A stretch of 64,000 nucleotides of DNA, taken from NCBI GenBank assembly GCA_002254365.1, contig NIUT01000134.1, positions 3,252 through 67,251 of the forward strand, in the 5' to 3' direction. The notes under the pieces were generated by a model. That model made no database searches. It was not told where the DNA came from and saw only the letters and a program-made list of their open reading frames with translations. The DNA comes from Nitrospira sp. UW-LDO-01 (GTDB taxonomy: Bacteria > Nitrospirota > Nitrospiria > Nitrospirales > Nitrospiraceae). Shown one piece after another: positions 1 through 64,000 of the stretch. How positions within the stretch are numbered: the stretch's first letter is position 1; each line of letters starts with the position of its first letter. The translations under genes and the position numbers were made by a program.

Positions 1-454
1 TCACGGCATCTTCAAATGCAGCGCGTACTTCTTTCTGCCACTTGATCTTCATTCCCCCGAGCAGGTAGGTCAGTTGACAGGCCGGTCCTTTCCAGAGCCG
101 AGATGGGGCATCAGGCAGGTCTGCATCCCCACCCGTCACGGCCGTGCCTTCCCAGGTCTTGCGTTGTTCGCATTTCACGCGAACGACGACGTCATGAGCC
201 TGCCCGACACTTCGAACGGCTGAGTAACCCACTTCAGTCAACCGTTGAACGACGGTGTCGACGAGGGGGGTGGAATCCGTTGTGCCCTTGTCAGTGAGAG
301 TCAGAACGTCGACGAACACCGTCTGAACCTTCTCCAGTTGAGTCCGTTGTTCAGGTGTAAAGTACTCGCGGTAGGCCAATCCCGCAGGCTCAAGCAGACT
401 CAGCACAACAGCGGATAGAAGTATGGGTACAACAATACGGAATGGATACTGCAT
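1..454 (-). CDS. Exported hypothetical protein, 5' part only (runs off the window start)
   Basis: Manual translation from ATG 454 (GAGGAG just upstream) gives MQYPFRIVVPILLSAVVLSLLEPAGLAYREYFTPEQR..., open to position 1, with a signal-peptide-like N-terminus. Confidence 0.7.
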   Translation of the reverse strand, partial: MQYPFRIVVPILLSAVVLSLLEPAGLAYREYFTPEQRTQLEKVQTVFVDVLTLTDKGTTDSTPLVDTVVQRLTEVGYSAVRSVGQAHDVVVRVKCEQRKTWEGTAVTGGDADLPDAPSRLWKGPACQLTYLLGGMKIKWQKEVRAAFEDAV

Positions 455-599
455 CTCCTCACTCCACTTCCACCACATCAGTTAAGTGGTAAGAGGCGCT
501 CACGGGTGCGATAGGAACTCGTTTCTCGGCTCAGTTTTAGTATACACCCGGTCGTTCATCCGACGGTGTCTGTCGATTCAAATTGTGGAGAAAGTGATA

Positions 600-629
600 T
601 TGACAGCTCCTCATTCCCAATGCTACGTT
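600..629 (+). promoter_or_regulatory. Sigma-70-type promoter of the atp F1 operon
   Basis: TTGACA (600-605), N18, extended -10 TGcTACGTT (621-629), 70 nt before atpH. Confidence 0.55.
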
Positions 630-699
630 CCCGAGCTCTGCTTCGTGACTTTCACGAAACTTTAAGGTCCGTCCAAATAATGTAGGTGAGTCGAGAACG

Positions 700-1239
700 G
701 TGATTAAAACAACAGTTGCGCGACGTTACGCACAGGCACTCTTCGAACTTCTTGACCAATCCAGCATCGAAGTGACGCGAAATGCTCTCGATAGCCTGGG
801 ACAGGCTCTGAAGGAGTCTGACCAGCTTCGACATGTCGTGGCGTCACCGGCGTTTAGTGTTGAGGAAAAGATCTCGGTGCTGCAGGGGCTGGCTGAGCGA
901 TTGGGATGTGTACAGACTGGTCAGGCCTTCCTGGGGCAATTGGTGAAGAAGAGCCGAGTCGGCTTCTTGCCCGAGATTGCTGTGGCGTTTGGAAAACTGG
1001 TTGATCAGGCAAAGGGCACTCAGCCGGTGACGGTGTCGTCGGCGACGGCACTGCCCACTACGGAACAAGAGCGAATTAAAGCGCGGCTACGGGACACACT
1101 CAAACGCGAAGTGGATGTCACGTTTCAGACCGACGCGAGTCATCTTGCCGGGCTGCAGATCCGTATCGGCAGCACGGTGGTCGACAGCACTGTCCAGGGT
1201 CGCCTGCGCGACCTGCACGTGGTGTTGACACGAGAATAA
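700..1239 (+). CDS. atpH: ATP synthase F1 subunit delta
   Basis: [12 protein letters not shown]-terminus, C-terminal [15 protein letters not shown]; directly upstream of atpA. Confidence 0.95.
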
Positions 1240-1249
1240 AGGAGTCGTC

Positions 1250-2770
1250 ATGCAGATCAGGGCCGAAGAAATCAGTGCGATCATCAAGGAAAAGATCAAG
1301 GGGTTCGACAAGCAGGTTGATGTCAAGGAAACGGGCTCAGTCATTCAGGTCGGCGACGGCATTGCCAAGGTCTATGGCTTAGATGGGGCCATGGCCGGAG
1401 AGATGTTGGAGTTCCCTGGCGGACTCTATGGCATCGCGCTGAACCTTGAAGAGGACAATGTCGGCGCCGTGTTGATGGGTGACGACGTCGGAATCAAGGA
1501 AGGCGATCCGGTCAAGCGGACCGGCCGCATCGCGGAAATTCCGGTCGGCGAAGCGCTCGTTGGTCGCGTCGTCAATGCCATCGGTCAGCCGATCGACGGT
1601 AAGGGACCAATCCAGTCCCCGCATCATTCCCGAATCGAAGTGGTGGCTCCTGGTGTGAATACCCGTCAATCCGTCCACGAACCGCTGCAGACCGGTATCA
1701 AGGCAATCGATGCCATGATTCCAATCGGTCGTGGTCAGCGCGAGCTGATCATCGGCGATCGCCAGACCGGCAAGACGGCTATTGCGGTGGATACGATCAT
1801 TAATCAAAAGGGTCTGGGCGTCTTCTGTATTTACGTGGCCGTCGGTCAGAAGCGCTCGACGGTTGCCCGTGTGGTGAAGACACTCGAGGAAAACCATGCG
1901 ATGGAGTACAGCATGGTCGTATCGGCAAGCGCCAGCGACCCGGCCCCCATGCAGTTTCTAGCACCTTTCGCCGGTGCGGCCATCGGAGAATATTTCCGCG
2001 ATAACGGCAAGCATGCGTTGATCGTCTACGACGATTTATCGAAGCACGCCGTGGCCTATCGTCAGCTCTCGCTCTTGCTTCGTCGGCCACCGGGACGCGA
2101 AGCCTATCCGGGCGATGTGTTCTATCTGCACTCGCGCTTGCTGGAGCGGGCAGCCAAGCTCAGCGAAAAACTCGGAGGGGGAAGCCTCACAGCTCTGCCC
2201 ATCATTGAAACGCAAGCGGGTGACGTGTCGGCCTATATTCCAACGAACGTCATCTCGATCACGGACGGGCAGATCTATCTCGGTAGCGATCTATTCTATT
2301 CGGGTATTCGTCCGGCTATTAACGTCGGATTGTCAGTCTCCCGCGTCGGTGGATCCGCTCAGATTAAGACGATGAAACAGGTGGCCGGTACGCTCCGGTT
2401 GGACCTCGCCCAGTATCGTGAAATGGCGGCCTTTGCCCAGTTCGGTAGCGAGCTCGACAAGGCAACCCAGCTCCAGTTGGCACGTGGCGTGCGCATGGTG
2501 GAGTTGCTCAAACAGGGACAGTATAAGCCGATGCCGGTAGCGGATCAGGTGCTCTCCATCTACGCGGGTACGCAGGGATTCCTCGATGACGTGGCGGTGG
2601 ACAAGGTTCAGCAGTTTGAGGCGGACCTTCTGCACTATATTCAACAGAATCATCCGGATCTGAAGAAGGAAGTGACGACGATCGGCAAGATCGACGACAA
2701 GGTCGGTGGCCGGTTGAAAGAGATTATCTCGACCTTCAAGCAAAAGATGGGATACGGAGCAAAAGCCTAA
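1250..2770 (+). CDS. atpA: ATP synthase F1 subunit alpha
   Basis: GDRQTGKT Walker [27 protein letters not shown]. Confidence 0.99.
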
Positions 2771-2778
2771 GCACCGGA

Positions 2779-2863
2779 TTGAGTTTTGAGCAGTCAGGCA
2801 TGAGAGACGGGCGGCAGGGAGCCGGGTTGTCGTCTCAGCCCTCAGCACTCGGTCCACAGCCCT
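2779..2863. repeat. Heptamer-built imperfect intergenic palindrome
   Basis: Left TTGAGTT-TTGAGCA; right CTCAGCC-CTCAGCA-CTCGGTC-CACAGCC (period 7). Confidence 0.5.
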
Positions 2864-2873
2864 AAAGAATACG

Positions 2874-3752
2874 ATGCCAAGTCTTCAATCACTACGCCGC
2901 AAGATTTCAGCCTTTAAGAATACGCAGAAAATTACCAAAGCCATGAAGATGGTGGCCGCGGCCAAGCTCAAGCGGTCCCAGGACCGCATCCTGGCCGCGC
3001 GCCCTTATGCGCATAAAATGCGCGGAGTGTTGAGTAACCTGAGCCAGCGCGTGAACCGCTCTTCTCATCCCCTTCTGCAGAAGCGTGAGGGGAAGAAGGT
3101 CGAAGTGCTCGTGGTGACGAGCGACCGAGGACTCTGTGGTGGCTTCAACGGCAATATCGCCCGCAAGAGTTCTGAATTCGTTCGGCAGTGTGAAGCCCGA
3201 GGGCTCCAAGTGAATCTGAGCATAATCGGTCGCAAGGGACGGGATTACTTTCGTCGCCGTGCGTGGCCGATTCGACAAGAATGGACCGGTGTCTTCGATA
3301 AGTTAAGCTTCGAGCATGCCATCGATATCGGTGGCGACCTCACGGATAATTTTGTCAAAGGCACATTCGACGAACTCTATGTCGTCTACAATGAATTCAA
3401 GTCGGCTATTCAGCAGCGGGTCATTGTCGAAAAGCTCTTCCCGATCGATGCTCAAGAGGAGTTTAGTGCAGCTTCCAGTGAAGGTCTCTTGAGTGGGAGT
3501 TATCTCTACGAACCGGAAGAGGCGGAGCTGTTGGCGGCCTTGATCCCGAAACATTTTCAGATCCAGGCCTATCGGATTTTGTTGGAGTCTGCTGCAGCCG
3601 AGCATGGGGCCCGCATGGCCGCGATGGACGGCGCCACGCGTAACGCCGGCCAGCTCATCAAGAAAGTGACGCTGTATTACAACAAGACCAGGCAGGCGGC
3701 GATTACGAAAGAGTTGATGGATATCGTCGGCGGTGCCGAAGCGTTGAAATAA
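2874..3752 (+). CDS. atpG: ATP synthase F1 subunit gamma
   Basis: KITKAMKMVAAAK, SDRGLCGGFN, YNKTRQAAITKELMDIVGGAEAL. Confidence 0.99.
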   Translation: MPSLQSLRRKISAFKNTQKITKAMKMVAAAKLKRSQDRILAARPYAHKMRGVLSNLSQRVNRSSHPLLQKREGKKVEVLVVTSDRGLCGGFNGNIARKSSEFVRQCEARGLQVNLSIIGRKGRDYFRRRAWPIRQEWTGVFDKLSFEHAIDIGGDLTDNFVKGTFDELYVVYNEFKSAIQQRVIVEKLFPIDAQEEFSAASSEGLLSGSYLYEPEEAELLAALIPKHFQIQAYRILLESAAAEHGARMAAMDGATRNAGQLIKKVTLYYNKTRQAAITKELMDIVGGAEALK

Positions 3753-3759
3753 GTAGGTT

Positions 3760-5286
<1,527 letters not shown>

Positions 5287-5288
5287 AT

Positions 5289-5385
5289 AGGCGGCTGAAC
5301 CGAGCGCCCTCCGTGCTCGCGCAACGCGCGGTCTCGGAAGGCCCTCGTTGCATGCGCGCGGTTGAGGACACATCGGTTCCCGCCT
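5289..5385. repeat. REP/MITE-like palindromic insertion between atpD and atpC
   Basis: Ends AGGCGGCTGAACCGA ... TCGGTTCCCGCCT are imperfect inverted repeats; internal GCGCG-rich stems. Confidence 0.5.
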
Positions 5386-5410
5386 TAGGGTGGGATGAAG
5401 GAAGAGCGAG

Positions 5411-5833
5411 ATGCCAGGGAAGTTTTTATTAGAGGTTGTGACACCGGAAAAACTCCTCTTGAGTCAGCAGGTCGATGAAGTCATTGCACCTGGCTCAGAG
5501 GGTGAATTCGGGGTGTTGGTAGGGCATTGTCATTTTCTGTCGACCCTCCGGATCGGCGAACTCCGTTATCGGATCGATCAAGAGACCCATTCGATGGCGG
5601 TACTCTGGGGGTTTGCAGAGGTCACTCCGACTAAAGTCACGATCATGGCTGAGGTTGCTGAAAAAGCGGAAGATATCGATGTGGAGCGCGCAACCGCCAA
5701 GGTGGCTGAAGCTGAACGGCGACTTCAGGCCGGTGGCTTGCCGTCTGAAGTCAAAGAGGCCCAGGTGAGTCTGGAAAAAGCTCGCCTCCGTAAAAAAATT
5801 GCCGAGCGCGCTAAGAAACCAAGCCACGCCTAA
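5411..5833 (+). CDS. atpC: ATP synthase F1 subunit epsilon
   Basis: LEVVTPEK, GSEGEFGVLVGH, GFAEV, C-terminal helical hairpin. Confidence 0.96.
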   Translation: MPGKFLLEVVTPEKLLLSQQVDEVIAPGSEGEFGVLVGHCHFLSTLRIGELRYRIDQETHSMAVLWGFAEVTPTKVTIMAEVAEKAEDIDVERATAKVAEAERRLQAGGLPSEVKEAQVSLEKARLRKKIAERAKKPSHA

Positions 5834-5968
5834 TCTCACGGTTTGTCCCCGCCCCTTCTTCTACACCCTTTTCCTGCAGTCGGACCATGGTTCAGTGCGA
5901 CTTTTCGTCCTATCCCTGAACGCTGCTCCGGTCAATTGCCAGTCGCATTCGATGAGCTAGCAGGGGAT

Positions 5969-6973
5969 ATGATCACGGAATTTCTCATCACAGCCGGAGA
6001 GCAGCCTAAGCGGTTGGATATCTTTCTCGTCGGTCGAGAGCGAGATGCCTCCCGATCTTCGTTGCAGCGGTTGATTGAATTGGGCCGTATCCGAGTCAAT
6101 GACCAGGTAGTGAAACCCAGCCACAAAATTAAACCAGGCGACCGGATCACGATGGATGTTCCGAAGCCGGAACCGCTCTCCATGAAAGGAGAAGCGATCC
6201 CGCTCGAGGTCTTGTTTGAGGATGATGCTCTGCTGGTCTTAGATAAGCCACCCGGTATCGTGGTCCATCCGGCGCCGGGTAATTGGAGCGGGACGCTGGT
6301 GAACGCACTGTTGCATCACTTCCAAACTTCCGGCGGGACTATTTCAACAATCGGTGGGAAGGAACGTCCTGGGCTGGTTCATCGTTTGGATAAGGAAACC
6401 TCCGGTGTCATGGTGATTACAAAGACCGATACCGCGCATCGGGCTCTTGCTGCCCAGTTCAAACTCCACACGATCACCAGAGTCTATGAAGCACTGGTCT
6501 GGGGAGTACCCAAAAAGGGAAGAGGGCTGATTGATCTCGCCATTGGGCGAGATAGTAAAGACCGAAAGAAGTTCTCCCCAAGAACGACGAGTCCCAAGGA
6601 GTCTGTGACCGAATATGTGGTGACCCGACGGTATGGTAAAGTAGCCGCACATGTCTTGCTCTATCCGCAAACCGGACGGACGCACCAGTTGCGGGTGCAT
6701 CTCACTTCATTGGGCCATCCCATTCTGGGCGATCGCACCTATGGCGGCAACAAAGTGATGGCTCTTGGGGACATCGAGATCCCACGTGTGATGCTTCATG
6801 CTAGGACGTTAGGTTTTACGCATCCAACGTCAGCCGCGAGAGAGGAATTCATGAGGCCGTTCCCTGCGGATATGGAGCGCGTCATTCATGCACTCGAACA
6901 CCTGAATGCCACGGGGGATCGGGTGCCCATTAGTACAACGACGATAGGAACAGCCGAGGAGGAGCGATGTTGA
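5969..6973 (+). CDS. rluD: RluA-family 23S rRNA pseudouridine synthase (RluD-like, S4 domain)
   Basis: RLDIFL S4 domain, VHRLDKETSG catalytic motif, TGRTHQLRVH; start moved to ATG 5969. Confidence 0.88.
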   Translation: MITEFLITAGEQPKRLDIFLVGRERDASRSSLQRLIELGRIRVNDQVVKPSHKIKPGDRITMDVPKPEPLSMKGEAIPLEVLFEDDALLVLDKPPGIVVHPAPGNWSGTLVNALLHHFQTSGGTISTIGGKERPGLVHRLDKETSGVMVITKTDTAHRALAAQFKLHTITRVYEALVWGVPKKGRGLIDLAIGRDSKDRKKFSPRTTSPKESVTEYVVTRRYGKVAAHVLLYPQTGRTHQLRVHLTSLGHPILGDRTYGGNKVMALGDIEIPRVMLHARTLGFTHPTSAAREEFMRPFPADMERVIHALEHLNATGDRVPISTTTIGTAEEERC

Positions 6974-7389
6974 CCGCGGAGGTGTTAGATGCGTTAGGCG
7001 GCCTCACGGCTCACGTCAAAAGTTATGCGGCGACCCTTCCCTCCATCGTACATTTGAAGGCAGTGCCTTCCGGGATGAAACCTTCTGTGGAGGCGATTGT
7101 CAGCTATGAGGCGATTGTCTCACGAACACAACGTCAAAGTGCCGGCACTCCATACAAAACGCTCAATGAATCATTGGTCTGCTCATTGGAAGCCTTCGAA
7201 CAGGGGAATTTGATCGGGGCCGTCCAGGCACTCCTTACCGTAATCGACCAGCTGGAACGCATGCATCGAGATCAAGAGATTAAGGCCGGACGCATGGACG
7301 AGAAGCGACTCACGGAGTACCGCGTGGTCCTACGAAAAGTGCTTCCCGGGAACCAGCCGGAGCTGGCAGAGACAGGGCGAGGTTTGTAA
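6967..7389 (+). CDS. Hypothetical protein
   Basis: 140-aa ORF overlapping the rluD end, GGAG RBS. Confidence 0.7.
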   Translation: MLTAEVLDALGGLTAHVKSYAATLPSIVHLKAVPSGMKPSVEAIVSYEAIVSRTQRQSAGTPYKTLNESLVCSLEAFEQGNLIGAVQALLTVIDQLERMHRDQEIKAGRMDEKRLTEYRVVLRKVLPGNQPELAETGRGL

Positions 7390-7484
7390 GGGGCCGTGTT
7401 GAACAATATGCGCTGAGCCCATAGTTTGTCAGGGGAGGGGGGAGCGCACGCTTGTCATCCATGACTCAAAAATCAGGGGTGCGG

Positions 7485-7664
7485 TTAGTGCCCCATTTTT
7501 GGTCCTAAGGCATTGGATCCAGCCGTGACCAGCTTGAATCGCGCAAGGCTCCCACAGTGGGGGCACTTTGCACGAACTGTTTCGGCGTCGAGTATTTCAT
7601 ACTCATCCGCGCGTAGCCACATGAGTTGGAAGCATTTAGAACAGGTACGGACTTGCGTTGACAT
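7485..7664 (-). CDS. Small Zn-finger/Zn-ribbon protein (59 aa)
   Basis: MSTQVRTCSKC...KCPHCG: two CxxC motifs; GAGGA RBS before ATG 7664. Confidence 0.7.
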   Translation of the reverse strand: MSTQVRTCSKCFQLMWLRADEYEILDAETVRAKCPHCGSLARFKLVTAGSNALGPKMGH

Positions 7665-7713
7665 TGGTTTCCTCGTACACTTCAGATCTATCCGAGGGAT
7701 ACTGTAGTATAAG

Positions 7714-8145
7714 ATGCCTTCAACCCTCAAGCCTGCTGTCAGCTATTCTCATCATGAACTTCCTGAAGCCTCGCAGCTCCTAGGACTCTTTCGGCAGGCT
7801 CCATGGGCGAAAGACCGCTCTCTGGATGATGCCAAAGAAATGCTCCAGCGTACAGATCTCACCATCTGTGCGTGGGAGGGCAAGCGGCTGATTGGATTTG
7901 GGCGCGTCCTCACTGATTTTATCTATCGTGCAACCATCTGGGACGTGATCGTCGATCGGGCCTATCAAGGGCAGGGTATTGGCACCGAGATCGTGAAGAG
8001 GATTCTCAACCACCCACAATTGCAACGGGTGGAGCTTTTTTGGCTCTGTACCAGGCGTCCTGGTTTTTATGAGCGGCTTGGCTTCAGTTCCAAGGAACAG
8101 ACTGGGATGGTCTGGAATCGGAGCAAGAATAGCCGACTTGAGTAG
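7714..8145 (+). CDS. GNAT-family N-acetyltransferase
   Basis: LIGFGRV, DVIVDRAYQGQGIG acetyl-CoA motif, GFYERLGF. Confidence 0.9.
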   Translation: MPSTLKPAVSYSHHELPEASQLLGLFRQAPWAKDRSLDDAKEMLQRTDLTICAWEGKRLIGFGRVLTDFIYRATIWDVIVDRAYQGQGIGTEIVKRILNHPQLQRVELFWLCTRRPGFYERLGFSSKEQTGMVWNRSKNSRLE

Positions 8146-8204
8146 GAAAAAGATGAGCATGCTATGCGCGAAGAGAGTGCCGTCCTGTCCGTCCTAGGTG
8201 AGGC

Positions 8205-8834
8205 TCAAAAGAATATCTTTCCACCAAATAAGAAACCGAACGAAGAGGCGTTCCAGTCGTTGTTCCGGCCACCGGTGCCGGTCGTATGCCCGTCGTTACG
8301 CTTATAGGCCAACTCCAGATTGAGGGCGAACCGTTCGTTGAGCTGATAATCAGTCCCCCATCCTAATCGCCAGGCGAAGGTATTACTCGGGCTGATCCGA
8401 ATGGCGGTATCCTCACCAAAGCTGTTGACGTTCACACCAAAACTCATATTCACATAGGGGCTGAGTGGGCCTGATCTGCCTGGACGTATTTCAATCGTCG
8501 GTAGGACTGATACAGTATCCTGGTGTCCAAGGTCTACGTCTGGTTGTTCCACACTCACCCCATGGCGTTCCCACTCGAGCATCATCCCCACCAAGAACCA
8601 CGTATTGAGGCTGTACATTGCTTGGAAATTTACCAGCGGACCAATCGAAGTAGACGTCCCTTCCGACAGCTGTTGGGTCAGTGGCGAAAATCCGGCTCGA
8701 AATCCAACTATCCACCTGCCAGGTTCAATCCCCCCGAACTCTTGTGCAGATGTGAGAGTTGAAAAAGGGAAGGCCGAGACAAGCACAACAAACAGCACTC
8801 CAGCCACGGATCCCTTGCACCGTTGTTGGCGCAT
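8205..8834 (-). CDS. Outer-membrane beta-barrel protein (OmpA/OmpW-like)
   Basis: Signal peptide, alternating aromatic beta-strands, C-terminal Phe. Confidence 0.8.
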   Translation of the reverse strand: MRQQRCKGSVAGVLFVVLVSAFPFSTLTSAQEFGGIEPGRWIVGFRAGFSPLTQQLSEGTSTSIGPLVNFQAMYSLNTWFLVGMMLEWERHGVSVEQPDVDLGHQDTVSVLPTIEIRPGRSGPLSPYVNMSFGVNVNSFGEDTAIRISPSNTFAWRLGWGTDYQLNERFALNLELAYKRNDGHTTGTGGRNNDWNASSFGFLFGGKIFF

Positions 8835-9005
8835 TCCACACCTCCGTTCCCTTCTTAGGAGGAAAGCCGTTGAGCTATTACCCCAAGAAGCTTCTTCAGT
8901 ATCGGCAATCTAACACTACCAACAAGACCACTACGCAATACCATAGGTGAGTGACTGTGTTCACCCATTGTTTATGGCATTGTGTCAAAGAGAAGAACAA
9001 GTTGG

Positions 9006-9836
9006 CTAATGAGTGTGAACAACACCAGTACGTTTCAGGCGTTTGGGAGAGAGCAGGACCGCAGTAAAAAACATCGCGGTCGCTAACAACACAATCGCCG
9101 GCCCAGAGGGGATGTCCCAGATGGCGGAAATCAAGACTCCACATACCGAGGTCGTAATTCCGATGAGTGCCGAATACAATGTCAAGGTTCTTAGGCTATG
9201 GGTGAGTTGATAGGCGGTCGAAGCCGGAATCAGAATCATAGCAAAAACGAGAATGGCCCCCACGGTCTTGAGTGAGACAACAACGGTGAGTGCAACGAGG
9301 GTCAGTAATAGAAAAAACATTTGTCGAGCCGGAACTCCGGATGCTTCAGCCATTTCTTGATCGAACGCGATGAAATAGAGTTCTTTGGCAAACAGGAGCA
9401 GCAGGCTCAACACCAGTACACTCAATGCCCCGATGATACGAAGCTCCTCAGGCGTAACCGAAAGCACGCTGCCGAAGAGATAGCCGTATACCTCGGCATT
9501 GTAGGTCTTCATCAGTCCAATAAAGAGGATGCCCAGTGCCATGGTGGTGGTATAGAGAATGCCGATCGAGACGTCCAGCTTCATCCTGCCGCGCTCTTCA
9601 ACCCAGCCCGTAATCCAGACCGTAGCCAGGCCAAATAGAATAGCGAGCAACAAGGGCGGCCATCCCATCAAATAGCCGAGTGCGACACCTGCAAAGGCAG
9701 CGTGGGACGTTCCTGCACCAACGAAGGCGAGCCCCCGTAGGACAACAAACACGCCGATCACAGAGCAGAGCCCGCCTACCATCGCCGCGGCGAGGAGGGA
9801 GCGTTGCATGAAATCATAGGCGAGGAGATCAAGCAT
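9006..9836 (-). CDS. Zn/Mn ABC transporter permease (ZnuB/MntB type)
   Basis: FMQRSLLAA, SHAAFAGVALG, FDQEMA, GAILVFAMILIPA. Confidence 0.93.
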   Translation of the reverse strand: MLDLLAYDFMQRSLLAAAMVGGLCSVIGVFVVLRGLAFVGAGTSHAAFAGVALGYLMGWPPLLLAILFGLATVWITGWVEERGRMKLDVSIGILYTTTMALGILFIGLMKTYNAEVYGYLFGSVLSVTPEELRIIGALSVLVLSLLLLFAKELYFIAFDQEMAEASGVPARQMFFLLLTLVALTVVVSLKTVGAILVFAMILIPASTAYQLTHSLRTLTLYSALIGITTSVCGVLISAIWDIPSGPAIVLLATAMFFTAVLLSPKRLKRTGVVHTH

Positions 9837-9851
9837 AATCCGTCATTGCCA

Positions 9852-10670
9852 TTAGTGGTGATGATGGTAATCTTCGACGATCACGAGGTCCTTTTCAGTG
9901 ATGACAAGCTCTTTTCCATACACCTGGTGTAGGATTTCCGGCTTGAGGACATCGGCTGGAGGACCGGCGGCGTAGAGCTTGGTCTTAAGAAGGACCAAGC
10001 GATCTACTCGAGAACGGATCATATTGATGTCGTGGGTAATCAACAGCACGGTCAGTTTGAGGTTGTCATGAAGGTGCTGGACGAGCTCAATGACGTTGTG
10101 TTGCATGGCGATATCCAGTCCGGTGGTGGGTTCATCAAGGATCAGGACTTTGGGCTGCTGTGCCAACGCTCTGGCGATAAAGACTCGTTGTTGTTGCCCG
10201 CCGGATAGATGTCCGAGCGCCGTATCTTTGTGCGACTCCATTCCAACCTGGGTGAGGGCCTCCATCGCGATCTGGCGGTCCTTCTTCCCTGGCCGCTTCA
10301 GTAGCCCGAGCGCGCCATAGCGCCCCATCATGACTGTCTCAAGGACCGTCACCGGAAAGTTGCGATCGACCACGCCTTTTTGCGGAAGGTACCCGATCCG
10401 GGCTCGATGGTGACAGCGGAGTTCACTGCAGGCACAATCAAAAATATGAAGGTGGCCTTCTACCGGAGGAAGCAATCCTAGGACGGCACGGCAGAGTGTC
10501 GTTTTACCTGATCCGTTTGGACCGATCACACCGACGAACTCCCCGTCATAGATCGGCAGGGTGATATCCTTGAGCGCAATAAGCCCGGGGAAACCAAAGG
10601 ACGCATGATCAAAACAGATGATCGGACTGTGACCTGTGGAGACGGATTCCCTTGTTCCTTCCGGAGACAT
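9852..10670 (-). CDS. Zn/Mn ABC transporter ATP-binding subunit (ZnuC type)
   Basis: GPNGSGKT, LSGGQQQR, LILDEPT; start moved to ATG 10670. Confidence 0.93.
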   Translation of the reverse strand: MSPEGTRESVSTGHSPIICFDHASFGFPGLIALKDITLPIYDGEFVGVIGPNGSGKTTLCRAVLGLLPPVEGHLHIFDCACSELRCHHRARIGYLPQKGVVDRNFPVTVLETVMMGRYGALGLLKRPGKKDRQIAMEALTQVGMESHKDTALGHLSGGQQQRVFIARALAQQPKVLILDEPTTGLDIAMQHNVIELVQHLHDNLKLTVLLITHDINMIRSRVDRLVLLKTKLYAAGPPADVLKPEILHQVYGKELVITEKDLVIVEDYHHHH

Positions 10671-10692
10671 GAATGGATTTCCTGAGCGGCTG

Positions 10693-11610
10693 CTAGGTGG
10701 ACTCCAATGCGCCAACCAATTGGAGCACATTGTAACGAAGCATGTCGAGGTAACTGTCAGTTCCCGGAATTCCACCCGGCATGGTGGTCAGCACAACGAC
10801 ACGTGCTTTCGTATCCCGTGCCAGTAGCTCCGGGAGGCGTTGGCTCAACTGGATTTCTGAGGCGATCACTCGAATGTGCTGGCTCTTGATCTTTGCGATC
10901 AAGTGCTGAAGGTGAAGGGCGGAGGCCTCTGTGCCTGACTGGGTATGGATTGTGTCGACGATCTCAAGGGCAAATCGCTTGGCCAAGTATGGCCAAGCCG
11001 GATGATGGGCGATGAAACGCCGATCCGAAAGGCGTTGAGTACGAGTCATCAGCTGTTGCTGTACTTGCTCGAGCTGTTGCAGATATGTCTCTTGCTTAGC
11101 CTGAAAGTCAGCCGTGTGGGCCGGATCGATCTCGCTGAGCGCACGGGTAATGTGGCCCAGCATGATGGCGACATTCACGGGGTCCAGCCAAATATGAGGG
11201 TTTCCGGGAGACTCGTCCGTATGTGCACCGTGATGCATGTCGTCATGGACATCCCCACTATCTTGGAGCAGCACTACGCCTTGGGAGGTTGTGACCACAC
11301 GCAGCTTGGCACTCCCGGCGTTTTTCACCAACGATCCCACCCAGACTTCGAGTCCCAGGCCGACTTCGAACAACAGCTTAGCCTTCCGTACTGCAATCAG
11401 ATCACTGGGCTTTGGGGAGTAGGTATGCTCGTTTTCGTAGCCGCTCAACAAAGACTTCACCTCTACCCATGGCCCACCAACCTGCTCGGTCAGGTCTTTT
11501 AACACGGGAATGGTGACGACAATAGGGATCGGTTCACGAGCTTCTGCGGCCGCCGTGAAGAAGAGAGACGATAGGGTAAGGGCCAGGAGTGGAAACCTCA
11601 TATGCCGCAT
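10693..11610 (-). CDS. Zn/Mn ABC transporter substrate-binding protein (ZnuA/TroA type)
   Basis: Signal peptide, NEHTYSPKPSD, His-rich loop, NPHIWLDP; start approximate. Confidence 0.92.
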   Translation of the reverse strand: MRHMRFPLLALTLSSLFFTAAAEAREPIPIVVTIPVLKDLTEQVGGPWVEVKSLLSGYENEHTYSPKPSDLIAVRKAKLLFEVGLGLEVWVGSLVKNAGSAKLRVVTTSQGVVLLQDSGDVHDDMHHGAHTDESPGNPHIWLDPVNVAIMLGHITRALSEIDPAHTADFQAKQETYLQQLEQVQQQLMTRTQRLSDRRFIAHHPAWPYLAKRFALEIVDTIHTQSGTEASALHLQHLIAKIKSQHIRVIASEIQLSQRLPELLARDTKARVVVLTTMPGGIPGTDSYLDMLRYNVLQLVGALEST

Positions 11611-11898
11611 GCCTTTGGAGGTGAGAGGAAACATTGGCGGCGACCGTATCATCCATGTTTTCGCGCTGTCAACGCTATCCTGGGACTGTCGATCAAATAG
11701 GGAGTCGGCCACGTCGGTATGATGCAATGGCCTTGTTATGAAGGAACCAGCTGAGCGAGATGAGAACCAACCGTACAGACTTTTGCAATCTCTTGATCGG
11801 CCCTGTCCATTCGTCTCCTTGACCATGGGCGCCAGTTCGATTAGCGTAGCGGACATCCCCTCCATGAGACAAAATGTGGTGACGAAAGGATACCGCTG

Positions 11899-13089
11899 AT
11901 GAAGGTCGTTGGGCTTATGTCGGGAACATCGGCTGATGGCGTCGATGCGGCACTGGTGTCCATTGTGCAGAAAGCCAGTCGCCTTGAAGTAGAGATGGTG
12001 GCGTTCTATTCGCTGCCCTATCCTCGCTCACTCCAACAGCGACTTCTCTCGGTCTCAGTATCGGGGACGGTCACAGATCTCTGTCATTTGAACGCGCTTC
12101 TGGGGGAATGGTTCGCCGATGCCGCGATGGGAGCGATTCGGGCGGCGCAGTTAACACCGGAAGAGGTTGATCTTATTGGATCACATGGTCAGACTGTCCA
12201 GCATCTGCCGAATGGGATTAAGGATACGCGGGTTGGCGCGATTCGGTCCACCCTCCAAATTGCCGAACCGGCGGTGATCGCTGAGAGGACCGGAATTACG
12301 ACGGTGGCAAATTTTCGCCCCCGTGACATTGCCGCTGGAGGACAAGGCGCGCCGCTGACGCCGGGGATCCATGCGTTGCTTTTTCAGCATCACCGTCGAG
12401 GGCGACTCATTGTCAACCTTGGAGGGATCAGCAATGTCACCTACTTGCCGCGCGGAGCCGGAGGGAAAGGCGTGATCGCATTTGACACGGGTCCGGCCAA
12501 TATGGTCCTCGATGGTCTGATGTTCCGGAGTACGAGTGGCCGTTTTACCATGGATCGCGATGGACGCCTCGCGGCAAAGGGGCGGGTCGATTCACGATTA
12601 TTGGCCAAACTGTTGGCCCACCCCTTTCTCTCTCAGGCGCCACCCAAATCGACCGGCCGAGAAATGTTTGGCGAAGCCATGCAGAGGGATTTACTTAGCT
12701 GGCCACAGGCGCGCAAACTATCACTCGAGGATCTATTGGCCACCTGTACCAGATGGACGGCAGAGGCCGTTGGTACGGCACGGCGTTGGGTCAAGGGTGG
12801 AATCGACGAAGTGATCGTCGGTGGCGGGGGAGTAAAAAACCGGGCGATTATGGAACATCTGAAAAGCGTGTTTGCTCCAATTCCGGTTACCACCTTTGAA
12901 GCGCACGGCTGGGATAGTAAGGCGCTGGAGTCTGTGGCGTTCGCGATTCTGGCCTATCAAACTATGATGGAGCAGTGTGGGAACGTTCCAGCGGTGACAG
13001 GAGCAACAGCTCCCAGGCTGTTGGGATGCATTGTTCCAAGTGGGCCAGGCTGGTATGAGCGATTACATCCAAGGCGACGGAGAAAGTAA
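11899..13089 (+). CDS. anmK: Anhydro-N-acetylmuramic acid kinase
   Basis: GLMSGTSADGVD, GSHGQT, GGQGAPL, FDTGPAN, PKSTGRE. Confidence 0.95.
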   Translation: MKVVGLMSGTSADGVDAALVSIVQKASRLEVEMVAFYSLPYPRSLQQRLLSVSVSGTVTDLCHLNALLGEWFADAAMGAIRAAQLTPEEVDLIGSHGQTVQHLPNGIKDTRVGAIRSTLQIAEPAVIAERTGITTVANFRPRDIAAGGQGAPLTPGIHALLFQHHRRGRLIVNLGGISNVTYLPRGAGGKGVIAFDTGPANMVLDGLMFRSTSGRFTMDRDGRLAAKGRVDSRLLAKLLAHPFLSQAPPKSTGREMFGEAMQRDLLSWPQARKLSLEDLLATCTRWTAEAVGTARRWVKGGIDEVIVGGGGVKNRAIMEHLKSVFAPIPVTTFEAHGWDSKALESVAFAILAYQTMMEQCGNVPAVTGATAPRLLGCIVPSGPGWYERLHPRRRRK

Positions 13090-13095
13090 ACAACA

Positions 13096-13605
13096 ATGAA
13101 GCTTCTACTGCTTGTAACGATCGTCACTCTGATCATCTTCAGCATCTGGTGGTATCGACGGCGATCGCGCCGAAGCAAGAAACACGTATCGCGCAGTGTC
13201 ATGCCTTCTGGCGTCACGCTCAGCCCCACACCGCTCTTGGCTGAAGACGAAGTGGCGCTCTATAACCTCCTGCGAATGGTGGTCCAAGAGCGCTATCTTG
13301 TCTTTGCGAAGGTACCGCTCGGCTCATTTCTCACGGTTGATGCGGGGGGGAAGGAACGGGTCCAAGTTCTCCGTCATCTTGCCCTTAAGCGGGTCGACTT
13401 TGCGTTGGTGCACCCAGGGTCACGCCAGGTTGAGCAGGTGGTGCAAATTGAGCCTCAATCTCCGGAACTCCATCAGGAGGAGTCACAACAAATCATCGAG
13501 TCCTTGCTTGATACGGCAGGGATCAAACTGAGAAAGCTTCAGGCCAAGAGGACGTACCCTCTCGCGCATCTTGCCACTCGACTAGAAATTACCGCAGACC
13601 AGTAA
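13096..13605 (+). CDS. Membrane-anchored DUF2726-like protein
   Basis: N-terminal TM, VFAKVPL, KRVDFALV pattern. Confidence 0.7.
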   Translation: MKLLLLVTIVTLIIFSIWWYRRRSRRSKKHVSRSVMPSGVTLSPTPLLAEDEVALYNLLRMVVQERYLVFAKVPLGSFLTVDAGGKERVQVLRHLALKRVDFALVHPGSRQVEQVVQIEPQSPELHQEESQQIIESLLDTAGIKLRKLQAKRTYPLAHLATRLEITADQ

Positions 13606-13747
13606 CACCTGGATGAATCGAGTAAGGCAACTCGGTGGGCGCTACCGTGATGGTGGGGAGGTATCTTCACCGGTACGTATTGCCTTGATCGCTATGCGGG
13701 TCACTCCTATTTCCGAAGCACCAAAGTTTTGATCCATCAGATTGGAA

Positions 13748-14242
13748 CTAAGGGGTCGAAGTGGAGGGCTCTTCGCTGGGGGACATCGCCTCGATCGCTT
13801 TGTGTGCAGCCTCTGCTTCGGGACTGTCTGGATATTGATCGATCACGCGATCAAACATCAGCCTGGCCTTATCCTGATCTTTCAGTTTGATGTAGGTCTG
13901 ACCAAGTTTTAGGGTTGAGGCGGCCAACTTTGGGCTGAGCGGATAATTGGAGACGACGTCATAAAATGACTGTAAGGCGTCTTGATACCGTCGCGTACGA
14001 AACTGGCATTCTCCAATCCAGTATTGTGCGTTGGCGGCCAATGCCGATTGACCGTGAAGCTCAATGAAGAGGCGAAAGCCAGCCATCGCCGCTTCGTAGT
14101 CGCGGTGTTTAAACTCCTCCATGATACGGTCATAGAGATGACGGGTTGTATCCTGACGCTGCGCAGGGGCGGCAAATGGCTGACCCGCAGAGAGAAGAAT
14201 AAAAAGCAGCAGAAGGATTCCAACACCCTGTCTTCCAACCAT
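13748..14242 (-). CDS. Exported TPR protein, YbgF/CpoB-like
   Basis: LAANAQYWIGEC, YPLSPK, LKLGQ, QYPDSPEA; signal peptide from ATG 14242. Confidence 0.8.
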   Translation of the reverse strand: MVGRQGVGILLLLFILLSAGQPFAAPAQRQDTTRHLYDRIMEEFKHRDYEAAMAGFRLFIELHGQSALAANAQYWIGECQFRTRRYQDALQSFYDVVSNYPLSPKLAASTLKLGQTYIKLKDQDKARLMFDRVIDQYPDSPEAEAAHKAIEAMSPSEEPSTSTP

Positions 14243-14284
14243 ATCAGGCCTCCATCGGTTCGACCGAAGTCGAGTGGGTTGTAA

Positions 14285-14300
14285 CGCAATCAGTGTGCCA
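14285..14300 (-). promoter_or_regulatory. Sigma-54 (-24/-12) promoter
   Basis: Minus strand TGGCACACTGATTGCG, exact GG-N10-GC spacing, 43 nt before ATG 14242. Confidence 0.7.
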
Positions 14301-14688
14301 AGTGCATGGAGAAGTGCGAGAGGAAAGCATTGGAATAACAGGGTCTTACGTGGGAGCCATACATGGGGGACCCCGGACCTTGCGGACAACGTGTTATGCA
14401 GGACACAGAATTGTACAAGAATGGTATGCATGCTCGAGTGACAACAATTCATTACGAGTGTAAGGGCTGGAGGGGATCATGCTCACTGCACGTGGCACCA
14501 TGCTGAACGGTCTCCTGTCTCCTCCTAATTCCGAATGGGTTGACCTGTATGTGATCCAATCAACAAGCCTCTCTCTTAAGAACCCGATTGATCTCAACTC
14601 TTCTCTCGCTTCCCTTGGCGACTCATGTCGCACCGTTTGAGCCATAACGAGCTTGAATGACCGGGAGCCAGGAAAAGACGGCAACCCC

Positions 14689-15612
14689 TCAATTCTGACG
14701 GGCTGAGGATGGTGAATCATTTGGGATATGAAACTCGAACGAGTTACCGCCTTGCTGTTTGGCACGGTACATCGCGGCATCCGCATGTGTTAATAATTCA
14801 TCGATATCATGGTCGTCGGTCGGATAGATGGTGATTCCGATACTGACACTGATCACGGCCTGGTGTTCTCCAAGTATGAACGGTTCCGAGAGAGAGTGTG
14901 TGATTCGTTGGGCTACCGATGAGATATCCTCCTCACACATCAACCCTTCGAGGATGATCGTAAACTCATCTCCTCCCATGCGTGCAACGGTGTCCACCTC
15001 TCGCACACATTCATAGAGTCGCTCGGCCACTACTTTCAACAGTTGATCACCGACGCGGTGGCCGAGTGTGTCGTTCACCGGCTTGAATCGATCGAGGTCA
15101 AGCAACATCAACCCAAGCGGCTGCTGGAGACGCTTGCTTCGTGCCATGGCTTGTACGAGCCGATCGCGGAACAGGCTGCGGTTTACGAGTCCGGTGAGCT
15201 GATCGTACTGGGCGAGGTAGGTGAGTCGTTCCTCCGCACGTTTCCGCTCAATCCCATAATGGATTGAACGGGCCAATAATTCCGACGGACCTTCTCCCTT
15301 CACGAGATAATCCTGAGCTCCATTTTGGACGGCTTGCAAAGCCAGCGCCTGATCACTGAGCCCGCTCAGTACAATGATCGCAATGGTCGGATTGGCTGCG
15401 TGAATCTGACGTACCGTTGAGAGCCCATACCCATCCGGGAGCGAAAGGTCCAAGAGTACCGCATCAAAACGAGCACGAGCGAGATAGCGGAAGGCCTCAC
15501 TCAGGCGCGTCACATGAGTGATATCGAATTCTTCCAGCTGCCACTCTGCAAGGATATCCTGCGTCAGACGAGCATCGACAGCATTGTCTTCAACTAAGAG
15601 AATCTTGATCAT
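14689..15612 (-). CDS. Response regulator-diguanylate cyclase (REC + GGDEF)
   Basis: LLVEDN...LLDLSLPDG receiver; intact GGDEF with RxxD I-site (REVD). Confidence 0.93.
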   Translation of the reverse strand: MIKILLVEDNAVDARLTQDILAEWQLEEFDITHVTRLSEAFRYLARARFDAVLLDLSLPDGYGLSTVRQIHAANPTIAIIVLSGLSDQALALQAVQNGAQDYLVKGEGPSELLARSIHYGIERKRAEERLTYLAQYDQLTGLVNRSLFRDRLVQAMARSKRLQQPLGLMLLDLDRFKPVNDTLGHRVGDQLLKVVAERLYECVREVDTVARMGGDEFTIILEGLMCEEDISSVAQRITHSLSEPFILGEHQAVISVSIGITIYPTDDHDIDELLTHADAAMYRAKQQGGNSFEFHIPNDSPSSARQN

Positions 15613-16256
15613 ATCCGGTCCGGTTAGCCCCGTCGCTCATCGAAGACACCCTCTTCTGTGGATATGTATCAAGTATAGCGTAAGGCTCTGATACAACAAG
15701 CAAATGGTTGAAGTGGTGACGGAGTACATCGTATTGCCTGCCTCAGACCGACAGGACTCTTCAAGTAGGAGATCCGCTTCGGGCGGGAGTCAGGAACGAG
15801 CGGGAGCTTCTAGGAATGAGCACTCGCCATGATGATCAGGAGGTCGGGCTGTCGCAATAGGAAGCTGGTCAATCAACAGCTGGTTAGAGTGTGGGAACTA
15901 ACGGGCCACAGATGACCGTGGAAATGGAAGAGAGATTGAGGTTAGGAGGTGCTTAGAGGAGGCAGAGGTGTGAATTAACTTGGGTAGCGGTGCTAGCCCG
16001 CATTATTCATGACAGTTCGTAACGAAACCGACAAAACGCCAGGCGAGACGGGCACGCGGAGCCCTGAGAGGCCGAGGCATACTTGAAACAGTATGTCGAG
16101 GTCACGAAGGGCGAGCCTGCTCGCTTGGCCGCTGACAGACCGCGGCCGGGCTTGTCGCAGCGGCGTATTGGCGGGTGCAGTAGAAGTGTTCATGAATCAT
16201 GCGGGCTAGGCACTGCGCATTGGAGAGAGATAGAGGCGCAGGGGGCAGTCGCGCGA

Positions 16257-16598
16257 TTATGATCCCTGAGAACTGCTAGGCATTGTTGCGGGGTATGCTC
16301 CGATCGGGGGTTGTTCAGGACCTAATGCCGCTTCACAGGCATACCCTGGCTGAAACGGCCAGAGGAGTGAACGACCGACGACATTTCCTCGTATGTGAAT
16401 ATATCGCAACGTTGTACCCATGCGAGCCGCTTCGTCCTTCACCTTTTCAGTACATTCCTGCGCGGAGTAGCCGCGGCGGGAAATCAGCAATGGAGATCCA
16501 GAACCGCTGAGCACAGAATATTCATTGATGCATCCGCTCAGGCCAAGAAGGAGACAGAGAAGACCAGCGAAGCGAATGACCCCTGTTCCTGGGGCCAT
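16257..16598 (-). CDS. Hypothetical lipoprotein
   Basis: MAPGTGVIRFAGLLCLLLGLSGC lipobox; start moved to ATG 16598. Confidence 0.65.
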   Translation of the reverse strand: MAPGTGVIRFAGLLCLLLGLSGCINEYSVLSGSGSPLLISRRGYSAQECTEKVKDEAARMGTTLRYIHIRGNVVGRSLLWPFQPGYACEAALGPEQPPIGAYPATMPSSSQGS

Positions 16599-16916
16599 CG
16601 TGCGATGAGATCCGCTGTCCCGTCGTGTCCTACAAGAGGTCAAATCAACAGTCATATTTAACCATACCACGAAAACAGGGTCCCAAGCGACCAGATAGGC
16701 CTGTCAATCTTTGATGCAGTGGAATTGCCCTGCTTGTGAATTATGAAGCTGAGAGCAGGCGTGATTTGGGGCATGATCAGTTTCTTCCCGAAATGTTACG
16801 AATACGTTTATGGGCAGCGACTGCTTCTCATAACGCTGAAAAGGATAGAGAAACTCAATCTGCATGCTTGTGGCAGGATGGGAAAAACGGGAGCAGCGAA
16901 ACAAAGGTGCAACGGG

Positions 16917-17114
16917 TTAGACCGGTTTCTCCGCGACGTACTCCATGTACTTCCAGAACAGCGTCGCTTCGTCTTCGTTCAGAACCACCGGAGTATTATT
17001 CGCAGTGCCAGTCATAAATACCTTGACGGAAACCGTATCGTGCCAGGCTTGAACTTCACAATGAGAAACCAGGTCCAGGTTGATGGCGCGATTTCCGATA
17101 CGGACAAAATGCAT
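16917..17114 (-). CDS. Small hypothetical protein (65 aa)
   Basis: GGAG RBS, protein-like composition (MHFVRIGNRAINLDLV...). Confidence 0.7.
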   Translation of the reverse strand: MHFVRIGNRAINLDLVSHCEVQAWHDTVSVKVFMTGTANNTPVVLNEDEATLFWKYMEYVAEKPV

Positions 17115-17310
17115 AGCTGATCTCCACTCATCTCAGGCGATTGGCTAATCATACACGAAGGTCGCTCTGCCTGGAAGCAGAGGAATACTCTCCTTCCCGA
17201 TGTTCAAGCAGATGCCTCATCATGGAAGAATGTGCCGATCCGTTCGGCAGGAAATGCCGACTGTTTTGTAAGGTTATGACGAGAATGCCTGATAAACGGT
17301 GGTTTCGCAC

Positions 17311-17326
17311 TGGCATGAAAGTTGAG
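17311..17326 (+). promoter_or_regulatory. Possible variant sigma-54 promoter
   Basis: TGGCATGAAAGTTGAG: -24 box good, -12 reads TTGA rather than TTGC; 52 nt before ATG 17379. Confidence 0.35.
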
Positions 17327-17378
17327 CTCAGTGGACGGGTTATATCCCTGTTCTGTGTCTGGATTGAGGTGCGGCGAG

Positions 17379-18596
17379 ATGGATGCGACAAATGGGTGGA
17401 ATGTGGCGAATGGCCTATGGGAATTCCTCACTCAGGATTTAGCAATCGTGGGCGGGTTGTCCAGTCCAATGCTGAGCTGGATCGGCATGGCGGGGATTCT
17501 TGCCATGTGCGTGTGGCATGGAGCCGTACTTCTTCATGGAGCCTTGCGGATTCGACAGGCGTTGTGTCGAGTTCAATCACAGGTGTCGAGCCTTCTCTTC
17601 ACACGCCGACAATGGTCAACGGACTGGATTGTCACATCGACGTTGGGTAGAACGAGGCCGCGTCCAGATGAGTCGCAGGAGTCACGACGCGATCTCGATG
17701 ATCTCCACGTGTTGGATCAAGCCATGCGCGTTGAACGAGCGTTTGCCGTAGATTGGCTGTCTTACCGAAAGACCTTCGCGATTGAACAGTCAGCCTGGTT
17801 TGCGGAGCCGACGGTATCTGCAAAGAAATCGGCTGCGGAATTCTTTTCGTTTGAAGCCTCCATGGCGGAATACCTCAACGTCGGGTTCTATCGGCAACTT
17901 CCGTCTTTTCTGACTGGTATGGGACTGATGTTCACGTTTCTGGCGATTCTGATCGGTCTGAGCAAGCTTCACGCAAACGGCTCGCAGGTTGAAGGAATCG
18001 CAGGTCTCATTAACGGGCTCTCCGGAAAGTTTGTCACATCCATTGCCGGTTTGGCCTGTTCGAATGCGTTTACCCTTCTGGAAAACTCTGTTTGGTATCG
18101 TCTGAGCAACCGACATCGGCGATGTCTCTCGTTGCTCGATGAAGTCTTTCCTCAAAGGATTGTCGATCAACATGCCCAGTCTTCAGCGGGGCAGACTAGG
18201 CCTGTGTCAACTATCGTCGGTCCCACTCGAAACGACGGTGACAAACAATTGGCTGAGGTCGTGCACCATCGACTCGGTACGGCAGTGGCTGCCTTAACAA
18301 AAGCGTCAGAGTCGCTCACAGCGATGAGTGCGACCCACCATGGTTCAACAGTGAACGATCTTCCAGGAGAGATTGGTCATGAGGTTCAAAAGGCATTGAA
18401 GCGGGTGGTTCAGCCGTTGGCGGATGCGATTCAGGACCTCCATCGAACCATGAAAGGACAGGCGCTTCCGGTCCAGCTCTCAAAATCAGAAATGGAAACC
18501 ATATTTCAGGAGCTAAAGACCCATGGAGGGGCTATACAAACTACTCTTTCCGTCAAGACAGGGAGTCCTGGGAACAGCACGCCTCATCACGAGTAA
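17379..18596 (+). CDS. MotA/TolQ/ExbB-family proton-channel protein, ZorA-like, with helical C-terminal tail
   Basis: N-terminal TM, large loop, then NVGFYRQLPSFLTGMGLMFTFLAILIGL...GLINGLSGKFVTSIAGL, followed by a ~170-aa helical tail; GAGGT RBS. Confidence 0.8.
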   Translation: MDATNGWNVANGLWEFLTQDLAIVGGLSSPMLSWIGMAGILAMCVWHGAVLLHGALRIRQALCRVQSQVSSLLFTRRQWSTDWIVTSTLGRTRPRPDESQESRRDLDDLHVLDQAMRVERAFAVDWLSYRKTFAIEQSAWFAEPTVSAKKSAAEFFSFEASMAEYLNVGFYRQLPSFLTGMGLMFTFLAILIGLSKLHANGSQVEGIAGLINGLSGKFVTSIAGLACSNAFTLLENSVWYRLSNRHRRCLSLLDEVFPQRIVDQHAQSSAGQTRPVSTIVGPTRNDGDKQLAEVVHHRLGTAVAALTKASESLTAMSATHHGSTVNDLPGEIGHEVQKALKRVVQPLADAIQDLHRTMKGQALPVQLSKSEMETIFQELKTHGGAIQTTLSVKTGSPGNSTPHHE

Positions 18597-18611
18597 CGCG
18601 AGAGTGGTCAG

Positions 18612-19253
18612 ATGAGACATCGCACATTGCCAATTGCACAGGACTCTTCCGTCTCATCTTCTGCTGTATCAAGTGGGGTGACCGATCTCATGACCTCGCT
18701 CGCCGTGATCTTCATCCTTCTGTTTGCCGCATATGTGAACCGGGTTCAGGAAAGCCCGGAAAGTCATGCGCAGGATCCTCCATCTCCAAGGGAAGAAGGA
18801 CAACAACTCAATCGCCCGCTCCTCAAGCATGAAGACCGCAAGCCAGAGGTTTTGGCGGTCAGTATACCGGATGTTGCGCTCAACTTTGACTTTGGGGAGA
18901 GCACGTTGCTCCCGCCTGCGGAGGCTTTTTTGTCGGAGGCGATGCCACACTATGCAGCCATGGTGTGTGCACAAGGAGGCAAAGAGGTGGAAGCCTTTGT
19001 GATAGAGGGATACACCGATGATCTTGGAGACGACATTCGCAATTTGCGATTGAGCCAGGAGCGCTCGTTCGCCGTGTTGGCCAAGAGCGTGGAGGTGGTC
19101 CGTGAGAAGCTTCCTTGGGCCTATGAATGCTTTTTACAAAAGGCGACAGCGAATGGTCGTGGGAGACAGAATCTTCTACGGGACGCTGCAGGAGATGCGG
19201 ATCGTGAGCGGAGCCGTCGGGTGATGTTTAAAATACATCTGCGCCCTCAGTAG
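18612..19253 (+). CDS. MotB/OmpA-family protein, ZorB-like
   Basis: TDLMTSLAVIFILLF TM with conserved Asp; peptidoglycan-binding domain LNFDFGES, IEGYTD, NLRLSQERS, NGRG, SRRV. Confidence 0.82.
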   Translation: MRHRTLPIAQDSSVSSSAVSSGVTDLMTSLAVIFILLFAAYVNRVQESPESHAQDPPSPREEGQQLNRPLLKHEDRKPEVLAVSIPDVALNFDFGESTLLPPAEAFLSEAMPHYAAMVCAQGGKEVEAFVIEGYTDDLGDDIRNLRLSQERSFAVLAKSVEVVREKLPWAYECFLQKATANGRGRQNLLRDAAGDADRERSRRVMFKIHLRPQ

Positions 19254-19366
19254 CTGATGGGAGAGATCAGATGTGACTCTTTAGGATCGTTCCGATTAGG
19301 TTTCTTACCCCAAAAGAATGCTTCCTTCCTTGGTACGTCATCACCTCAATGAGCCATGACCCCTGG

Positions 19367-20170
19367 TTATGTCAGTTCTTGCATGAGGTGGTCCAATTCA
19401 AGAAACTGCTCAAGCGTCAGAGTTTCAGCACGAAGCGAGGGCGAGAGATGGAGTCTCGTCAAGGCAGTTTCAACAGGTCTCGAATCATAGCCTTCGTTCT
19501 TGAGCGAGTTAACGAGTGTCTTGCGTCGGTGAGCGAAGGCAGCTCGCACGAGCGCAGTGAACCGTTGTTCTTCTTCAAGCCGTCGTGCTCTCGGCTCGCA
19601 GGCCCGCAGCAGAACCACAGAAGAGTCCACCTCTGGTCGAGGACGGAAACATTGTGGTGAGACTTTGAAAGCTTTTGAAATATGCGCGGAGTATTGAGCC
19701 ATGACAGATAGGACACCGTAATCGGACGTCCCAGGTTTTGCGATAAGACGGTCCGCGACTTCGTTTTGCAGCATCAAAACCATTCGGGCAAAACGTTTGC
19801 CCTGAGCAAGGAGTCGAAAGAGGAGCGGAGTAGAAATGTAATAGGGGAGATTGGCGACAACGATGGTTCCGATCGGTAAATATTCGATGGGACAAGTCAG
19901 GGCATCGCCCAGCACGAGAGTGACATTAGGAAGGCGTTCGGTTCGTTCGGAGAGGAATGTGTAAAGGCGAGGGTCAATTTCAACTGCCGTCACGTGACCG
20001 ACAGCTCGGCACAGGGCCTCCGTCAGGATGCCTCGGCCTGGGCCGATCTCCAAAACAGTATCAGCGGGTGAGAGCTCCGCGAGTGCGACGATCTTACGAA
20101 CGATGTTCGGATCGATCAGAAAATTTTGGCCCAGCCGTTTGATTGCCGCAGGGGGAGGTGATGAGTCCAC
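19367..20170 (-). CDS. rsmA: 16S rRNA m6(2)A1518/1519 dimethyltransferase
   Basis: KRLGQNFL, LEIGPGRG, VANLPYYIS, FRPRPEVDS; GTG start 20170. Confidence 0.96.
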   Translation of the reverse strand: MDSSPPPAAIKRLGQNFLIDPNIVRKIVALAELSPADTVLEIGPGRGILTEALCRAVGHVTAVEIDPRLYTFLSERTERLPNVTLVLGDALTCPIEYLPIGTIVVANLPYYISTPLLFRLLAQGKRFARMVLMLQNEVADRLIAKPGTSDYGVLSVMAQYSAHISKAFKVSPQCFRPRPEVDSSVVLLRACEPRARRLEEEQRFTALVRAAFAHRRKTLVNSLKNEGYDSRPVETALTRLHLSPSLRAETLTLEQFLELDHLMQELT

Positions 20171-20172
20171 CC

Positions 20173-20490
20173 TCAACTCCCGGGTGAAGAGGAACGAGAG
20201 AATGTGTCGGCGAGGCGGACCAGCGGTGTACGGTAACACTCCACGAGATCGGTAAATTCTTCGAGCAAATCGTTGGTGAAGGAGGGACCTGGCTGGGTCT
20301 GAGCGAACCTTTCCCCATCCTCACGGCTGACAGCGGTGGTAATGAGTGTGACGGTGCGTGATTTCCATTTGGCTATGCGCTCCGTTCCCGCAACAGTATT
20401 CAGGTCCTGACAGGTCTGTTGGGCAAGCGCATCCAGTTCCGCAATCTGTTGCCGAATGGCGGCCAGCTGCTTGGAGCTATCAAGCGGCAT
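20173..20490 (-). CDS. Hypothetical protein
   Basis: 105-aa ORF tightly coupled between pdxA and rsmA. Confidence 0.75.
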   Translation of the reverse strand: MPLDSSKQLAAIRQQIAELDALAQQTCQDLNTVAGTERIAKWKSRTVTLITTAVSREDGERFAQTQPGPSFTNDLLEEFTDLVECYRTPLVRLADTFSRSSSPGS

Positions 20491-21547
20491 GGTTGGGACG
20501 TCCCTTCTTGATACCTCGCTGAGCGATCCGTGCGGCCAAGGTGACTGCTTCGATTAGACTTCCTGGGTCGGCAATCCCTTTACCCACAATGTCAAAGGCC
20601 GTTCCATGATCGACGGAGGTGCGAATGATGGGCAAGCCAACGGTCAGATTCACGCATGTGCCGAACGCCACCAGCTTCAGTGGAATCAAGCCTTGGTCAT
20701 GGTACAAGGCAACAATTCCGTCATAGTGTCCCTTTGCCGCCTTCCCAAACAGTGTGTCGGCGGGCAATGGATCACTGGCAAGAATGCCCCGTGCCTGGGC
20801 GGCCCGAGCTGCCGGAAGAATGACGCGAGCTTCCTCATTTCCAAACAGGCCATGTTCGCCTGCGTGCGGATTGAGTGCGGCCACTCCGATCTTCGGTCGT
20901 TTGATTCCGAATAAAGTGGTAAGTGCCATGTGGGCCAACCGGATCGCTTTTCCAATCTTTGCTTGAGTGAGCAGCATTGGAAGGTCTTTGATGGCGACAT
21001 GTGTCGTGACAAACATGATCCGTAATGGGCCGCCCACAATCATCATGCCGGATTCTTTCGCATGGGTCAGGTCAGCCAACAATTCTGTGTGTCCGGGGTA
21101 TCGACAGCCGGCCATGTTGATGGCTTCTTTATTAATCGGAGCCGTCACGATCCCATCGAGACAACCCAATTGGGCGAGTTCAACGGCTTTCTCAATGAAG
21201 GTGACCGATGCCGCGCCTGTTTCTGCTGCTGCGAGGCCTGGTGCAAATCGGCCCAATGGGGTACTCAGCGGATCCAGTACGGCCACAGTTCCCGGGCGTG
21301 GTACTGCCGTGTCATGGCCATCAACGGGGAGTACAGTCAGCTTGAGTCGCAGAGCCTTGATGGTATGAGCCATGATGGGAAGCGCTCCAATCACCAGCGG
21401 TCGGCAAATCTTGTGCAGCCGTCCTCCGGACAGAGCTTTAGCGATCACTTCCGGGCCGATCCCCGCCGGGTCTCCCATCGTGATCCCGAGCAACGGAAGC
21501 AACGATGATGCGGAGGATTTTCGGGTTGGGCGGGTTTTAGCTGGCAT
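20480..21547 (-). CDS. pdxA: 4-hydroxythreonine-4-phosphate dehydrogenase
   Basis: ITMGDPAGIGPE, TAPINKEA, LNPHAGE, YHDQGL, RTSVDHGTAFDI. Confidence 0.96.
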   Translation of the reverse strand: MPAKTRPTRKSSASSLLPLLGITMGDPAGIGPEVIAKALSGGRLHKICRPLVIGALPIMAHTIKALRLKLTVLPVDGHDTAVPRPGTVAVLDPLSTPLGRFAPGLAAAETGAASVTFIEKAVELAQLGCLDGIVTAPINKEAINMAGCRYPGHTELLADLTHAKESGMMIVGGPLRIMFVTTHVAIKDLPMLLTQAKIGKAIRLAHMALTTLFGIKRPKIGVAALNPHAGEHGLFGNEEARVILPAARAAQARGILASDPLPADTLFGKAAKGHYDGIVALYHDQGLIPLKLVAFGTCVNLTVGLPIIRTSVDHGTAFDIVGKGIADPGSLIEAVTLAARIAQRGIKKGRPNHAA

Positions 21548-22541
21548 AGAGGTACATGGTATAGCCGATATAGAAGAGCGCGCCAGCCGCCAGTAACCAC
21601 GGTCGCCAGCGCCCTCCAATCAGGATCTGGAGGAGACAGAGTCCGACTGCCTGCACGGCCAAGACCATGGTCGTCAACGCGGAAGGCGCGATCACCCATT
21701 CAGTTCCGATCAACCCGAGTGAGACGGGGAGCGTGCCTTGAAACACCATGGCACCCGTCACATTGGCGACGGCGAGCCGGTCTTTCTTTCGATACAGCCA
21801 CAAAAAGCTATTGGACATCTCCGGTAATTCGGTGGCCAGTGGCGCGATGAGAAGCGTCAAGATCAAAGGCGACATCGAGAACAATCCCGCCATCGATTCT
21901 GCCGCCAACACGAACAAATGAGCACCCATGATCAAGCCACCCAGCCCTAACAGGGCTTGAAATGCAATCATCGGATGCGAGGGCGTCGTCGCGGTTTTGT
22001 CGAAGATGAGGGGGTCCAGCTCACCGCCTTCGCCCTCTCCACCGGTCGGTGCAAACTTCAGTTTCATGTAGTAAATGTACAAGCAGATCAATCCACCGGC
22101 GGCAATCAGATGGATCAGTCTCGATCGTTCAAAGGCACACCCCAGTGCCACGAGGTAACCAATCATGAAAAACGTCAGGTCCGTGAGGACATCGCGGTAA
22201 TTGAGATGAAATTGCGCGGTGCGTTTGCCCGCTCGTGCGTACAGCACCACCAACAGAGCCAAGAGCGGCAGCACGAGCGTGCTGAGCATAAACGGCGCAC
22301 CGAGGATGGCGCCTAATCCGACATCGATCTCTTCGTCGCTTTCGCCGAAGAAAATGGCAATGATCGGAATCGAGGTTTCAGGGAGCGTTGTGCCGATGGC
22401 CGCGAAGATACTCCCGACCGCGCCTTCAGAGATCCCGAGCCGTTTGCCCAGCCATTCGATCGCATTAGTGAACAACGCACATCCACCCAGTGTGACGACA
22501 ACAGAAACGAGGAACAGGAGAATATAGTACAGGGTGCTCAT
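21537..22541 (-). CDS. Sodium:calcium (CaCA) antiporter family protein
   Basis: Alpha repeats AIGTTLPET and LATELPE; about 10 TMs. Confidence 0.88.
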   Translation of the reverse strand: MSTLYYILLFLVSVVVTLGGCALFTNAIEWLGKRLGISEGAVGSIFAAIGTTLPETSIPIIAIFFGESDEEIDVGLGAILGAPFMLSTLVLPLLALLVVLYARAGKRTAQFHLNYRDVLTDLTFFMIGYLVALGCAFERSRLIHLIAAGGLICLYIYYMKLKFAPTGGEGEGGELDPLIFDKTATTPSHPMIAFQALLGLGGLIMGAHLFVLAAESMAGLFSMSPLILTLLIAPLATELPEMSNSFLWLYRKKDRLAVANVTGAMVFQGTLPVSLGLIGTEWVIAPSALTTMVLAVQAVGLCLLQILIGGRWRPWLLAAGALFYIGYTMYLYAS

Positions 22542-23743
22542 GCGCGGCCCCGCAGTTTCTTCTGGGTCGTTTGTCGATAGGCGTGCAAGGCTTCCTCCAT
22601 GACGGTCTTCAGCGGACGACCGGATCGTTTGGCGATAGATTGACAGTCGATATATTCTGGTGCTGCCTTGTCCCAGCCCGCACCCAGATCAGCCACCTTC
22701 ATGCGAACGATTCCTCCCTGTATTGAGACCGGGACGATACGGCGCGGAAGGATCTGGCGAGTGATTTCTTGCAGTCGCACGCCGAGCGTGGGCGTTTCCT
22801 GGAAGAGGATCTCAAGAACCGCGTTCGTCTGCTCCTTTGGAGTGAGACAGGTCAGCAACACACCTGGGCGACTTTTTTTCATGACAACAGGAACCAGGGC
22901 AACATCGAGGGCGCCGAGATCGAAGAGTCGATCCATGATGTGCTCATAGATTTGTGGATTGAGGTCGTCGAGATTCGTCTCAATTCGCATGATGCGTTCG
23001 GTGTGATAGGTCTCCGGTGTCGCGTCGTCCTGTAGAAAGACGCGCAGCACATTTGGCCAGTCTTCTGGATCGCGGTCTCCGGCTCCATAGCCGACCGTGA
23101 GACTACGCATGACCGGCAGGGGGCCGAACCCCGAGGCCAAGGTTCGCACGAGTGCCACGCCGGTCGGTGTGGCGAGTTCATGCCGTGGGCCCTCGGAATA
23201 GACGGGAATACCTTTGGCCAGTGCAGTCACAGCTGGTCCCGGCACAGGTAAACGACCATGGGACGATTGAATCGAACCAGCTCCCACATTGATCGGAGAG
23301 GAAGTCGCACGAGTCACATTCAGGAGATAGCAGCCCAGGATTCCTCCCACCACGTCGATGAATGAATCGACGACGCCTACTTCATGGAAGTGCACGTCTT
23401 TCGTCGGCACCTGATGGGCCAGTCCTTCCGCGTCGGCTAATAGGTCGAAGACTGACAGACTGCGTGCCTTGACCGGCTCTGGGAGCGTGCTGCGGACAAT
23501 AACGCTTCGAATCCGGGAGAGCGTGAGAGGTCGTTGAAATCCCCGTTGGATCAGAACGTCCACTTTCACGGCATGGAGTGCGCCACGATGTACCGCTCGC
23601 TTGCGTAATGTGTAGCCGGATAGTTTCAGCCGCTTGAGGCCATTGACGAGGTCTGCCCATGGCAGGCCGGCACTGACCAATGCGCCCAAGACCATGTCCC
23701 CGCTCACGCCAGAAAAACAATCGAAATGCAGATGTCGGCCCAC
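22538..23743 (-). CDS. larC: Nickel pincer cofactor biosynthesis protein (Ni insertion)
   Basis: FDCFSGVSGDM, VHFHEVG, PVPGPA, TPTG, ETNLDD, MKKSRPG. Confidence 0.92.
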   Translation of the reverse strand: MGRHLHFDCFSGVSGDMVLGALVSAGLPWADLVNGLKRLKLSGYTLRKRAVHRGALHAVKVDVLIQRGFQRPLTLSRIRSVIVRSTLPEPVKARSLSVFDLLADAEGLAHQVPTKDVHFHEVGVVDSFIDVVGGILGCYLLNVTRATSSPINVGAGSIQSSHGRLPVPGPAVTALAKGIPVYSEGPRHELATPTGVALVRTLASGFGPLPVMRSLTVGYGAGDRDPEDWPNVLRVFLQDDATPETYHTERIMRIETNLDDLNPQIYEHIMDRLFDLGALDVALVPVVMKKSRPGVLLTCLTPKEQTNAVLEILFQETPTLGVRLQEITRQILPRRIVPVSIQGGIVRMKVADLGAGWDKAAPEYIDCQSIAKRSGRPLKTVMEEALHAYRQTTQKKLRGRA

Positions 23744-23897
23744 GGCTCTCCTTAGTCAGCAGTGAAAAAGACCGCACATCTTACCGAAGGTCTGGCCGAA
23801 CGGCAATCATTGGTTCATTGTTGCTGCTTCGTTGACAGCCCCTGGAGGCTATGTTATCCCCCATAAAAGATGAGTTACTTGAAGTGACTGGGAGTCA

Positions 23898-24470
23898 GTG
23901 TGGCTACATCACTATATCTCTATGAAGGTAGGTGTTCTGTTGTTTATGAGATCACACCAACAACGATGTAAGAGACTGACGCTCGGGCTTCTCTGTCTAT
24001 ACGGTTGTTTGATTGGCTTTCCTCTGGCTGAGAGTTTCGCAAAGGAAAAGCCATCCCGTGTCCCAAGGCCTGAACCGGAGCTCAAGATCGTCGATCTTGA
24101 TATCGCCCCGATGCCGTACACGCAAGGCAATGGACCGCTCAAGTTTTCAGTGACGGTTCAGCTTCCGAGAGAAGTGGATCCAACGAGGATTCTTGAAGTG
24201 ACCTCTCTGATCAGTTCTCCGTCAAAGACCTCACTTCGGTTTCTCACGCATCGACAGCCTGTTCAGATCGAATCGACTCGGAATGGGGAACAGGAGCGTC
24301 GTAAGGTGGTAGTGGAACTCGTGTGGGACGGTCAGGATCACCGCAAGCAGATTGCGGGTGTTGGTACCTACTCCTACGAAGTTCGGACAAAGTTGCTGGC
24401 CAACGGAGAACGAGGACTACGCACCATGATGGTGGCCTGGCCGAAGCGAGGCACTCTGGAAGTGAAGTGA
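23898..24470 (+). CDS. Exported hypothetical protein, FlgD-Ig-like C-terminus
   Basis: Signal peptide; WDGQD...GTYSYEV motif. Confidence 0.7.
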   Translation: MWLHHYISMKVGVLLFMRSHQQRCKRLTLGLLCLYGCLIGFPLAESFAKEKPSRVPRPEPELKIVDLDIAPMPYTQGNGPLKFSVTVQLPREVDPTRILEVTSLISSPSKTSLRFLTHRQPVQIESTRNGEQERRKVVVELVWDGQDHRKQIAGVGTYSYEVRTKLLANGERGLRTMMVAWPKRGTLEVK

Positions 24471-24473
24471 CAT

Positions 24474-24540
24474 CGTCAAAGCTGAAGTGGGGAAACGAGA
24501 GATCTTTTTCTGCCTTTACCTCTCACCTTTCACACCTAAC
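24474..24540. repeat. Heptamer-built imperfect palindrome overlapping the larB 3' end
   Basis: Right arm CCTTTAC-CTCTCAC-CTTTCAC-ACCTAAC; purine-rich left arm. Confidence 0.55.
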
Positions 24541-25283
24541 ATGTTGATCCGATGTGCGAGACAGGCGGCGCCGAAGCCGTTATCGATATTCATGACGCCC
24601 ACACCGGCTGCACAGGAATTGAGCATCGTCAATAACGCCGCTACTCCTCCGAAACTGGCTCCATACCCTCGGCTCGTTGGGACCGCGATGACCGGACAGT
24701 GAACGAGTCCCCCTACGACGCTTGGCAAGACCCCATCCATTCCGGCCACCACGATAATAACCTGTGCATCAAACAAGCGATCTTTCTTCCCAAGTAGGCG
24801 ATGGATCCCCGCGACTCCAACGTCGTACAGTCGCTCGACACGACTTCCCATCACTTCAGCCGTGATGCGAGCCTCTTCCGCTACCGGGACATCAGCTGTA
24901 CCGGCAGTCACCACCAGAATCTGGCCTTGCGCCTTCTGCCGTGCCGGATGGATTGCGACCAGACGTGCGTCCGAATAGTACCGCGCTCGACGATCGAGTC
25001 GGCGTATTGCTCGGGCGACCGTTGGTTCCGCACGGGTGGCGAGGAATGGGCCCCCTTTTTTAATCAAGGCTCGAGCGATCGCCACAACCTGTTCCGTAGT
25101 TTTTCCCTCGCAGAGGACGACCTCGGGAAATCCTTGCCGCAGCGACCGATGGTGGTCGAGCGAGGCAAAACCGAGATCTTCATACGGGAGAGACCGCAGG
25201 CGCTGGAGTCCTTGTTCTACGGTCAGTTGTCCCATATGGATCTGTTGAAGTAATTGTTCAAGCCCTTCGGTAATCATATTCAA
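24516..25283 (-). CDS. larB: Nickel pincer cofactor biosynthesis protein (PurE-like carboxylase)
   Basis: DHHRSLRQGFPEVV, TAGTADVPVAEEA, VAGMDGVLPSVV, NIDNGFGAA. Confidence 0.93.
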   Translation of the reverse strand: MNMITEGLEQLLQQIHMGQLTVEQGLQRLRSLPYEDLGFASLDHHRSLRQGFPEVVLCEGKTTEQVVAIARALIKKGGPFLATRAEPTVARAIRRLDRRARYYSDARLVAIHPARQKAQGQILVVTAGTADVPVAEEARITAEVMGSRVERLYDVGVAGIHRLLGKKDRLFDAQVIIVVAGMDGVLPSVVGGLVHCPVIAVPTSRGYGASFGGVAALLTMLNSCAAGVGVMNIDNGFGAACLAHRINMLGVKGER

Positions 25284-26302
25284 CCCTTTTCCAGTTTGGC
25301 ATCCCGCTCCATCAGATCACTGACCGCCTGGCGACAGGACTTGTTCTCATGGAGGACGGCGTTGATCTCCTGAATGATGGGCATCTCAACCTGGTGACGC
25401 AAGGCCAGTGTGAGCGCAGCGCGAGCTGTTCTGACACCCTCGGCGACGGCCTGCATTCCGGTTATGATTGTCTCGAGCCGCTCACCTTTACCGAGTCGTA
25501 CACCCACAGAATGATTTCGGCTGAGCGTTCCGGTGCAGGTCAAGACCAAATCACCAACGCCGGAGAGTCCATAAAATGTGCGAGGATCCGCTCCCATCGC
25601 GACACCAAGCCGGATGATTTCTGCCAACCCACGGGTGATGAGGGCGGCGCGAGCATTCAGCCCGAGTTCCAGCCCATCGATGACGCCCGCAGCCAACGCC
25701 ATTACATTCTTCAACGCCCCTCCCAGCTGGACGCCCAGTAGATCGCTGTCGGCATAGACGCGCAACACCGGCGTCATCAACGCGTTCTGAAAGCGCTGGA
25801 CCAGCGGCGCGTTCCTGCCTGCGAGGCAAACGGCTGTGGGCTGACCCGCGCTAAGCTCAGCGGCGAAGCTGGGTCCGGAGAGCACCATCAGGGCGTCGTG
25901 CATGGAGGGGAGTAATTCATCCTCCATCACCTGGGTCATCAATTTGGCCGTCTCTTCTTCAATACCCTTGGTGGCGCAGATCAATGGGATGGGGTCGGAT
26001 AAGAAGGGCCTCAGCTTCTGAAGCACTAGCCGCGTGGCATGGGAGGGCACGGCAAACACCAGCCCATCACACGAACTCGACGCCTCTTCCAAAGATGAAG
26101 TGGCAATCAATGCACGCGGGAGAGCAATGCCTTTGAGAAAAATCGGGTTTTCATGAGAGGTATTGATGGCGTGAACGACGTCCCGTTCATAGGCCCAGAG
26201 GCGTACCTCCAGCCCCTTCTCGGCCAGGTGTTTGGCCAGGGCTGTACCCCAAGCCCCAGCACCAATCACACCTATCTTGCTGATAGCACCAGGCATAAGC
26301 AA
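25280..26302 (-). CDS. gpsA: NAD(P)H-dependent glycerol-3-phosphate dehydrogenase
   Basis: GAGAWGTALA, ATKGIE, SGPSFA, GGALKNV, GDLVLTC, SRN. Confidence 0.96.
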   Translation of the reverse strand: MLMPGAISKIGVIGAGAWGTALAKHLAEKGLEVRLWAYERDVVHAINTSHENPIFLKGIALPRALIATSSLEEASSSCDGLVFAVPSHATRLVLQKLRPFLSDPIPLICATKGIEEETAKLMTQVMEDELLPSMHDALMVLSGPSFAAELSAGQPTAVCLAGRNAPLVQRFQNALMTPVLRVYADSDLLGVQLGGALKNVMALAAGVIDGLELGLNARAALITRGLAEIIRLGVAMGADPRTFYGLSGVGDLVLTCTGTLSRNHSVGVRLGKGERLETIITGMQAVAEGVRTARAALTLALRHQVEMPIIQEINAVLHENKSCRQAVSDLMERDAKLEKG

Positions 26303-26444
26303 TCAGTTTGATCTCCACATGATCACCGACATCACTTGTGGGAGCCGATTATAGGAACGCGCTGAAGAACCTGTCAACGAATGGGGTCGGGGCTCCTATT
26401 CTCAAGATCCGCTAGAGGGGCATTGAAATCAATCTCTTGTGACG

Positions 26445-26460
26445 TGGCATGGAATCTGCT
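26445..26460 (+). promoter_or_regulatory. Sigma-54 (-24/-12) promoter
   Basis: TGGCATGGAATCTGCT, exact GG-N10-GC spacing, upstream of the OM barrel gene. Confidence 0.65.
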
Positions 26461-26554
26461 GAGCTGCTCGGTGAGGACTTGAAGAGCCTGTTGGTCCGAC
26501 CGAATCAGGTCATTGGATGGGGCATAGCAACGAACGCGTGATCAGGAGGAAGTA

Positions 26555-27325
26555 GTGATGAAACCAAGGGTTATGAAAGGAAATGGATCAGGAATCGGGA
26601 TGCGAGCGGTGTGGCTTACGGCAATTCTGATGTCTCTGAACGTTTCCAGTGCCTATTCAGAAATGTACATCGGTGGACAAGTTGGAACGACATTCTTCGG
26701 CGACAACAACAAGCTCACACGGGTTGAGATTACCGATCTCAGTGCTCCCCCTGGATCTTTTCTCACTCCACGGGGTTCAATGTCAGGGCGCGATCTGGCC
26801 AGTTCTCCTGTGTGGGGTGGGAAGATAGGTTACTACTTTCCCAAGGTGAGCTGGTTTGGGGTAGAACTGGAAGCCTATTACAGCAACCCCCACATTGAGC
26901 AGGGGCCAACAAGAGTCAGTATTCTTCCGGGGACGGTTGTCGTTGGCGGTACTGTAACGAGTGGTGATGATGTAAGAATATTCCCGGGCGACAATTTTCG
27001 AGTGATCACCATTGCGCCATTCAATCTCATGTTTCGTTACAACAAGGCACGATTTCAGCCGTATATCGGCGTGGGGCCTGCGATACTCTTGTCTCGAATT
27101 GAGACGACGGAGGTCGGGTTTCAGGGGACACAGAGTTCAACGAAAGTTGGTCTCAACGTAAAACTGGGTGGCGAATACTTCTTTACTGAGCATATCTCAG
27201 GATATGGAGAGGTACGGTACAATTACACGCGATTCGACTTTGACGCAACTGAAGCCGGAGGCTTTGGCTTTACGGCAACCTATAATCCGATTATCTTTTC
27301 TTTTGGGGTGGGCTATCACTTCTAA
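26555..27325 (+). CDS. Outer-membrane beta-barrel protein
   Basis: Signal peptide, YIGGQVG, QPYIGVG, GVGYHF C-terminus; AGGAGG RBS. Confidence 0.85.
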   Translation: MMKPRVMKGNGSGIGMRAVWLTAILMSLNVSSAYSEMYIGGQVGTTFFGDNNKLTRVEITDLSAPPGSFLTPRGSMSGRDLASSPVWGGKIGYYFPKVSWFGVELEAYYSNPHIEQGPTRVSILPGTVVVGGTVTSGDDVRIFPGDNFRVITIAPFNLMFRYNKARFQPYIGVGPAILLSRIETTEVGFQGTQSSTKVGLNVKLGGEYFFTEHISGYGEVRYNYTRFDFDATEAGGFGFTATYNPIIFSFGVGYHF

Positions 27326-27393
27326 CTACTCAGCGGGCTAGCATCTCGGGGGCATTTCCCTGTATGTAGGTGGCATACCGGGAATGCCCAACG

Positions 27394-27753
27394 ATGCAAG
27401 CCTGCCCTTTCTGTGACCGGTCACAACCAGAGATAAATCGGTTCTGTACTCAGTGCGGTCGGCGGCTTGATGGGACCGCAGAGTCTAGGTCCGGTGCTAG
27501 GCCTCGCGCAACTCCTCCCGATCAGCTCAACCTCTCCATCTTATACGGCATGGTCGTAGTTCTGATGCTGGCGCTGCTGTTCCCGCCGTGGGAAACGCCG
27601 CCAAGTCAGACTCCCGAATTTCTTGGTATGCATTTCATCCTCTCCCCTCCAGCCCCTGATGCCGTCATGAGTCGCATGCTCCTGACGATTGAACTGGTGA
27701 CGATTGCGATTGCCGGGATGTACGGGGCGTTTCTGTTCCGGAAAAAGCCATGA
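27394..27753 (+). CDS. Zinc-ribbon + 2-TM membrane protein
   Basis: CPFC...FCTQCG followed by two hydrophobic segments. Confidence 0.7.
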   Translation: MQACPFCDRSQPEINRFCTQCGRRLDGTAESRSGARPRATPPDQLNLSILYGMVVVLMLALLFPPWETPPSQTPEFLGMHFILSPPAPDAVMSRMLLTIELVTIAIAGMYGAFLFRKKP

Positions 27754-27866
27754 AGTAGATGTGGCGAAGTCCATCAGTCGAAACGTCACGTCCTCAAGCC
27801 GAAAGTCTGTGAAGGGCATCGTAAAGACACTTGAAAGAAATGAAAACCTCCTAGGTTCGAGCTGAA

Positions 27867-28667
27867 TCAATCCAAAGCCAACGTCAGGCATTTAGCTGAC
27901 CCACCCGATTTCATGAACTCATCGAGCTGAACTGCATGGGTGTCGTATCCCCGTTCCTGCAGCAAGCTTTCTGTCCTGGGACATCCGGCGGGAAGAACCA
28001 CATGCTTTCCTACACAGACGGCGTTGCAGGCGAACTTCAGGGCTTCGTGTTCAGGGACCACCAGACGCTGCTCGGTGGGGACTCGGGTAGCCAGTACCTC
28101 TCGACCATCCAGATCGAAGGCGGCGGGGAAATACAGCAGCTCGCCGCCGCTTAATGGGCAGAAACAGGTATCGAGATGGTAGAAGCGATTGTCGATGAGT
28201 TCGAGCGGAATGATTTCTCGATGGAAGTGCTCGCTGAGGATCGGGTACACACCGATATCCGATCGCTGTCGATACCCACCGAACCAGGTATCGGACAATC
28301 CCAGGAGATCGCCCGCGCCCTCAAAGTGAAGGCCGGTCTGCACCGTCATGACGTCATACCCCTGCCGGCGAAACCAACGCTCGACATGCGCCTCCTCTCG
28401 CTGGCGCTCAGGATGTCGGAAGTGACTCACGACGGCCGTGCGTCCGACAACCAGTCCGGCATTCGCCGTAAACACAAGATCCGGTAGTCCGGGAATGGGG
28501 GGCATTCGTTCGAGCATCACACCCAATTCCTGTTCAAGAATCTCCATCAAGGTATGCCACTGTGAGACGGCTCGCTCGTGGTCGACTCGGTTGCTGAGGC
28601 GCATCCAGGGATTGATCTCATACTCGATACCGAAAAAGTCCGGTGGGCAGACCAGGAGGCGACTCAT
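27867..28667 (-). CDS. Amidinotransferase/pentein-family enzyme, similar to the arginine dihydrolase domain of ArgZ/AgrE
   Basis: CPPDFFGIEYEINPWM, PDLVFTANAG, FEGAGD, YHLDTCFCPL, SGGSAKCL catalytic Cys. Confidence 0.88.
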   Translation of the reverse strand: MSRLLVCPPDFFGIEYEINPWMRLSNRVDHERAVSQWHTLMEILEQELGVMLERMPPIPGLPDLVFTANAGLVVGRTAVVSHFRHPERQREEAHVERWFRRQGYDVMTVQTGLHFEGAGDLLGLSDTWFGGYRQRSDIGVYPILSEHFHREIIPLELIDNRFYHLDTCFCPLSGGELLYFPAAFDLDGREVLATRVPTEQRLVVPEHEALKFACNAVCVGKHVVLPAGCPRTESLLQERGYDTHAVQLDEFMKSGGSAKCLTLALD

Positions 28668-29908
28668 GCTTGCCTTCCCAGAACCCGAGCCAGTTCTGTT
28701 AGAAACGATGCTGCGTCCATGACAAGACCGACGGCTTGAAAGCTGCCGCGATCGGCTAATTTGGTCGGGACTGAGGGATTCACGTCGACACAGACGGTCG
28801 GGATGGTCGCCGGGAGCAGATTGCCGGTGGCAATGGCATGCAGCGTGGACGCAACCAACAGCGCCAATCCCACACCGGGAATCATAGCTCGCATGGCGTT
28901 TTGCGCTTCGACAGAGTCTGTGATCACCCCAGGCAAGGGGCCATCGTCACGGATTGTCCCAGCGATGACGACCGATACCTCTTGTCGGACACAGGCTGCC
29001 ATTATCCCTTGCGCGATCACGCCGGAAGTCACGGCTGCCTGAATACTGCCGATGGTACGAATGCGATTGATGGTCCGTAAATGGTGTTCGTGGCCGTGGG
29101 GAACTGCGCGCCCGACCCTGAGTCCGTATCCGAGCGAAGTGCCATACAGGTCGGCTTCCATGTCATGCGCAGCCAGCGCATTGCCGCAGAACAGCACCTG
29201 GATAAAGCCCTGTTCGATCAACCACGTGAGTGCCTCCCGACCACCGGCATGAATGATGGCCGGTCCGCCGGCAAGCAACACTTTGGAGTCAGGTTGCCCT
29301 TCCTGGTATTGAGCACGCAATCGTCTCATCCGAGCCGCGACATCAGCGATGACGTGCCCATGGGGGCGCTCCGCCGAGACATGCGACTCCATGAATCCAA
29401 ACACATCCCGTTCTTGCGGACGCTGCAAGGGAATGACCCGCACACCAGCACGGCCGACGACGACTCGATCGCCACGGCGAACCTCGCCCATCGGAACCGC
29501 GCGCGCTGCCATGCCTTGTTCATCCACGAGGATCGCAAGGTCCATCTCGATGCGATCGACCTCCAGCCACCGGCCATTGAGCCGAATCTGAGTGGGTAAG
29601 TGGGTCGTGGCGTAGAAATCGTCGGGTAACAGGCCATCGGCTGGCGCTTGATCAGTCCGACAGTCAGCCTCACCTTCAACTAAGGCTCCATGCGGCTGAA
29701 TCGCTTTCAGAATGTCATCCAGAAGACTACGCGAGGTCGCTCGGATCACGATGCGGGCAAGAGAGGGTTCTTCACGCGTCTTTCCGATGCAGACGTCTTC
29801 AAGGTCGAAAGTCCCACCCATCATCACGATGAGGTCCAGTACCTTCGCCAGCACGAGGGAGTCGATGATGTGTCCTTGCAGAACGACAGTCTCGTGATAA
29901 GTGCTCAT
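28664..29908 (-). CDS. TIGR00300 (LOR/SDH) family protein, similar to the ornithine cyclodeaminase part of AgrE
   Basis: QGHIIDS, PDDFYATT, FGFMESHVSAER, GPAIIH, GNALAAHD, GTIRDDGPLP. Confidence 0.88.
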   Translation of the reverse strand: MSTYHETVVLQGHIIDSLVLAKVLDLIVMMGGTFDLEDVCIGKTREEPSLARIVIRATSRSLLDDILKAIQPHGALVEGEADCRTDQAPADGLLPDDFYATTHLPTQIRLNGRWLEVDRIEMDLAILVDEQGMAARAVPMGEVRRGDRVVVGRAGVRVIPLQRPQERDVFGFMESHVSAERPHGHVIADVAARMRRLRAQYQEGQPDSKVLLAGGPAIIHAGGREALTWLIEQGFIQVLFCGNALAAHDMEADLYGTSLGYGLRVGRAVPHGHEHHLRTINRIRTIGSIQAAVTSGVIAQGIMAACVRQEVSVVIAGTIRDDGPLPGVITDSVEAQNAMRAMIPGVGLALLVASTLHAIATGNLLPATIPTVCVDVNPSVPTKLADRGSFQAVGLVMDAASFLTELARVLGRQA

Positions 29909-29979
29909 AGCCTTGTGTGTTACAGCTGGCCGTATTGTATCACTCGGTGGAGGAGGCGAAAGAAAATGAGAATTGACCG

Positions 29980-31044
29980 CTATGGGGTGGACTGAGATGG
30001 TTTCATCAATTCTCGTAACACGCTTGTCGCATAAGCACCTGGAGGCAGGCTAAATGAGAGAGTGAGGATATTCTGGTTCAACGACCAGACTAGTTCGGTC
30101 AGCGGGACGCGAAGTGCACGACGTTCTCCTCGAAATCCGCAGGCCTTGGCGGCGGTAATGAGGACGTCTTTGGTGGCGCCTGCTTCGGTGATGACCGTCT
30201 CTTCGATCACACCGGGTTCACCCCCGGCCCAAGATACGCGTGACCCAAAGAGAATCCCGGTCGGGCTGATCTCAAAGCGATCGGCGCGTGGTTGCTCCTT
30301 CTCCGCATCGTCGACCTGGAAGCAGGCGCCGTTGTCCTGTTTCATTGCCCAGTCGCCGATGAACAGACGATCAATCTGATCGATCCGGCGGGCAAGGATC
30401 CGATTGAACAGAAAGGACTGATAGGTATTGAGATACCAGATACGCTGGTTACGATTCATCTTCTCGCGTCGACGGGCATCGTGGAGTAAGGCTGCGCCGG
30501 TTTGGTAGTTGGTCCCATCCTTTCCTTGCCGTTGAGGACCAAAGTAGTTCGGGACTCCGCGTCTGGTGAGCTGCTCAAGAATCACTGGAGCGGTGTCCTT
30601 TGCGTGGCCGGCAACTTCGCGGATGGTCAGATGGAAACGATTGCCCGCATGGTGACCGGTGCGAAGCCGATTGCGATGGCGTCCGAGGACGGTCACATTC
30701 AGGATGGTGTCATCGACGGAGAGGCTAGCGACCTGCTCAGGAGACACACCTTGCAAAGAGATCATTTGCGTCGTGACGGCTCGCGCGTCTTTCAGGCCTG
30801 CGACCCCGATGGCTTGCGCCTTGATCCCCAATGTCGAGGAGAGCCGTCGGACGAGATCGGGCGTGGAAAGACCACGCTTCGTGATCGTGATGTAGAGGTG
30901 TTCTCCTTCGCCGCAGGGCAGGTAGAGGGGCCGCTCTTCAACCTGAAAGTCCTCCGGCACAGAACGCATTCGTCCACCGATTCCGGGAAGATCACTCGTC
31001 AGAAAGGGTTCGTTCAGTGGTTCCATCGGTTCTCCGTACGGCAT
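29980..31044 (-). CDS. truD: tRNA pseudouridine(13) synthase
   Basis: PEDFQVEE, AGLKDARAVTTQ, GNRF, VPNYFGPQR, FSLPPGAYAT. Confidence 0.95.
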   Translation of the reverse strand: MPYGEPMEPLNEPFLTSDLPGIGGRMRSVPEDFQVEERPLYLPCGEGEHLYITITKRGLSTPDLVRRLSSTLGIKAQAIGVAGLKDARAVTTQMISLQGVSPEQVASLSVDDTILNVTVLGRHRNRLRTGHHAGNRFHLTIREVAGHAKDTAPVILEQLTRRGVPNYFGPQRQGKDGTNYQTGAALLHDARRREKMNRNQRIWYLNTYQSFLFNRILARRIDQIDRLFIGDWAMKQDNGACFQVDDAEKEQPRADRFEISPTGILFGSRVSWAGGEPGVIEETVITEAGATKDVLITAAKACGFRGERRALRVPLTELVWSLNQNILTLSFSLPPGAYATSVLRELMKPSQSTP

Positions 31045-31080
31045 CGACTCAGTGACCGCATGCTATACTTTTTCTGATCC

Positions 31081-31941
31081 ATGGAGGGAAAAGGATTGAG
31101 GGATAGGATGAGTATCGGACGTACGTCGTCATGGCCCGATCTTTTGCGAGCTTCCATCGGCCATGCCATGGGCCAGCCCCTCTATCAGCTGTTCAGCCTT
31201 GCTCCAGACTGGGAATTTGGTCTCTCCGACTATGAGGTGACACGACATACCCATATGCATGGGTTGCTTGCCGGGCATCGTGCCGTCCATCTCACCGACC
31301 TGCACATCGATCGATATTGTCTGCGTCATGATCGTATTGTCCAGAACACCGGCGATCTCAGACCGGACTGGATTGTCATCACCGGCGACCTGCTCAATGT
31401 ACCAGAAGGGCTGCCGCACCTGTTCCGGTTTCTTGGCCGTCTTCGCGACATTGCGCCAGTGTATATGACTCTGGGCAATCACGATCATTACAGCGGTGTG
31501 TCGGTGACAGAGTATGCCGAATTGGCTGACCGGCACAAGATTACATTGTTGGTGAACCAGAGTGCGGTTGTCTCAGTAGCAGGAGGAGAGTTGGTGATTG
31601 TCGGTGTCGATGATCCTTCCCTCCACCGGGCAGATCTGCGATGTCTGCCAACTCGCGCGGACCATCGCTTTACGCTGCTGCTGGCCCATGCACCGAATAT
31701 CCTCGATCAAGTTGAGCCGCACCATGCCATCGATTTGATCTTGTGCGGGCACAGTCACGGTGGGCAGTGGCGGGTACCGGGAGTTCCAATCTTCTGGCTC
31801 CCGCCGGGATGTGGCGGCCGGGTTGCAGGCTGGCATCGGTCTGGTGTCCACAGGCTGTACGTCAATCGAGGACTCGGGTGGTCCTTTCTTCCCTTTCGAT
31901 GGAACTGCCGGCCAGAAATCGCCCTCATCGAGTGGGTGTAG
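31081..31941 (+). CDS. Metallophosphoesterase (YkuE-like)
   Basis: TDLH, TGD, LGNHDH, LAH, GHSHGGQ. Confidence 0.9.
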   Translation: MEGKGLRDRMSIGRTSSWPDLLRASIGHAMGQPLYQLFSLAPDWEFGLSDYEVTRHTHMHGLLAGHRAVHLTDLHIDRYCLRHDRIVQNTGDLRPDWIVITGDLLNVPEGLPHLFRFLGRLRDIAPVYMTLGNHDHYSGVSVTEYAELADRHKITLLVNQSAVVSVAGGELVIVGVDDPSLHRADLRCLPTRADHRFTLLLAHAPNILDQVEPHHAIDLILCGHSHGGQWRVPGVPIFWLPPGCGGRVAGWHRSGVHRLYVNRGLGWSFLPFRWNCRPEIALIEWV

Positions 31942-32003
31942 GCATAGACAGATCTCCGAGCAACATTGCCGACCCAGTGTCGTGAATGTCTATTGGCGTG
32001 ATG

Positions 32004-32711
32004 TTAGGACCGCATCTGTTCCAGCGCTTCCCTCGCCCGGCTTCTGACAGTTTGATCCCAATCGTGCTCCATCGCTGTTTTTAAACGCTCACGCGCTTCC
32101 GTTGCACGTAATCGCCCAAGCCCCAACGCAGCGCAGGCACGCACGTAGGCATGGTCGTCGTCCAAGGCCGTCATCAGGAGATGGATCACTGACCGATCTT
32201 GCAACGCACCAAGATGGCTGGCTGCCATGCCACGGATGCGATGCTGTTTGTCGCCCAATGCTCGTTCTAAGGTCGTGGCGAAGAGTTCCCTGAGCGCAGG
32301 AACCACCGAATCCAGTCCATCGATTTGATAGTCATTATTCTCCAGTAGGGCAAAGGCCAGATCCAGTCGCTTCTCCGGTGCCGTGGCTCGTTCAAACAGT
32401 CCCAACAGTCGACTTCGTTCTTTCGATCTGGCGCGTCGGCGATGAAACGACTTCATCGGAATGAACAATAGGAGGGCTATTACAAAGCCGATTGCCGCCA
32501 TCGGCACGGCCTGATCAACCAGGTAGTCTTGTGTCTCGAGCGAAAGCCGTTTCCAGACCCAGACACCTGTGATGAGGCAGATGATGAGAATGACGAGGAG
32601 CGCGGGATTCACCTGCCCCTGCTCGCGAGGCTGCATGTTGATCATGGGGGAAAGATCATACGGGTGTACGGAAGGGGTCGTCAACGAAGCGGCGCTGAGC
32701 TGACGCCGCAT
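32004..32711 (-). CDS. Membrane-anchored HEAT-repeat protein
   Basis: Two TMs followed by HEAT/PBS repeats (VRACAALGLG, VRSRAREAL); start uncertain. Confidence 0.8.
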   Translation of the reverse strand: MRRQLSAASLTTPSVHPYDLSPMINMQPREQGQVNPALLVILIICLITGVWVWKRLSLETQDYLVDQAVPMAAIGFVIALLLFIPMKSFHRRRARSKERSRLLGLFERATAPEKRLDLAFALLENNDYQIDGLDSVVPALRELFATTLERALGDKQHRIRGMAASHLGALQDRSVIHLLMTALDDDHAYVRACAALGLGRLRATEARERLKTAMEHDWDQTVRSRAREALEQMRS

Positions 32712-32751
32712 GCCTTCGCGTCAGCTCAGGTTGGGTCCATCAGCGCTGTAA

Positions 32752-32781
32752 TTGACAGACTGTTGCGGCAATAGCCATACT
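32752..32781 (+). promoter_or_regulatory. Possible sigma-70 promoter
   Basis: TTGACA-N18-CATACT, 35 nt before ATG 32817. Confidence 0.45.
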
Positions 32782-32816
32782 CGGGCCATTCATCGTCGGT
32801 GCGGTTTATCAGGATT

Positions 32817-34901
32817 ATGGAAACTGTTTTTCAGAGCAGCTCCATCCGACGAGTCATGGTCGGGACCGACCGTTCCAAGACGGCGGATCAGGCCGTACGA
32901 TGGGCCGCGCAATTCGCCGAGCGATACGGCGCCGAGCTGTTCGTTGTGCAGGTCATCCAGCCGCAGCATCCCGCCACAACAGAATTCGGCGCCGCCGAAC
33001 TTACAAAGGTTGCCACAGCCCATGATGAGCTCACCCAGTTCGTACGTCAGATCGCCGGGGAGCGAGGGCATTCCTCTGCCGTCATGGATGGGAAGCCGGC
33101 ATCGGCCATTCTACGGGCCGCCGAGCGGGAAGCCGTCGATATTTTGGTGGTCGGTAATTCGGGAATGGCCGGCCGAAAGCAATTTCTGCTCGGCAATGTA
33201 CCCAACCAGATCAGTCACAATGCCCGATGCACCGTCGTGATCGTGAATACGCAATCGGTGGACGGCGAGTCTGGTGCCGAAGTCATGGGCGCTTCACAGT
33301 CTCAGGTCGAGTCTCACGATGCGGAGCCCCATCTGGGATCGCGTGCCGCGCACATTGCAACCGTGATGGCGAAGCATGGCCTGAAAGAACTATTAGGCCG
33401 GTCGGGTGAAACCGATGTGTCCGTTCGCCGACAGCAAGCCAAACGATTGCGATCGGCGATGGAGGAGCTGGGACCGACATTTTCAAAGCTTGGTCAAGTG
33501 TTGTCGACTCGCCCTGATCTTCTTCCCTCGGAATACATCGAAGAGCTCACCCTGTTGCAGAGTCATGTGCCTCCGATGCCTGAGTCCGAAGTCGTTCGGG
33601 TGGCTGAACAAGAATTGGGGGTGCCGTGGGAGGACGTGTTCGAGTCGATCGATCCGAAACCGCTTGCTGCCGGGACCATCGCGCAAGTCCACCGAGCGAC
33701 CCTTGAAAACGGAGACCGTGTGGTTATGAAGGTCCAGCGTCCGACCGCGCGGGGCGACATTGAGCAGGATCTTGCCCTGCTGGAAATATTTGCGCAGAAG
33801 GTCGGGACGCGTCCCGCCCTCAATCAAGTGGTGAATATGGAGGCGGTGTTTAAGCATCTTTCCACCTCGCTTCACCGCGAACTGGACTTTCGGCAAGAAA
33901 TCGAAAACATCGATCGGATGAGAACGGTCCTCGCCGACTACAGTCACCTGGCCGTCCCGTCGGTGCATCACACTCTGTCGACTGCGCGCTTCCTAGTGAT
34001 GGAGGAAATCCAAGGGGGATCGATCGCGCGAGCCCCGGAGGGGCCTGCGCGTGTCGAAGCCGCCCGCCAGCTCTTGGAAAGCTATTACAAGCAGGTCATG
34101 GTCGACGGATTTTTTCATGCCGATCCCCACCCGGGCAATCTCATGTGGTGGAAGGATCGCATTTATATTCTTGATTTCGGGATGGTCGGGGCGCTCGATG
34201 CCGATGTGCGTGAGCATTTGCTGTTGTTGTTGATGGCTTTGTGGCGGGAAGATGTTGATTTTCTTAGCGATGTCACGCTGATGATGACGGGTTCTCTCGA
34301 CCGCAGCGATCTGGACGTGCCTCGGTTCAAACGCGAGATCGGCGAAGTCATGGCAAAGTATCGCAAGGCGGCGCTGGCAGACATGCAGATCGGGCCGCTT
34401 CTTCAAGAAATGAGCGCGATCGGATTCCGGCATGGCGTTCCGCTGCCGGCGGCGCTGACGCTTGCGGCCAAGGCCCTAGCCCAGGTGCAACTGGCGACCG
34501 CAGATCTCGATCCAAAGGTTGATCCCTACGAAGTGGCAGGCAAGTTTTTGATGCGCGTGACGCTGAAGCGCATGGGAGCTTCTCTCGATCCTAAAACGCT
34601 CATGTATCAGTCGCAGAAGTTGAAAGTACGAGTTGAGCGTGTCATCGAAGCCATCGAGCATCTGATCGGTGCTCGCCCAGGTCAAAAGCTGGTCGTTAAT
34701 TTTAAAGCCAATTCACTCGAAGACATGATTCGCCTTACGGGGCGGCGCCTTGCCTTAGGCCTGACCGCTGCGGCGAGCATCATCGCCAGCGGACTGACGG
34801 CGACCTCAGCAACAGCTTCGGATTGGGTCTCAGTCTCGTTCGGGATCGTGGCGGGTCTGCTGATTGTCGGATTAATTCTCGATCTGATGCGCGGGCGCTG
34901 A
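32817..34901 (+). CDS. Universal stress protein domain fused to ABC1/UbiB (AarF) atypical kinase
   Basis: N-terminal VMVGTDRS...ILVVGNSG...LLGNVP USP; ELGPTFSKLGQVLSTRPD, AAGTIAQVH, VMKVQRP, FFHADPHPGN, ILDFGMVG; two C-terminal TMs. Confidence 0.9.
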   Translation: METVFQSSSIRRVMVGTDRSKTADQAVRWAAQFAERYGAELFVVQVIQPQHPATTEFGAAELTKVATAHDELTQFVRQIAGERGHSSAVMDGKPASAILRAAEREAVDILVVGNSGMAGRKQFLLGNVPNQISHNARCTVVIVNTQSVDGESGAEVMGASQSQVESHDAEPHLGSRAAHIATVMAKHGLKELLGRSGETDVSVRRQQAKRLRSAMEELGPTFSKLGQVLSTRPDLLPSEYIEELTLLQSHVPPMPESEVVRVAEQELGVPWEDVFESIDPKPLAAGTIAQVHRATLENGDRVVMKVQRPTARGDIEQDLALLEIFAQKVGTRPALNQVVNMEAVFKHLSTSLHRELDFRQEIENIDRMRTVLADYSHLAVPSVHHTLSTARFLVMEEIQGGSIARAPEGPARVEAARQLLESYYKQVMVDGFFHADPHPGNLMWWKDRIYILDFGMVGALDADVREHLLLLLMALWREDVDFLSDVTLMMTGSLDRSDLDVPRFKREIGEVMAKYRKAALADMQIGPLLQEMSAIGFRHGVPLPAALTLAAKALAQVQLATADLDPKVDPYEVAGKFLMRVTLKRMGASLDPKTLMYQSQKLKVRVERVIEAIEHLIGARPGQKLVVNFKANSLEDMIRLTGRRLALGLTAAASIIASGLTATSATASDWVSVSFGIVAGLLIVGLILDLMRGR

Positions 34902-34934
34902 ACTCGAGTCGTTCCTACGAACTATTTGTCAGGA

Positions 34935-35132
34935 TCAAGGTTTTGCGCTGCCGTTCTTGAGCGAACGTAGGATTGCTTTCTCAAGCAAATAGGCGATCAC
35001 CGACATTCCGACTGCAATAATCCGATGCTCAATGTGTCGCATAAGAGTGTGATAGCGAGACTTCGGCTGGTCGTTTCTCATATCCTTATTATCAATGAAG
35101 GTCACACCGGCTGCAATAGAGACATGGTCCAT
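34935..35132 (-). CDS. Small hypothetical protein
   Basis: 65-aa ORF with a hydrophobic helix (IIAVGMSVIAYLLEKAILR); start uncertain. Confidence 0.45.
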   Translation of the reverse strand: MDHVSIAAGVTFIDNKDMRNDQPKSRYHTLMRHIEHRIIAVGMSVIAYLLEKAILRSLKNGSAKP

Positions 35133-35182
35133 CTCACGGGCCTCATCGATTCAGACGTGGATACCCGTCTGAGACGGAGTTG

Positions 35183-38100
35183 ATGGTGGATGATCGCGTC
35201 TCAGCCTGGCTCGACAGCCTTGGTCTCGATCGCTATCAGGATGCGTTCCAGCAGAATGCCATTACGTGGGATGTGTTGCCTGAGCTGACCGACGAGGACT
35301 TGACGTCCTTGGGTGTGCTCCTGGGCCATCGGAAAAAGCTCCTGCGTGCGATCGGAGAGTTGTCGCAACGCAGCGGGATTGAGCACGCGCAGTCTCCAGC
35401 CATTCCCGCGTCTACCGCACTCACGCCGTCGACTTCCGGTCGCGATCACGCAGAGCGACGACAGTTGACTGTCATGTTTTGTGATCTTGTCGGATCTACC
35501 GCACTGGCTCGCCGGTTAGACCCCGAAGACGTGCAAGAAATTATCCGACGGTTTTTGGATGCCTGTGGTCAAGCGGTTGGGCGGTTCAACGGGTATGTCG
35601 CAAAATATATGGGTGATGGACTGTTGGTGTACTTCGGATATCCGCATGCGCACGAGCATGACGCAGAACGAGCAATCCATGCCGGCCTGGCGATACTAGA
35701 TTTGGTGAGGACCTTTCCCCGAGAGCATGCTTTGTCTCAGGAATCTGCAGTTGCCGTACGAGTCGGAATAGCAACGGGGAAAGTGATTGTTGGGGAACTT
35801 ATCGGGCAAGAAGCGGCCAAGGAACGGTCGGTGTTTGGTGAAACGCCGAATCTGGCCTCCCGGCTTCAGAGTCTGGCCGCGCCCAACCAATTAGTCGTGG
35901 ATTCGGTCACGAAGAGGCTTGTCGGCAATGAGTTCGAGTTCGTGGACAGTGGAAGCGTGCCTCTCAAGGGGTTCGACACGCCGATCCAAGTCTGGGGGGT
36001 TCTTGGTACGAAGGCATCGAGCAGTCGATTCGAGTCTTTCCGATCCGGGCGAGTGGCTGGTTTTATCGGGAGAGAACATGAATCTTCGCTTCTCTTAGGG
36101 CGCTGGCAAGAGGCCGTCAGTGGTGAGGGACAGGTGGTGCTCCTAGGCGGAGAGGCCGGCATCGGAAAGTCGTGCCTTGCCGTTCATCTGCGCGACCAAC
36201 TGGGCAGGGAGGATAGTCAGACGGTTCAACTGCAGTGTTCGCCGTATCATACGAATACGGTGTTGCACCCCGTGATCCATTGTCTCCGACAGGCGATAGC
36301 GCTGGCGCGTGAGGACGATGCTGATACACAGCGGGAGAAACTCGACACCTTCGCCAGCAGCATCGGAATCGAGAGCCAGACCACGGTAGCGTTGCTGGCG
36401 GAACTCCTCTCTATTCCTGGAGATGCGCAGCATCCGCTCCTGACGATGTCATCGGACAAACGGAAAGACCTGACCCTTGAAGTGCTTGTGCAACAAATCC
36501 AAAGGCTGGCCGATCGTTGCCCGACACTCTTCATTGTGGAAGATGCCCATTGGCTCGATCCGACAACGAAGGATCTTCTGACGCGAGTCATCGACCGCAT
36601 TCAGCGTATGCGCGTGCTATTGCTGATCACCTTTCGGCCCGACTTCAAGCCAGTGTGGGGTGAATATGGCCATGTCACGTTTCTGACGTTGAATCGACTT
36701 CCCCGCAGGCAAAGCGCCGAGCTGCTCTCATCGATGACCGGCGGAAGAGTGCTTCCGCCGGAAGTGCAGCAGGCCATCCTGGCGAAGGCCGATGGGGTAC
36801 CGCTCTATATCGAAGCCTTGACGGAGAACTTGCTTGAAAGGGGATCGCTAGGTGAAGGGGCAGACTCCTTTGCGTTGAGGGCTCCATTAAAGGAACTGAA
36901 CATTCCGGACAGCCTTCAAGCGTTGCTCATGGAGAGGATCGACCGATTGGGATCGGCCAAGGAGATCATCCAAATCGGATCTGCAATCGGGCGGGAGTTT
37001 AGCTACGAACTATTACAAGAGACCGTTGAGCTCACTGAGAGTGAATTAAAGAACGCGCTTCATCTGCTGATCGCATCAGGGCTCATTTTTCATGAGGGTG
37101 AAATCGCGAACGCCAAGTTCTTTTTTAAACATGCCCTCATTCAAGACGCGGCGTATAACACATTGTCAAAAAAATCTCGTCGCGTCCTCCATACTCGGAT
37201 TGCAAAGACGCTGGAGAATAAGTTCGCAGATCGGGTCAAAACGGAACCTGAGTTACTGGCGCATCATTTTGAGCAGGCAGGATTGGTAGCGATAGCCGTT
37301 GTCTATTGGCGCCTTGCGGCACAACGAGATGTTGCCCGATCTGCCAATATCGAAGCACTCAGTCACTTCGATCGTGCCCTCTATGTGCTCAAGGATCTTC
37401 CCGGTGGACCTGAGCGGGACCACTTAGAATTGGATCTCCTGATTGCACGTGGAGTCCCATTGCAATCGCTAAAAGGGTATGCCTCCGACGACATTGAGCA
37501 CAATTATTCACGAGCCAGAACGCTCTCACAAGAGAATCCGAGTTCCGAGCAATATTTCCTCTCGCTGTGGGGGGTATGGGTGTTTCATCTTGTGAGAGGA
37601 CCTCTTGCCAAGGCCTGCGATCTGGCCGCAGGTCTTCTCTCATGGGCCACTCACCATGGGAACACCGATTTATTGATTCGAGCTCATGAAAGTGTGGGGT
37701 CGACGTATTTGTTCCTTGGTCGGTTTCAGGAGGCCAAGACGCATTTGCTTTCGGCCAAGTCTCTCTGCGATCCACAAAGGCATCACTCCCAGGCCTTGCC
37801 CTATACCCAAGACCCCGGTATCACCGCGCGGATCATGTTGGCACGAGTCTTCTGGCTGTTGGGCGAGCTTGATCAGGTTGAAGTGCTGGTAGCAGAGGCT
37901 ATCGCAATGGCAAGAGAACTAGAGCATCCATTCACAATGGCCTTTACGTTAGCGACTGCTTCATGGATCTATTCAACTTTCCGCAACGTTCAACGAACAC
38001 TCCTTCTTACCGAAGAAGCTGTTGAGTTATCGACGAAATATTCGTTTGAGGTGCCGTTGGCATGGGCGATGTCCTTTCAAGGCTGGGCTCTGGCCGAACA

Positions 38101-38587
38101 GGGAAGGGAAAATGGAATCGAACGCTTGGTGGAAGGACTCTCCGCAGCGCAGAGAGCCAAAGCGAGTCTCAACCATACGTATACCTTGGCACTACTTGCC
38201 GAGAACCATTTACGGAATCGGCAGCTTGCCGACGGTTTACTGGCCATCCAGCAGGCACAGGAACTTGCTGCTACCCAAGGAGAACTCTGTTGGCAAGCGG
38301 AACTGTTTCGGTTGAAAGGCGAATTGTTGTTGGCGCAATCCGACCAATCAATTGGTGCGGCGGAGCAGTGCTTTTCCGAAGCTCTGACGATTGCTCAAAA
38401 CCAGCATGCAAAGATGTTGGAACTTCGAGCCGCCGTCAGTATGGCGAAGCTCTTGCGGAAGCAGGGCAAATCGGATACTGCTAGAGGTATCTTAGCATCC
38501 GTCCACTGCAAGATTAGTGGACAAGGATCCAACCCTGATTTGATTGAAGCACAACATGTCATTGAGCAGCTGAATGTGGACTCTTAA
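35183..38587 (+). CDS. SAM + class III nucleotidyl cyclase + STAND/AAA ATPase + TPR protein
   Basis: WLDSLGLDRY SAM; MFCDLVGST, KYMGDG, GETPNLASRLQ cyclase; GEAGIGKS Walker A, VEDAHW Walker B; C-terminal TPRs. Confidence 0.92.
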   Translation: MVDDRVSAWLDSLGLDRYQDAFQQNAITWDVLPELTDEDLTSLGVLLGHRKKLLRAIGELSQRSGIEHAQSPAIPASTALTPSTSGRDHAERRQLTVMFCDLVGSTALARRLDPEDVQEIIRRFLDACGQAVGRFNGYVAKYMGDGLLVYFGYPHAHEHDAERAIHAGLAILDLVRTFPREHALSQESAVAVRVGIATGKVIVGELIGQEAAKERSVFGETPNLASRLQSLAAPNQLVVDSVTKRLVGNEFEFVDSGSVPLKGFDTPIQVWGVLGTKASSSRFESFRSGRVAGFIGREHESSLLLGRWQEAVSGEGQVVLLGGEAGIGKSCLAVHLRDQLGREDSQTVQLQCSPYHTNTVLHPVIHCLRQAIALAREDDADTQREKLDTFASSIGIESQTTVALLAELLSIPGDAQHPLLTMSSDKRKDLTLEVLVQQIQRLADRCPTLFIVEDAHWLDPTTKDLLTRVIDRIQRMRVLLLITFRPDFKPVWGEYGHVTFLTLNRLPRRQSAELLSSMTGGRVLPPEVQQAILAKADGVPLYIEALTENLLERGSLGEGADSFALRAPLKELNIPDSLQALLMERIDRLGSAKEIIQIGSAIGREFSYELLQETVELTESELKNALHLLIASGLIFHEGEIANAKFFFKHALIQDAAYNTLSKKSRRVLHTRIAKTLENKFADRVKTEPELLAHHFEQAGLVAIAVVYWRLAAQRDVARSANIEALSHFDRALYVLKDLPGGPERDHLELDLLIARGVPLQSLKGYASDDIEHNYSRARTLSQENPSSEQYFLSLWGVWVFHLVRGPLAKACDLAAGLLSWATHHGNTDLLIRAHESVGSTYLFLGRFQEAKTHLLSAKSLCDPQRHHSQALPYTQDPGITARIMLARVFWLLGELDQVEVLVAEAIAMARELEHPFTMAFTLATASWIYSTFRNVQRTLLLTEEAVELSTKYSFEVPLAWAMSFQGWALAEQGRENGIERLVEGLSAAQRAKASLNHTYTLALLAENHLRNRQLADGLLAIQQAQELAATQGELCWQAELFRLKGELLLAQSDQSIGAAEQCFSEALTIAQNQHAKMLELRAAVSMAKLLRKQGKSDTARGILASVHCKISGQGSNPDLIEAQHVIEQLNVDS

Positions 38588-38611
38588 CCGTATGGCTCAC
38601 AGGTTAGACCG

Positions 38612-39367
38612 ATGCGCTTGACGATTCTTGGTTCTGGAACCAACGTCCATCCTACGCGTGCCGCAGCCGGGTATCTGGTGCGCACGGATCAATCACTCAT
38701 CCTAGATTTCGGCCCACGCACGTTGATGAATCTGATCAAATCCGGGGTGAACCGGCACAAGATCACCCACATCTTGTTCTCCCATTTTCACGCCGACCAC
38801 TTCTCCGACTTCATCACTTTCTTTTTCGACGCGGTCATCTATGCCAAATATGGAGGCGGGCATCGGCCTGGGATGACCCTGATCGGTCCTAAGGGTACGA
38901 TCCGACTCTTACGGACGATCATGCAGAGCTTTCCCAGCTTTTCATCGGCCCCCTTCACCGTCACCTTCAAGGAAGTCTCTGCGAAACCCTTCTCGATCGG
39001 GAGCACTCGCATCACTCCCAAACTCATGGACCATGTGCCGGATCTTACGGCGGTTGGGTATCGAATCGAATACCGTGGGAAATCAGTCGTCTATTCGGGA
39101 GATACGCAGTACTGCGATGCCGTGATCTCACTCTGTAAAGATGCCGATCTTGCCGTGCTCGATTGCTCGTTCCCAGCTAATCGCCCAGGGGCCGCTCATC
39201 TGCACGCTGGACAGTGCGGGCAGGTGGCGAAGGAGGCCGGAGTGGGGCAACTTGTCCTCTCGCATTTTTACCCGCTTGCGGACCGCTACGATGTCAAAGC
39301 TCAGGCTGGTGAGGAGTACCACGGCAAGATTTGGAAGGGAAAGGATCTCCTCACGATTAAGCTTTAG
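38612..39367 (+). CDS. MBL-fold metallo-hydrolase (RNase Z/BN-like)
   Basis: LTILGSG, SHFHADH (HxHxDH), YSGDT, LVLSHFY. Confidence 0.9.
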   Translation: MRLTILGSGTNVHPTRAAAGYLVRTDQSLILDFGPRTLMNLIKSGVNRHKITHILFSHFHADHFSDFITFFFDAVIYAKYGGGHRPGMTLIGPKGTIRLLRTIMQSFPSFSSAPFTVTFKEVSAKPFSIGSTRITPKLMDHVPDLTAVGYRIEYRGKSVVYSGDTQYCDAVISLCKDADLAVLDCSFPANRPGAAHLHAGQCGQVAKEAGVGQLVLSHFYPLADRYDVKAQAGEEYHGKIWKGKDLLTIKL

Positions 39368-39443
39368 CAGGTTGGTGGAAAGCTTTGTGGGCGTGCTGGG
39401 ATGGACTGATCAGCTTATCTGAATGTCAGACGAGTGTTTCCTA

Positions 39444-39565
39444 CAGGCTGTTCAAAAAGGCTGTCCAGCAAGACAGCAGCGAGTGTAGTGGCGAGGCGTA
39501 CGCTTCAGTGGGGAGAGTCGCTGAGCGATGCGAGAACGTAGCGGGCGAAATTTTTCAGCAGTCTG
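39444..39565. mobile_element. 122-bp MITE-like element, copy 1
   Basis: TIRs CAGGCTGTTCAAAAA / TTTTTCAGCAGTCTG; its reverse complement aligns with 41323-41444; abuts the stop codon at 39566-39568. Confidence 0.75.
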
Positions 39566-40435
39566 TTACAGGCCTTCTTCGCGGGGCGCGCCGCCAAGGA
39601 TCTCAATGAACTTGGTCAAACGAGTGATCTTCACGGAGTCGTCGGCCTTGGCGTAAATGGCCAAGAGGTTTTTGAGCATGCGTGACAAAATCGCCCGAAC
39701 CTGACTTTTTTCGAGATATTTCTCTTCAAACCCGTACCCAGCCTCAGTGAGGAACCGCGCGCAGTTTTTTTCCGTCAGCAGGGCTCCCCCGTTGAAGCAG
39801 TCGATGAAGATGTTGTACCGGTCGGACTCGTACTTCACCAAGAAATGTCCCGGCATACCGATGCCGAAGAGCGGAAAGGCAAGCCGTTTCCCGATGAGAA
39901 GGTAGACAACCGACAGACTGATTGGGATCCCGACTCGTCGGTCCATGACGCAGTTGAGATAGCTGTTTTCAACCTCGTAATAGTTCTTGGTGTTGCCTTT
40001 AAATCCTTGCTCTGTGAACAAATAACGGTTAAGGGCGTTGACGGCCTCTTCCCCGGAGGCCCGCTGGCCGATACGGGCTCGAACTTCAGCAGCCATGGTA
40101 TCCAATTGGTCATGATAGCGGGCTACGTCCAGCGCCGGATAGGCGTAGCGTGCGATCAGAAACGCACCAGTTTCAAGACTCATGGCCTCATCCGGCAGGG
40201 CAGCCAGCTCCGTCAGTTCTTCCTCCAGCTTGCCTCCTCGAATTTCCTCGAGAACGGACGCAATGCGGTCGGCCATTTCAGGCTGTTCAATTTCCGCTTC
40301 TTGGAGAAGGGGGACGGCTGAAGGACCGATATCAATCAGTCTTCCGCTGATGGTACGGACGATGCGGTCGTCTTCATCAGAGAGAAGGCGAATCAAGGCA
40401 CGTATCTGACTTTCCGGGATCATCATGTCACGCAT
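39566..40435 (-). CDS. SirB1/transglutaminase-like domain protein with N-terminal HEAT-like segment
   Basis: FKGNTKNYYEVENSYL, GIPISLS, GMPGHFLV, IDCFNGG, ILSRMLKNL. Confidence 0.85.
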   Translation of the reverse strand: MRDMMIPESQIRALIRLLSDEDDRIVRTISGRLIDIGPSAVPLLQEAEIEQPEMADRIASVLEEIRGGKLEEELTELAALPDEAMSLETGAFLIARYAYPALDVARYHDQLDTMAAEVRARIGQRASGEEAVNALNRYLFTEQGFKGNTKNYYEVENSYLNCVMDRRVGIPISLSVVYLLIGKRLAFPLFGIGMPGHFLVKYESDRYNIFIDCFNGGALLTEKNCARFLTEAGYGFEEKYLEKSQVRAILSRMLKNLLAIYAKADDSVKITRLTKFIEILGGAPREEGL

Positions 40436-40528
40436 AGAGTCGGTCACAGCCCTGCCGACTGACACCGATACCGTTATCATCCGACGGATTACGGCCTCAG
40501 TCAAGAGATCAGGGTATCATCGGTGGGA

Positions 40529-41308
40529 TTATCCCATGGCTCGCCGGAACGCTTTGGCTCCGCCATAGAGACAGAGGGCATCGAATACGAGCATGACCAG
40601 AATCACCATACCGACGTGCGGCAAGGCTTCGGTCCAACCTGACAAGATCAACGGGCGTACGGCATCGATCGCCCAGGTCATCGGGTTGAATTGGGCAAGA
40701 AAGCTCATCCAGCCGGGCATGGCGTTGAGCGGCACCAGCGCAGAGCTGAGGAAAATCATGGGCAGCGACAGAAATCCTAGGACGGAAAAGAAATCCCCGT
40801 GACTCTTCACGGAGAAGGCCATCGCCATGGAAATGGCCGTCAAGCCGACGCCGAACATCATGCCAATCAACAGAATTGTCGCGACGCCAAGGATCCCGGT
40901 TGCCGGATGGACGCCGAAAAGGTACGACACACCGAGAATCACGAGGACCTGCATGGACGTAATCGCCATGACGAAGATGAACCGGCTGAGAATGACGGAG
41001 GTGCGATGGATGGGCGTGGACATCAACCGCTCAAGGAACCCGTTTTCCTTATCGAACAGCAGATCGACCCCACCGGCCAAGCCGTTGTTCAGGACGGTCA
41101 TGATGACGACACCGGCAGCAAGGAAGCTGATGTAGTTGGGCGCCTGCATAACCTGGGTGTCCGCAGCCCGCTGAAAGAGATTGCCGAAGAAGATGAGCCA
41201 AAACAACATCGGCTGCACCAGCGTGAACAGCATGCTGAATTTTTCTCGGCTGAGCCGACGGACCCATCGCATGGTCAATGCGTTGATTTCTTGCCAATAG
41301 TGCTCCAC
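40529..41308 (-). CDS. ABC-2 type transporter permease (DrrB-like)
   Basis: QPMLFWLIFFG, GFLERLMSTP, LSSALVP, NPMTWAIDA. Confidence 0.92.
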   Translation of the reverse strand: MEHYWQEINALTMRWVRRLSREKFSMLFTLVQPMLFWLIFFGNLFQRAADTQVMQAPNYISFLAAGVVIMTVLNNGLAGGVDLLFDKENGFLERLMSTPIHRTSVILSRFIFVMAITSMQVLVILGVSYLFGVHPATGILGVATILLIGMMFGVGLTAISMAMAFSVKSHGDFFSVLGFLSLPMIFLSSALVPLNAMPGWMSFLAQFNPMTWAIDAVRPLILSGWTEALPHVGMVILVMLVFDALCLYGGAKAFRRAMG

Positions 41309-41322
41309 GTGACTCCTTCTAG

Positions 41323-41444
41323 CAGGATGCTGAAAAAGGCCGCCAGCGACGTTCTCGCGTCGCTCAGCGGCTCACCGTACCGAAGCGTACGCTTCGACCC
41401 TTCGCTTGCTGCGGCCTTGCCGGACCGCCGTTTTGAGCATCCTG
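41323..41444. mobile_element. 122-bp MITE-like element, copy 2
   Basis: TIRs CAGGATGCTGAAAA / TTTTGAGCATCCTG; same length as copy 1 with a shared internal sequence. Confidence 0.75.
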
Positions 41445-41520
41445 ACGTTATGTAAGCATCCGTGCCGTACGGACCATTGTAGCCATCTTGTTGGCATCAA
41501 CCAAGTTTCTCCTCAGCCTG

Positions 41521-42495
41521 CTATGACGCTGATTCGGCCTCAGGGATGGACTCGGTAATGGCTCGGCCCGTATGGGCGATGAACACATCGTCCAGGCGCG
41601 GTCGGTTGTATTGAATGAATTCAATGCTGCAGCCCAATCGATTGGCTGCTTCGAGAATGGCGGGCAGCGCCTTCTCGGGCGACTCCACCCTGATGTCCAG
41701 GCCTTTGGTGGTTGTGCGGACGGATGTGATCGCCGGACGGCCTTTCAAATCGGTCTCCAGTGATGGGATCCGATCCAGTTCCTTGAGGGTCAGGGATACG
41801 ATGTCCCCTCCAAGCGCGATCTTGAGCTCGACCGGAGACCCGAGCGTTTTAATCTTGCCGCCGTCGATGATTGCAAGCCGATCACACAGTTGATCGGCCT
41901 CATCCAGATAGTTGGTCGTCATGACGACCGTCATGCCACGGGTCTTGAGCATCCGGACATATTCCCAAATGCGGAGTCGACTTTGGACGTCGAGTCCTAG
42001 GGTGGGTTCGTCGAGAAACAAAATCTTTGGGTTAGGCAATAGACCACAGGCGATGTCGAGTTTGCGCTTCATGCCGCCGGAATAGGTTTTGGCTGGTCTG
42101 TCGGCATGGTCTTCCAAGTCTACTAGTTTCAGTAGTTCGTTGATGCGCTTCGTGGATTCGTCTTTTGTCAAATGATAGAGCGCACCCAGGAGCTGCAGGT
42201 GTTCACGACCGGTCAGAAATCGATCGATCGCCCGTTCTTGGGGGACATACCCGATAAGAGTTCGGACCGTATCCGCTTCACGCACGGTGTCGTGCCCCAT
42301 CACAGTGGCCGTCCCCGATGTGGGGTGCAGCAGCGTGATCAGCGTACGCAGGGTTGTGCTCTTGCCCGCGCCGTTCGGCCCCAGTAAGCCGAAAATTTCT
42401 CCGGCGTAGACCTGGAACGAGAGGTCATCGACAGCTTTATGGCTGTCATAGGTTTTACAGAGACGGTTGACATCGATCGCGATCATACGGTCCAT
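41521..42495 (-). CDS. ABC transporter ATP-binding protein (DrrA-like)
   Basis: GPNGAGKST, YSGGMKRKL, LFLDEPT. Confidence 0.93.
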   Translation of the reverse strand: MDRMIAIDVNRLCKTYDSHKAVDDLSFQVYAGEIFGLLGPNGAGKSTTLRTLITLLHPTSGTATVMGHDTVREADTVRTLIGYVPQERAIDRFLTGREHLQLLGALYHLTKDESTKRINELLKLVDLEDHADRPAKTYSGGMKRKLDIACGLLPNPKILFLDEPTLGLDVQSRLRIWEYVRMLKTRGMTVVMTTNYLDEADQLCDRLAIIDGGKIKTLGSPVELKIALGGDIVSLTLKELDRIPSLETDLKGRPAITSVRTTTKGLDIRVESPEKALPAILEAANRLGCSIEFIQYNRPRLDDVFIAHTGRAITESIPEAESAS

Positions 42496-42793
42496 TTAGT
42501 CCCAGCCTTTTATGCCATGATGCTCGTGCAGTATGAATTGAACGAGATTGTTCAATCGACGAGCGCGCCGGTGTAGCCCCTTGGCTTCCAGCAGAAATTG
42601 TTTTTCCAACGGAGTAGCGGCTAAATCGGATGTACGGAGATGGTTGACGTTGAGAGCCATCGTACGATCCATTTAGTCCCAACCCGTTAGGCCTTGATGC
42701 TCGTGTAGCATGAATTGAACGAGATCGTTCAATCGACGAGCGCGCTGGTGCAGCCCCTCGGCCTCCAGCAGAAATTGTTTTTCCAACGGTGTA
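42457..42793. repeat. Diverged tandem direct repeat, about 160 bp at a period of 177 bp
   Basis: 42493-42612 vs 42670-42789: 12 mismatches in 120 nt, no indels. Confidence 0.9.
42496..42672 (-). other. Chimeric 58-aa mini-ORF (ABC ATPase N-terminus + Lon-N protein C-terminus)
   Basis: MDRTMALNVNHLRTSDLAATPLEKQFLLEAKGLHRRARRLNNLVQFILHEHHGIKGWD*; may be a non-functional scar. Confidence 0.5.
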
Positions 42794-43362
42794 CAGTCCA
42801 AATAGGTTGATAGAGTGTTCACCAAGACTTCATCACTGACTTCTTCACGGAAGAATCCTTGCCACGCCGCACTGTCCTCTCGCTGTTGCAGGTATCGTCC
42901 GAGCACGTCAATCAACGCCTTCCGCACATTCGTGGTCAACCCTTCTTCGGTGCACATGGGCGTGACCCGAATCGTGGCTTCGCGATAGGGTTTATCGAAG
43001 TGCTCATTGGTGAGCTCGCACCGTTCCAGTCCTTGCAGCAAGATGTTGGAGCGACCATCCGGTAAGGGCTGTACGCTGACGATTCGTCCGACACAGAGCG
43101 CAGGAAAGATAGCCGGATTGCCATAATAGTCGGGCTCCCACCCTTCCTTCAGGAGCGCCATGGCGATACATTGGCCGCCCACCGTGACATCAGCCACCAT
43201 CTGGCGATACCGAGATTCAAAAATGTGGAGTGGGAGATAGGTTTTCGGGAAAAAGACCACATTCGGTAACGGAAACACAGGAAGCCGATCGGGAATAGGA
43301 AACGGTTCAATGGTTTTGGACGAGCTTCGACCAGACGGCCCCCGCTCATGATCAGTTTGCAT
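42673..43362 (-). CDS. LON peptidase substrate-binding (N-terminal) domain protein
   Basis: LPVFPLPNVVFFP, LHIFESRYRQMV, DGRSNILLQGLER; no protease domain. Confidence 0.88.
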   Translation of the reverse strand: MQTDHERGPSGRSSSKTIEPFPIPDRLPVFPLPNVVFFPKTYLPLHIFESRYRQMVADVTVGGQCIAMALLKEGWEPDYYGNPAIFPALCVGRIVSVQPLPDGRSNILLQGLERCELTNEHFDKPYREATIRVTPMCTEEGLTTNVRKALIDVLGRYLQQREDSAAWQGFFREEVSDEVLVNTLSTYLDCTPLEKQFLLEAEGLHQRARRLNDLVQFMLHEHQGLTGWD

Positions 43363-43549
43363 GGGCCACGATAGCTGACGCTTGTGAAAATTGTCAACGC
43401 TGGTGCTTGGCCGCTGATCTGGAATGAAATGCGAAACACCGCTCTCAGACTGCCGATTGGTTCATGGACTCGACGCGTGGTATAACCGGAGCGGATGGGG
43501 GCTCCCATCACGCGAAAGACTTGACCGTGGACTAGGAGGCGAGGCAAGT

Positions 43550-44671
43550 GTGACCAATTCTTGGCGGATCGGAATAGTTGGGGCCTGGCTGAGTGTCGCG
43601 GTCGCGCTGGTAGTTGGCGCAAGTGCCGCGCCTACCCCTTTCCAGCCGGCGACGGCCGGGTACCAGTACACCTTTCCAAGGGACCATGGCTCGCATCCGA
43701 CCTATCGGACCGAATGGTGGTACTACACCGGCCACCTGCATGCTCAGGACGGACGGTCATTCGGCTTCGAATTGACGTTTTTCCGACGCGGTATTCCGCC
43801 TGAGGATGTAACCACGCTCCCCTCCAAATGGTCGGTGAAGGATCTATATCTGGCCCACTTTGCGATCACCGACATCAAGGGTAAGCGATTTCATTTCTCA
43901 GAGAAGCTCAGTCGTGAAGGCCTGGGGAAGGCGGGAGCTGACGAATCGAAGCTCAGAGTTTGGATTGACGATTGGCGAGCCGAGGCGGCGACGGATGTAT
44001 CCGGCGTACATACGTTGATCGCGGGAGACGGTACGCACGACCTTTCTCTCACGTTGCGGCCGGCTAAGCCACTGGTCGCGCACGGTGCGGCTGGCATCAG
44101 CAAAAAGGGGAAAGAGGTAGGTCAGGCCTCTCACTACTATTCGTTCACGAGGCTCATCACGAACGGGAAGTTGACGATCGATGGAGAATCCTTCGATGTC
44201 ACGGGTCTCAGTTGGATGGACCATGAGTTCGGGTCAGGGGACCTTGGGGCCAATCAAGTCGGCTGGGATTGGTTCAGCATTCAGTTAGAAGACAACACCG
44301 AGCTCATGCTCTATCGCATGCGGTTGAAAGATGGATCGTCCGATCTGGCATCAAGCGGCACGGTCGTCTTCTCTGACGGACGGAGTCGTCATATGGACGT
44401 GGCAGACTTTCAGATCGAATCGAGTGGCACCTGGACCAGCGCCGAGAGCAAAGCGACGTATCCGGCTAAATGGCAGTTGAAATTCCAATCTCTTGACGTC
44501 GTACTGGACGTCGTCCCGCTGCTTGCCGATCAGGAGTTGCGCACGTCGCGCAGCAGCCGAGTCTCCTATTGGGAAGGGGCGGTGGCAGTGACCGGGAGCA
44601 AGCAGGGCCGCCCGATTAAAGGACAAGGCTATGTTGAGTTAACCGGCTATGCCGAACGACTCAAGATGTAG
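43550..44671 (+). CDS. Lipocalin-like AttH/CrtC-family exported protein
   Basis: FPRDHGSHP, TEWWYYTG, SHYYS, WMDHEF, GWDWF, YWEG, GYVELTGY; GTG start 43550. Confidence 0.85.
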   Translation: MTNSWRIGIVGAWLSVAVALVVGASAAPTPFQPATAGYQYTFPRDHGSHPTYRTEWWYYTGHLHAQDGRSFGFELTFFRRGIPPEDVTTLPSKWSVKDLYLAHFAITDIKGKRFHFSEKLSREGLGKAGADESKLRVWIDDWRAEAATDVSGVHTLIAGDGTHDLSLTLRPAKPLVAHGAAGISKKGKEVGQASHYYSFTRLITNGKLTIDGESFDVTGLSWMDHEFGSGDLGANQVGWDWFSIQLEDNTELMLYRMRLKDGSSDLASSGTVVFSDGRSRHMDVADFQIESSGTWTSAESKATYPAKWQLKFQSLDVVLDVVPLLADQELRTSRSSRVSYWEGAVAVTGSKQGRPIKGQGYVELTGYAERLKM

Positions 44672-44787
44672 GGTGCACGCGTAGTCCTCCATTCACTCCG
44701 CCAACATGTTTCCTTGCTGATTGGCTTCACCTGGGAGGAGAGATGAGGAGAGGATCGCAGGCAGTTAGGTGTCTGCTAATCAAAACG

Positions 44788-44820
44788 TGGCTGCCTGGGA
44801 ATGAGCTTCCCAGGCAGCCA
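44788..44820. terminator. Perfect 14-bp hairpin between convergent genes
   Basis: TGGCTGCCTGGGAA-tgagc-TTCCCAGGCAGCCA. Confidence 0.7.
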
Positions 44821-44852
44821 TAGCGATCATCCGGGTTCTATCCCCATCACGC

Positions 44853-46352
44853 TTACAGCGGGTGGACCACACCGGCAAACTGTAGGAGATCTCGCATAAA
44901 GAACTTTCCTGAACCTGCCGATGAAGGCAGTGTAGGCGTCCACGAGCTATCCTGCTTCAGGTAGCTGGAGGGGTCCCCTTCCAGCAAGCCGATGAAGACT
45001 TCGGTAACGATGCGCGCCCCGACCGCGCCCAGCCGCTCGCCGTTTTGCGTTTTCTCCGCTTCGCGCAGCACATAAAACCACAGCGGCGTGCGTGTGTCGA
45101 GCCCATGCGGCGCCAGGTCGGTAAAGTCGCCGACCGGCAACACCGGCAGCTTCATGGCTTTGGCAACGGCCTGACCGGATGGCAGCTTGAACGTGAGGTG
45201 CCGCAGCAGATTGCGCTGTGCAAGCGATTGCGGCTCGCCCGCGGGGAATCCGATCAGATCCATCAGCACCGTGGAAAGTTTGGTATCGATTTTCTTGTTG
45301 GGACGCACGTTGCCGTCGCCGAAATCAAAGAACGTTTGCCAATCGATAAACCGGCGTGGTTTGCGCAGTCCACCGCGCATGTCGTCGGGATCTGGGTTGG
45401 CCGAATTCGCAGGGGTATCGACAAACAACCGCAGGAATACATCCTGGTTTGCGGCAGGGCCAAAGTTCATCCGATACGACGGACGTACTTGCGAGTGCCC
45501 GAACCGATAGGCTGCCACCGCAAACTCGACCGGGATAAACGGCTCGTTGCGCCATTTGTAGAATTTGCGGCCGTTGTTCAGCACGTTGTCCACGACGTTC
45601 TGGCCGCAGGTCTTGGGCAAAAATTCATGCACCAAGATCCACTGGTAATGCCAGCGCACCAACCGCTGCGCCTCTTGAAACACGGCATGTGGAGAGGTCA
45701 GCCCGGTCGTCGTGCGCACATGATCAACACACTTGTTGTGAAACATCAGGAACGCCATGTGCAATTGCGACAACACCAGATTTTCGTCGCTGCGCACGTC
45801 GCCGATGAGTGCCGTGCCCTGGCTGTTGCGCGGCAGGTCCATGCGCAGCACGCCGCCGCGTGATTGCGTATCGGACCCCGGAATCGTTTCGACCAGCAGT
45901 TTTGCCGGGTCGTTGGCATCGTAAAGATGCGCGTTATTCGCCGGCCCCTGGCCGTAGACGTTGTCAAGCGCCAGCGTGGGCGTACGAAAGTTCTGAATCG
46001 CTTCGGGATCGACCTGCTGTTCGAGGCTGGAGGTTGTATCGAGCGTGATGTCGTGATCGACGAACTGCCCGAGAAACGTCATGCCTGCGGTCATGGTCGG
46101 GTTGTTGGGATTGTTGACGTTCAATGCCGCTTCGGTGATCAGATCCTTGGCCGATGCAGCAGGATCGTCCTTCGCATCGATGATACCGCCTGGCTCGCCG
46201 ATTTTCATCAGCGCGGCGCGGATGGTGGGTGTGTCCGCTGCGAACGCTGGCAGCGTGGGAAACATGCGACCGAAACGGCCCTGATCGAAATAGCGCGAAT
46301 TCGGCGGATTTTCGCCGCGCAACATGGACCCGTGTCGACTCATCTTACTCAT
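44853..46352 (-). CDS. Heme peroxidase, peroxidase-cyclooxygenase (animal-type) superfamily
   Basis: TFLGQFVDHDIT distal His, GDVRSDEN, AAYRFGHS proximal His, PLWFYVLREAE. Confidence 0.9.
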   Translation of the reverse strand: MSKMSRHGSMLRGENPPNSRYFDQGRFGRMFPTLPAFAADTPTIRAALMKIGEPGGIIDAKDDPAASAKDLITEAALNVNNPNNPTMTAGMTFLGQFVDHDITLDTTSSLEQQVDPEAIQNFRTPTLALDNVYGQGPANNAHLYDANDPAKLLVETIPGSDTQSRGGVLRMDLPRNSQGTALIGDVRSDENLVLSQLHMAFLMFHNKCVDHVRTTTGLTSPHAVFQEAQRLVRWHYQWILVHEFLPKTCGQNVVDNVLNNGRKFYKWRNEPFIPVEFAVAAYRFGHSQVRPSYRMNFGPAANQDVFLRLFVDTPANSANPDPDDMRGGLRKPRRFIDWQTFFDFGDGNVRPNKKIDTKLSTVLMDLIGFPAGEPQSLAQRNLLRHLTFKLPSGQAVAKAMKLPVLPVGDFTDLAPHGLDTRTPLWFYVLREAEKTQNGERLGAVGARIVTEVFIGLLEGDPSSYLKQDSSWTPTLPSSAGSGKFFMRDLLQFAGVVHPL

Positions 46353-46981
46353 GCGTGGTGCTCCTTCTATAAGAATTGTGAATAACGATATGACCGCATC
46401 ATCCGGGCTCTATTCTATTCGTGCTGTACCATCTACCGAGGAGGCATGGGGCCTATCTATGGCATTCACCGCAAGCGAGCCTGGTTGGAGTTATGGACAG
46501 AGGCTGTCATGTCTGGCAGCAGTTCTCGTGCTCGTACTATCCAATTTAGATCCGTTCGCTGTATCCTCCTTTCCATTAATGCTTCCCCACGCAGACCGAT
46601 CACTCCCCAAATCCATGTGCCTTTGGCAGACTCCTCACCTGCGCGGAGGCAAGTTTAGTGCCGTCACGGCGGATCGCTACTCGATAGAGAGGTACTCCTA
46701 TGTATACGTAGGCTCAACAGGGGCTTGAACCGGTGGTTTCATGACACGGATTCAGCGGATGTGTATCGAAAGTGATTCACACTGAATCTAAACCGATACA
46801 ATCAGGGCGTCCGTATGGGGGTAGTAATTATGCAGCGAGGAGTTGACGAATTCTTTGTGGTACCGGTCTCGGTCAGGTCGGATGTTTAATAACTGTCAGT
46901 TCCTAAGCAGCAGGTGAAATCGTTAGCATCATCGCGCAATGAAAGCCTTGAGGTGTGCAACATAGGACAGGGCTAATCTCC

Positions 46982-47866
46982 TCATGCGGTAGTGCTCATT
47001 GGTCGTTTCGCCAGCTTTCGTATTCGTAGCGCCGCCTTTACGCCTTTCTTCGCTGGATGACGCACAGCATGGCGGAGCAGCCACTTTCGCTCCTTTGTCG
47101 CACCCTCTAGCCAACGCTCACAGAGTTCAAAGGCGAGACGGGGATGGTCCTTGGCAATGTCGCCGAGGTGATTGGCCACGCTTCGACGGACATAGAGATC
47201 GGCATCGTCCTTCAGTACTTCAAGAATGGGCAGCACCGGACGAGGGTCTTTGATAAAGGCCGGGATCCTGGTTGCCCAGGGGAGACGTGGGCGCGTGCCT
47301 TCCGAACAAAGTCGCCGTACATGAGGATCTGAGTCCTTGGTCCATTCCGTCAGTTTCGCCAGCGTGCGCTCCGGCCATCGAATGAGAAAGGAACGGATGG
47401 AGAATTCCGCGCTGAAGCGCTTCGTCAGTTCGTACTGCGCCAGCATCGAGATCTCGAACGGATCATGTCCCTCGTTGAGGGCTGGGTCCAGCCCGTAGGT
47501 GGCCACAAAGCTCACATGCGGCAGATAGAAAAACACGGCTGGTCCAAGGTCTTCCATAGCTGTTTGCGGTGGAGTCAATGATTGGATCAGGATATGAATG
47601 GCGTTTCCATAGCGTTTGGGTAGATGCTCGCGGAGTGCTCGCGCCAGGTGATGGCCACGCCGCAGAATACTGAGAGGCTTCAAACCATTCAGCGCCGTAC
47701 GTTGGAATGCCTTTCCGTCAAAAGTCGGATAGACGAGACTGATATTGTGCGCCAGACAGTCGATGGCCTCCCGATCGAGCAAGTCGGCTAGGGACATGCC
47801 TTTCTGAATCGAATGTGGTGCGGAAGGGAGCCGTGGCGTACGGATCGTTGTGCGCTTCGTCAACAT
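46982..47866 (-). CDS. DNA alkylation repair protein (AlkD/AlkC-like HEAT fold)
   Basis: LTKRFSAEFSIR, HVRRLCSEGTRPRLPW, LYVRRSVANHLGDIAKDHP. Confidence 0.88.
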   Translation of the reverse strand: MLTKRTTIRTPRLPSAPHSIQKGMSLADLLDREAIDCLAHNISLVYPTFDGKAFQRTALNGLKPLSILRRGHHLARALREHLPKRYGNAIHILIQSLTPPQTAMEDLGPAVFFYLPHVSFVATYGLDPALNEGHDPFEISMLAQYELTKRFSAEFSIRSFLIRWPERTLAKLTEWTKDSDPHVRRLCSEGTRPRLPWATRIPAFIKDPRPVLPILEVLKDDADLYVRRSVANHLGDIAKDHPRLAFELCERWLEGATKERKWLLRHAVRHPAKKGVKAALRIRKLAKRPMSTTA

Positions 47867-48245
47867 CCTGAGAGGTATGTCTGTTCGTTACAGAGAAGTC
47901 AACCAGCTTGGAGGGGGTGGAGCATGAGTGTTGTTGAGATAAGTGTCGATCAGCTGAAATATATCCGTCGATATTTGTGAGGGAGGGACTTGCGACGAAT
48001 GGAATTCTGTGTGGATTTTTGCCACCAGTAGAATATCTTCGGGTCTTGCCCCAATTTTCCCCCGAACGCTCCTGCCATAAAATTTTGTCCAATCAGGCGG
48101 GCAATTTACTCGGCGGGTGAGCGCCGGCCTGGCTAGACGATCACCTGCGAGAGCTGGCTCCTCCCGCATCGAGAAGTCCGCACCAGTATCCTAAACCAAC
48201 ATAAGGGCCGATGCCCTGGACTTTCTTTCACCAAAGGAGGATGCC

Positions 48246-48380
48246 ATGGATAAGGTTTGGTTGTATGTCGGTGGGATTATTCTCGGAACGGCGGTATTGA
48301 TCTATGCCGTGCTCACCACGGTGAGTAGTACGACTCCTCCGGCTAGCGATCTGCGGGCGGCGTACGAAACGGCGAAATAG
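48246..48380 (+). CDS. Small single-TM membrane protein (44 aa)
   Basis: AAAGGAGG RBS 5 nt before ATG; MDKVWLYVGGIILGTAVLIYAVLTTVSSTTPPASDLRAAYETAK*. Confidence 0.65.
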   Translation: MDKVWLYVGGIILGTAVLIYAVLTTVSSTTPPASDLRAAYETAK

Positions 48381-48491
48381 GGAGTCATCACTGGCCTTCC
48401 TGAGCGCCTGACGCCAGCGGGGTCCCCGGTTTCCTTCTAGCACGAAGCATGAACGGACCCGAAGGGGGGGGTGTGAGCCATTCCCACCAGC

Positions 48492-48538
48492 GAACCTGCC
48501 ATGTGAGAGAAGACTTCTCCCAACGCATGGCAGGTTTC
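48492..48538. terminator. Long hairpin between convergent genes
   Basis: ACCTGCCATG ... CATGGCAGGT outer stem plus GAGAA/TTCTC inner stem. Confidence 0.55.
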
Positions 48539-48631
48539 GTATGGGAGGTGAGATTGTGGTTGGTCAAGAGCTTTTCCTCTATCTGAGGTAGAACTAAGAG
48601 GGTCTGAAGCCCTTAAATATTCCTCATATGG

Positions 48632-49405
48632 TCACAGTACACCTGAGATTAGCCCACAGCCAACCACAATCAACAGGGCTGACACCATCAGTTGAATCGA
48701 CCGAAACGTGACCTTCTTGAGCATCTTTCCACCAATGTAGGCCCCGGCAAAGGCAGACAAGCTCGCGCCCATGACCAACTGCCATGCGATGGCCTCCCCA
48801 TGTGCTGAGATATCTGTGCCGTAGACGGTCATGCGGGACAGATCCACCATGACGGCGAGCACGATCCCGGTGGCGACGAACGCCTCTTTCTCAAGTCCGG
48901 CCTTAATCAGAAACATGCTCCGAAAGGCGCCTTGATGCCCCGACAAGCCGCCGAAGAACCCACTGATCAGGCCGCCGAGCGGCAGCCATCGGCGATCGAG
49001 CGCGATCTTGGAGAAGGTGGGAGAAAGCTCCAAGACCACGAAAGATATGATGAGGAATCCGATCACGAGCTTGAGAGCCGAGACCTGCCGAGCGCTACCA
49101 AGCGCATGATATTCGTAGATCGGTTTGACTTCCCCCAGGTATGTCAGCAATGCCGCTCCGACAAAGGCTGCTGCGATTGCTGGCAACCCGAACCGTAGCA
49201 GTACAGAGGAGTCGGCTTTTCGTCCGAGCAGTCCTATTTTAAAGAGGTTGTTCGCTAGATGGACTATGGCGGTCATCGCAATCGCCAGTTCCAGCGGGAA
49301 GAAGAGGACGACCACGGGCATCAGCAGCGTGCCAAGCCCGAACCCAGAAAATAGCGTGAAGGACGACGCCAGTAACGATGCGATGCAGACAATGAGGAAC
49401 TCCAC
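48632..49405 (-). CDS. TSUP (TauE/SafE) family membrane transporter
   Basis: SGFGLGTLLMP, HLANN, GFFGGLSGHQG. Confidence 0.88.
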   Translation of the reverse strand: MEFLIVCIASLLASSFTLFSGFGLGTLLMPVVVLFFPLELAIAMTAIVHLANNLFKIGLLGRKADSSVLLRFGLPAIAAAFVGAALLTYLGEVKPIYEYHALGSARQVSALKLVIGFLIISFVVLELSPTFSKIALDRRWLPLGGLISGFFGGLSGHQGAFRSMFLIKAGLEKEAFVATGIVLAVMVDLSRMTVYGTDISAHGEAIAWQLVMGASLSAFAGAYIGGKMLKKVTFRSIQLMVSALLIVVGCGLISGVL

Positions 49406-49507
49406 TATGATTCTCCGAAGTGGCGAGAGACCGTCCTGGAAGATAGCAGTTGTATCGGAAGGAGGCGAGGAATGAATGGTCGTATTCGAGAGAAATACTT
49501 TGCCCGC

Positions 49508-49942
49508 TCACGAATTGCGAGGCGTTCCATCTTCGAAATGGAGTGAATGCAGACCATCCGGGCTAAGTGTTTCAAGAATTAGCCGTGGGCGATTACCGCG
49601 TAATGTATCGCAAATGCGGTTGTGAAGTTCGTCGAAGGTCATGCTCGCGTACTGCTTTCCGTCAAGCGTCAGAAGTGGATTCGAATACTCTTGAGGATGT
49701 CGCACAGTTCCCTTCTCCGTCTCCGCGGTGATGATCACGACAGCTCGCATGAATTCGGCATCACCATCCTCATCTGTGGCGAGGGCGGGAGGGAGGAACT
49801 CGGCATAGGGATCTCCGTCCTCGTAACCGAGTCCAGGCGTCGAGGAGCCGATATGCGCCGTCACCTCAATCCATTCGCATCCGGCGTGGACGTCTCCATA
49901 CCTCGGGAACTTCAGACGCCAGAGTGTTGCGTAGATGCTCAT
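49508..49942 (-). CDS. Hypothetical protein (cassette-like)
   Basis: 144-aa ORF starting 14 nt after an attC-like site. Confidence 0.7.
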   Translation of the reverse strand: MSIYATLWRLKFPRYGDVHAGCEWIEVTAHIGSSTPGLGYEDGDPYAEFLPPALATDEDGDAEFMRAVVIITAETEKGTVRHPQEYSNPLLTLDGKQYASMTFDELHNRICDTLRGNRPRLILETLSPDGLHSLHFEDGTPRNS

Positions 49943-49956
49943 AGTGGTTTAGGAGT

Positions 49957-50059
49957 GTCTAAGCGGCCGCTCTAGCCGCAGTGGCTAGCAAGATCCTTGA
50001 ATGTAATCCCGTCTTGAACCTTCCTCGATGATGCCACCAGCTCTAGCGGTTAGTTGGGC
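49957..50059 (-). mobile_element. Degenerate attC-like site
   Basis: Minus strand: GCCCAAC (RYYYAAC match) at the HEPN gene's stop, imperfect stem CCGCTAGAGC...GCTAGAGCGG, end CTTAGAC (GTTRRRY with G>C); 103 bp. Confidence 0.5.
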
Positions 50060-51105
50060 AGGTGTAGCCCCGCTACCTTTGGTGAAATCGTTTTCAGCTT
50101 GTCTCGGAGATCTTTGCATCGTTCAAGTAATTTGGTCTCGCTCATGCCAAGCCGGTGCTTGTCACGAAGCATTTCCAAAAGGTATTTGGCCGACTCATAG
50201 ATTCCTAGGATGCTGTACTCATCTTGTTGAATAAAGGAAATGTCATCCCAATTATCAAGGGTGTCCATGGAAATTTCCTCAAGGGGGATAAATTGCATTC
50301 CGATCAGGAACGAATAGAAGGCCGTCGGGTTCTTGCCAAGTTCCATAATCAATTGACTGTTTGATACAACGTTGGGGGGATCATAACTGAGATCATCTGC
50401 CAAGAACTTTAAGAGCCATTCCCTTGCTTTTTCGTCTGTAAGATTTTTATTGATGAGATCGTGAAACGACCGCAGGTCGGCTCCAAAGGTCGTGATACTA
50501 AAATCAGCGAGCTCTTTAAGCCGACGGATTGTACTTGGGTACACCATTTTAGGTGCGACTTTTTCCATCACCGCATTAATCGCATTCTCGAATTGATCAA
50601 GCTCTCGTTCCAGTTCTCTACGCATTTCATCGAGAGAGTGCACCTGTGTGAGATCAGCTTGCTTCCACGCGCGAGGAAGCATTGCATGGCCATCAATTTC
50701 AAGGAGCTCTTTAAGGAGCTTCGCTGCCAGAGTGCCATATCCACGAACATGCTCCTCGGGAATTGTGATCCCATTGCCTTCGTGATAAAGACGATTTCTA
50801 ACATTGTGATAGAAGCGGAGGTGATGCAATTCATTATCGGGAATTCTCCCAGGTGCAGCAGCTTCGATTCCTTTTGTCAGATCGTGAAACTTTCCATTGA
50901 CATATTGCTTTAGATCCAAATATCCCTTCGCTGACCCGGAAATCTTAACCGGGAGCCCAAGAAACGTTCTAAGCGTGGTTTCCACGCAGACATCCATTAA
51001 AAGGAAGGAAATGCGACGACCTGCCTCATCGGGGCTAGCGTAGGCGGTTATTGCAAACTGGAGCAGTTCCCGTGGACCCCGTTGCCAGGGATGGATATCT
51101 ATCAT
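50050..51105 (-). CDS. HEPN-like domain protein, unknown C-terminal domain
   Basis: N-terminal helical region with Rx4H motif (RNRLYH) after an acidic DVCVE segment; visibly more AT-rich than core genes. Confidence 0.65.
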   Translation of the reverse strand: MIDIHPWQRGPRELLQFAITAYASPDEAGRRISFLLMDVCVETTLRTFLGLPVKISGSAKGYLDLKQYVNGKFHDLTKGIEAAAPGRIPDNELHHLRFYHNVRNRLYHEGNGITIPEEHVRGYGTLAAKLLKELLEIDGHAMLPRAWKQADLTQVHSLDEMRRELERELDQFENAINAVMEKVAPKMVYPSTIRRLKELADFSITTFGADLRSFHDLINKNLTDEKAREWLLKFLADDLSYDPPNVVSNSQLIMELGKNPTAFYSFLIGMQFIPLEEISMDTLDNWDDISFIQQDEYSILGIYESAKYLLEMLRDKHRLGMSETKLLERCKDLRDKLKTISPKVAGLHLPN

Positions 51106-51194
51106 CTGATGCCTCTGCCTAAAGGCTGGAGCTAATAGCACGGCGCGTTACTTCAGCAGTACGAATAGGGGTCAGAGTACAATTGCAGGATGAA

Positions 51195-51344
51195 TCAGGC
51201 AAGAACGACGTTCGATTTGCCTTCAACCTTTGTTCGTTTTCCTCCGCCGGCTTTGATCTACCGTACGTCATCCAGGACTTCTTGTCAGACATCGCGCTTT
51301 GCCTCGAAGTCGGCGAGCGCTTTACCGGTCAGTTTCGTACTCAT
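51195..51344 (-). pseudogene. Truncated HigA/XRE-type antitoxin pseudogene
   Basis: MSTKLTGKALADFEAKRDV*QEVLDDVR*IKAGGGKRTKVEGKSNVVLA*: two in-frame stops, HTH part missing; family recognised from memory. Confidence 0.6.
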
Positions 51345-51412
51345 TTCGAAATGTCTCCGACGGTTGGAGTGCTCATGGCGCAGGGGGCGGCACATCCTTA
51401 CCGCACGAAGAT

Positions 51413-51760
51413 CTATGCGGCATGGAGAAGGAACTCGACTTTCACTGAGTCGAATGGGAAAATCACTCGGCCATCCTTCCCACGATCGAGCACGCCTGCG
51501 TTCAACAGAGCTGTCACATCTGTGTGCACGGCCTTCACATCGCGACCCACACGGCGCGCCGCTTCGCGGATCGACAGAGGGCCGGCTCCACACATGGTCT
51601 TGAGTAATTGCCAGCGCTTCGCGGTCAACACTTTCCAGAGCAGTTCCGGTGTGGCAAAGGTGATGCGTGCGGACTTCTCTCCTTTCCCGGTTTTCCACAC
51701 ATGGGTAAAATCAGCCATTGCTTCCTTGGGGGAGCGAACATCAAGCACGACGGTCTTCAT
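51413..51760 (-). CDS. HVO_A0114-family wHTH protein, putative antitoxin
   Basis: ITFATPELLWKVLTAKRW, SIREAARRVGRDVKAVHTDVTALLNAG; GAGGTG RBS. Confidence 0.8.
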   Translation of the reverse strand: MKTVVLDVRSPKEAMADFTHVWKTGKGEKSARITFATPELLWKVLTAKRWQLLKTMCGAGPLSIREAARRVGRDVKAVHTDVTALLNAGVLDRGKDGRVIFPFDSVKVEFLLHAA

Positions 51761-51808
51761 GGTTTCACCTCAGCACCATGTAACTCTGGCCAGCCACTTC
51801 ACATAGAC

Positions 51809-51872
51809 GCTTAACGCCGAATATCAGTGGCGTGTTGCTTCCGATGTGTTCGGCTGAAGCGTTTCATTTGGT
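51809..51872 (-). mobile_element. Degenerate attC-like site
   Basis: Minus strand ACCAAATGAAACGCTTCAGCCGAAC...CACTGATATTCGGC-GTTAAGC: perfect GTTRRRY end, 64 bp, overlaps the DUF2442 3' end. Confidence 0.55.
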
Positions 51873-52114
51873 GAGGCCTCAACTGGGACGAGTTCAGCAA
51901 CGAATGTTTCCGGAGCAATGTCCTGTTCGTGAGGCCACGTTACAGTGCCCAGTACGATACCCACCTGTCTGAAATAGTCCTGGTTGCGCAATTCACGAAA
52001 CACGCCGTGGTCGAGATATGGTTTGACATTGAAGATGCCCCGTCGACCATCGGCGATTTCCACGTAGAGACGGTAATCTGAAAGCGGTGTGACGGTTTTT
52101 ACATCCCAGTACAT
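51824..52114 (-). CDS. DUF2442 domain protein (antitoxin-type)
   Basis: VTPLSDYRLYVEIADGRRG, VFRELR...F.QV, TVTWPHEQDIAPE. Confidence 0.85.
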   Translation of the reverse strand: MYWDVKTVTPLSDYRLYVEIADGRRGIFNVKPYLDHGVFRELRNQDYFRQVGIVLGTVTWPHEQDIAPETFVAELVPVEASPNETLQPNTSEATRH

Positions 52115-52116
52115 GG

Positions 52117-52362
52117 CTACAACCTTACAGAGGGTCGATTTACTGAGGGAAGTTGGGGACTTAGCCGGCTGCTGGCAAATTTCAGACAAGCAGAAACATC
52201 TTCCGCTTCAAGGTCTGGCAATTCTACAAGAACTTGTTGCTGTGAGAGCCCTGCGGCTAATAAATCCAGGACATCCACGACCCGAATCCGCATCCCACGA
52301 ATACAGGGCCGTCCTCCACATTGGCATGAGTTGACCGTAATTCGTTCAACGAGTTCAGCCAT
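52117..52362 (-). CDS. DUF433 domain protein (antitoxin-type)
   Basis: RITVN..QCGGRPCIRGMRIRVVDVLDLLAAG...PDLEAEDV. Confidence 0.85.
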   Translation of the reverse strand: MAELVERITVNSCQCGGRPCIRGMRIRVVDVLDLLAAGLSQQQVLVELPDLEAEDVSACLKFASSRLSPQLPSVNRPSVRL

Positions 52363-52528
52363 GATAAGACTCTCTGGATGGGCAACCCTTCTGAATCCTG
52401 TGTGCTTCACGACGGAGCCTACTGAAACGCCTCATTACTATCAAGCAATGCGCAATGTACGGTGGAATACACAGAGCCTTGGTGGAACGTAGGCCTTCCA
52501 TCCCCTGCTTGACTCCCATCCGACCCCT

Positions 52529-53587
52529 ATGATTAGGTCTGCCGCCACCATGATAGTTCTCACCCACTTTCGATTGTCCCTCATCGGTCTCCTCCTCATT
52601 GGGCTAAGTCTGCTCGGCTGCCAGAAGGAGAGCGAGTCCGTTGTCTCGATCGCCTTGCATCCCAAGAATGCCGACATCCTCTATGTCGCCACAAACGATG
52701 CGGTCTACAAATCGCGCGATGGGGGAGGGACCTGGGAACGTTTCCCAAGTTTCAGTGCGCGGCGGGTGACGACGCTCGCGATTGATCCGCTTCTGCCGGC
52801 GGCGATCTATGCCGGTACGATGGGGGATGCGGTCTACAAGAGTCCGGATGGGGGGCAACATTGGCTGCCGCACAATGTCGGACTGAAAGAGCACGTCTCA
52901 TTTATCAATCAGTTCGTGTTTCACCCGGCGGCCAGCGAACAGGTTTATGCGGCAACCACAGTCGGCGCCTTTTATTCAAAAGACGCGGGTCGCGAGTGGG
53001 TCGAGCGGATGAACGGGATGAAGGAAGTCCACATTGTGACGTCGATCGCCATCAATCCCAAGGAGCCGGCGGTGTTGTATGGTGGGACAACCGGCGGGGT
53101 CTATCGGTCAGATGATGGGGCGGCGACCTGGAAAAAGGTCAACAATGGGCTGATCCCCGAGACGGAACTGATGGCGGCCATGGCCCTTGGGGTCAATGCC
53201 ATTGAGATCGATCGGACGAATCCCGATATCGTCTATGCCGGCACGACGAAAGGATTGTTTCGCACGATGAACAAAGGCGAACAGTGGGAGCGGATTGGTC
53301 AATCCATCTCCGATCCCTTCATCAGCAGCTTGGTCCTTCATCCGAAGGAGTCGTCCCAGCTGTATATCGGTGGCCCAGCCGGGATTTGGAAAACGGTAGA
53401 TGGAGGAAAGACTTGGCAGGTGACGAACCGAGGGCTTGCGACGTTGAACATTCGCGCCCTGGCTATGGATCCAAAAAACGCTCAAGTGCTCTACGCCGGC
53501 ACAAACGGCAGTGGCCTCTACCGTTCTACCGATGCCGGCGCAACCTGGGTGCCGGTGCTGTTGAAGGCAGCACCGGCCCAGTCGTAA
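52529..53587 (+). CDS. BNR/Asp-box repeat beta-propeller lipoprotein
   Basis: Lipobox LLGC; repeated KSxDGGxxW motifs. Confidence 0.88.
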   Translation: MIRSAATMIVLTHFRLSLIGLLLIGLSLLGCQKESESVVSIALHPKNADILYVATNDAVYKSRDGGGTWERFPSFSARRVTTLAIDPLLPAAIYAGTMGDAVYKSPDGGQHWLPHNVGLKEHVSFINQFVFHPAASEQVYAATTVGAFYSKDAGREWVERMNGMKEVHIVTSIAINPKEPAVLYGGTTGGVYRSDDGAATWKKVNNGLIPETELMAAMALGVNAIEIDRTNPDIVYAGTTKGLFRTMNKGEQWERIGQSISDPFISSLVLHPKESSQLYIGGPAGIWKTVDGGKTWQVTNRGLATLNIRALAMDPKNAQVLYAGTNGSGLYRSTDAGATWVPVLLKAAPAQS

Positions 53588-53715
53588 TTCAAATCTTCCG
53601 CGTCGTTCGCCTCTCGACTCTGAGTTTCATATTTCGAGTGTAGAGAATTTGGACTCCCGAAACTTGAAACCAGGAACACGCCACTCCTAATCAACTTGAT
53701 GCGACCCACAGTCGC

Positions 53716-54195
53716 TTAGTACCCGGTCTTGGATCCGGTGCTGCCGTGTGAGTAGCGGCCACTGTAGGAGATCATCTTGTCCGAAAGTGTCTTCCACTCA
53801 TCGGCCGTCATGAGGTTCTTCATCTTGAACCGCAGGCTCAGGACGCTGGCCGAGTGCTGCATCCGTTGAATGTTCGCCTCGTTGAGAATTTTGGAAAACT
53901 CCTCCGGAGTCGCGTCATAGCTGGCGTTCAAGGTATAGAGTTGTCGGTGGTAGGCGCGCTCTTGCTCACGGCCTTCTTTGAGTTCGGTAATGATTTGGCC
54001 GACGTACGCATTGACTTGCTTCGCCTTGTCAGGATCCGTCACGGTCCGATTGACTAATCCCTCCATGTCTTGCTGGCCTTTTTGCCAATAGGCGTCGCTC
54101 TTGCCACCACTCATCATGCCGTGGTGATGGGATGAACATCCGACCAAAGCCACCATAACGAGTGCACCGAAAAGCCCAGATAGTATCCGATTCAT
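53716..54195 (-). CDS. Helical lipoprotein with His-rich N-terminus
   Basis: Lipobox LVGC, SSHHHGMM; GGAGG RBS. Confidence 0.75.
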   Translation of the reverse strand: MNRILSGLFGALVMVALVGCSSHHHGMMSGGKSDAYWQKGQQDMEGLVNRTVTDPDKAKQVNAYVGQIITELKEGREQERAYHRQLYTLNASYDATPEEFSKILNEANIQRMQHSASVLSLRFKMKNLMTADEWKTLSDKMISYSGRYSHGSTGSKTGY

Positions 54196-54256
54196 ACTGT
54201 CCTCCCTTGATAGTTGTTCCGTACCCTTGTCCTACCGTATCATCCCTGAAACGAGT

Positions 54257-54601
54257 ATGGCAGAAGCGCGCCCCCTTATGTCAGATCCGACACAGGTGCT
54301 GAAGGAGGAATTCCGTCGGCATCTGGAGACGTTCTACGCCCGACTCAATCTGGCGTCCCCTTACGAGAGCGTGGAGAAGGCCGTTCGCACCTTGACGACC
54401 ATCGTGCATGCGCTTCCCCCAGACGAACAAGTCAAAATTGTAGCCGATCCTGCGTTGCAATGGCAGCAGTTCCGTCACGCATTTGAAACGTCGGGGCTGG
54501 TAAAGAAACATCGCGGGATCATTACCGGTCTGGTTCGCCATCGTGCTGCCGTGAACCTGCCGGTTGAGTACGATCACTTCTTGAGCTTCTTCCGCGGATG
54601 A
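54257..54601 (+). CDS. Hypothetical protein
   Basis: Fills the space between neighbouring genes; protein-like helical composition. Confidence 0.7.
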   Translation: MAEARPLMSDPTQVLKEEFRRHLETFYARLNLASPYESVEKAVRTLTTIVHALPPDEQVKIVADPALQWQQFRHAFETSGLVKKHRGIITGLVRHRAAVNLPVEYDHFLSFFRG

Positions 54602-54610
54602 GTGGCACGC

Positions 54611-55243
54611 TCAGGAGGAACTGGGTGGTGTCAGGGCTGCACGCAGTTCATCGTACACCTGCATGAGGCGGCTGTCTTCCAAGCGATAGGACAAGGTGAC
54701 CGTCACGATTCCAAACAGCGCGACCATGCCGGCCAGTCCGGTAATACCGATGCCCAAGAACGCTGCGCCGAGCGTCGTGAACCCGCCTTCCAGTACGTAT
54801 TGCACCACAAAGGTGAGCGATCCCAGCAAGACAATGGCAAACCAGATCACGGTGATGAGGGCTGATGACCAGGGAATTCGCTTGACGCAGTGCGTTACCA
54901 GCGCCGTTTCGTGGGGAGACAAATGAATGAGGCCTTTGACCGGCCACGCTGTCCTGAATTTTCTGGAGAAGAGGCGGTATTGTGGGCGGATGGCAATCTG
55001 GGACAGGTCGGGGTACCACCACGCTACGCCATGCCCCAGCATCAAGATTCCGTCAGGACCGAAACGTTCGCGGACGGTATCCAGGGTTACGCCAGTCCAC
55101 TGATCAGGGCAAGTGGCCACACGACAGCCATACCGCACGGCATCCGGAGTGAGGCGGATAAAATAGACCCAGTCCCCAACGAGCAGTCCGAGAAAAAGTG
55201 CACTGGCAAAGAAACCTGCGAGGAGCATGGATGTAGCTATCAC
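54611..55243 (-). CDS. Hypothetical membrane protein
   Basis: Three hydrophobic segments. Confidence 0.7.
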   Translation of the reverse strand: MIATSMLLAGFFASALFLGLLVGDWVYFIRLTPDAVRYGCRVATCPDQWTGVTLDTVRERFGPDGILMLGHGVAWWYPDLSQIAIRPQYRLFSRKFRTAWPVKGLIHLSPHETALVTHCVKRIPWSSALITVIWFAIVLLGSLTFVVQYVLEGGFTTLGAAFLGIGITGLAGMVALFGIVTVTLSYRLEDSRLMQVYDELRAALTPPSSS

Positions 55244-55518
55244 ATAGAGAAGCGCGACGAATCAAGGCTGGCAGGATGGGCATACACCGGTGGTGAACGC
55301 TCCGGTTCATGCCAGAACTTCTGCACCGGCACGCGAAAAGCTTGTTGACTCATACGGAGGAGTTTGGCTACAGTACGCCGGGCAATGTTTCCGGCGGGCT
55401 ATGGGCTACCTGAGTTCCCCGCCTCAATATTGATTTTCCCCGCGTCACCATTGACGGTATCTTCCTCTGCAGGGTTGCAGTGCGCAGAGACCGGATCGTA
55501 CGGATTGTGGAGGCAAAC

Positions 55519-56250
55519 ATGGATCCCGACAAGATTGAGCGTGTGTACACCTCCTATGCGGGGTTTTACGACCGAGTGTTTGGAAAAGTGTTCCATGAGG
55601 GTCGTGAATCGGCCATTCGAAATTTGAATGTGCAGCCGAATGAACAGATTCTTGAAGTCGGGGTTGGGACGGGATTAGCGCTTCCCATGTACCCTCGTCA
55701 TTGTCGTATCGTTGGGATCGATGTCTCCGAAGGGATGCTGGCTAGGGCAAAAGAGAAGGCGGCGGCTCATCAGCTTGATCACGTCGAGCTGCATCGCATG
55801 GATGCCGGCGCGATGCAATTCAATGATGACAGCTTCGATACAGTCGTCGCGGCCTATGTTGTGACCGCGGTGCCGGACTATCGAAAGGTCGTCAACGAGA
55901 TGATTCGGGTCTGCCGTCCTGGCGGACGGATTATCATGCTGAATCACTTCAGCAACGGCAACAAGGTGATTGCAGCCGTTGAAAAAGTGCTTTCCCCATT
56001 GACCAAACATTTAGGATGGCGTACGGATTTGTCCCTCACGACTGTGCTGGAAGGCACGTCGCTCCACATCGCCAGGAACCAACGGGTGAATCCCTTGCGA
56101 CTCTGGGCCCTGGTGGAATGTATTAACGGCAAGGGGCAGCAGGTGAATGGGAATGGGACGGCACATGCCGCTTCGGGTTATGCGAGGGGTAACGGAACCG
56201 CTGCCTACTCCAACGGGAATGGGCACTATTCCCCCGAGCACGCGCACTAA
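55519..56250 (+). CDS. Class I SAM methyltransferase, phosphatidylethanolamine N-methyltransferase (PmtA)-like
   Basis: YAGFYDRVFG, LEVGVGTG, GIDVSEGML, MDAGAM, CRPGGRI, NHF; GGAGG RBS. Confidence 0.8.
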   Translation: MDPDKIERVYTSYAGFYDRVFGKVFHEGRESAIRNLNVQPNEQILEVGVGTGLALPMYPRHCRIVGIDVSEGMLARAKEKAAAHQLDHVELHRMDAGAMQFNDDSFDTVVAAYVVTAVPDYRKVVNEMIRVCRPGGRIIMLNHFSNGNKVIAAVEKVLSPLTKHLGWRTDLSLTTVLEGTSLHIARNQRVNPLRLWALVECINGKGQQVNGNGTAHAASGYARGNGTAAYSNGNGHYSPEHAH

Positions 56251-56269
56251 ACAGTAGTCGAAGTCCTTC

Positions 56270-57142
56270 TCACCGTTCAGGCCGTGATCGGTGTTCGCGA
56301 ATCAACCAGCGCTCCCATTCTCGACCTGGGATGATCGTCGTGCCGACCAGGCAGTTGCCTGAGAAGCGTTGGGTGATCCGATCCGCGAGGACTTCTAGGA
56401 TGCGACTCAGCCTTCTATCCTGCATGCCGAATACTCTCAGCAGTAGTCCAAAGCCCTGTCCCTCCGGTGGACTGTAGGCCATTGCATGGACTAGGTTACT
56501 CTCATCCACTGAGAAATCATCTGCCGGTCTCAGGTTCCCTTCCCACTGCACAGCTGGATGAATCGCATCAGACCGTTCCGTGTCATGCCAGGTGCAGGGT
56601 AGGCCGGCCTGATCCAATTCGCCCAATAACCACTGAATGGTGGGACCGTCGGTCTCGAGCCCTTGGAAGGTCCATCGGGCCAGTTCTGCAGCTTGTTGGG
56701 CAGTCACCATCGGCAAGGTGAGCTCTTCCAGATGAGCCTCGTCACAGACCACATACAGCTCGCCTTGCGGGTCAAACCAGAAGCGTAGTTTTCCCGCATT
56801 GAGTTCCGTCTGAATGACACTGAGCGAGGAGCAGTCTATTCCGTCCTGTTCAAAGACCGAAAAGTCCGTGACGCCGGTCATGGTCAATTTGGCAACTCGA
56901 GCAAGACCGCGAATCTCGTAGTGAATGGTCACGGCAATCGTGGTTCCGGCTGGGACATCACGCGTCGATCTTTCATCGAAGAGGCGACGCTTCAAGATCT
57001 GCACCTCCGTGACATAACCGGCGCGAAACCCGCCGGTATGGCCGATCAGCCATCGAAGGTCTTCTGTGTGTTTGATGGTGCGGTTCACGAGGCAATTGTA
57101 GCGTAGGCCAGGACGTAGAGCTAGACTGGCGCGCGCATCCAA
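56270..57142 (-). CDS. Hypothetical protein
   Basis: Long ORF co-oriented with its neighbours; start uncertain. Confidence 0.7.
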   Translation of the reverse strand: MDARASLALRPGLRYNCLVNRTIKHTEDLRWLIGHTGGFRAGYVTEVQILKRRLFDERSTRDVPAGTTIAVTIHYEIRGLARVAKLTMTGVTDFSVFEQDGIDCSSLSVIQTELNAGKLRFWFDPQGELYVVCDEAHLEELTLPMVTAQQAAELARWTFQGLETDGPTIQWLLGELDQAGLPCTWHDTERSDAIHPAVQWEGNLRPADDFSVDESNLVHAMAYSPPEGQGFGLLLRVFGMQDRRLSRILEVLADRITQRFSGNCLVGTTIIPGREWERWLIREHRSRPER

Positions 57143-57978
57143 CAGGAGAGGACGGGAGGAGGGAGTCTCGGGCGCACATTCGACCTCAATTCGCAGGATC
57201 CGTAATGGGCCAAGCCGACCTTACGGCACCATGACGTGGCAATGCTTGCCTCGTCCCTTCCGTGGTTTATCATGAGGAACAACCCGTGTGGCTGGAGGTT
57301 GCGCATCACTTGCGAGAATAGGTCGTGCGGCGCCAGAAGAGAAAGTGGTAGTCGCCAGGCCAATACCGGAGCCGGTGTCACAAAGGGATACCAGGCGGTG
57401 ATGATGCTGGCCGGGGAACTATACCGGCGATAGTCCTGGATATGGAACTCTGTGTTCGGAAGGTCTTGGATATAGCCTTTCGCATAATCGTGGCGACTAT
57501 AGCCATTGATATACATCCGATGGCCTTCTACCTCGACGCCAATGAGCGCGGTTGGTCGAAAAAAAGTGTGTAAGACGGGAGCGTACCAAAAGTTACTCGA
57601 CCCGATATCCTGTACGGTGCCACCAGCGAGACGGGGCAATCTGAGCGCCGACCACCCTTGGTCGAGCAGGTCGAGATAATCGTACTGTCGTAAGGCCGTC
57701 GACTGGCTTGCGCGTTGCTCAAACCGTACGCGAAATCGGCGTTGAAGTGATGTGATCCGCTCATACTGAACTCCGCTCAGATCCTCGAGTTCCTGTGCTG
57801 GCCGTTCCCGATAGATCCCACGTGACCAGGCTACTCGTTCTCCAAGGTGGTACCAGAAGGCGTGATAGCGGGAGCGGACTCTCTCCTGAAACGAACAGGG
57901 CGAAGGGGCTTCCGCTCTCTGATGGCTTGGAGGAGCGATGAGTGAAGCGTGGTCCATGTCAGTTGCGGGAATAGCCAT
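57121..57978 (-). CDS. Hypothetical protein, possible SAM-binding fold
   Basis: VQDIGS...IGVEVEG resembles methyltransferase motifs I/II. Confidence 0.6.
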   Translation of the reverse strand: MAIPATDMDHASLIAPPSHQRAEAPSPCSFQERVRSRYHAFWYHLGERVAWSRGIYRERPAQELEDLSGVQYERITSLQRRFRVRFEQRASQSTALRQYDYLDLLDQGWSALRLPRLAGGTVQDIGSSNFWYAPVLHTFFRPTALIGVEVEGHRMYINGYSRHDYAKGYIQDLPNTEFHIQDYRRYSSPASIITAWYPFVTPAPVLAWRLPLSLLAPHDLFSQVMRNLQPHGLFLMINHGRDEASIATSWCRKVGLAHYGSCELRSNVRPRLPPPVLSCWMRAPV

Positions 57979-58195
57979 GACATGTACTTGTCGGTCGATT
58001 GAGTGCCGGGCTAAAGGTGAAAACAGGGAATGTGGCAGGATCACTCGATAGGCCTGGCAAGATGCTGCTGGTACGGTCTGGGGCATCCGGAGAGATCTAA
58101 GAAATGACCAACTCGCAGCTGGTCGGTTACGTGACTGCCAAGGTAGGAACCGGGTCGATCCAAGCGGGGGAGATCAGCTGGGCCGTCTAATCCTT

Positions 58196-59122
58196 CTACA
58201 CTGATGCTGTCGGAGACTGGCTGAATCCAATCGTCAACCCGTCCAGTTGATCGGGAGAGAAGATGACTCGCTTCTCTCCTGTTGTCGACAGTGAGCGCCT
58301 TTCTCGAAGCTGCTGAGCGATCGACGGCAGGTCGGCACAGGCGAACTCAATCCCGAGAAGTCGGTTCCCCGCGCCGGGATGAAATCGAAGTAGAGGCCCT
58401 GCGTCGAATGAATGGGTTGAGCTACTGGTCAAATCGGGCCGATCCAGTAAGCGTCTCCAGACGGGGAGATTAGTTGCCATCTCGATATCGATCCCGGCAA
58501 CTCCGGTGATTCCATAAGGCCCATTCTGTCGAGTCTTCCGCCAGGCAGCTCTTAACGCGGCGATTCGTTCCTGATGAGGATGGCTCTGGTTGTCGCACAT
58601 AAAAACCAGGGAACTACCCAACAACATTGAAAATGTTTTAGAGCCTACCTCGGTGCCGGCCATCCAGGTGCGGAGGTTCGACAGGGCTCGACCGACTCGA
58701 GTATTCCTTCCACCTGGTTGACTAAGCCACAGTGCGGCATTTGGCTGCCCATCCAAGAGGTTGCGTAAGAAGGTGAGAGTGGGCTGCATCACAAAAGGCG
58801 ATTCGTAGGAGAGCGTCAGCGGCGACGCGTACAATACCTTTCGAGACGATAGCCCTTCAACCGTCTTCCAGATCGTATCCCATGGTGCGAAGCCGAGGCC
58901 GTAGAGCCAGGTTCCTGGGAGTTGAAGCCCTGTGAACCGACCGATTTCGATCGTCATGTTGCCAGCGTACAGTCCTCCTGAAACGAGCAGGCCGCAGTCG
59001 GCGAGCGGCCAGGCGACCGGCAAACCAAACTCATGACGAAATCGCGCAAATACCCGCTCCACATCTTGCGTGTGAATAAGAATGCGATCGATCCCACGAA
59101 TCAGCGGGTCCATTATGGCCAT
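58196..59122 (-). CDS. VOC/glyoxalase-like fold protein
   Basis: GIDRILIHT, FGLPVAW, GNMTIEI pattern. Confidence 0.6.
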   Translation of the reverse strand: MAIMDPLIRGIDRILIHTQDVERVFARFRHEFGLPVAWPLADCGLLVSGGLYAGNMTIEIGRFTGLQLPGTWLYGLGFAPWDTIWKTVEGLSSRKVLYASPLTLSYESPFVMQPTLTFLRNLLDGQPNAALWLSQPGGRNTRVGRALSNLRTWMAGTEVGSKTFSMLLGSSLVFMCDNQSHPHQERIAALRAAWRKTRQNGPYGITGVAGIDIEMATNLPVWRRLLDRPDLTSSSTHSFDAGPLLRFHPGAGNRLLGIEFACADLPSIAQQLRERRSLSTTGEKRVIFSPDQLDGLTIGFSQSPTASV

Positions 59123-59291
59123 ATGGGCCGGCTACTCTACGGAAGAGGAAGCAAAAAGGGAAGTCATACGGAGGGGTAGAGGTGTTCCGACGAGCAGTGG
59201 ATAGATACAGGCTCATGTCCTCTCCAGAAGGGCGGTCTTGAGAAGTTCGAGATCTTGACGTGAGTCAGGTGGCTATGCCAGTAAAGAACGT

Positions 59292-59975
59292 ATGAGGGCG
59301 GTATGTCTGCAGCACGTTCCCTTTGAAGGTCCTGGTGCCTTTGCGAAGGCCCTGACCAAGCGAGGGGTCAGTCTCGAATCGCACCTTGTTCCAAAAGATG
59401 GACTCCCGAAAGATGCAGGTGATCTCCTGATCGTCATGGGAGGGCCGATGTCGGTCAACGATCCTGATCCATGGATTCCGGAAGAAACCATGTTCATTCG
59501 GTCTGTGCTTCTGGCCAATAAGCCGGTGATTGGCGTGTGCCTTGGGAGTCAATTCATGGCCAAGGCGCTTGGTGGCACAGTACGATCGGGTACGGCGCTC
59601 GAAATCGGCATGACATCGGTTCGCCTCACTGATGCGGGGAAAGCAGACCCTGTGTTTGGGGCTTGCCCGAATGCGTTCGACGTGTTCGAGTGGCACGGAG
59701 AGATCTTTGACTTGCCGAGCAATTGTGCGCCATTGGTCGGTTCCGACATTGCGCCGTTGCAGGCATTTCGGTATGGCGGCCTGGCCTATGGCCTTCTTTT
59801 CCATTTGGAAATGGAGGCGAATGGGATTGATTCTCTGTGCCGTGAATGTGCGCCAGATGTGACGAAAGCGGGCCTCATCGCGCAACAGGTGAAGGCAATG
59901 GCCTTGCCCCAGCTTCCGCAACTTCACTCCATGGCTGATCGGCTGATTGGCCACCTGCTGACTCGTACGCATTGA
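59292..59975 (+). CDS. Type 1 glutamine amidotransferase (GMP-synthase-like)
   Basis: QHVPFEGPG, VMGGPMSV, GVCLGSQ, EWHGE, FHLE. Confidence 0.9.
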   Translation: MRAVCLQHVPFEGPGAFAKALTKRGVSLESHLVPKDGLPKDAGDLLIVMGGPMSVNDPDPWIPEETMFIRSVLLANKPVIGVCLGSQFMAKALGGTVRSGTALEIGMTSVRLTDAGKADPVFGACPNAFDVFEWHGEIFDLPSNCAPLVGSDIAPLQAFRYGGLAYGLLFHLEMEANGIDSLCRECAPDVTKAGLIAQQVKAMALPQLPQLHSMADRLIGHLLTRTH

Positions 59976-60091
59976 TTGCGGCCGCTGCTCTGAAGTACTC
60001 TACACAACCTTGAAGGCGTCAGCCCTGAGAGCACTTCGGTGAGCCGATGGCTGAAGGCTGGGTGTTATTCATGAAAGGAGCTTGTTCGACC

Positions 60092-61267
60092 ATGGGTGGT
60101 TTTCCGATCGAAGTCGCAACACGTATCAAGACATTGCCGCCCTATTTATTCGCGGCGATCGATAAGATGAAGCAAGAGGCGATTGCACGAGGGGTAGATA
60201 TTATCAACCTCGGGATCGGCGATCCCGATTTGCCGACGCCGATGCCGATCATCGAAAGCCTCGCGAAGGCCGCTAAAGATCCCAAGCATCATCAATACCC
60301 TTCCTATGAAGGCATGCTATCGTTTCGAAAAGCCGTCGCAGGTTGGTACAAGCGCCGTTTCAACGTCACGTTGGATCCAGCCAACGAAGTGCTGACTCTG
60401 ATCGGCTCGAAGGAAGGCATCGGCCACATTCATTTGGCCTTTGTCGATCCTGGAGATATTGTCTTGGTTCCAAGCCCCGGCTATCCGGTCTATCCGGTAG
60501 GGACGAGCTTCTGCGGGGGTCAGTCTCACATCATGCCGCTGACCAAGGCCAACGGTTTCCTCCCGGACCTCACGGCGATCCCAAAGGATGTGGCAAAGAA
60601 GGCCAAGCTGATGTGGCTCAACTCACCAAACAATCCGACATCCGTCATCATGACGAAGGACTATTTCAAGCGGGTCGTGGACTTTGCGCAGCAGCATCAA
60701 GTGATTGTGTGTCACGACGCGGCCTATTCCGAGATCTACTATGACGGGCAACGGCCTACGAGTTTTATGGAAGTCGATGGCGCCAAGGATGTTGGAGTCG
60801 AATTCCACTCACTCTCGAAGACCTATAATATGACGGGATGGCGCCTCGGCTTTGTCGTGGGCAACAAGGATGTCTTGGGTGGCCTTGGTAAGGTGAAGAG
60901 CAATCTGGACTCGGGTTGTTTTGAGGCGGTTCAAGAGGCGGGGATTACGGCGCTCGGTCTCGACGATGCTGTGACGGATGATCTGAGAAAGACGTATCAA
61001 GACCGGCGGGACACACTGGTCCCCGGTCTGAAGCAACTCGGCCTGGAAGTTGATCCTCCTCCCGCGGCATTCTATGTCTGGGTGACGGTCCCCAAGGGCT
61101 ATACATCCGCGTCGTTTACCGCACACCTATTAGAAAAGGCCGGGATCGTGACGACGCCGGGCAACGGCTTCGGCGCACCGGGTGAAGGCTATGTCCGCAT
61201 GACTGTCTGCACGACCAAAGAGCGGTTAGCTGAAGCAGTTGAGCGAATCAAGAAGGTAGGATTCTGA
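60092..61267 (+). CDS. dapL: LL-diaminopimelate aminotransferase (class I/II PLP)
   Basis: LPPYLF, LGIGDPD, GSKEGI, PNNPT, DAAYSE, HSLSKTYNMTGWR. Confidence 0.85.
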   Translation: MGGFPIEVATRIKTLPPYLFAAIDKMKQEAIARGVDIINLGIGDPDLPTPMPIIESLAKAAKDPKHHQYPSYEGMLSFRKAVAGWYKRRFNVTLDPANEVLTLIGSKEGIGHIHLAFVDPGDIVLVPSPGYPVYPVGTSFCGGQSHIMPLTKANGFLPDLTAIPKDVAKKAKLMWLNSPNNPTSVIMTKDYFKRVVDFAQQHQVIVCHDAAYSEIYYDGQRPTSFMEVDGAKDVGVEFHSLSKTYNMTGWRLGFVVGNKDVLGGLGKVKSNLDSGCFEAVQEAGITALGLDDAVTDDLRKTYQDRRDTLVPGLKQLGLEVDPPPAAFYVWVTVPKGYTSASFTAHLLEKAGIVTTPGNGFGAPGEGYVRMTVCTTKERLAEAVERIKKVGF

Positions 61268-61270
61268 AAC

Positions 61271-61339
61271 GGTGAACAGTCAGGGGTGAAAGGGAAATAC
61301 CAAAAGCGGTCCCTTCACTCCTTACCCCTCACGCCTAAC
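61271..61339. repeat. Heptamer-built imperfect intergenic palindrome
   Basis: GGTGAAC-AGTCAGG-GGTGAAA ... CCTTCAC-TCCTTAC-CCCTCAC-GCCTAAC. Confidence 0.6.
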
Positions 61340-61345
61340 TGATTT

Positions 61346-61897
61346 ATGGAGACGGTCTTCATCGGATTCGGATCGAATGTCGGAGATCGGGTGGACTATT
61401 GCGATCGAGCGGTGACGCTGCTCAGTCTTCTGCCTCATTCTCGATTGCGGGGCGTGTCCTTGCTCTATGAGACGGAACCGGTGCGTGACCGGACCGATCC
61501 AGGGCAGGGCTGGTTTTTAAATGGAGTGGTGCAGCTAGAAACGGATATTAAGCCACGTAGCCTTCTCACGACGCTGCAGGAGATCGAACGCGCGCTCGGG
61601 AGGGACGATGATGATCGATCGGGGCCTCGCACGATCGATCTTGACATCCTCTTTTACGGCGAGTGCGTCATCAAAGAACCAGGGTTGACTATTCCTCATC
61701 CTCGGCTCCATCAACGTCGATTTGTTCTCATGCCGATGAACGAGCTGGATCCGCAGTGGGTCCATCCTACGTTCAAGCGATCAGTGGCACACCTCTTGAC
61801 GGAAGTCTCAGACGAGTCTCATGCCCAACTCTTGTTCCCTCAGCCTTCCACCAGATACGGGTCGCGCCCGACCTGTCACGTCCCTCCCGGTTCATGA
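61346..61897 (+). CDS. folK: 2-amino-4-hydroxy-6-hydroxymethyldihydropteridine diphosphokinase
   Basis: IGFGSNVGDR, YETEP, FLNGV, GPRTIDLDIL, PHPRLHQRRFVL. Confidence 0.95.
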   Translation: METVFIGFGSNVGDRVDYCDRAVTLLSLLPHSRLRGVSLLYETEPVRDRTDPGQGWFLNGVVQLETDIKPRSLLTTLQEIERALGRDDDDRSGPRTIDLDILFYGECVIKEPGLTIPHPRLHQRRFVLMPMNELDPQWVHPTFKRSVAHLLTEVSDESHAQLLFPQPSTRYGSRPTCHVPPGS

Positions 61898-62754
61898 AGA
61901 TCATTCGCTCACCCGCAGCCATGACCGCCTGGAGTGAAGCGCTCAGGCGCGAAGGTGTCACGATCGGGTTTGTCCCGACGATGGGTGCGCTGCATGAGGG
62001 GCATCGAACATTGATTCGTGAGGCACGGCTACGATGCGACGCGCTCGTGGTGAGTATCTTCGTGAATCCGACACAGTTTGGTCCTCGAGAGGATCTGGCC
62101 AAGTATCCCCGCCCCATTTCGCACGACCGAGCGATCTGTCGACAGGAGGGCGTTGATGTCTGCTTCGAGCCAACCGTAGAGGCCATGTACCCAACTGGCT
62201 TTCAAACGACGGTGACGGTTCCGGCAATCGCCCGTCGATGGGAAGGTGAGGCCCGCCCGCATCATTTCGCCGGCGTTGCAACCGTCGTCACCAAACTGTT
62301 TGGAATCGTTCGACCACATCAGGCACTGTTTGGACAAAAGGACTTTCAGCAATCCGTACTGGTTCAGCGGCTGGTGAAGGATCTCAATCTCGGTGTTGAT
62401 ATTGCGGTCCGTCCGACCGTGCGGGAGCATGATGGGCTGGCCATGAGTTCCCGCAATGTCTACCTCTCACCGGATGAACGAAGTCGAGCTGTGACGCTGT
62501 ACAAGAGTCTTCAAGCTGGTGCCGAAGTGATCAGAGCAGGGGGCAAGGACGCAAAGACCGTCGGGTTGGCAATGGCGCAGGTTATCAGCCAGGAATCAAC
62601 CATCACGACCGACTATCTCACGGTGTGTGACCCTTGCACACTCGAGCCTGTATCTTCCGTGACCTCTCGAGTGGTACTGCTTGGTGCCGTACGTCTTGGC
62701 TCTGTCCGCTTGATCGATAACCTCCTGGTCAGTACTCCTCGCCGAGCTTCTTAG
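61894..62754 (+). CDS. panC: Pantoate--beta-alanine ligase
   Basis: FVPTMGALHEGH, SIFVNPTQF, FGQKDFQQ, GLAMSSRN, RLIDN; ATGA overlap with folK. Confidence 0.96.
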   Translation: MKIIRSPAAMTAWSEALRREGVTIGFVPTMGALHEGHRTLIREARLRCDALVVSIFVNPTQFGPREDLAKYPRPISHDRAICRQEGVDVCFEPTVEAMYPTGFQTTVTVPAIARRWEGEARPHHFAGVATVVTKLFGIVRPHQALFGQKDFQQSVLVQRLVKDLNLGVDIAVRPTVREHDGLAMSSRNVYLSPDERSRAVTLYKSLQAGAEVIRAGGKDAKTVGLAMAQVISQESTITTDYLTVCDPCTLEPVSSVTSRVVLLGAVRLGSVRLIDNLLVSTPRRAS

Positions 62755-62895
62755 GCGATACCCTACGTAGCAATTCATCGATCTTCGTATGTGCTGGAAA
62801 GATCCGGGTGATGGGGGCTCCCGGGGTTCTCCCATTGGTCGATCGGAAAGTCCCAAACGGATCGCCTGAACCGTCTCTTCCTCTGGGAATCGTTG

Positions 62896-63408
62896 TTATG
62901 TGAAAAGGTTCTGATGAAGGCTCTGTCCCACGAGCAGGCTGAGGATCACTTGACTGAGGCGGTTCTTATCATCCGTCACCATCTCCATGAATCGAATGCC
63001 CATCGATTCTGGCCGGGATGAGCAGACCACGGCCGTCCCGATCTTAATCGGTTCCTCGTCGGAGGCCGGTTTGATCACAAGCTCGACGAACGTACCCTGC
63101 GGGAGGGTCCTTGTGGTTTCGAGGGTGCAGCCACCCATGGAGATATCCGTCACCCGATTATCGATCCGGACTGCGTTGTCCGCGAGTAGATTGGCACGAA
63201 GCGACACCGGAAGGCGTTCATATTGACGGCGATCGGTAGGGGAGGTCGCAGCCTGGTCCTGATTGCTGAAGGCGCGAAAGTGTGTCGTGCACAGCTGGCA
63301 TCGGAATGGAAAGTATTTCAAGCGAGTGAGGAACCGCCCTATGGCACCTTCGTCGGGGATCACTCGAACGAAGGGTGTTCCGCAATTCGGACAGTGTAGA
63401 TCTTTCAT
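62896..63408 (-). CDS. Zn-ribbon + PilZ domain protein
   Basis: CPNCG...CQLC; RRQYER (RxxxR) and DISMGG (DxSxxG) c-di-GMP motifs. Confidence 0.85.
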   Translation of the reverse strand: MKDLHCPNCGTPFVRVIPDEGAIGRFLTRLKYFPFRCQLCTTHFRAFSNQDQAATSPTDRRQYERLPVSLRANLLADNAVRIDNRVTDISMGGCTLETTRTLPQGTFVELVIKPASDEEPIKIGTAVVCSSRPESMGIRFMEMVTDDKNRLSQVILSLLVGQSLHQNLFT

Positions 63409-63839
63409 GAACTCCAAGGAGCACCGGCAGCAGCTTCATGATCACATGGCTGCTCCGCCGCCGCGTGCTCCTGCTGTGCCTCAAGAATTGACACGATATC
63501 AGCGGGTGAGTAGGTGGGGGGCTTCACCCATTTCCCATCCGCCCGCTTGTATCCACCGACTTTACTGAGATTCGACCGATGCACTTCCTGGAAGACCGGT
63601 TCCATATCAATTCCATATGACACAGCGGTGCCGTAGGTCACATAGAGCAGGTCCGCCATTTCTTTCGCCACGGCAGCCAGGTCTCCAGTCGCCATGGCCT
63701 CTTTCAATTCGTCGAATTCTTCCTGAATCAGTCGGACTCGAAGGCGCTTCGTGTCCTCATTCACATTCGTTGGGGCGGTCTGTATCAAAATCTCAAACTT
63801 GCTGTGAAATGCTTCCACCATGGCCTGTTCGCTGGTCAT
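63405..63839 (-). CDS. MazG-like all-alpha NTP pyrophosphatase (PRA-PH/YvdC type)
   Basis: LIQEEFDEL, KEMADLLYV, VHRSNLSK, DGKWVKP. Confidence 0.85.
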   Translation of the reverse strand: MTSEQAMVEAFHSKFEILIQTAPTNVNEDTKRLRVRLIQEEFDELKEAMATGDLAAVAKEMADLLYVTYGTAVSYGIDMEPVFQEVHRSNLSKVGGYKRADGKWVKPPTYSPADIVSILEAQQEHAAAEQPCDHEAAAGAPWSS

Positions 63840-64000
63840 TGTGCTCCTTCATTCCATCTCTAGCGGTAACGTTTTCCGTGGCACCACTTCCGTCGGTTCA
63901 AGGACGGGGATCTCGCGATCGGAGGAGACACCCAATTCTTTAAATCTGCGTGCTGCCGGGAGAATGCGTGTTTCTAATGAACCAATGGCTCGATTGTAGG

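What the first reader, a model, noticed from the sequence alone, without database searches (positions are those of the whole stretch)
17311..19253. Stand-alone ZorA/ZorB-like proton motor with no Zorya effectors
The A subunit has the Zorya-type layout (TM1, large loop, TGxG..FT TM2, TM3 with FVTS, helical cytoplasmic tail) rather than the MotA/TolQ layout. The B subunit has the DLM TM Asp and an OmpA-type peptidoglycan-binding domain. Known Zorya systems carry ZorC/D, ZorE or ZorF/G, but here the next gene is convergent rsmA and no flagellar or TonB genes are nearby. The tail (~170 aa) is much shorter than in E. coli type I ZorA. This could be a domesticated envelope-sensing motor, a system with effectors in trans, or a minimal defence that works by membrane depolarisation.
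Basis: partly seen in the sequence, partly recalled or inferred. Interest (0 to 1): 0.75.

Follow-up and report, generated by a model that had tools for sequence, protein, structure and literature searches.

The report
Effector-less short-tailed ZorAB motor in Nitrospira
This Nitrospira genome carries an expressed, well-conserved pair of genes for the membrane proton motor of the Zorya anti-phage system, but with a stubby tail and no DNA-attacking partner genes; the pair is found across the order Nitrospirales and so looks like a defence-type motor kept for some other, still unknown, envelope job.

Summary
Genes at 17379-18596 (A, 405 aa) and 18612-19253 (B, 213 aa) match ZorA/ZorB by profile, PDB sequence and fold. 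They do not match MotAB, ExbBD or TolQR. The motor residues are intact: B Asp25, A Thr186 and Ser221, and the OmpA-type peptidoglycan motif.

Three Zorya hallmarks are missing.
- The tail is 146 aa, against a median of 417 aa in long-tailed relatives.
- The two Ca2+-site glutamates are replaced (W-L-S-Y-R-K).
- No zorC-G gene lies in the 64-kb window or beside about 80 related loci.

The closest long-tailed relative sits in a canonical zorABCD operon, so this is a type-I-related offshoot.

The pair always occurs as A+B, and every named carrier is Nitrospirota (80 of 80 best genome loci). Within the Nitrospira clade that carries this form of the pair it sits in a fixed housekeeping neighbourhood, from 100% down to 54% identity. 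It is under purifying selection (core 0.15, tail 0.23, B domain 0.05) and is transcribed in sludge metatranscriptomes.

Best reading (about 0.55): a vertically inherited, exapted ZorAB-type proton motor that senses or transduces at the envelope, with an unknown output. A minimal or trans-effector defence remains possible (about 0.27). It is a new variant of a known kind; interest 0.6.

The parts
17366..17371 (+). Ribosome-binding site GAGGTG, 7 nt upstream of the ATG of gene A
   Evidence: Read directly from the sequence. The start is supported by 405-aa homologues and by the gene call in L001.
17379..18596 (+). Gene A: ZorA-like pentamer-forming motor subunit, 405 aa (Pfam PF28082, ZorA-like_t1)
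   Evidence: PADLOC ZorA1 1e-16. PDB sequence hits to ZorA entries 8vvn and 8qyd. Foldseek ZorA, probability 1.0. PF28082 is assigned to the gene product called at the same position in the near-identical genome locus L001.
17469..17546 (+). A TM1 (residues about 31-56), the peripheral lipid-facing helix
   Evidence: Hydropathy. AF2 helix 31-79 with pLDDT about 90.
17676..17822 (+). A membrane-proximal cytoplasmic domain (residues about 100-148): invariant RRDLDDL..LD segment, two helices and a beta-hairpin (133-148)
   Evidence: AF2 secondary structure. Invariant columns. A beta-hairpin is the Zorya-type hallmark (PMC12505986; PMC11946911).
17754..17771 (+). W126-L-S128-Y-R-K131: the position of the EcZorA Ca2+ ligands E86 and E89, here Ser and Lys
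   Evidence: Two-step mapping: EcZorA to P0277, then P0277 to A in the multiple alignment. K131 is invariant in A1.
17880..18098 (+). A TM2, periplasmic loop and TM3 (residues about 168-240), with Thr186 (17934-17936) and Ser221 (18039-18041) equivalent to EcZorA T147 and S184, and Pro175 equivalent to P136
   Evidence: Residue-by-residue PDB alignment. All are invariant in 33 homologues. Positions checked.
18156..18248 (+). A variable, probably disordered linker (residues 260-290), after the invariant LLDExFPQ end of the TM3 helix
   Evidence: pLDDT 28-40. Low conservation. dN/dS 1.08.
18249..18530 (+). A C-terminal helical domain, the 'short tail' (residues 291-384): three predicted helices separated by conserved Pro-containing breaks
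   Evidence: AF2 helices 287-319, 328-358 and 369-384, at low confidence. Conserved L299, A305, P329, A339, L367, S368, E373. dN/dS 0.23. It aligns to the proximal part of long ZorA tails only.
18612..19253 (+). Gene B: ZorB-like stator/anchor subunit, 213 aa
   Evidence: PADLOC ZorB1 PDLC00609 1.6e-33, full length. A ZorB in a canonical zorABCD operon scores about the same (2.6e-31). PDB ZorB entries 8vvi and 8qyd.
18675..18737 (+). B transmembrane helix (residues 22-42), with the proton-carrying Asp25 (codon 18684-18686) equivalent to EcZorB D26
   Evidence: Alignment to 8qyd_F. Invariant in 29 B homologues of both subclades. Hydropathy.
18738..18866 (+). B periplasmic Pro-rich variable linker (residues 43-85), in place of the rigid alpha-1 helix of EcZorB
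   Evidence: Sequence and alignment. dN/dS 1.24. That it is a flexible tether is inferred; the AF2 model of B was too poor to use.
18867..19250 (+). B OmpA-like peptidoglycan-binding domain (residues 86-213): N144, L147 and R151 equal EcZorB N152, L155 and R159; invariant Cys119 and Cys173
   Evidence: Pfam OmpA 4e-8. Residue mapping. Invariance. dN/dS 0.05.

Best explanation
Identity (well supported). The two genes encode a ZorAB-type, type-I-related inner-membrane complex. By homology it is an A5B2 proton-driven rotary motor. The B dimer is anchored to peptidoglycan through an OmpA-like domain. Protons pass through B Asp25 and the A Thr186/Ser221 filter.

How it differs from canonical Zorya. 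The complex lacks the distal roughly 270-aa stretch of the ZorA tail. It lacks the Ca2+ site that couples the motor to the tail. It has no ZorC/D, ZorE or ZorF/G effector gene nearby.

Distribution. The pair is a self-contained two-gene unit. Every named carrier found so far is Nitrospirota, mostly of the order Nitrospirales.

Function (inferred, about 0.55). It is an exapted, or possibly pre-defence, ZorAB motor kept for a lineage-specific housekeeping role at the cell envelope. The most likely mechanism has three steps:
- A change in the envelope or peptidoglycan releases rotation of A around the anchored B.
- Proton flow drives that rotation.
- The short C-terminal helical domain of A passes the signal to a cytoplasmic partner that is encoded elsewhere and not yet identified.

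What is shown: family identity, intact motor residues, missing parts, distribution, synteny, selection and transcription. What is inferred: stoichiometry, rotation, the trigger and the output.
For: Identity:
- PADLOC gives ZorA1 1e-16 and ZorB1 1.6e-33.
- PDB sequence hits are only ZorA and ZorB.
- Foldseek gives ZorA at probability 1.0, E 2.6e-8, against ExbB/TolQ at about 1e-2.
- The beta-hairpin in the cytoplasmic domain is present.
- T186, S221, P175 and B D25, N144, L147, R151 are conserved.

Type-I affinity:
- The best-scoring long relative, P0277, lies in a zorABCD operon with ZorC1 and ZorD1 (4e-215).

Missing parts:
- The tail is 146 aa, against a median of 417 aa.
- The E86/E89 equivalents are S128 and K131.
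- No Zor effector occurs in the window or next to related loci.

Self-contained pair:
- B follows A directly in all 77 loci that have room for it.
- No third gene is conserved. The best neighbour cluster occurs in 26 loci and is a generic REC/PAS kinase family.

Inheritance:
- All named hits are Nitrospirota.
- 80 of the 80 best of 235 genome loci are Nitrospirota.
- The same 20-kb housekeeping synteny holds from 100% down to 54% identity.
- Identity falls in step with the flanking genes.
- GC content shows no island, and no mobile-element gene is adjacent.

Selection:
- dN/dS is 0.15 for the A core, 0.23 for the tail and 0.05 for the peptidoglycan-binding domain. Only the linkers are near 1.

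Expression:
- Metatranscriptome contigs cover both genes at depths close to those of rsmA and pdxA.
- Two contigs span the A/B junction.

By analogy:
- Canonical Zorya needs the full tail, the Ca2+ site and the effectors (PMC11946911).
Against: - There is no functional data of any kind.
- Only 64 kb of this genome was available, so zorC-G or another effector elsewhere cannot be excluded.
- 'Core' is not proven. 235 species-level genomes carry a relative, but the number of Nitrospirales genomes that lack it is unknown.
- Two deeply diverged forms (34-41% identity in A) sit in different genomic contexts. The second form occupies at least three contexts. That could reflect lateral replacement, as seen for defence genes.
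- A evolves faster than the flanking rsmA and REC-GGDEF genes.
- Metatranscriptome contigs may contain DNA carry-over, and they say nothing about induction.
- Some defence systems are conserved in lineage-specific core islands.
- The tail model is of low confidence. A5B2 assembly was not modelled.
Confidence: 0.55

Rival explanations
1. It is a minimal Zorya-like anti-phage system. The short-tailed ZorAB senses phage perturbation of the envelope. It then either activates an effector encoded elsewhere in the genome (a trans ZorC/D-like protein or another defence nuclease), or it aborts infection by itself, for example through uncontrolled proton influx.
For: - The closest characterised relatives are all defence motors.
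- The nearest long relative is in a zorABCD operon.
- All motor and peptidoglycan-binding residues are intact.
- A evolves faster than its housekeeping neighbours.
- Two diverged forms sit in different contexts.
- The rest of the genome could not be searched.
Against: - In E. coli Zorya every tail truncation abolished defence, including a tip deletion that still assembles. E86A/E89A and deletion of zorC or zorD did the same (PMC11946911). Here the distal tail, both glutamates and the effector genes are all absent.
- No Zorya-mediated depolarisation was detected for types I and II (PMC11890865).
- The neighbourhood is stable and housekeeping in character, not a defence island. The distribution is one pair per lineage across an order.
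- The genes are transcribed in bulk sludge communities at levels like their neighbours.
Confidence: 0.27
2. It is an input or output module of a nearby signalling pathway. Motor rotation, or the short tail, would talk to the divergently encoded REC-GGDEF diguanylate cyclase (14689-15612, minus strand), coupling envelope state to c-di-GMP. This is a specific version of the best explanation.
For: - The REC-GGDEF gene is retained upstream in every locus that carries the form of the pair found in this window, at 84-100% identity.
- REC-, PAS-kinase-, HDOD- or PilZ-domain genes lie near several loci of the second form.
Against: - The whole 20-kb block is syntenic, so adjacency is not specific to this pair.
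- In the second form only 26 of about 85 loci have a REC-type neighbour within 5 kb. That is not clearly above expectation for genomes rich in such genes (the expectation is my own estimate).
- The genes are on opposite strands and are separated by two small ORFs.
Confidence: 0.1
3. It is a decaying remnant of a type I Zorya operon that lost zorCD and part of zorA, and it has no function.
For: The tail is truncated and the effectors are absent, relative to the zorABCD relatives.
Against: - Reading frames are intact in about 80 loci.
- dN/dS is 0.05-0.23 in all structured parts, including the tail.
- Catalytic and binding residues are invariant over 34-100% identity.
- The genes are transcribed.
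Confidence: 0.03
4. It is an ordinary MotAB flagellar stator, or a TolQR/ExbBD energiser, that has been mis-read as Zorya-like.
For: It belongs to the same 5:2 motor superfamily. UniRef names one homologue 'MotA/TolQ/ExbB proton channel domain'.
Against: - There is no Pfam MotA_ExbB hit.
- No MotA, ExbB or TolQ sequence hit appears in the PDB.
- Fold matches to ExbB and TolQ are about a million-fold weaker than those to ZorA.
- B has an OmpA-like domain, not an ExbD or TolR fold.
- No flagellar, TonB or TolA/B/Pal genes are nearby.
Confidence: 0.02

Closest known systems
Type I Zorya ZorA5B2 motor (E. coli NCTC9026, PDB 8QYD; Shewanella ANA-3, PDB 8VVN)
   Same: - Three-TM A subunit with a membrane-proximal cytoplasmic domain that contains a beta-hairpin.
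- TM2 Thr and TM3 Ser filter, TM2 Pro, and B-subunit TM Asp.
- OmpA-like peptidoglycan-binding domain with the N..L...R motif.
- A-then-B gene order.
- These are the best sequence, profile and fold matches.
   Different: - The tail is 146 aa rather than about 500 aa, and only the proximal part aligns.
- The Ca2+ ligands E86 and E89 are replaced by Ser and Lys.
- A 30-aa variable linker follows TM3.
- The alpha-1 helix of B is replaced by a Pro-rich linker.
- B has one invariant Cys pair rather than two disulfides (PMC11946911).
- There is no zorC or zorD.
- Scores fall far below the NCBIfam cut-offs.
- The context is a conserved housekeeping block, not a defence island.
Uncultured-organism zorABCD operons holding the nearest long-tailed relatives (L089, with P0277, 609 aa; L090)
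   Same: - They give the highest profile scores to the Nitrospirales family among long ZorA proteins.
- They share the GLINGL[AS]GKF loop and the LD..F.R motif at the end of TM3.
- Their ZorB scores on the same PADLOC model, at the same level as B.
   Different: - They keep the W-x-E-F-x-E Ca2+ motif, a tail of about 350 aa or more, and the downstream ZorC1 and ZorD1 genes.
- The sister relationship in the tree is weakly supported (13% bootstrap).
Pfam PF28082 'ZorA-like_t1'
   Same: Precomputed Pfam hits place every A homologue in this family, including the gene product at the same position in the near-identical genome locus L001.
   Different: This is a database family only. My local Pfam copy does not hold it. 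I found no paper that uses the term or describes these proteins.
MotAB/PomAB flagellar stator
   Same: Same 5:2 ion-driven motor superfamily. The B subunit has a TM Asp and an OmpA-like peptidoglycan anchor. A flexible periplasmic linker in B, inferred here, would resemble MotB.
   Different: - MotA has four TM helices and a large torque-generating loop, with no beta-hairpin and no C-terminal tail.
- No plug helix is evident in B.
- There are no sequence hits and no flagellar genes nearby.
ExbBD / TolQR energisers
   Same: The A subunit shares the three-TM topology. They are weak fold matches (E about 1e-2). They are housekeeping, vertically inherited envelope motors, which is the lifestyle proposed here.
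   Different: ExbD and TolR lack an OmpA-like domain. They have partner proteins (TonB, TolA) encoded alongside. There is no Pfam MotA_ExbB match.

Membership tests
Zorya anti-phage system (type I) | ZorA-type A subunit: three TM helices plus a membrane-proximal cytoplasmic domain with a beta-hairpin | tested here: met
   AF2 model. Foldseek ZorA, probability 1.0, TM-score 0.65-0.73 normalised to the target. PADLOC ZorA1 1e-16.
Zorya anti-phage system (type I) | ZorB with a TM Asp (EcZorB D26) and a peptidoglycan-binding domain (Y151, N152, L155, R159) | tested here: met
   D25, N144, L147 and R151 are conserved and invariant; Y151 corresponds to R143. PADLOC ZorB1 1.6e-33, full length.
Zorya anti-phage system (type I) | Ion-path filter residues (EcZorA T147, S184) | tested here: met
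   T186 and S221 are invariant in 33 homologues.
Zorya anti-phage system (type I) | Long cytoplasmic ZorA tail, present in all subtypes and required for defence | tested here: not met
   146 aa after the FPQ motif, against a median of 417 aa in long relatives. Only the proximal tail aligns. The requirement is from PMC11946911.
Zorya anti-phage system (type I) | Ca2+ site linking the cytoplasmic domain to the tail (EcZorA E86, E89) | tested here: not met
   W-x-E-F-x-E in EcZorA and in most long relatives. The short clade has W-L-S-Y-R-K.
Zorya anti-phage system (types I-III) | Co-operonic effector genes (zorCD, zorE or zorFG) | tested here: not met
   No PADLOC hit in the 61 other window ORFs. 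Neighbours in more than 80 related loci are housekeeping genes. Positive control: zorC and zorD were found beside P0277. The rest of the genome was not searchable.
Zorya anti-phage system (types I-III) | NCBIfam curated cut-offs for ZorA/ZorB subfamily and equivalog models | tested here: not met
   Best ZorA score 41.5 bits against a cut-off of 250. ZorB1 24.4 bits against 400.
Zorya anti-phage system (types I-III) | A5B2 stoichiometry and proton-driven rotation | not testable with these tools
   Only single-chain prediction was available. Inferred from homology.
Zorya anti-phage system (types I-III) | Protection against phage infection | not testable with these tools
   Needs an experiment.
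Pfam PF28082 ZorA-like_t1 | Match to the family model | tested here: met
   Precomputed assignment for the gene product at the same position in the near-identical locus L001 and for all listed homologues. The model is absent from the local Pfam copy.
MotAB flagellar stator | Four-TM MotA with a MotA_ExbB domain match and a flagellar gene context | tested here: not met
   No Pfam or PDB sequence match. PomA fold match at E 0.2-0.4. No flagellar genes in the window.
ExbBD / TolQR | MotA_ExbB domain in A, ExbD/TolR fold in B, and an adjacent TonB or TolA | tested here: not met
   No Pfam match for A. B is OmpA-like. Fold matches at E about 1e-2. No TonB or Tol genes nearby.

The most novel reading that the evidence does not exclude
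ZorAB-type motors are not only phage sensors. In Nitrospirales a short-tailed form, free of the Ca2+ site and of effectors, would have become (or ancestrally was) a housekeeping, proton-powered transducer of envelope state. That would be the first non-defence member of the Zorya motor lineage. It would also be a natural 'minimal ZorAB', showing what the motor senses and how a short tail signals.
Probability: 0.45. Interest if true: 0.75.

Novelty: new variant of a known kind. Interest (0 to 1): 0.6.

Why it matters
What ZorAB actually senses is still an open question; the current proposal is envelope perturbation. So is how tail rotation is turned into a signal.

This pair is a naturally pared-down ZorAB. 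The motor and the peptidoglycan anchor are intact. The distal tail, the Ca2+ coupling site and the effectors are gone. Yet selection has kept it across an order of globally important nitrite oxidisers and complete ammonia oxidisers.

If it has a non-defence role, it shows that defence motors and housekeeping motors exchange in both directions, and it adds a new class to the 5:2 motor family.

If it does defend, it defines the minimal Zorya and points to unlinked effectors.

Either way it gives a compact complex (405 + 213 aa) for structural and heterologous work.

Tried and rejected
- AF2 model of B: unusable (mean pLDDT 44). So the lack of a rigid alpha-1 helix in B rests on sequence only.
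- No multimer prediction was possible.
- Metagenome scan with P0273 alone found nothing. The alignment-based repeat found L089 and L090.
- Rfam found no family anywhere in the window.
- The promoter and terminator scan showed nothing above shuffled controls around the pair.
- The tail alone has no significant Pfam or PDB match. pAdhesive_17 at 0.036 is noise.
- The small upstream genes (a 137-aa lipoprotein and a 65-aa ORF) were tested as possible third components. They occur only in the loci that share this window's gene order, not beside the second form of the pair, so I rejected them.
- An enrichment of REC-domain neighbours was considered but is not convincing.
- Paralogy of the two forms: among five MAGs from one study, each carried only one form. 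One MAG has two copies of the second form (L031, L038). This is unresolved.
- A look-up of the 1135-aa window protein for annotation failed.
- The sister-group position of P0273/P0277 is not supported by bootstrap (13%). I therefore rely on profile scores rather than on the tree.
- My first bootstrap run was invalid because of a distance overflow. I repeated it.
Full report
**1. What is there**

The region holds two co-oriented ORFs. Gene A is best read from the ATG at 17379. A GAGGTG ribosome-binding site lies 7 nt upstream. From there to 18596 the product is 405 aa. All 33 aligned homologues start at the same place, and so does the gene call in a near-identical genome.

Gene B runs from 18612 to 19253 (213 aa), 15 nt after A. 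The next gene is convergent rsmA (19367-20239, minus strand), followed by a 105-aa ORF, pdxA, a Na/Ca exchanger and larC. Upstream, on the other strand, lie a 65-aa ORF, a small lipoprotein ORF, a REC-GGDEF gene and a TPR gene. GC content is flat across the window, with no island.

**2. Family identity**

- A has no match in the local Pfam copy. B matches OmpA (4e-8).
- PADLOC gives ZorA1 models for A (best 1e-16, over the TM core). For B it gives a full-length ZorB1 match at 1.6e-33.
- NCBIfam hits are all to Zorya models but fall far below their cut-offs.
- In the PDB, the only sequence matches for A are ZorA chains: Shewanella 8vvn at 1.8e-8, or 1.2e-11 with a profile, and E. coli 8qyd. For B the best matches are ZorB chains. 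No MotA, ExbB or TolQ chain appears.
- An AF2 model of A has mean pLDDT 64, with the TM core near 90. It shows TM1, two cytoplasmic helices with a beta-hairpin (133-148), TM2, and a TM3 helix running to residue 256. A disordered stretch follows, then three C-terminal helices.
- Foldseek puts ZorA first (probability 1.0, E 2.6e-8). ExbB and TolQ come about six orders of magnitude weaker, and PomA weaker still.

The beta-hairpin is the feature that published work uses to set Zorya-type A subunits apart (PMC12505986; PMC11946911).

**3. Motor residues**

The printed alignments allow residue-by-residue mapping.

| E. coli protein and residue | Here | Status |
|---|---|---|
| ZorA T147 | A T186 | invariant |
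| ZorA S184 | A S221 | invariant |
| ZorA P136 | A P175 | invariant |
| ZorA D217 | A D254 | invariant |
| ZorA Y220 | A F257 | invariant |
| ZorB D26 | B D25 | invariant |
| ZorB N152 | B N144 | invariant |
| ZorB L155 | B L147 | invariant |
| ZorB R159 | B R151 | invariant |
| ZorB Y151 | B R143 | replaced |

Invariance is across homologues of 34-100% identity. The parts needed for proton-driven rotation and for peptidoglycan anchoring are therefore intact. That the complex is A5B2 and rotates is inferred from homology and was not tested.

**4. What is missing**

(a) *The tail.* After the conserved LLDExFPQ motif, A has 146 residues. In an alignment of 89 full-length relatives, the short group has 119-205 residues there. 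The long proteins have a median of 417. Profile matches show that A covers only about the first 360 residues of 600-aa relatives, so the distal tail is absent.

(b) *The Ca2+ site.* EcZorA E86 and E89 lie in a W-x-E-F-x-E motif. Most long relatives keep it. The whole short clade has W-[LSNK]-[SQ]-[YF]-R-K instead; here it reads W126-L-S-Y-R-K131. A Lys in place of the metal, possibly pairing with the invariant D254, is my speculation.

(c) *The effectors.* PADLOC finds no ZorC-G among the 61 other ORFs of the window. As a positive control, the same search readily found ZorC1 and ZorD1 (4e-215) next to the closest long relative.

In E. coli, tail truncations abolish defence, including one that still assembles. 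So do E86A/E89A and loss of zorC or zorD (PMC11946911).

**5. Relatives and distribution**

Word-indexed searches found 291 clusters for A and 352 for B. Every named one is Nitrospira, at 54-100% identity and about 400 aa. All listed A homologues carry the precomputed Pfam family PF28082, 'ZorA-like_t1'.

An exhaustive profile search of 1.84 billion representatives gave about 25 clusters of 376-469 aa, with E from 1e-144 to about 1e-50. After a sharp drop come proteins of 550-830 aa. PADLOC calls the four of these long proteins that I scanned ZorA1.

In a neighbour-joining tree of the core region, the short proteins group together in about 80% of bootstraps. The subclade that contains this window's protein is supported at 99%. 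Which long protein is sister is not resolved (13%).

A second, deeply diverged form of the pair is typified by P0253, which is 34% identical to A. It is found in MAGs labelled Nitrospira, Nitrospiraceae, Nitrospirales and Nitrospirota. A scan of one genome per GTDB species found 235 relatives, and the 80 best are all Nitrospirota.

P0277, one of the two best-scoring long relatives, lies in a canonical zorA-zorB-zorC-zorD operon. So does another long relative. The Nitrospirales pair is thus an offshoot of the type I lineage.

**6. A self-contained pair in housekeeping surroundings**

In all 77 loci with enough downstream sequence, a B gene follows A directly. Clustering of all ORFs within 5 kb found no family shared by more than 26 loci. 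That family is a generic REC/PAS sensor kinase.

The other recurrent neighbours are all ordinary genes with no Zorya effector hit:
- IDO.
- An alcohol dehydrogenase.
- A PdxB-like dehydrogenase.
- PTPS.
- VIT1.
- PqiAB.

Within the subclade that contains this window's protein, the same block is kept from 100% down to 54% identity in A. The block runs as follows:
- znuABC.
- anmK and a DUF2726 gene.
- The TPR gene.
- The REC-GGDEF gene.
- The small ORFs.
- A and B.
- rsmA, the 105-aa ORF, pdxA, the Na/Ca exchanger and larC.
- purE and gpsA.

Identity falls in step with the flanking genes, although A diverges faster than rsmA or REC-GGDEF. The two small upstream ORFs do not accompany the second form, so they are not system components.

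**7. Selection and expression**

Selection was measured against a genome 85% identical in A.

| Region | dN/dS |
|---|---|
| A cytoplasmic domain and TM2-TM3 core | 0.15 |
| A C-terminal helical domain | 0.23 |
| A residues 260-290 (linker) | 1.08 |
| B peptidoglycan-binding domain | 0.05 |
| B periplasmic linker | 1.24 |

The tail is therefore functional, and only the two linkers drift.

Several wastewater and sludge metatranscriptomes hold the sequence. Their contigs cover both genes at depths similar to, or somewhat below, those of rsmA and pdxA. Two contigs span the A/B junction, which is consistent with one transcript. Two caveats apply: these are assembled contigs, and DNA carry-over is possible.

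**8. Interpretation**

The identity claim is strong. The functional claim is inference.

Several observations fit a vertically inherited, exapted motor with a lineage-specific envelope role better than a canonical or decaying defence system:
- Restriction to one order.
- One pair per genome in the cases I could check.
- Stable housekeeping synteny.
- Purifying selection on the tail.
- Transcription in ordinary sludge communities, with no known phage trigger.
- Systematic loss of exactly the parts that canonical Zorya needs to talk to its effectors.

I put this at about 0.55.

Defence cannot be excluded (about 0.27). The rest of the genome was not available, the two forms sit in different contexts, and A evolves fairly fast. 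The depolarisation version is weakened by the lack of depolarisation in canonical Zorya (PMC11890865). Decay, and an ordinary Mot/Tol/Exb identity, are rejected by the data.

**9. Novelty**

I found no paper that describes stand-alone or Nitrospira ZorAB-like pairs. Published surveys of Zorya kept only canonical gene orders (PMC11946911), which would have filtered such pairs out. Pfam has a family for the A protein, so the sequence family has been noticed at database level.

I rate this a new variant of a known kind, with interest 0.6.

Noticed in passing
window 15869-16669 (minus-strand ORF 16257-16670): Metatranscriptome depth here is several-fold higher than in the neighbours (up to 100 in X26 and 48 in X32). 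The region covers a small lipoprotein-like ORF of 113-137 aa, with an LLGLSGC lipobox. The ORF is conserved upstream of the pair in all loci that share this window's gene order, but it was not called in the near-identical genome. No Rfam family matches there.
   Followed up: partly
window 26555-46352: This stretch holds ORFs with adenylate/guanylate cyclase, AAA_16 and SAM domains. It also holds an animal-type haem peroxidase domain, an ABC1 kinase and a Metallophos domain. These account for isolated PADLOC hits to PycC, mad3, mad8 and AriA. They look like generic-domain hits, not a complete defence system. I did not establish which domains share one ORF.
   Followed up: partly
window, ORFs outside 26555-46352: Two ORFs hit the PADLOC model mad2 (5.7e-27). 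They were not located and are possibly the two SAM-dependent methyltransferases, of which rsmA is one.
   Followed up: no
L003 4963-5498: A HicA/HicB toxin-antitoxin pair and two small ORFs are inserted between the DUF2726 gene and the TPR gene, in an otherwise syntenic block of another Nitrospira genome.
   Followed up: no
L031 and L038 (MAG SMAG_U236): One MAG carries two copies of the second form of the A gene, on separate short contigs. They are 77% and 75% identical to P0253. This is either true paralogy or a mixed bin.
   Followed up: no
P0302 (617 aa) in the alignment: One long-tailed ZorA1-like protein also has W-L-A-Y-R-R in place of the Ca2+-site glutamates. Loss of the Ca2+ site is therefore not confined to the short-tailed clade.
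   Followed up: no
P0294, P0330, P0374, P0377, P0284 (388-449 aa): A few other short-tailed ZorA-like proteins (tails of 177-231 aa) fall outside the Nitrospirales clade in the tree. They may be independent tail shortenings or truncated metagenomic gene calls.
   Followed up: no
window 18738-18866 compared with the second-form B genes (alignment A4): In the Nitrospira subclade that contains this window, the stretch between the TM helix of B and its peptidoglycan-binding domain is Pro-rich and evolves neutrally. In the second form it looks like a conserved helix (EDVQxxLRDHxxRLGL), as in E. coli ZorB. This suggests that the anchor was loosened secondarily.
   Followed up: partly
window 700-7389: F1Fo ATP synthase genes (the delta subunit at 700-1239; alpha, gamma and beta family hits among the window ORFs) lie at the start of the window. 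This underlines the housekeeping character of the region.
   Followed up: no

Follow-up and report, generated by a model that had tools for sequence, protein, structure and literature searches.

On the minus strand of a 64-kb window of Nitrospira sp. UW-LDO-01 (the window being the whole stretch of DNA analyzed), four adjacent antitoxin-family genes of four different families lie between positions 51195 and 52362 (Table 1). Pfam, in which membership is set by a score above the gathering cut-off, confirms three of the four assignments made in a preliminary description of this DNA: DUF433 (PF04255, E=5e-21, 74.7 bits vs. a cut-off of 23.6, 56/56 profile positions), DUF2442 (PF10387, E=1.5e-14, 54.4 bits vs. 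23.9) and HVO_A0114 (PF25212, E=3e-29, 101 bits vs. 27.6). The fourth gene, initially called a HigA-like pseudogene, has no Pfam match and its HTH half is absent; its identity came via intact Nitrospira orthologues, together with a nucleotide alignment, and the original call holds. By tblastn, the remnant shares 72% identity (E=1e-16) with residues 1-47 of intact proteins from other Nitrospira, which match PF15731 (MqsA_antitoxin) and PF01381 (HTH_3). It starts at 51344 rather than 51350 and is interrupted by two in-frame nonsense codons (TGG>TGA at 51285-51287 and GAG>TAG at 51258-51260); both the domains and the uninterrupted frame of an MqsA/HigA2-like antitoxin are thus missing. A tblastn search of the remnant's read-through against plasmids gave nothing at E≤0.01 and E~4 matches alone at E≤10, and phmmer against the PDB returned only noise. 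NCBIfam and PADLOC did not name any of the four genes usefully, their only hits being weak wHTH matches for HVO_A0114.

Table 1. Features of the antitoxin-family locus, in window coordinates
Feature	Position	Strand	Evidence and remarks
DUF433 (COG2442) antitoxin-family gene, 81 aa	52117..52362	-	PF04255; residues 1-67 native
Deletion junction	52115..52162	-	blastn vs. L096; left breakpoint after DUF433 codon 67
DUF2442 (DhiA-like) antitoxin-family gene, 96 aa, intact	51824..52114	-	PF10387; partner DUF4160 in relatives
DUF2442-HVO_A0114 spacer	51761..51823	-	Alignment of 110 nt 5' of the HVO_A0114 start, 25 loci; compared with L096, L103, L110
HVO_A0114-family winged-helix protein (TumA-type antitoxin), 115 aa, intact, orphan	51413..51760	-	PF25212
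MqsA/HigA2-like XRE antitoxin pseudogene, 5' 49 codons	51195..51344	-	tblastn to intact L097/L011 proteins
Conserved junction motif GCAATTGTACTCTGACCCCTAT at the MqsA-like truncation point	51165..51186	-	One arm of a palindromic REP-like element
Low-GC 351-aa gene, probable HEPN-domain protein	50050..51105	-	Occupies the place of the MqsA-like 3' part

None of the four genes belongs to a complete type II toxin-antitoxin (TA) module, that is, an adjacent toxin and antitoxin in one operon. The preliminary description had named the usual toxin partners of all four families correctly and had stated that there was no room for them here. The intergenic gaps along the stack measure 2, 63 and 68 nt and contain no ORF, therefore leaving no space for a toxin gene between the antitoxins. 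In addition, tblastn with DUF5615, DUF4160, TumE and HigB queries found no toxin homologue in the window (all E>0.2), a search of 64 kb of the genome beyond which toxins acting in trans may still be encoded.

Relatives retain these partners. A DUF5615 (PIN-like) gene overlaps and follows DUF433 in 5/5 close relatives examined (L096, L099-L102), as in the DUF433(COG2442)-PIN pair, a bioinformatic prediction (Makarova et al. 2009, PMC2701414) of which we found no experimental test in the literature searched. The window differs from such pairs in that its DUF5615 gene is absent by deletion and the DUF433 C-terminus is replaced. DUF4160 stands intact upstream of DUF2442 in L103, L096 and L097; these loci resemble, by Pfam pair and toxin-first order, the experimentally validated DhiTA system of Dickeya dadantii (DUF4160 toxin, DUF2442 antitoxin; PMC8198452), whereas the window keeps DUF2442 with only ~10 terminal codons of DUF4160. 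For HVO_A0114, an overlapping TumE gene (PF20126) lies directly upstream in 63/77 GTDB-species loci. TumE-TumA, consisting of a DUF6516/PF20126 toxin and a DNA-binding antitoxin, has been validated experimentally (Durairaj et al. 2023, PMC10584680); the TumA assayed there are Gammaproteobacteria proteins, and the 115-aa window protein is likened to them by the PF20126 neighbours of its PF25212 relatives. In the subfamily of the window protein the toxin comes first with a 17-20 nt overlap, whereas in PMC10584680 DUF6516 is mostly downstream of its partner. The window has no TumE apart from ~21 nt of its 3' end. Finally, a RelE-like partner of the MqsA-like gene is present in L053 and L065 and was found in none of the Nitrospira loci examined, save a truncated relic in L024.

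The loss of two of these toxins can be mapped precisely. The same slot in Nitrospira L096/L097 carries DUF433-DUF5615 and, further along, DUF4160-DUF2442-HVO_A0114 and an intact MqsA-like gene. By blastn, window positions 53548-52163 align to L096 2794-4200 and positions 52141-51203 to L096 6441-7373; ~2.24 kb is therefore missing from the window. DUF4160 occupies 6191-6454 in L096, and its last ~10 codons persist downstream of the junction, reading ..PNFPQ*IDPL* in the old frame. Residues 68-81 of the DUF433 protein (SPQLPSVNRPSVRL) form a foreign 14-residue tail produced by read-through into the former DUF4160 3' end and the DUF2442 leader. Close DUF433 homologues are 74 aa long and match residues 1-68 alone, covering 84% of the window protein, which agrees with the earlier suspicion that the tail is non-native. 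The alignments indicate that, in the lineage of the window, a single deletion of ~2.24 kb took both DUF5615 and DUF4160 and created the DUF433 tail. A second deletion scar, proposed for the DUF2442 tail, was not borne out: 96 aa is the native length of this DUF2442 subfamily, with many 96-aa homologues covering 99-100%. The C-terminal 20 residues of DUF2442 are a naturally fast-evolving tail, with a dN/dS of 0.5-0.9 in toxin-paired loci as well.

The spacer between DUF2442 and HVO_A0114 records a different event. It opens with ~40 nt of 3' UTR from the DUF2442 module, and its last ~21 nt (51761-51781, ACATGGTGCTGAGGTGAAACC) are the kept 3' end of the deleted TumE, which includes the Shine-Dalgarno sequence of the antitoxin. 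In the alignment of 25 loci, the length of the retained TumE 3' end differs between TumE-less loci, and therefore at least five independent TumE deletions occurred in Nitrospira; each spared the antitoxin and its ribosome-binding site. Because the window's TumE junction is common to L096/L097, it is an old event that preceded the 2.24-kb deletion. One Nitrospira MAG contains both an orphan HVO_A0114 (L026) and a complete TumE-HVO_A0114 paralogue (L082).

On the other side of HVO_A0114, the MqsA-like gene is truncated at the junction motif, a breakpoint common to L100, L027, L103, L096, L011 and L110. The motif occurs in at least 120 metagenome loci, often as inverted pairs, and neither Rfam (13 motif loci) nor a full-text literature search gave it an identity. 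The 351-aa gene beyond it has a GC content of 43-47% vs. ~56% around it. Its product has an RNxxxH motif; across 60 homologues R103 and N104 never vary, and H108 is kept in at least 90%. The AlphaFold model is all-alpha (pLDDT 93.5). The local Foldseek alignment with HEPN protein 1wol is weak (prob 0.82, TM 0.60, E=2.2); a profile search of PDB sequences and Pfam scans of the 60 homologues returned nothing specific. With an Rx4-6H motif in an alpha-helical bundle, the protein is probably a HEPN-domain protein, and it is cognate to none of the four antitoxin-family genes. The window contains neither a tRNA gene nor an Rfam family match, and therefore no tRNA-type integration site is visible. 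A promoter and terminator scan of 50900-52600 found no sigma-70-like promoter and one terminator-like site, inside the 351-aa gene and no better than in shuffled sequences.

We also examined selection on the orphaned genes, for which the preliminary description had put forward dN/dS as a check, and the three intact genes gave a divided answer. For HVO_A0114, comparison of the window with L097, likewise an orphan and sharing its junction, yielded a dN of 0.044, a dS of 0.956 and a dN/dS of 0.046, with 11 nonsynonymous to 47 synonymous changes where neutrality would predict 3:1 (binomial p=5e-19). Comparisons between two orphan copies have a mean dN/dS of 0.10, and those between two toxin-paired copies have one of 0.093. 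By these measures, the orphan HVO_A0114 is under strong purifying selection. For the other two genes, changes since the deletion were counted against the L110/L111 alleles, which carry the window's deletion junction. DUF433 shows 5 nonsynonymous to 6 synonymous changes (dN/dS 0.26, vs. toxin-paired baselines of 0.00-0.03; p 0.014-0.09 for this gene alone, on small counts), and DUF2442 shows 15 to 9 (dN/dS 0.49, also on small counts). HVO_A0114 alleles at similar divergence have ~4 nonsynonymous to 23 synonymous changes (Fisher p=0.0013 vs. DUF433 and DUF2442 pooled). DUF433 and DUF2442 thus show a raised dN/dS which, on these small counts, points to constraint having relaxed after the deletion. 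The window's DUF433 protein has substitutions at conserved motif residues (P12S, E13C), and P0121 additionally has C15G and C20Y. Among ten contigs from other samples, 99-100% identical to the window, there were no coding differences in the three intact genes.

Taken together, we interpret the stack as the residue of four type II TA modules whose toxins were deleted, a known decay process and no new kind of system (probability roughly 0.85). The four modules, DUF433/DUF5615 (PIN-like toxin), DUF4160/DUF2442 (DhiTA-like), TumE/HVO_A0114 (TumE-TumA) and RelE-like/MqsA-HigA2-like, would have gathered in a recombination-prone Nitrospira slot beside a BNR/Sortilin gene. TumE was deleted early, leaving the short 3' remnant before its antitoxin, and the MqsA-like gene is without its RelE-like toxin. 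The ~2.24-kb deletion then fused DUF433 codon 67 to the last codons of DUF4160, removing DUF5615 and DUF4160 together and placing DUF433 2 nt upstream of DUF2442. Lastly, the MqsA-like gene was cut at the REP-like motif and then acquired its two nonsense codons. The dS of the island genes differs from that of the flanking BNR gene; modules are therefore exchanged among Nitrospira species, and this order of events is the most-parsimonious reading rather than a dated phylogeny. L110 lacks HVO_A0114, and thus alleles recombine. At present, HVO_A0114 would be a functional DNA-binding protein maintained by selection, most likely a trans-acting TumE-neutralizing antitoxin or repressor directed at TumE modules that are paralogous or arrive from outside. 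DUF433 and DUF2442 would be recently orphaned, probably still co-transcribed, and heading to decay under relaxed constraint.

From the way TA systems work, a cell that loses an antitoxin but still has the active toxin would be expected to die, and therefore toxin-first losses are likely the only ones seen. The stepwise disarming suggested in the preliminary description stands in that the toxins went first, as toxin-bearing relatives and mapped junctions indicate, but not as four separate losses, since the 2.24-kb deletion took two toxins. Like the orphan ccdA of Erwinia chrysanthemi (PMC7354431) and the orphans of a Klebsiella survey (PMC7192599), the window's genes are toxin-less in a context where relatives have intact pairs. 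Unlike those cases, four families stand side by side, the junctions are resolved at nucleotide level and the members have reached distinct stages. The fates proposed for orphan antitoxins in the same two papers are decay, anti-addiction and a regulatory role, and each has some bearing on this locus.

Anti-addiction is an established idea for such orphans (PMC7354431, PMC7192599), and the preliminary description had raised it in the form of an adaptive antidote bank, in which the three intact genes are kept to neutralize toxins of plasmids, phages or mobile elements (anti-addiction or anti-abortive infection). HVO_A0114 fits this description, being strongly constrained as an orphan over a dS of ~1 and having been retained at each of the repeated TumE losses. 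TumE-HVO_A0114 modules have spread across phyla at 72-80% identity, TumE is intact in 15/16 IMG/VR viral loci with an HVO_A0114 homologue, and all three intact proteins match PHROG families. However, DUF433 and DUF2442 have a raised dN/dS after toxin loss, with conserved DUF433 motif residues replaced, the fourth member is a pseudogene, and two of the toxins disappeared in one deletion accident, not gene by gene. We therefore consider an antidote bank unlikely for the stack as a whole; long-term constraint is confined to HVO_A0114, the sole candidate among the four, for which such a role is plausible on sequence grounds. A more speculative version, to which we give only slender credence, is that orphan TumA is a selected immunity gene: TumE would be deleted and TumA kept against TumE-carrying phages, mobile elements or paralogous TumE, the BNR slot would capture TA modules and turn them into antidotes, and recombination would take hold at a REP-like element and at repeated MqsA 5' segments.

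Domestication is a comparably doubtful alternative. In this view HVO_A0114, possibly along with DUF433 and DUF2442, would now regulate neighbouring or distant host genes as an ordinary transcription factor in a role unrelated to toxins, a fate that has been proposed for orphan antitoxins (PMC2701414, PMC7192599) and that suits a wHTH DNA-binding fold under purifying selection without a toxin in cis. However, the genes downstream of orphan HVO_A0114 vary in every lineage (HEPN-like in the window, YbbD_head in N. nitrosa, MqsA-like in L096), and therefore there is no conserved local target. Moreover, its constraint equals that of toxin-paired copies, which an unchanged role as antitoxin or auto-repressor fits at least as well.

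Pure neutral decay, in which the genes are four non-functional leftovers, some unbroken by chance, would account for the pseudogene and for the relaxed dN/dS of DUF433 and DUF2442. Solo antitoxins are common, making up >50% of genes in large TA families (PMC2701414), with a median of nine orphan antitoxins per Klebsiella strain (PMC7192599). However, the substitution record of HVO_A0114 over its orphan history is incompatible with neutrality, and its 115-aa ORF is unbroken in 6/6 TumE-less Nitrospira lineages examined (window, L011, L024, L025, L026 and L097). Metatranscriptome contigs, of low depth and possibly including DNA, also cover HVO_A0114 and DUF2442, without the 5' half of DUF433. 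We therefore regard neutral decay of all four genes as improbable. Least credible by far is an integron-like array of single-gene cassettes parted by attC sites, in keeping with the attC-like site proposed earlier at the DUF2442 tail: the genes are short, co-oriented and ~63 nt apart, and GTTAAGC follows DUF2442, but the canonical attC idea is refuted, as neither strand has a RYYYAAC...GTTRRRY core pair 30-130 nt apart, no hairpin spans the spacers, the spacer after the native DUF2442 end is homologous to module UTR and TumE 3' end, deletions relative to L096 account for the junctions, and the gene content of related loci showed no integrase.

The locus therefore belongs to a known category, that of orphan antitoxins left by toxin-first decay. 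Orphan antitoxins are common, yet where they come from and what becomes of them is mostly guesswork. Here, relatives keep the ancestral pairs, so that the locus offers a compact natural series for the decay of TA modules, with HVO_A0114 long maintained, DUF433 and DUF2442 newly orphaned and the MqsA-like gene dead. That a single genus has lost TumE at least five times while keeping a strongly constrained TumA provides a testable case of anti-addiction or domestication, and it does so in Nitrospira, nitrifiers that are relevant to wastewater and drinking-water treatment.

In the window, four antitoxin-family genes without their cognate toxins had been proposed from the sequence, and this arrangement is real. 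The four elements lie head to tail, separated by 2, 63 and 68 nt (see table), and queries with DUF5615, DUF4160, TumE and HigB found no tblastn homologue within the 64-kb window (all E>0.2); family matches, short gaps and this null result together confirm the observation. The family assignments were also correct, three directly by Pfam and the fourth through intact homologues. The MqsA-like remnant had no Pfam match of its own, and it aligns (72% identity, E=1e-16) with the first 47 residues of intact Nitrospira proteins of 104-124 aa, which match MqsA_antitoxin (PF15731) and HTH_3. It carries two nonsense codons (TGG>TGA and GAG>TAG) and lacks the HTH half. Scans of the stack found neither an attC-type core pair nor a hairpin, and the attC-like site suggested after DUF2442 is instead a spacer of module UTR and TumE relic. 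No tRNA or Rfam element was found in the window.

Features of the window and of related loci from public sequence sets (L-handles)
Feature	Position	Strand	Description
DUF433 gene	52362-52117	minus	81 aa; PF04255, E=5e-21
DUF2442 gene	52114-51824	minus	96 aa; PF10387, E=1.5e-14
HVO_A0114 winged-helix gene	51760-51413	minus	115 aa; PF25212, E=3e-29
MqsA-like remnant	51344-51195	minus	frame MSTKLTGKALADFEAKRDV*QEVLDDVR*IKAGGGKRTKVEGKSNVVLA*
Junction motif, window	51165-51186	minus	
Junction motif, other loci	L100 4767-4784; L103 2682-2699; L022 7564-7581		also L112-L191
351-aa gene	50050-51105	minus	directly downstream of the stack; low GC, 43-47%
144-aa ORF	49508-49942	minus	no family match; 78-85% conserved in the same place in Nitrospira L020, L024, L025
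MqsA-like segment pairs	L096 4602-4751 + 7232-7606; L103 2551-2715 + 3357-3737; L011 5620-5934 + 6413-6574		
L096 DUF4160 gene	6191-6454	plus	Pfam E=4.5e-25
L096 antisense ORF	6176-6469	minus	97 aa; public call
L103 (JGI 3300014202) modules	199-6291		intact TumE-HVO_A0114 and DUF4160-DUF2442

Relatives retain the toxins. A survey of HVO_A0114 with one genome per GTDB species gave 80 loci from many phyla (proteins 72-94% identical), and an intact TumE (PF20126) of about 98 aa lay directly upstream in 63 of the 77 with sufficient upstream sequence, overlapping the antitoxin start by 17-20 nt; among IMG/VR viral loci bearing a homologue, 15 of 16 had TumE upstream. TumE is an experimentally validated toxin that inhibits translation (PMC10584680). 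Paralogous TumE-HVO_A0114 pairs also occur in Nitrospira (L102, and L082 from the same MAG as the orphan locus L026). DUF4160 sits 10 nt upstream of DUF2442 in L103, the nearest long-context relative (82% identity), as in the validated and likewise toxin-first DhiTA system (PMC8198452). Near homologues of DUF433 are 74 aa long, and in every case a DUF5615 gene comes next and overlaps. For the MqsA-like gene, a 105-115-aa protein precedes it in Betaproteobacteria, with RelE matches (PF06296; E 5e-5 and 7e-4) that fall below the gathering score, and the Nitrospiraceae locus L024 retains, as a truncated ORF, a homologue of this protein's N-terminal portion. The public call over L096 DUF4160 is an antisense ORF, and context tables using such calls would mis-score DUF2442 there as an orphan. 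In L103 the two modules are flanked by a DDE transposase and by OLD-TOPRIM and UvrD-helicase genes (Gabija-like), surroundings that resemble a defence island.

Two Nitrospira loci, L096 (JGI) and L097 (GCA_041912115.1), hold a fuller array in the same slot beside a BNR/Sortilin gene: DUF433 (74 aa), DUF5615 (114 aa), a 49-aa MqsA 5' relic, a 151-aa gene with other short ORFs, DUF4160 (88 aa, detected by tblastn), DUF2442 (96 aa), a 62-nt spacer, HVO_A0114 and an intact 124-aa MqsA-like gene. By blastn, window 53548-52163 corresponds to L096 2794-4200 and window 52141-51203 to L096 6441-7373, so that the window lineage lacks about 2.24 kb. A single deletion thus took eight codons from the 3' end of DUF433, the whole of DUF5615, the genes between, and DUF4160 except about ten codons, so that one event accounts for two of the four lost toxins. 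The DUF433 frame now continues across the DUF4160 relic (..PNFPQ*IDPL* in its old frame), which accounts for the 2-nt spacing to DUF2442 and for a C-terminus of SPQLPSVNRPSVRL in place of the NHPILAA of homologues. The preliminary description had rightly judged this tail non-native, and its proposal of stepwise disarming is directly supported by the mapped deletion and the toxins kept in relatives. It had also taken the DUF2442 tail as consistent with a deletion at that junction, but this tail is no scar: 96 aa is the native length, and the fast-evolving C-terminal 20 residues are just as variable in toxin-paired loci (dN/dS 0.5-0.9).

Loss of TumE predates this deletion, since the DUF2442-HVO_A0114 junction is common to the window and L096/L097. 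When the 110 nt upstream of the HVO_A0114 start were aligned across 25 loci, every TumE-less Nitrospira locus retained the antitoxin's Shine-Dalgarno sequence and ORF, and the remaining TumE 3' end varied locus by locus (about 21 nt in the window, 18 in N. nitrosa L011, 22 in L024, 40 in L025 and 50 in L026), which indicates at least five independent deletions in Nitrospira. Further TumE-less cases lie outside the genus (L035, L048, L081, L085, L095). The place of TumE is taken by DUF433 and DUF2442 in the window, by a HigBA pair and a solo MqsA-like gene in N. nitrosa, and by nothing in L026; antitoxin-only runs thus recur at this slot. Comparable runs of DUF2281/DUF2442 occur in Chlorobaculum.

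Substitution patterns indicate that HVO_A0114 is kept by selection without a cis toxin. Between the window and L097, both orphan at the same junction, we counted 11 non-synonymous (N) and 47 synonymous (S) differences (p=5e-19, with 3:1 expected under neutrality; dN 0.044, dS 0.956, dN/dS 0.046). Orphan-orphan pairs averaged a dN/dS of 0.10 and paired-paired ones 0.093, and each of the six TumE-less lineages examined has an intact ORF. The metagenome contigs L110 and L111 carry the same DUF433 fusion allele as the window (93-97% nucleotide identity), and their differences from it therefore postdate the deletion. In these comparisons DUF433 had 5 N and 6 S (dN/dS 0.26), against 0.00-0.03 in ten toxin-paired comparisons (summed, 19 N and 227 S), while DUF2442 had 15 N and 9 S (dN/dS 0.49); its domain alone had 4 N and 2 S, against dN/dS 0.04-0.15 in other pairs. 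HVO_A0114 alleles of similarly low divergence from RNA contigs showed about 4 N and 23 S, so the excess is not mere short-divergence inflation of dN/dS (Fisher p=0.0013, pooled). In the DUF433 motif NPEQCGGRPCIRG, conserved residues are changed (P12S and E13C in the window; a relative with 98% identity has C15G and C20Y in addition). These counts, though small, point to relaxed constraint on DUF433 and DUF2442.

Sludge metatranscriptome contigs span 51278-52216 (HVO_A0114, spacer, DUF2442 and the 3' part of DUF433), individual contigs cross both junctions, and 52217-52512 had no coverage by them. Word depth over the stack was about one-third to one-half that of the BNR gene in both contig sets (X1, X2), contig depth being a poor measure. 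This is weak evidence for co-transcription of these genes, and DNA carry-over is possible. One RNA contig (X2 record 12) matches window 50963-51771 with 32 differences and continues as unrelated sequence from the TumE-relic boundary; a second hot-spot allele thus coexists in the same sludge community.

The identical HVO_A0114 protein is present in 60 blocks of public assemblies, and in ten contigs, recovered from separate samples, a 3.2-kb stretch is 99-100% identical with unchanged gene order; the sole recurrent polymorphism among near-identical contigs is 51773 C>A (gene strand; G>T on the plus strand). The flanking BNR/Sortilin protein (97% identity, dS 0.22) identifies the window genome as a close relative of Ca. 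Nitrospira nitrosa. Island-gene dS disagrees with that of the flank (HVO_A0114 0.50 vs. BNR 0.22 against N. nitrosa; DUF2442 0.46-0.51 vs. BNR 1.44 against L096), which argues that the modules were swapped among Nitrospira by recombination. In seven loci (window, L100, L027, L103, L096, L011, L110) the MqsA-like gene is broken at one common nucleotide; a conserved motif, (GCG)ATTTACCACGCAATTGTACTCTGACCCCTATT, comes next, and beyond it each locus carries unrelated cargo of its own. At least 120 metagenome stretches, from a great diversity of habitats, contain the motif core AATTGTRCTCTGACCCC, which often forms an inverted pair flanking TCTAATATTAGA and was absent from IMG/VR; RAYT-like (HHVIQRGNNR) ORFs adjoin it in two of these loci. 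The motif matched no Rfam family and we found no published description; its appearance is that of a REP/REPIN-type element or a recombination site. Separately, MqsA-like 5' segments of about 140 nt occur two per locus, after each module (DUF433-DUF5615, TumE-HVO_A0114, DUF4160-DUF2442), and may provide homology for stacking or swapping modules.

The 351-aa neighbour appears foreign to the locus. It matched no Pfam, PADLOC or PHROG family and has 628 representative homologues. The invariant residues are D38, E42, H100, R103, N104 and Y107, with H108 nearly so (RNxxxH). Its AlphaFold model is all-alpha (pLDDT 93.5), and the sole sensible Foldseek match in the PDB was the HEPN protein 1wol (prob 0.82, TM 0.60, 136 columns). 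The protein probably represents a new HEPN-domain family and is a possible RNase effector.

The literature has already established orphan antitoxins, decay by toxin-first loss and the idea of anti-addiction (PMC2701414, PMC7192599, PMC7354431), and the stack is no new kind of system. It is a well-resolved new example of orphan antitoxins, in which an adaptive antidote role would be credible for HVO_A0114/TumA only.
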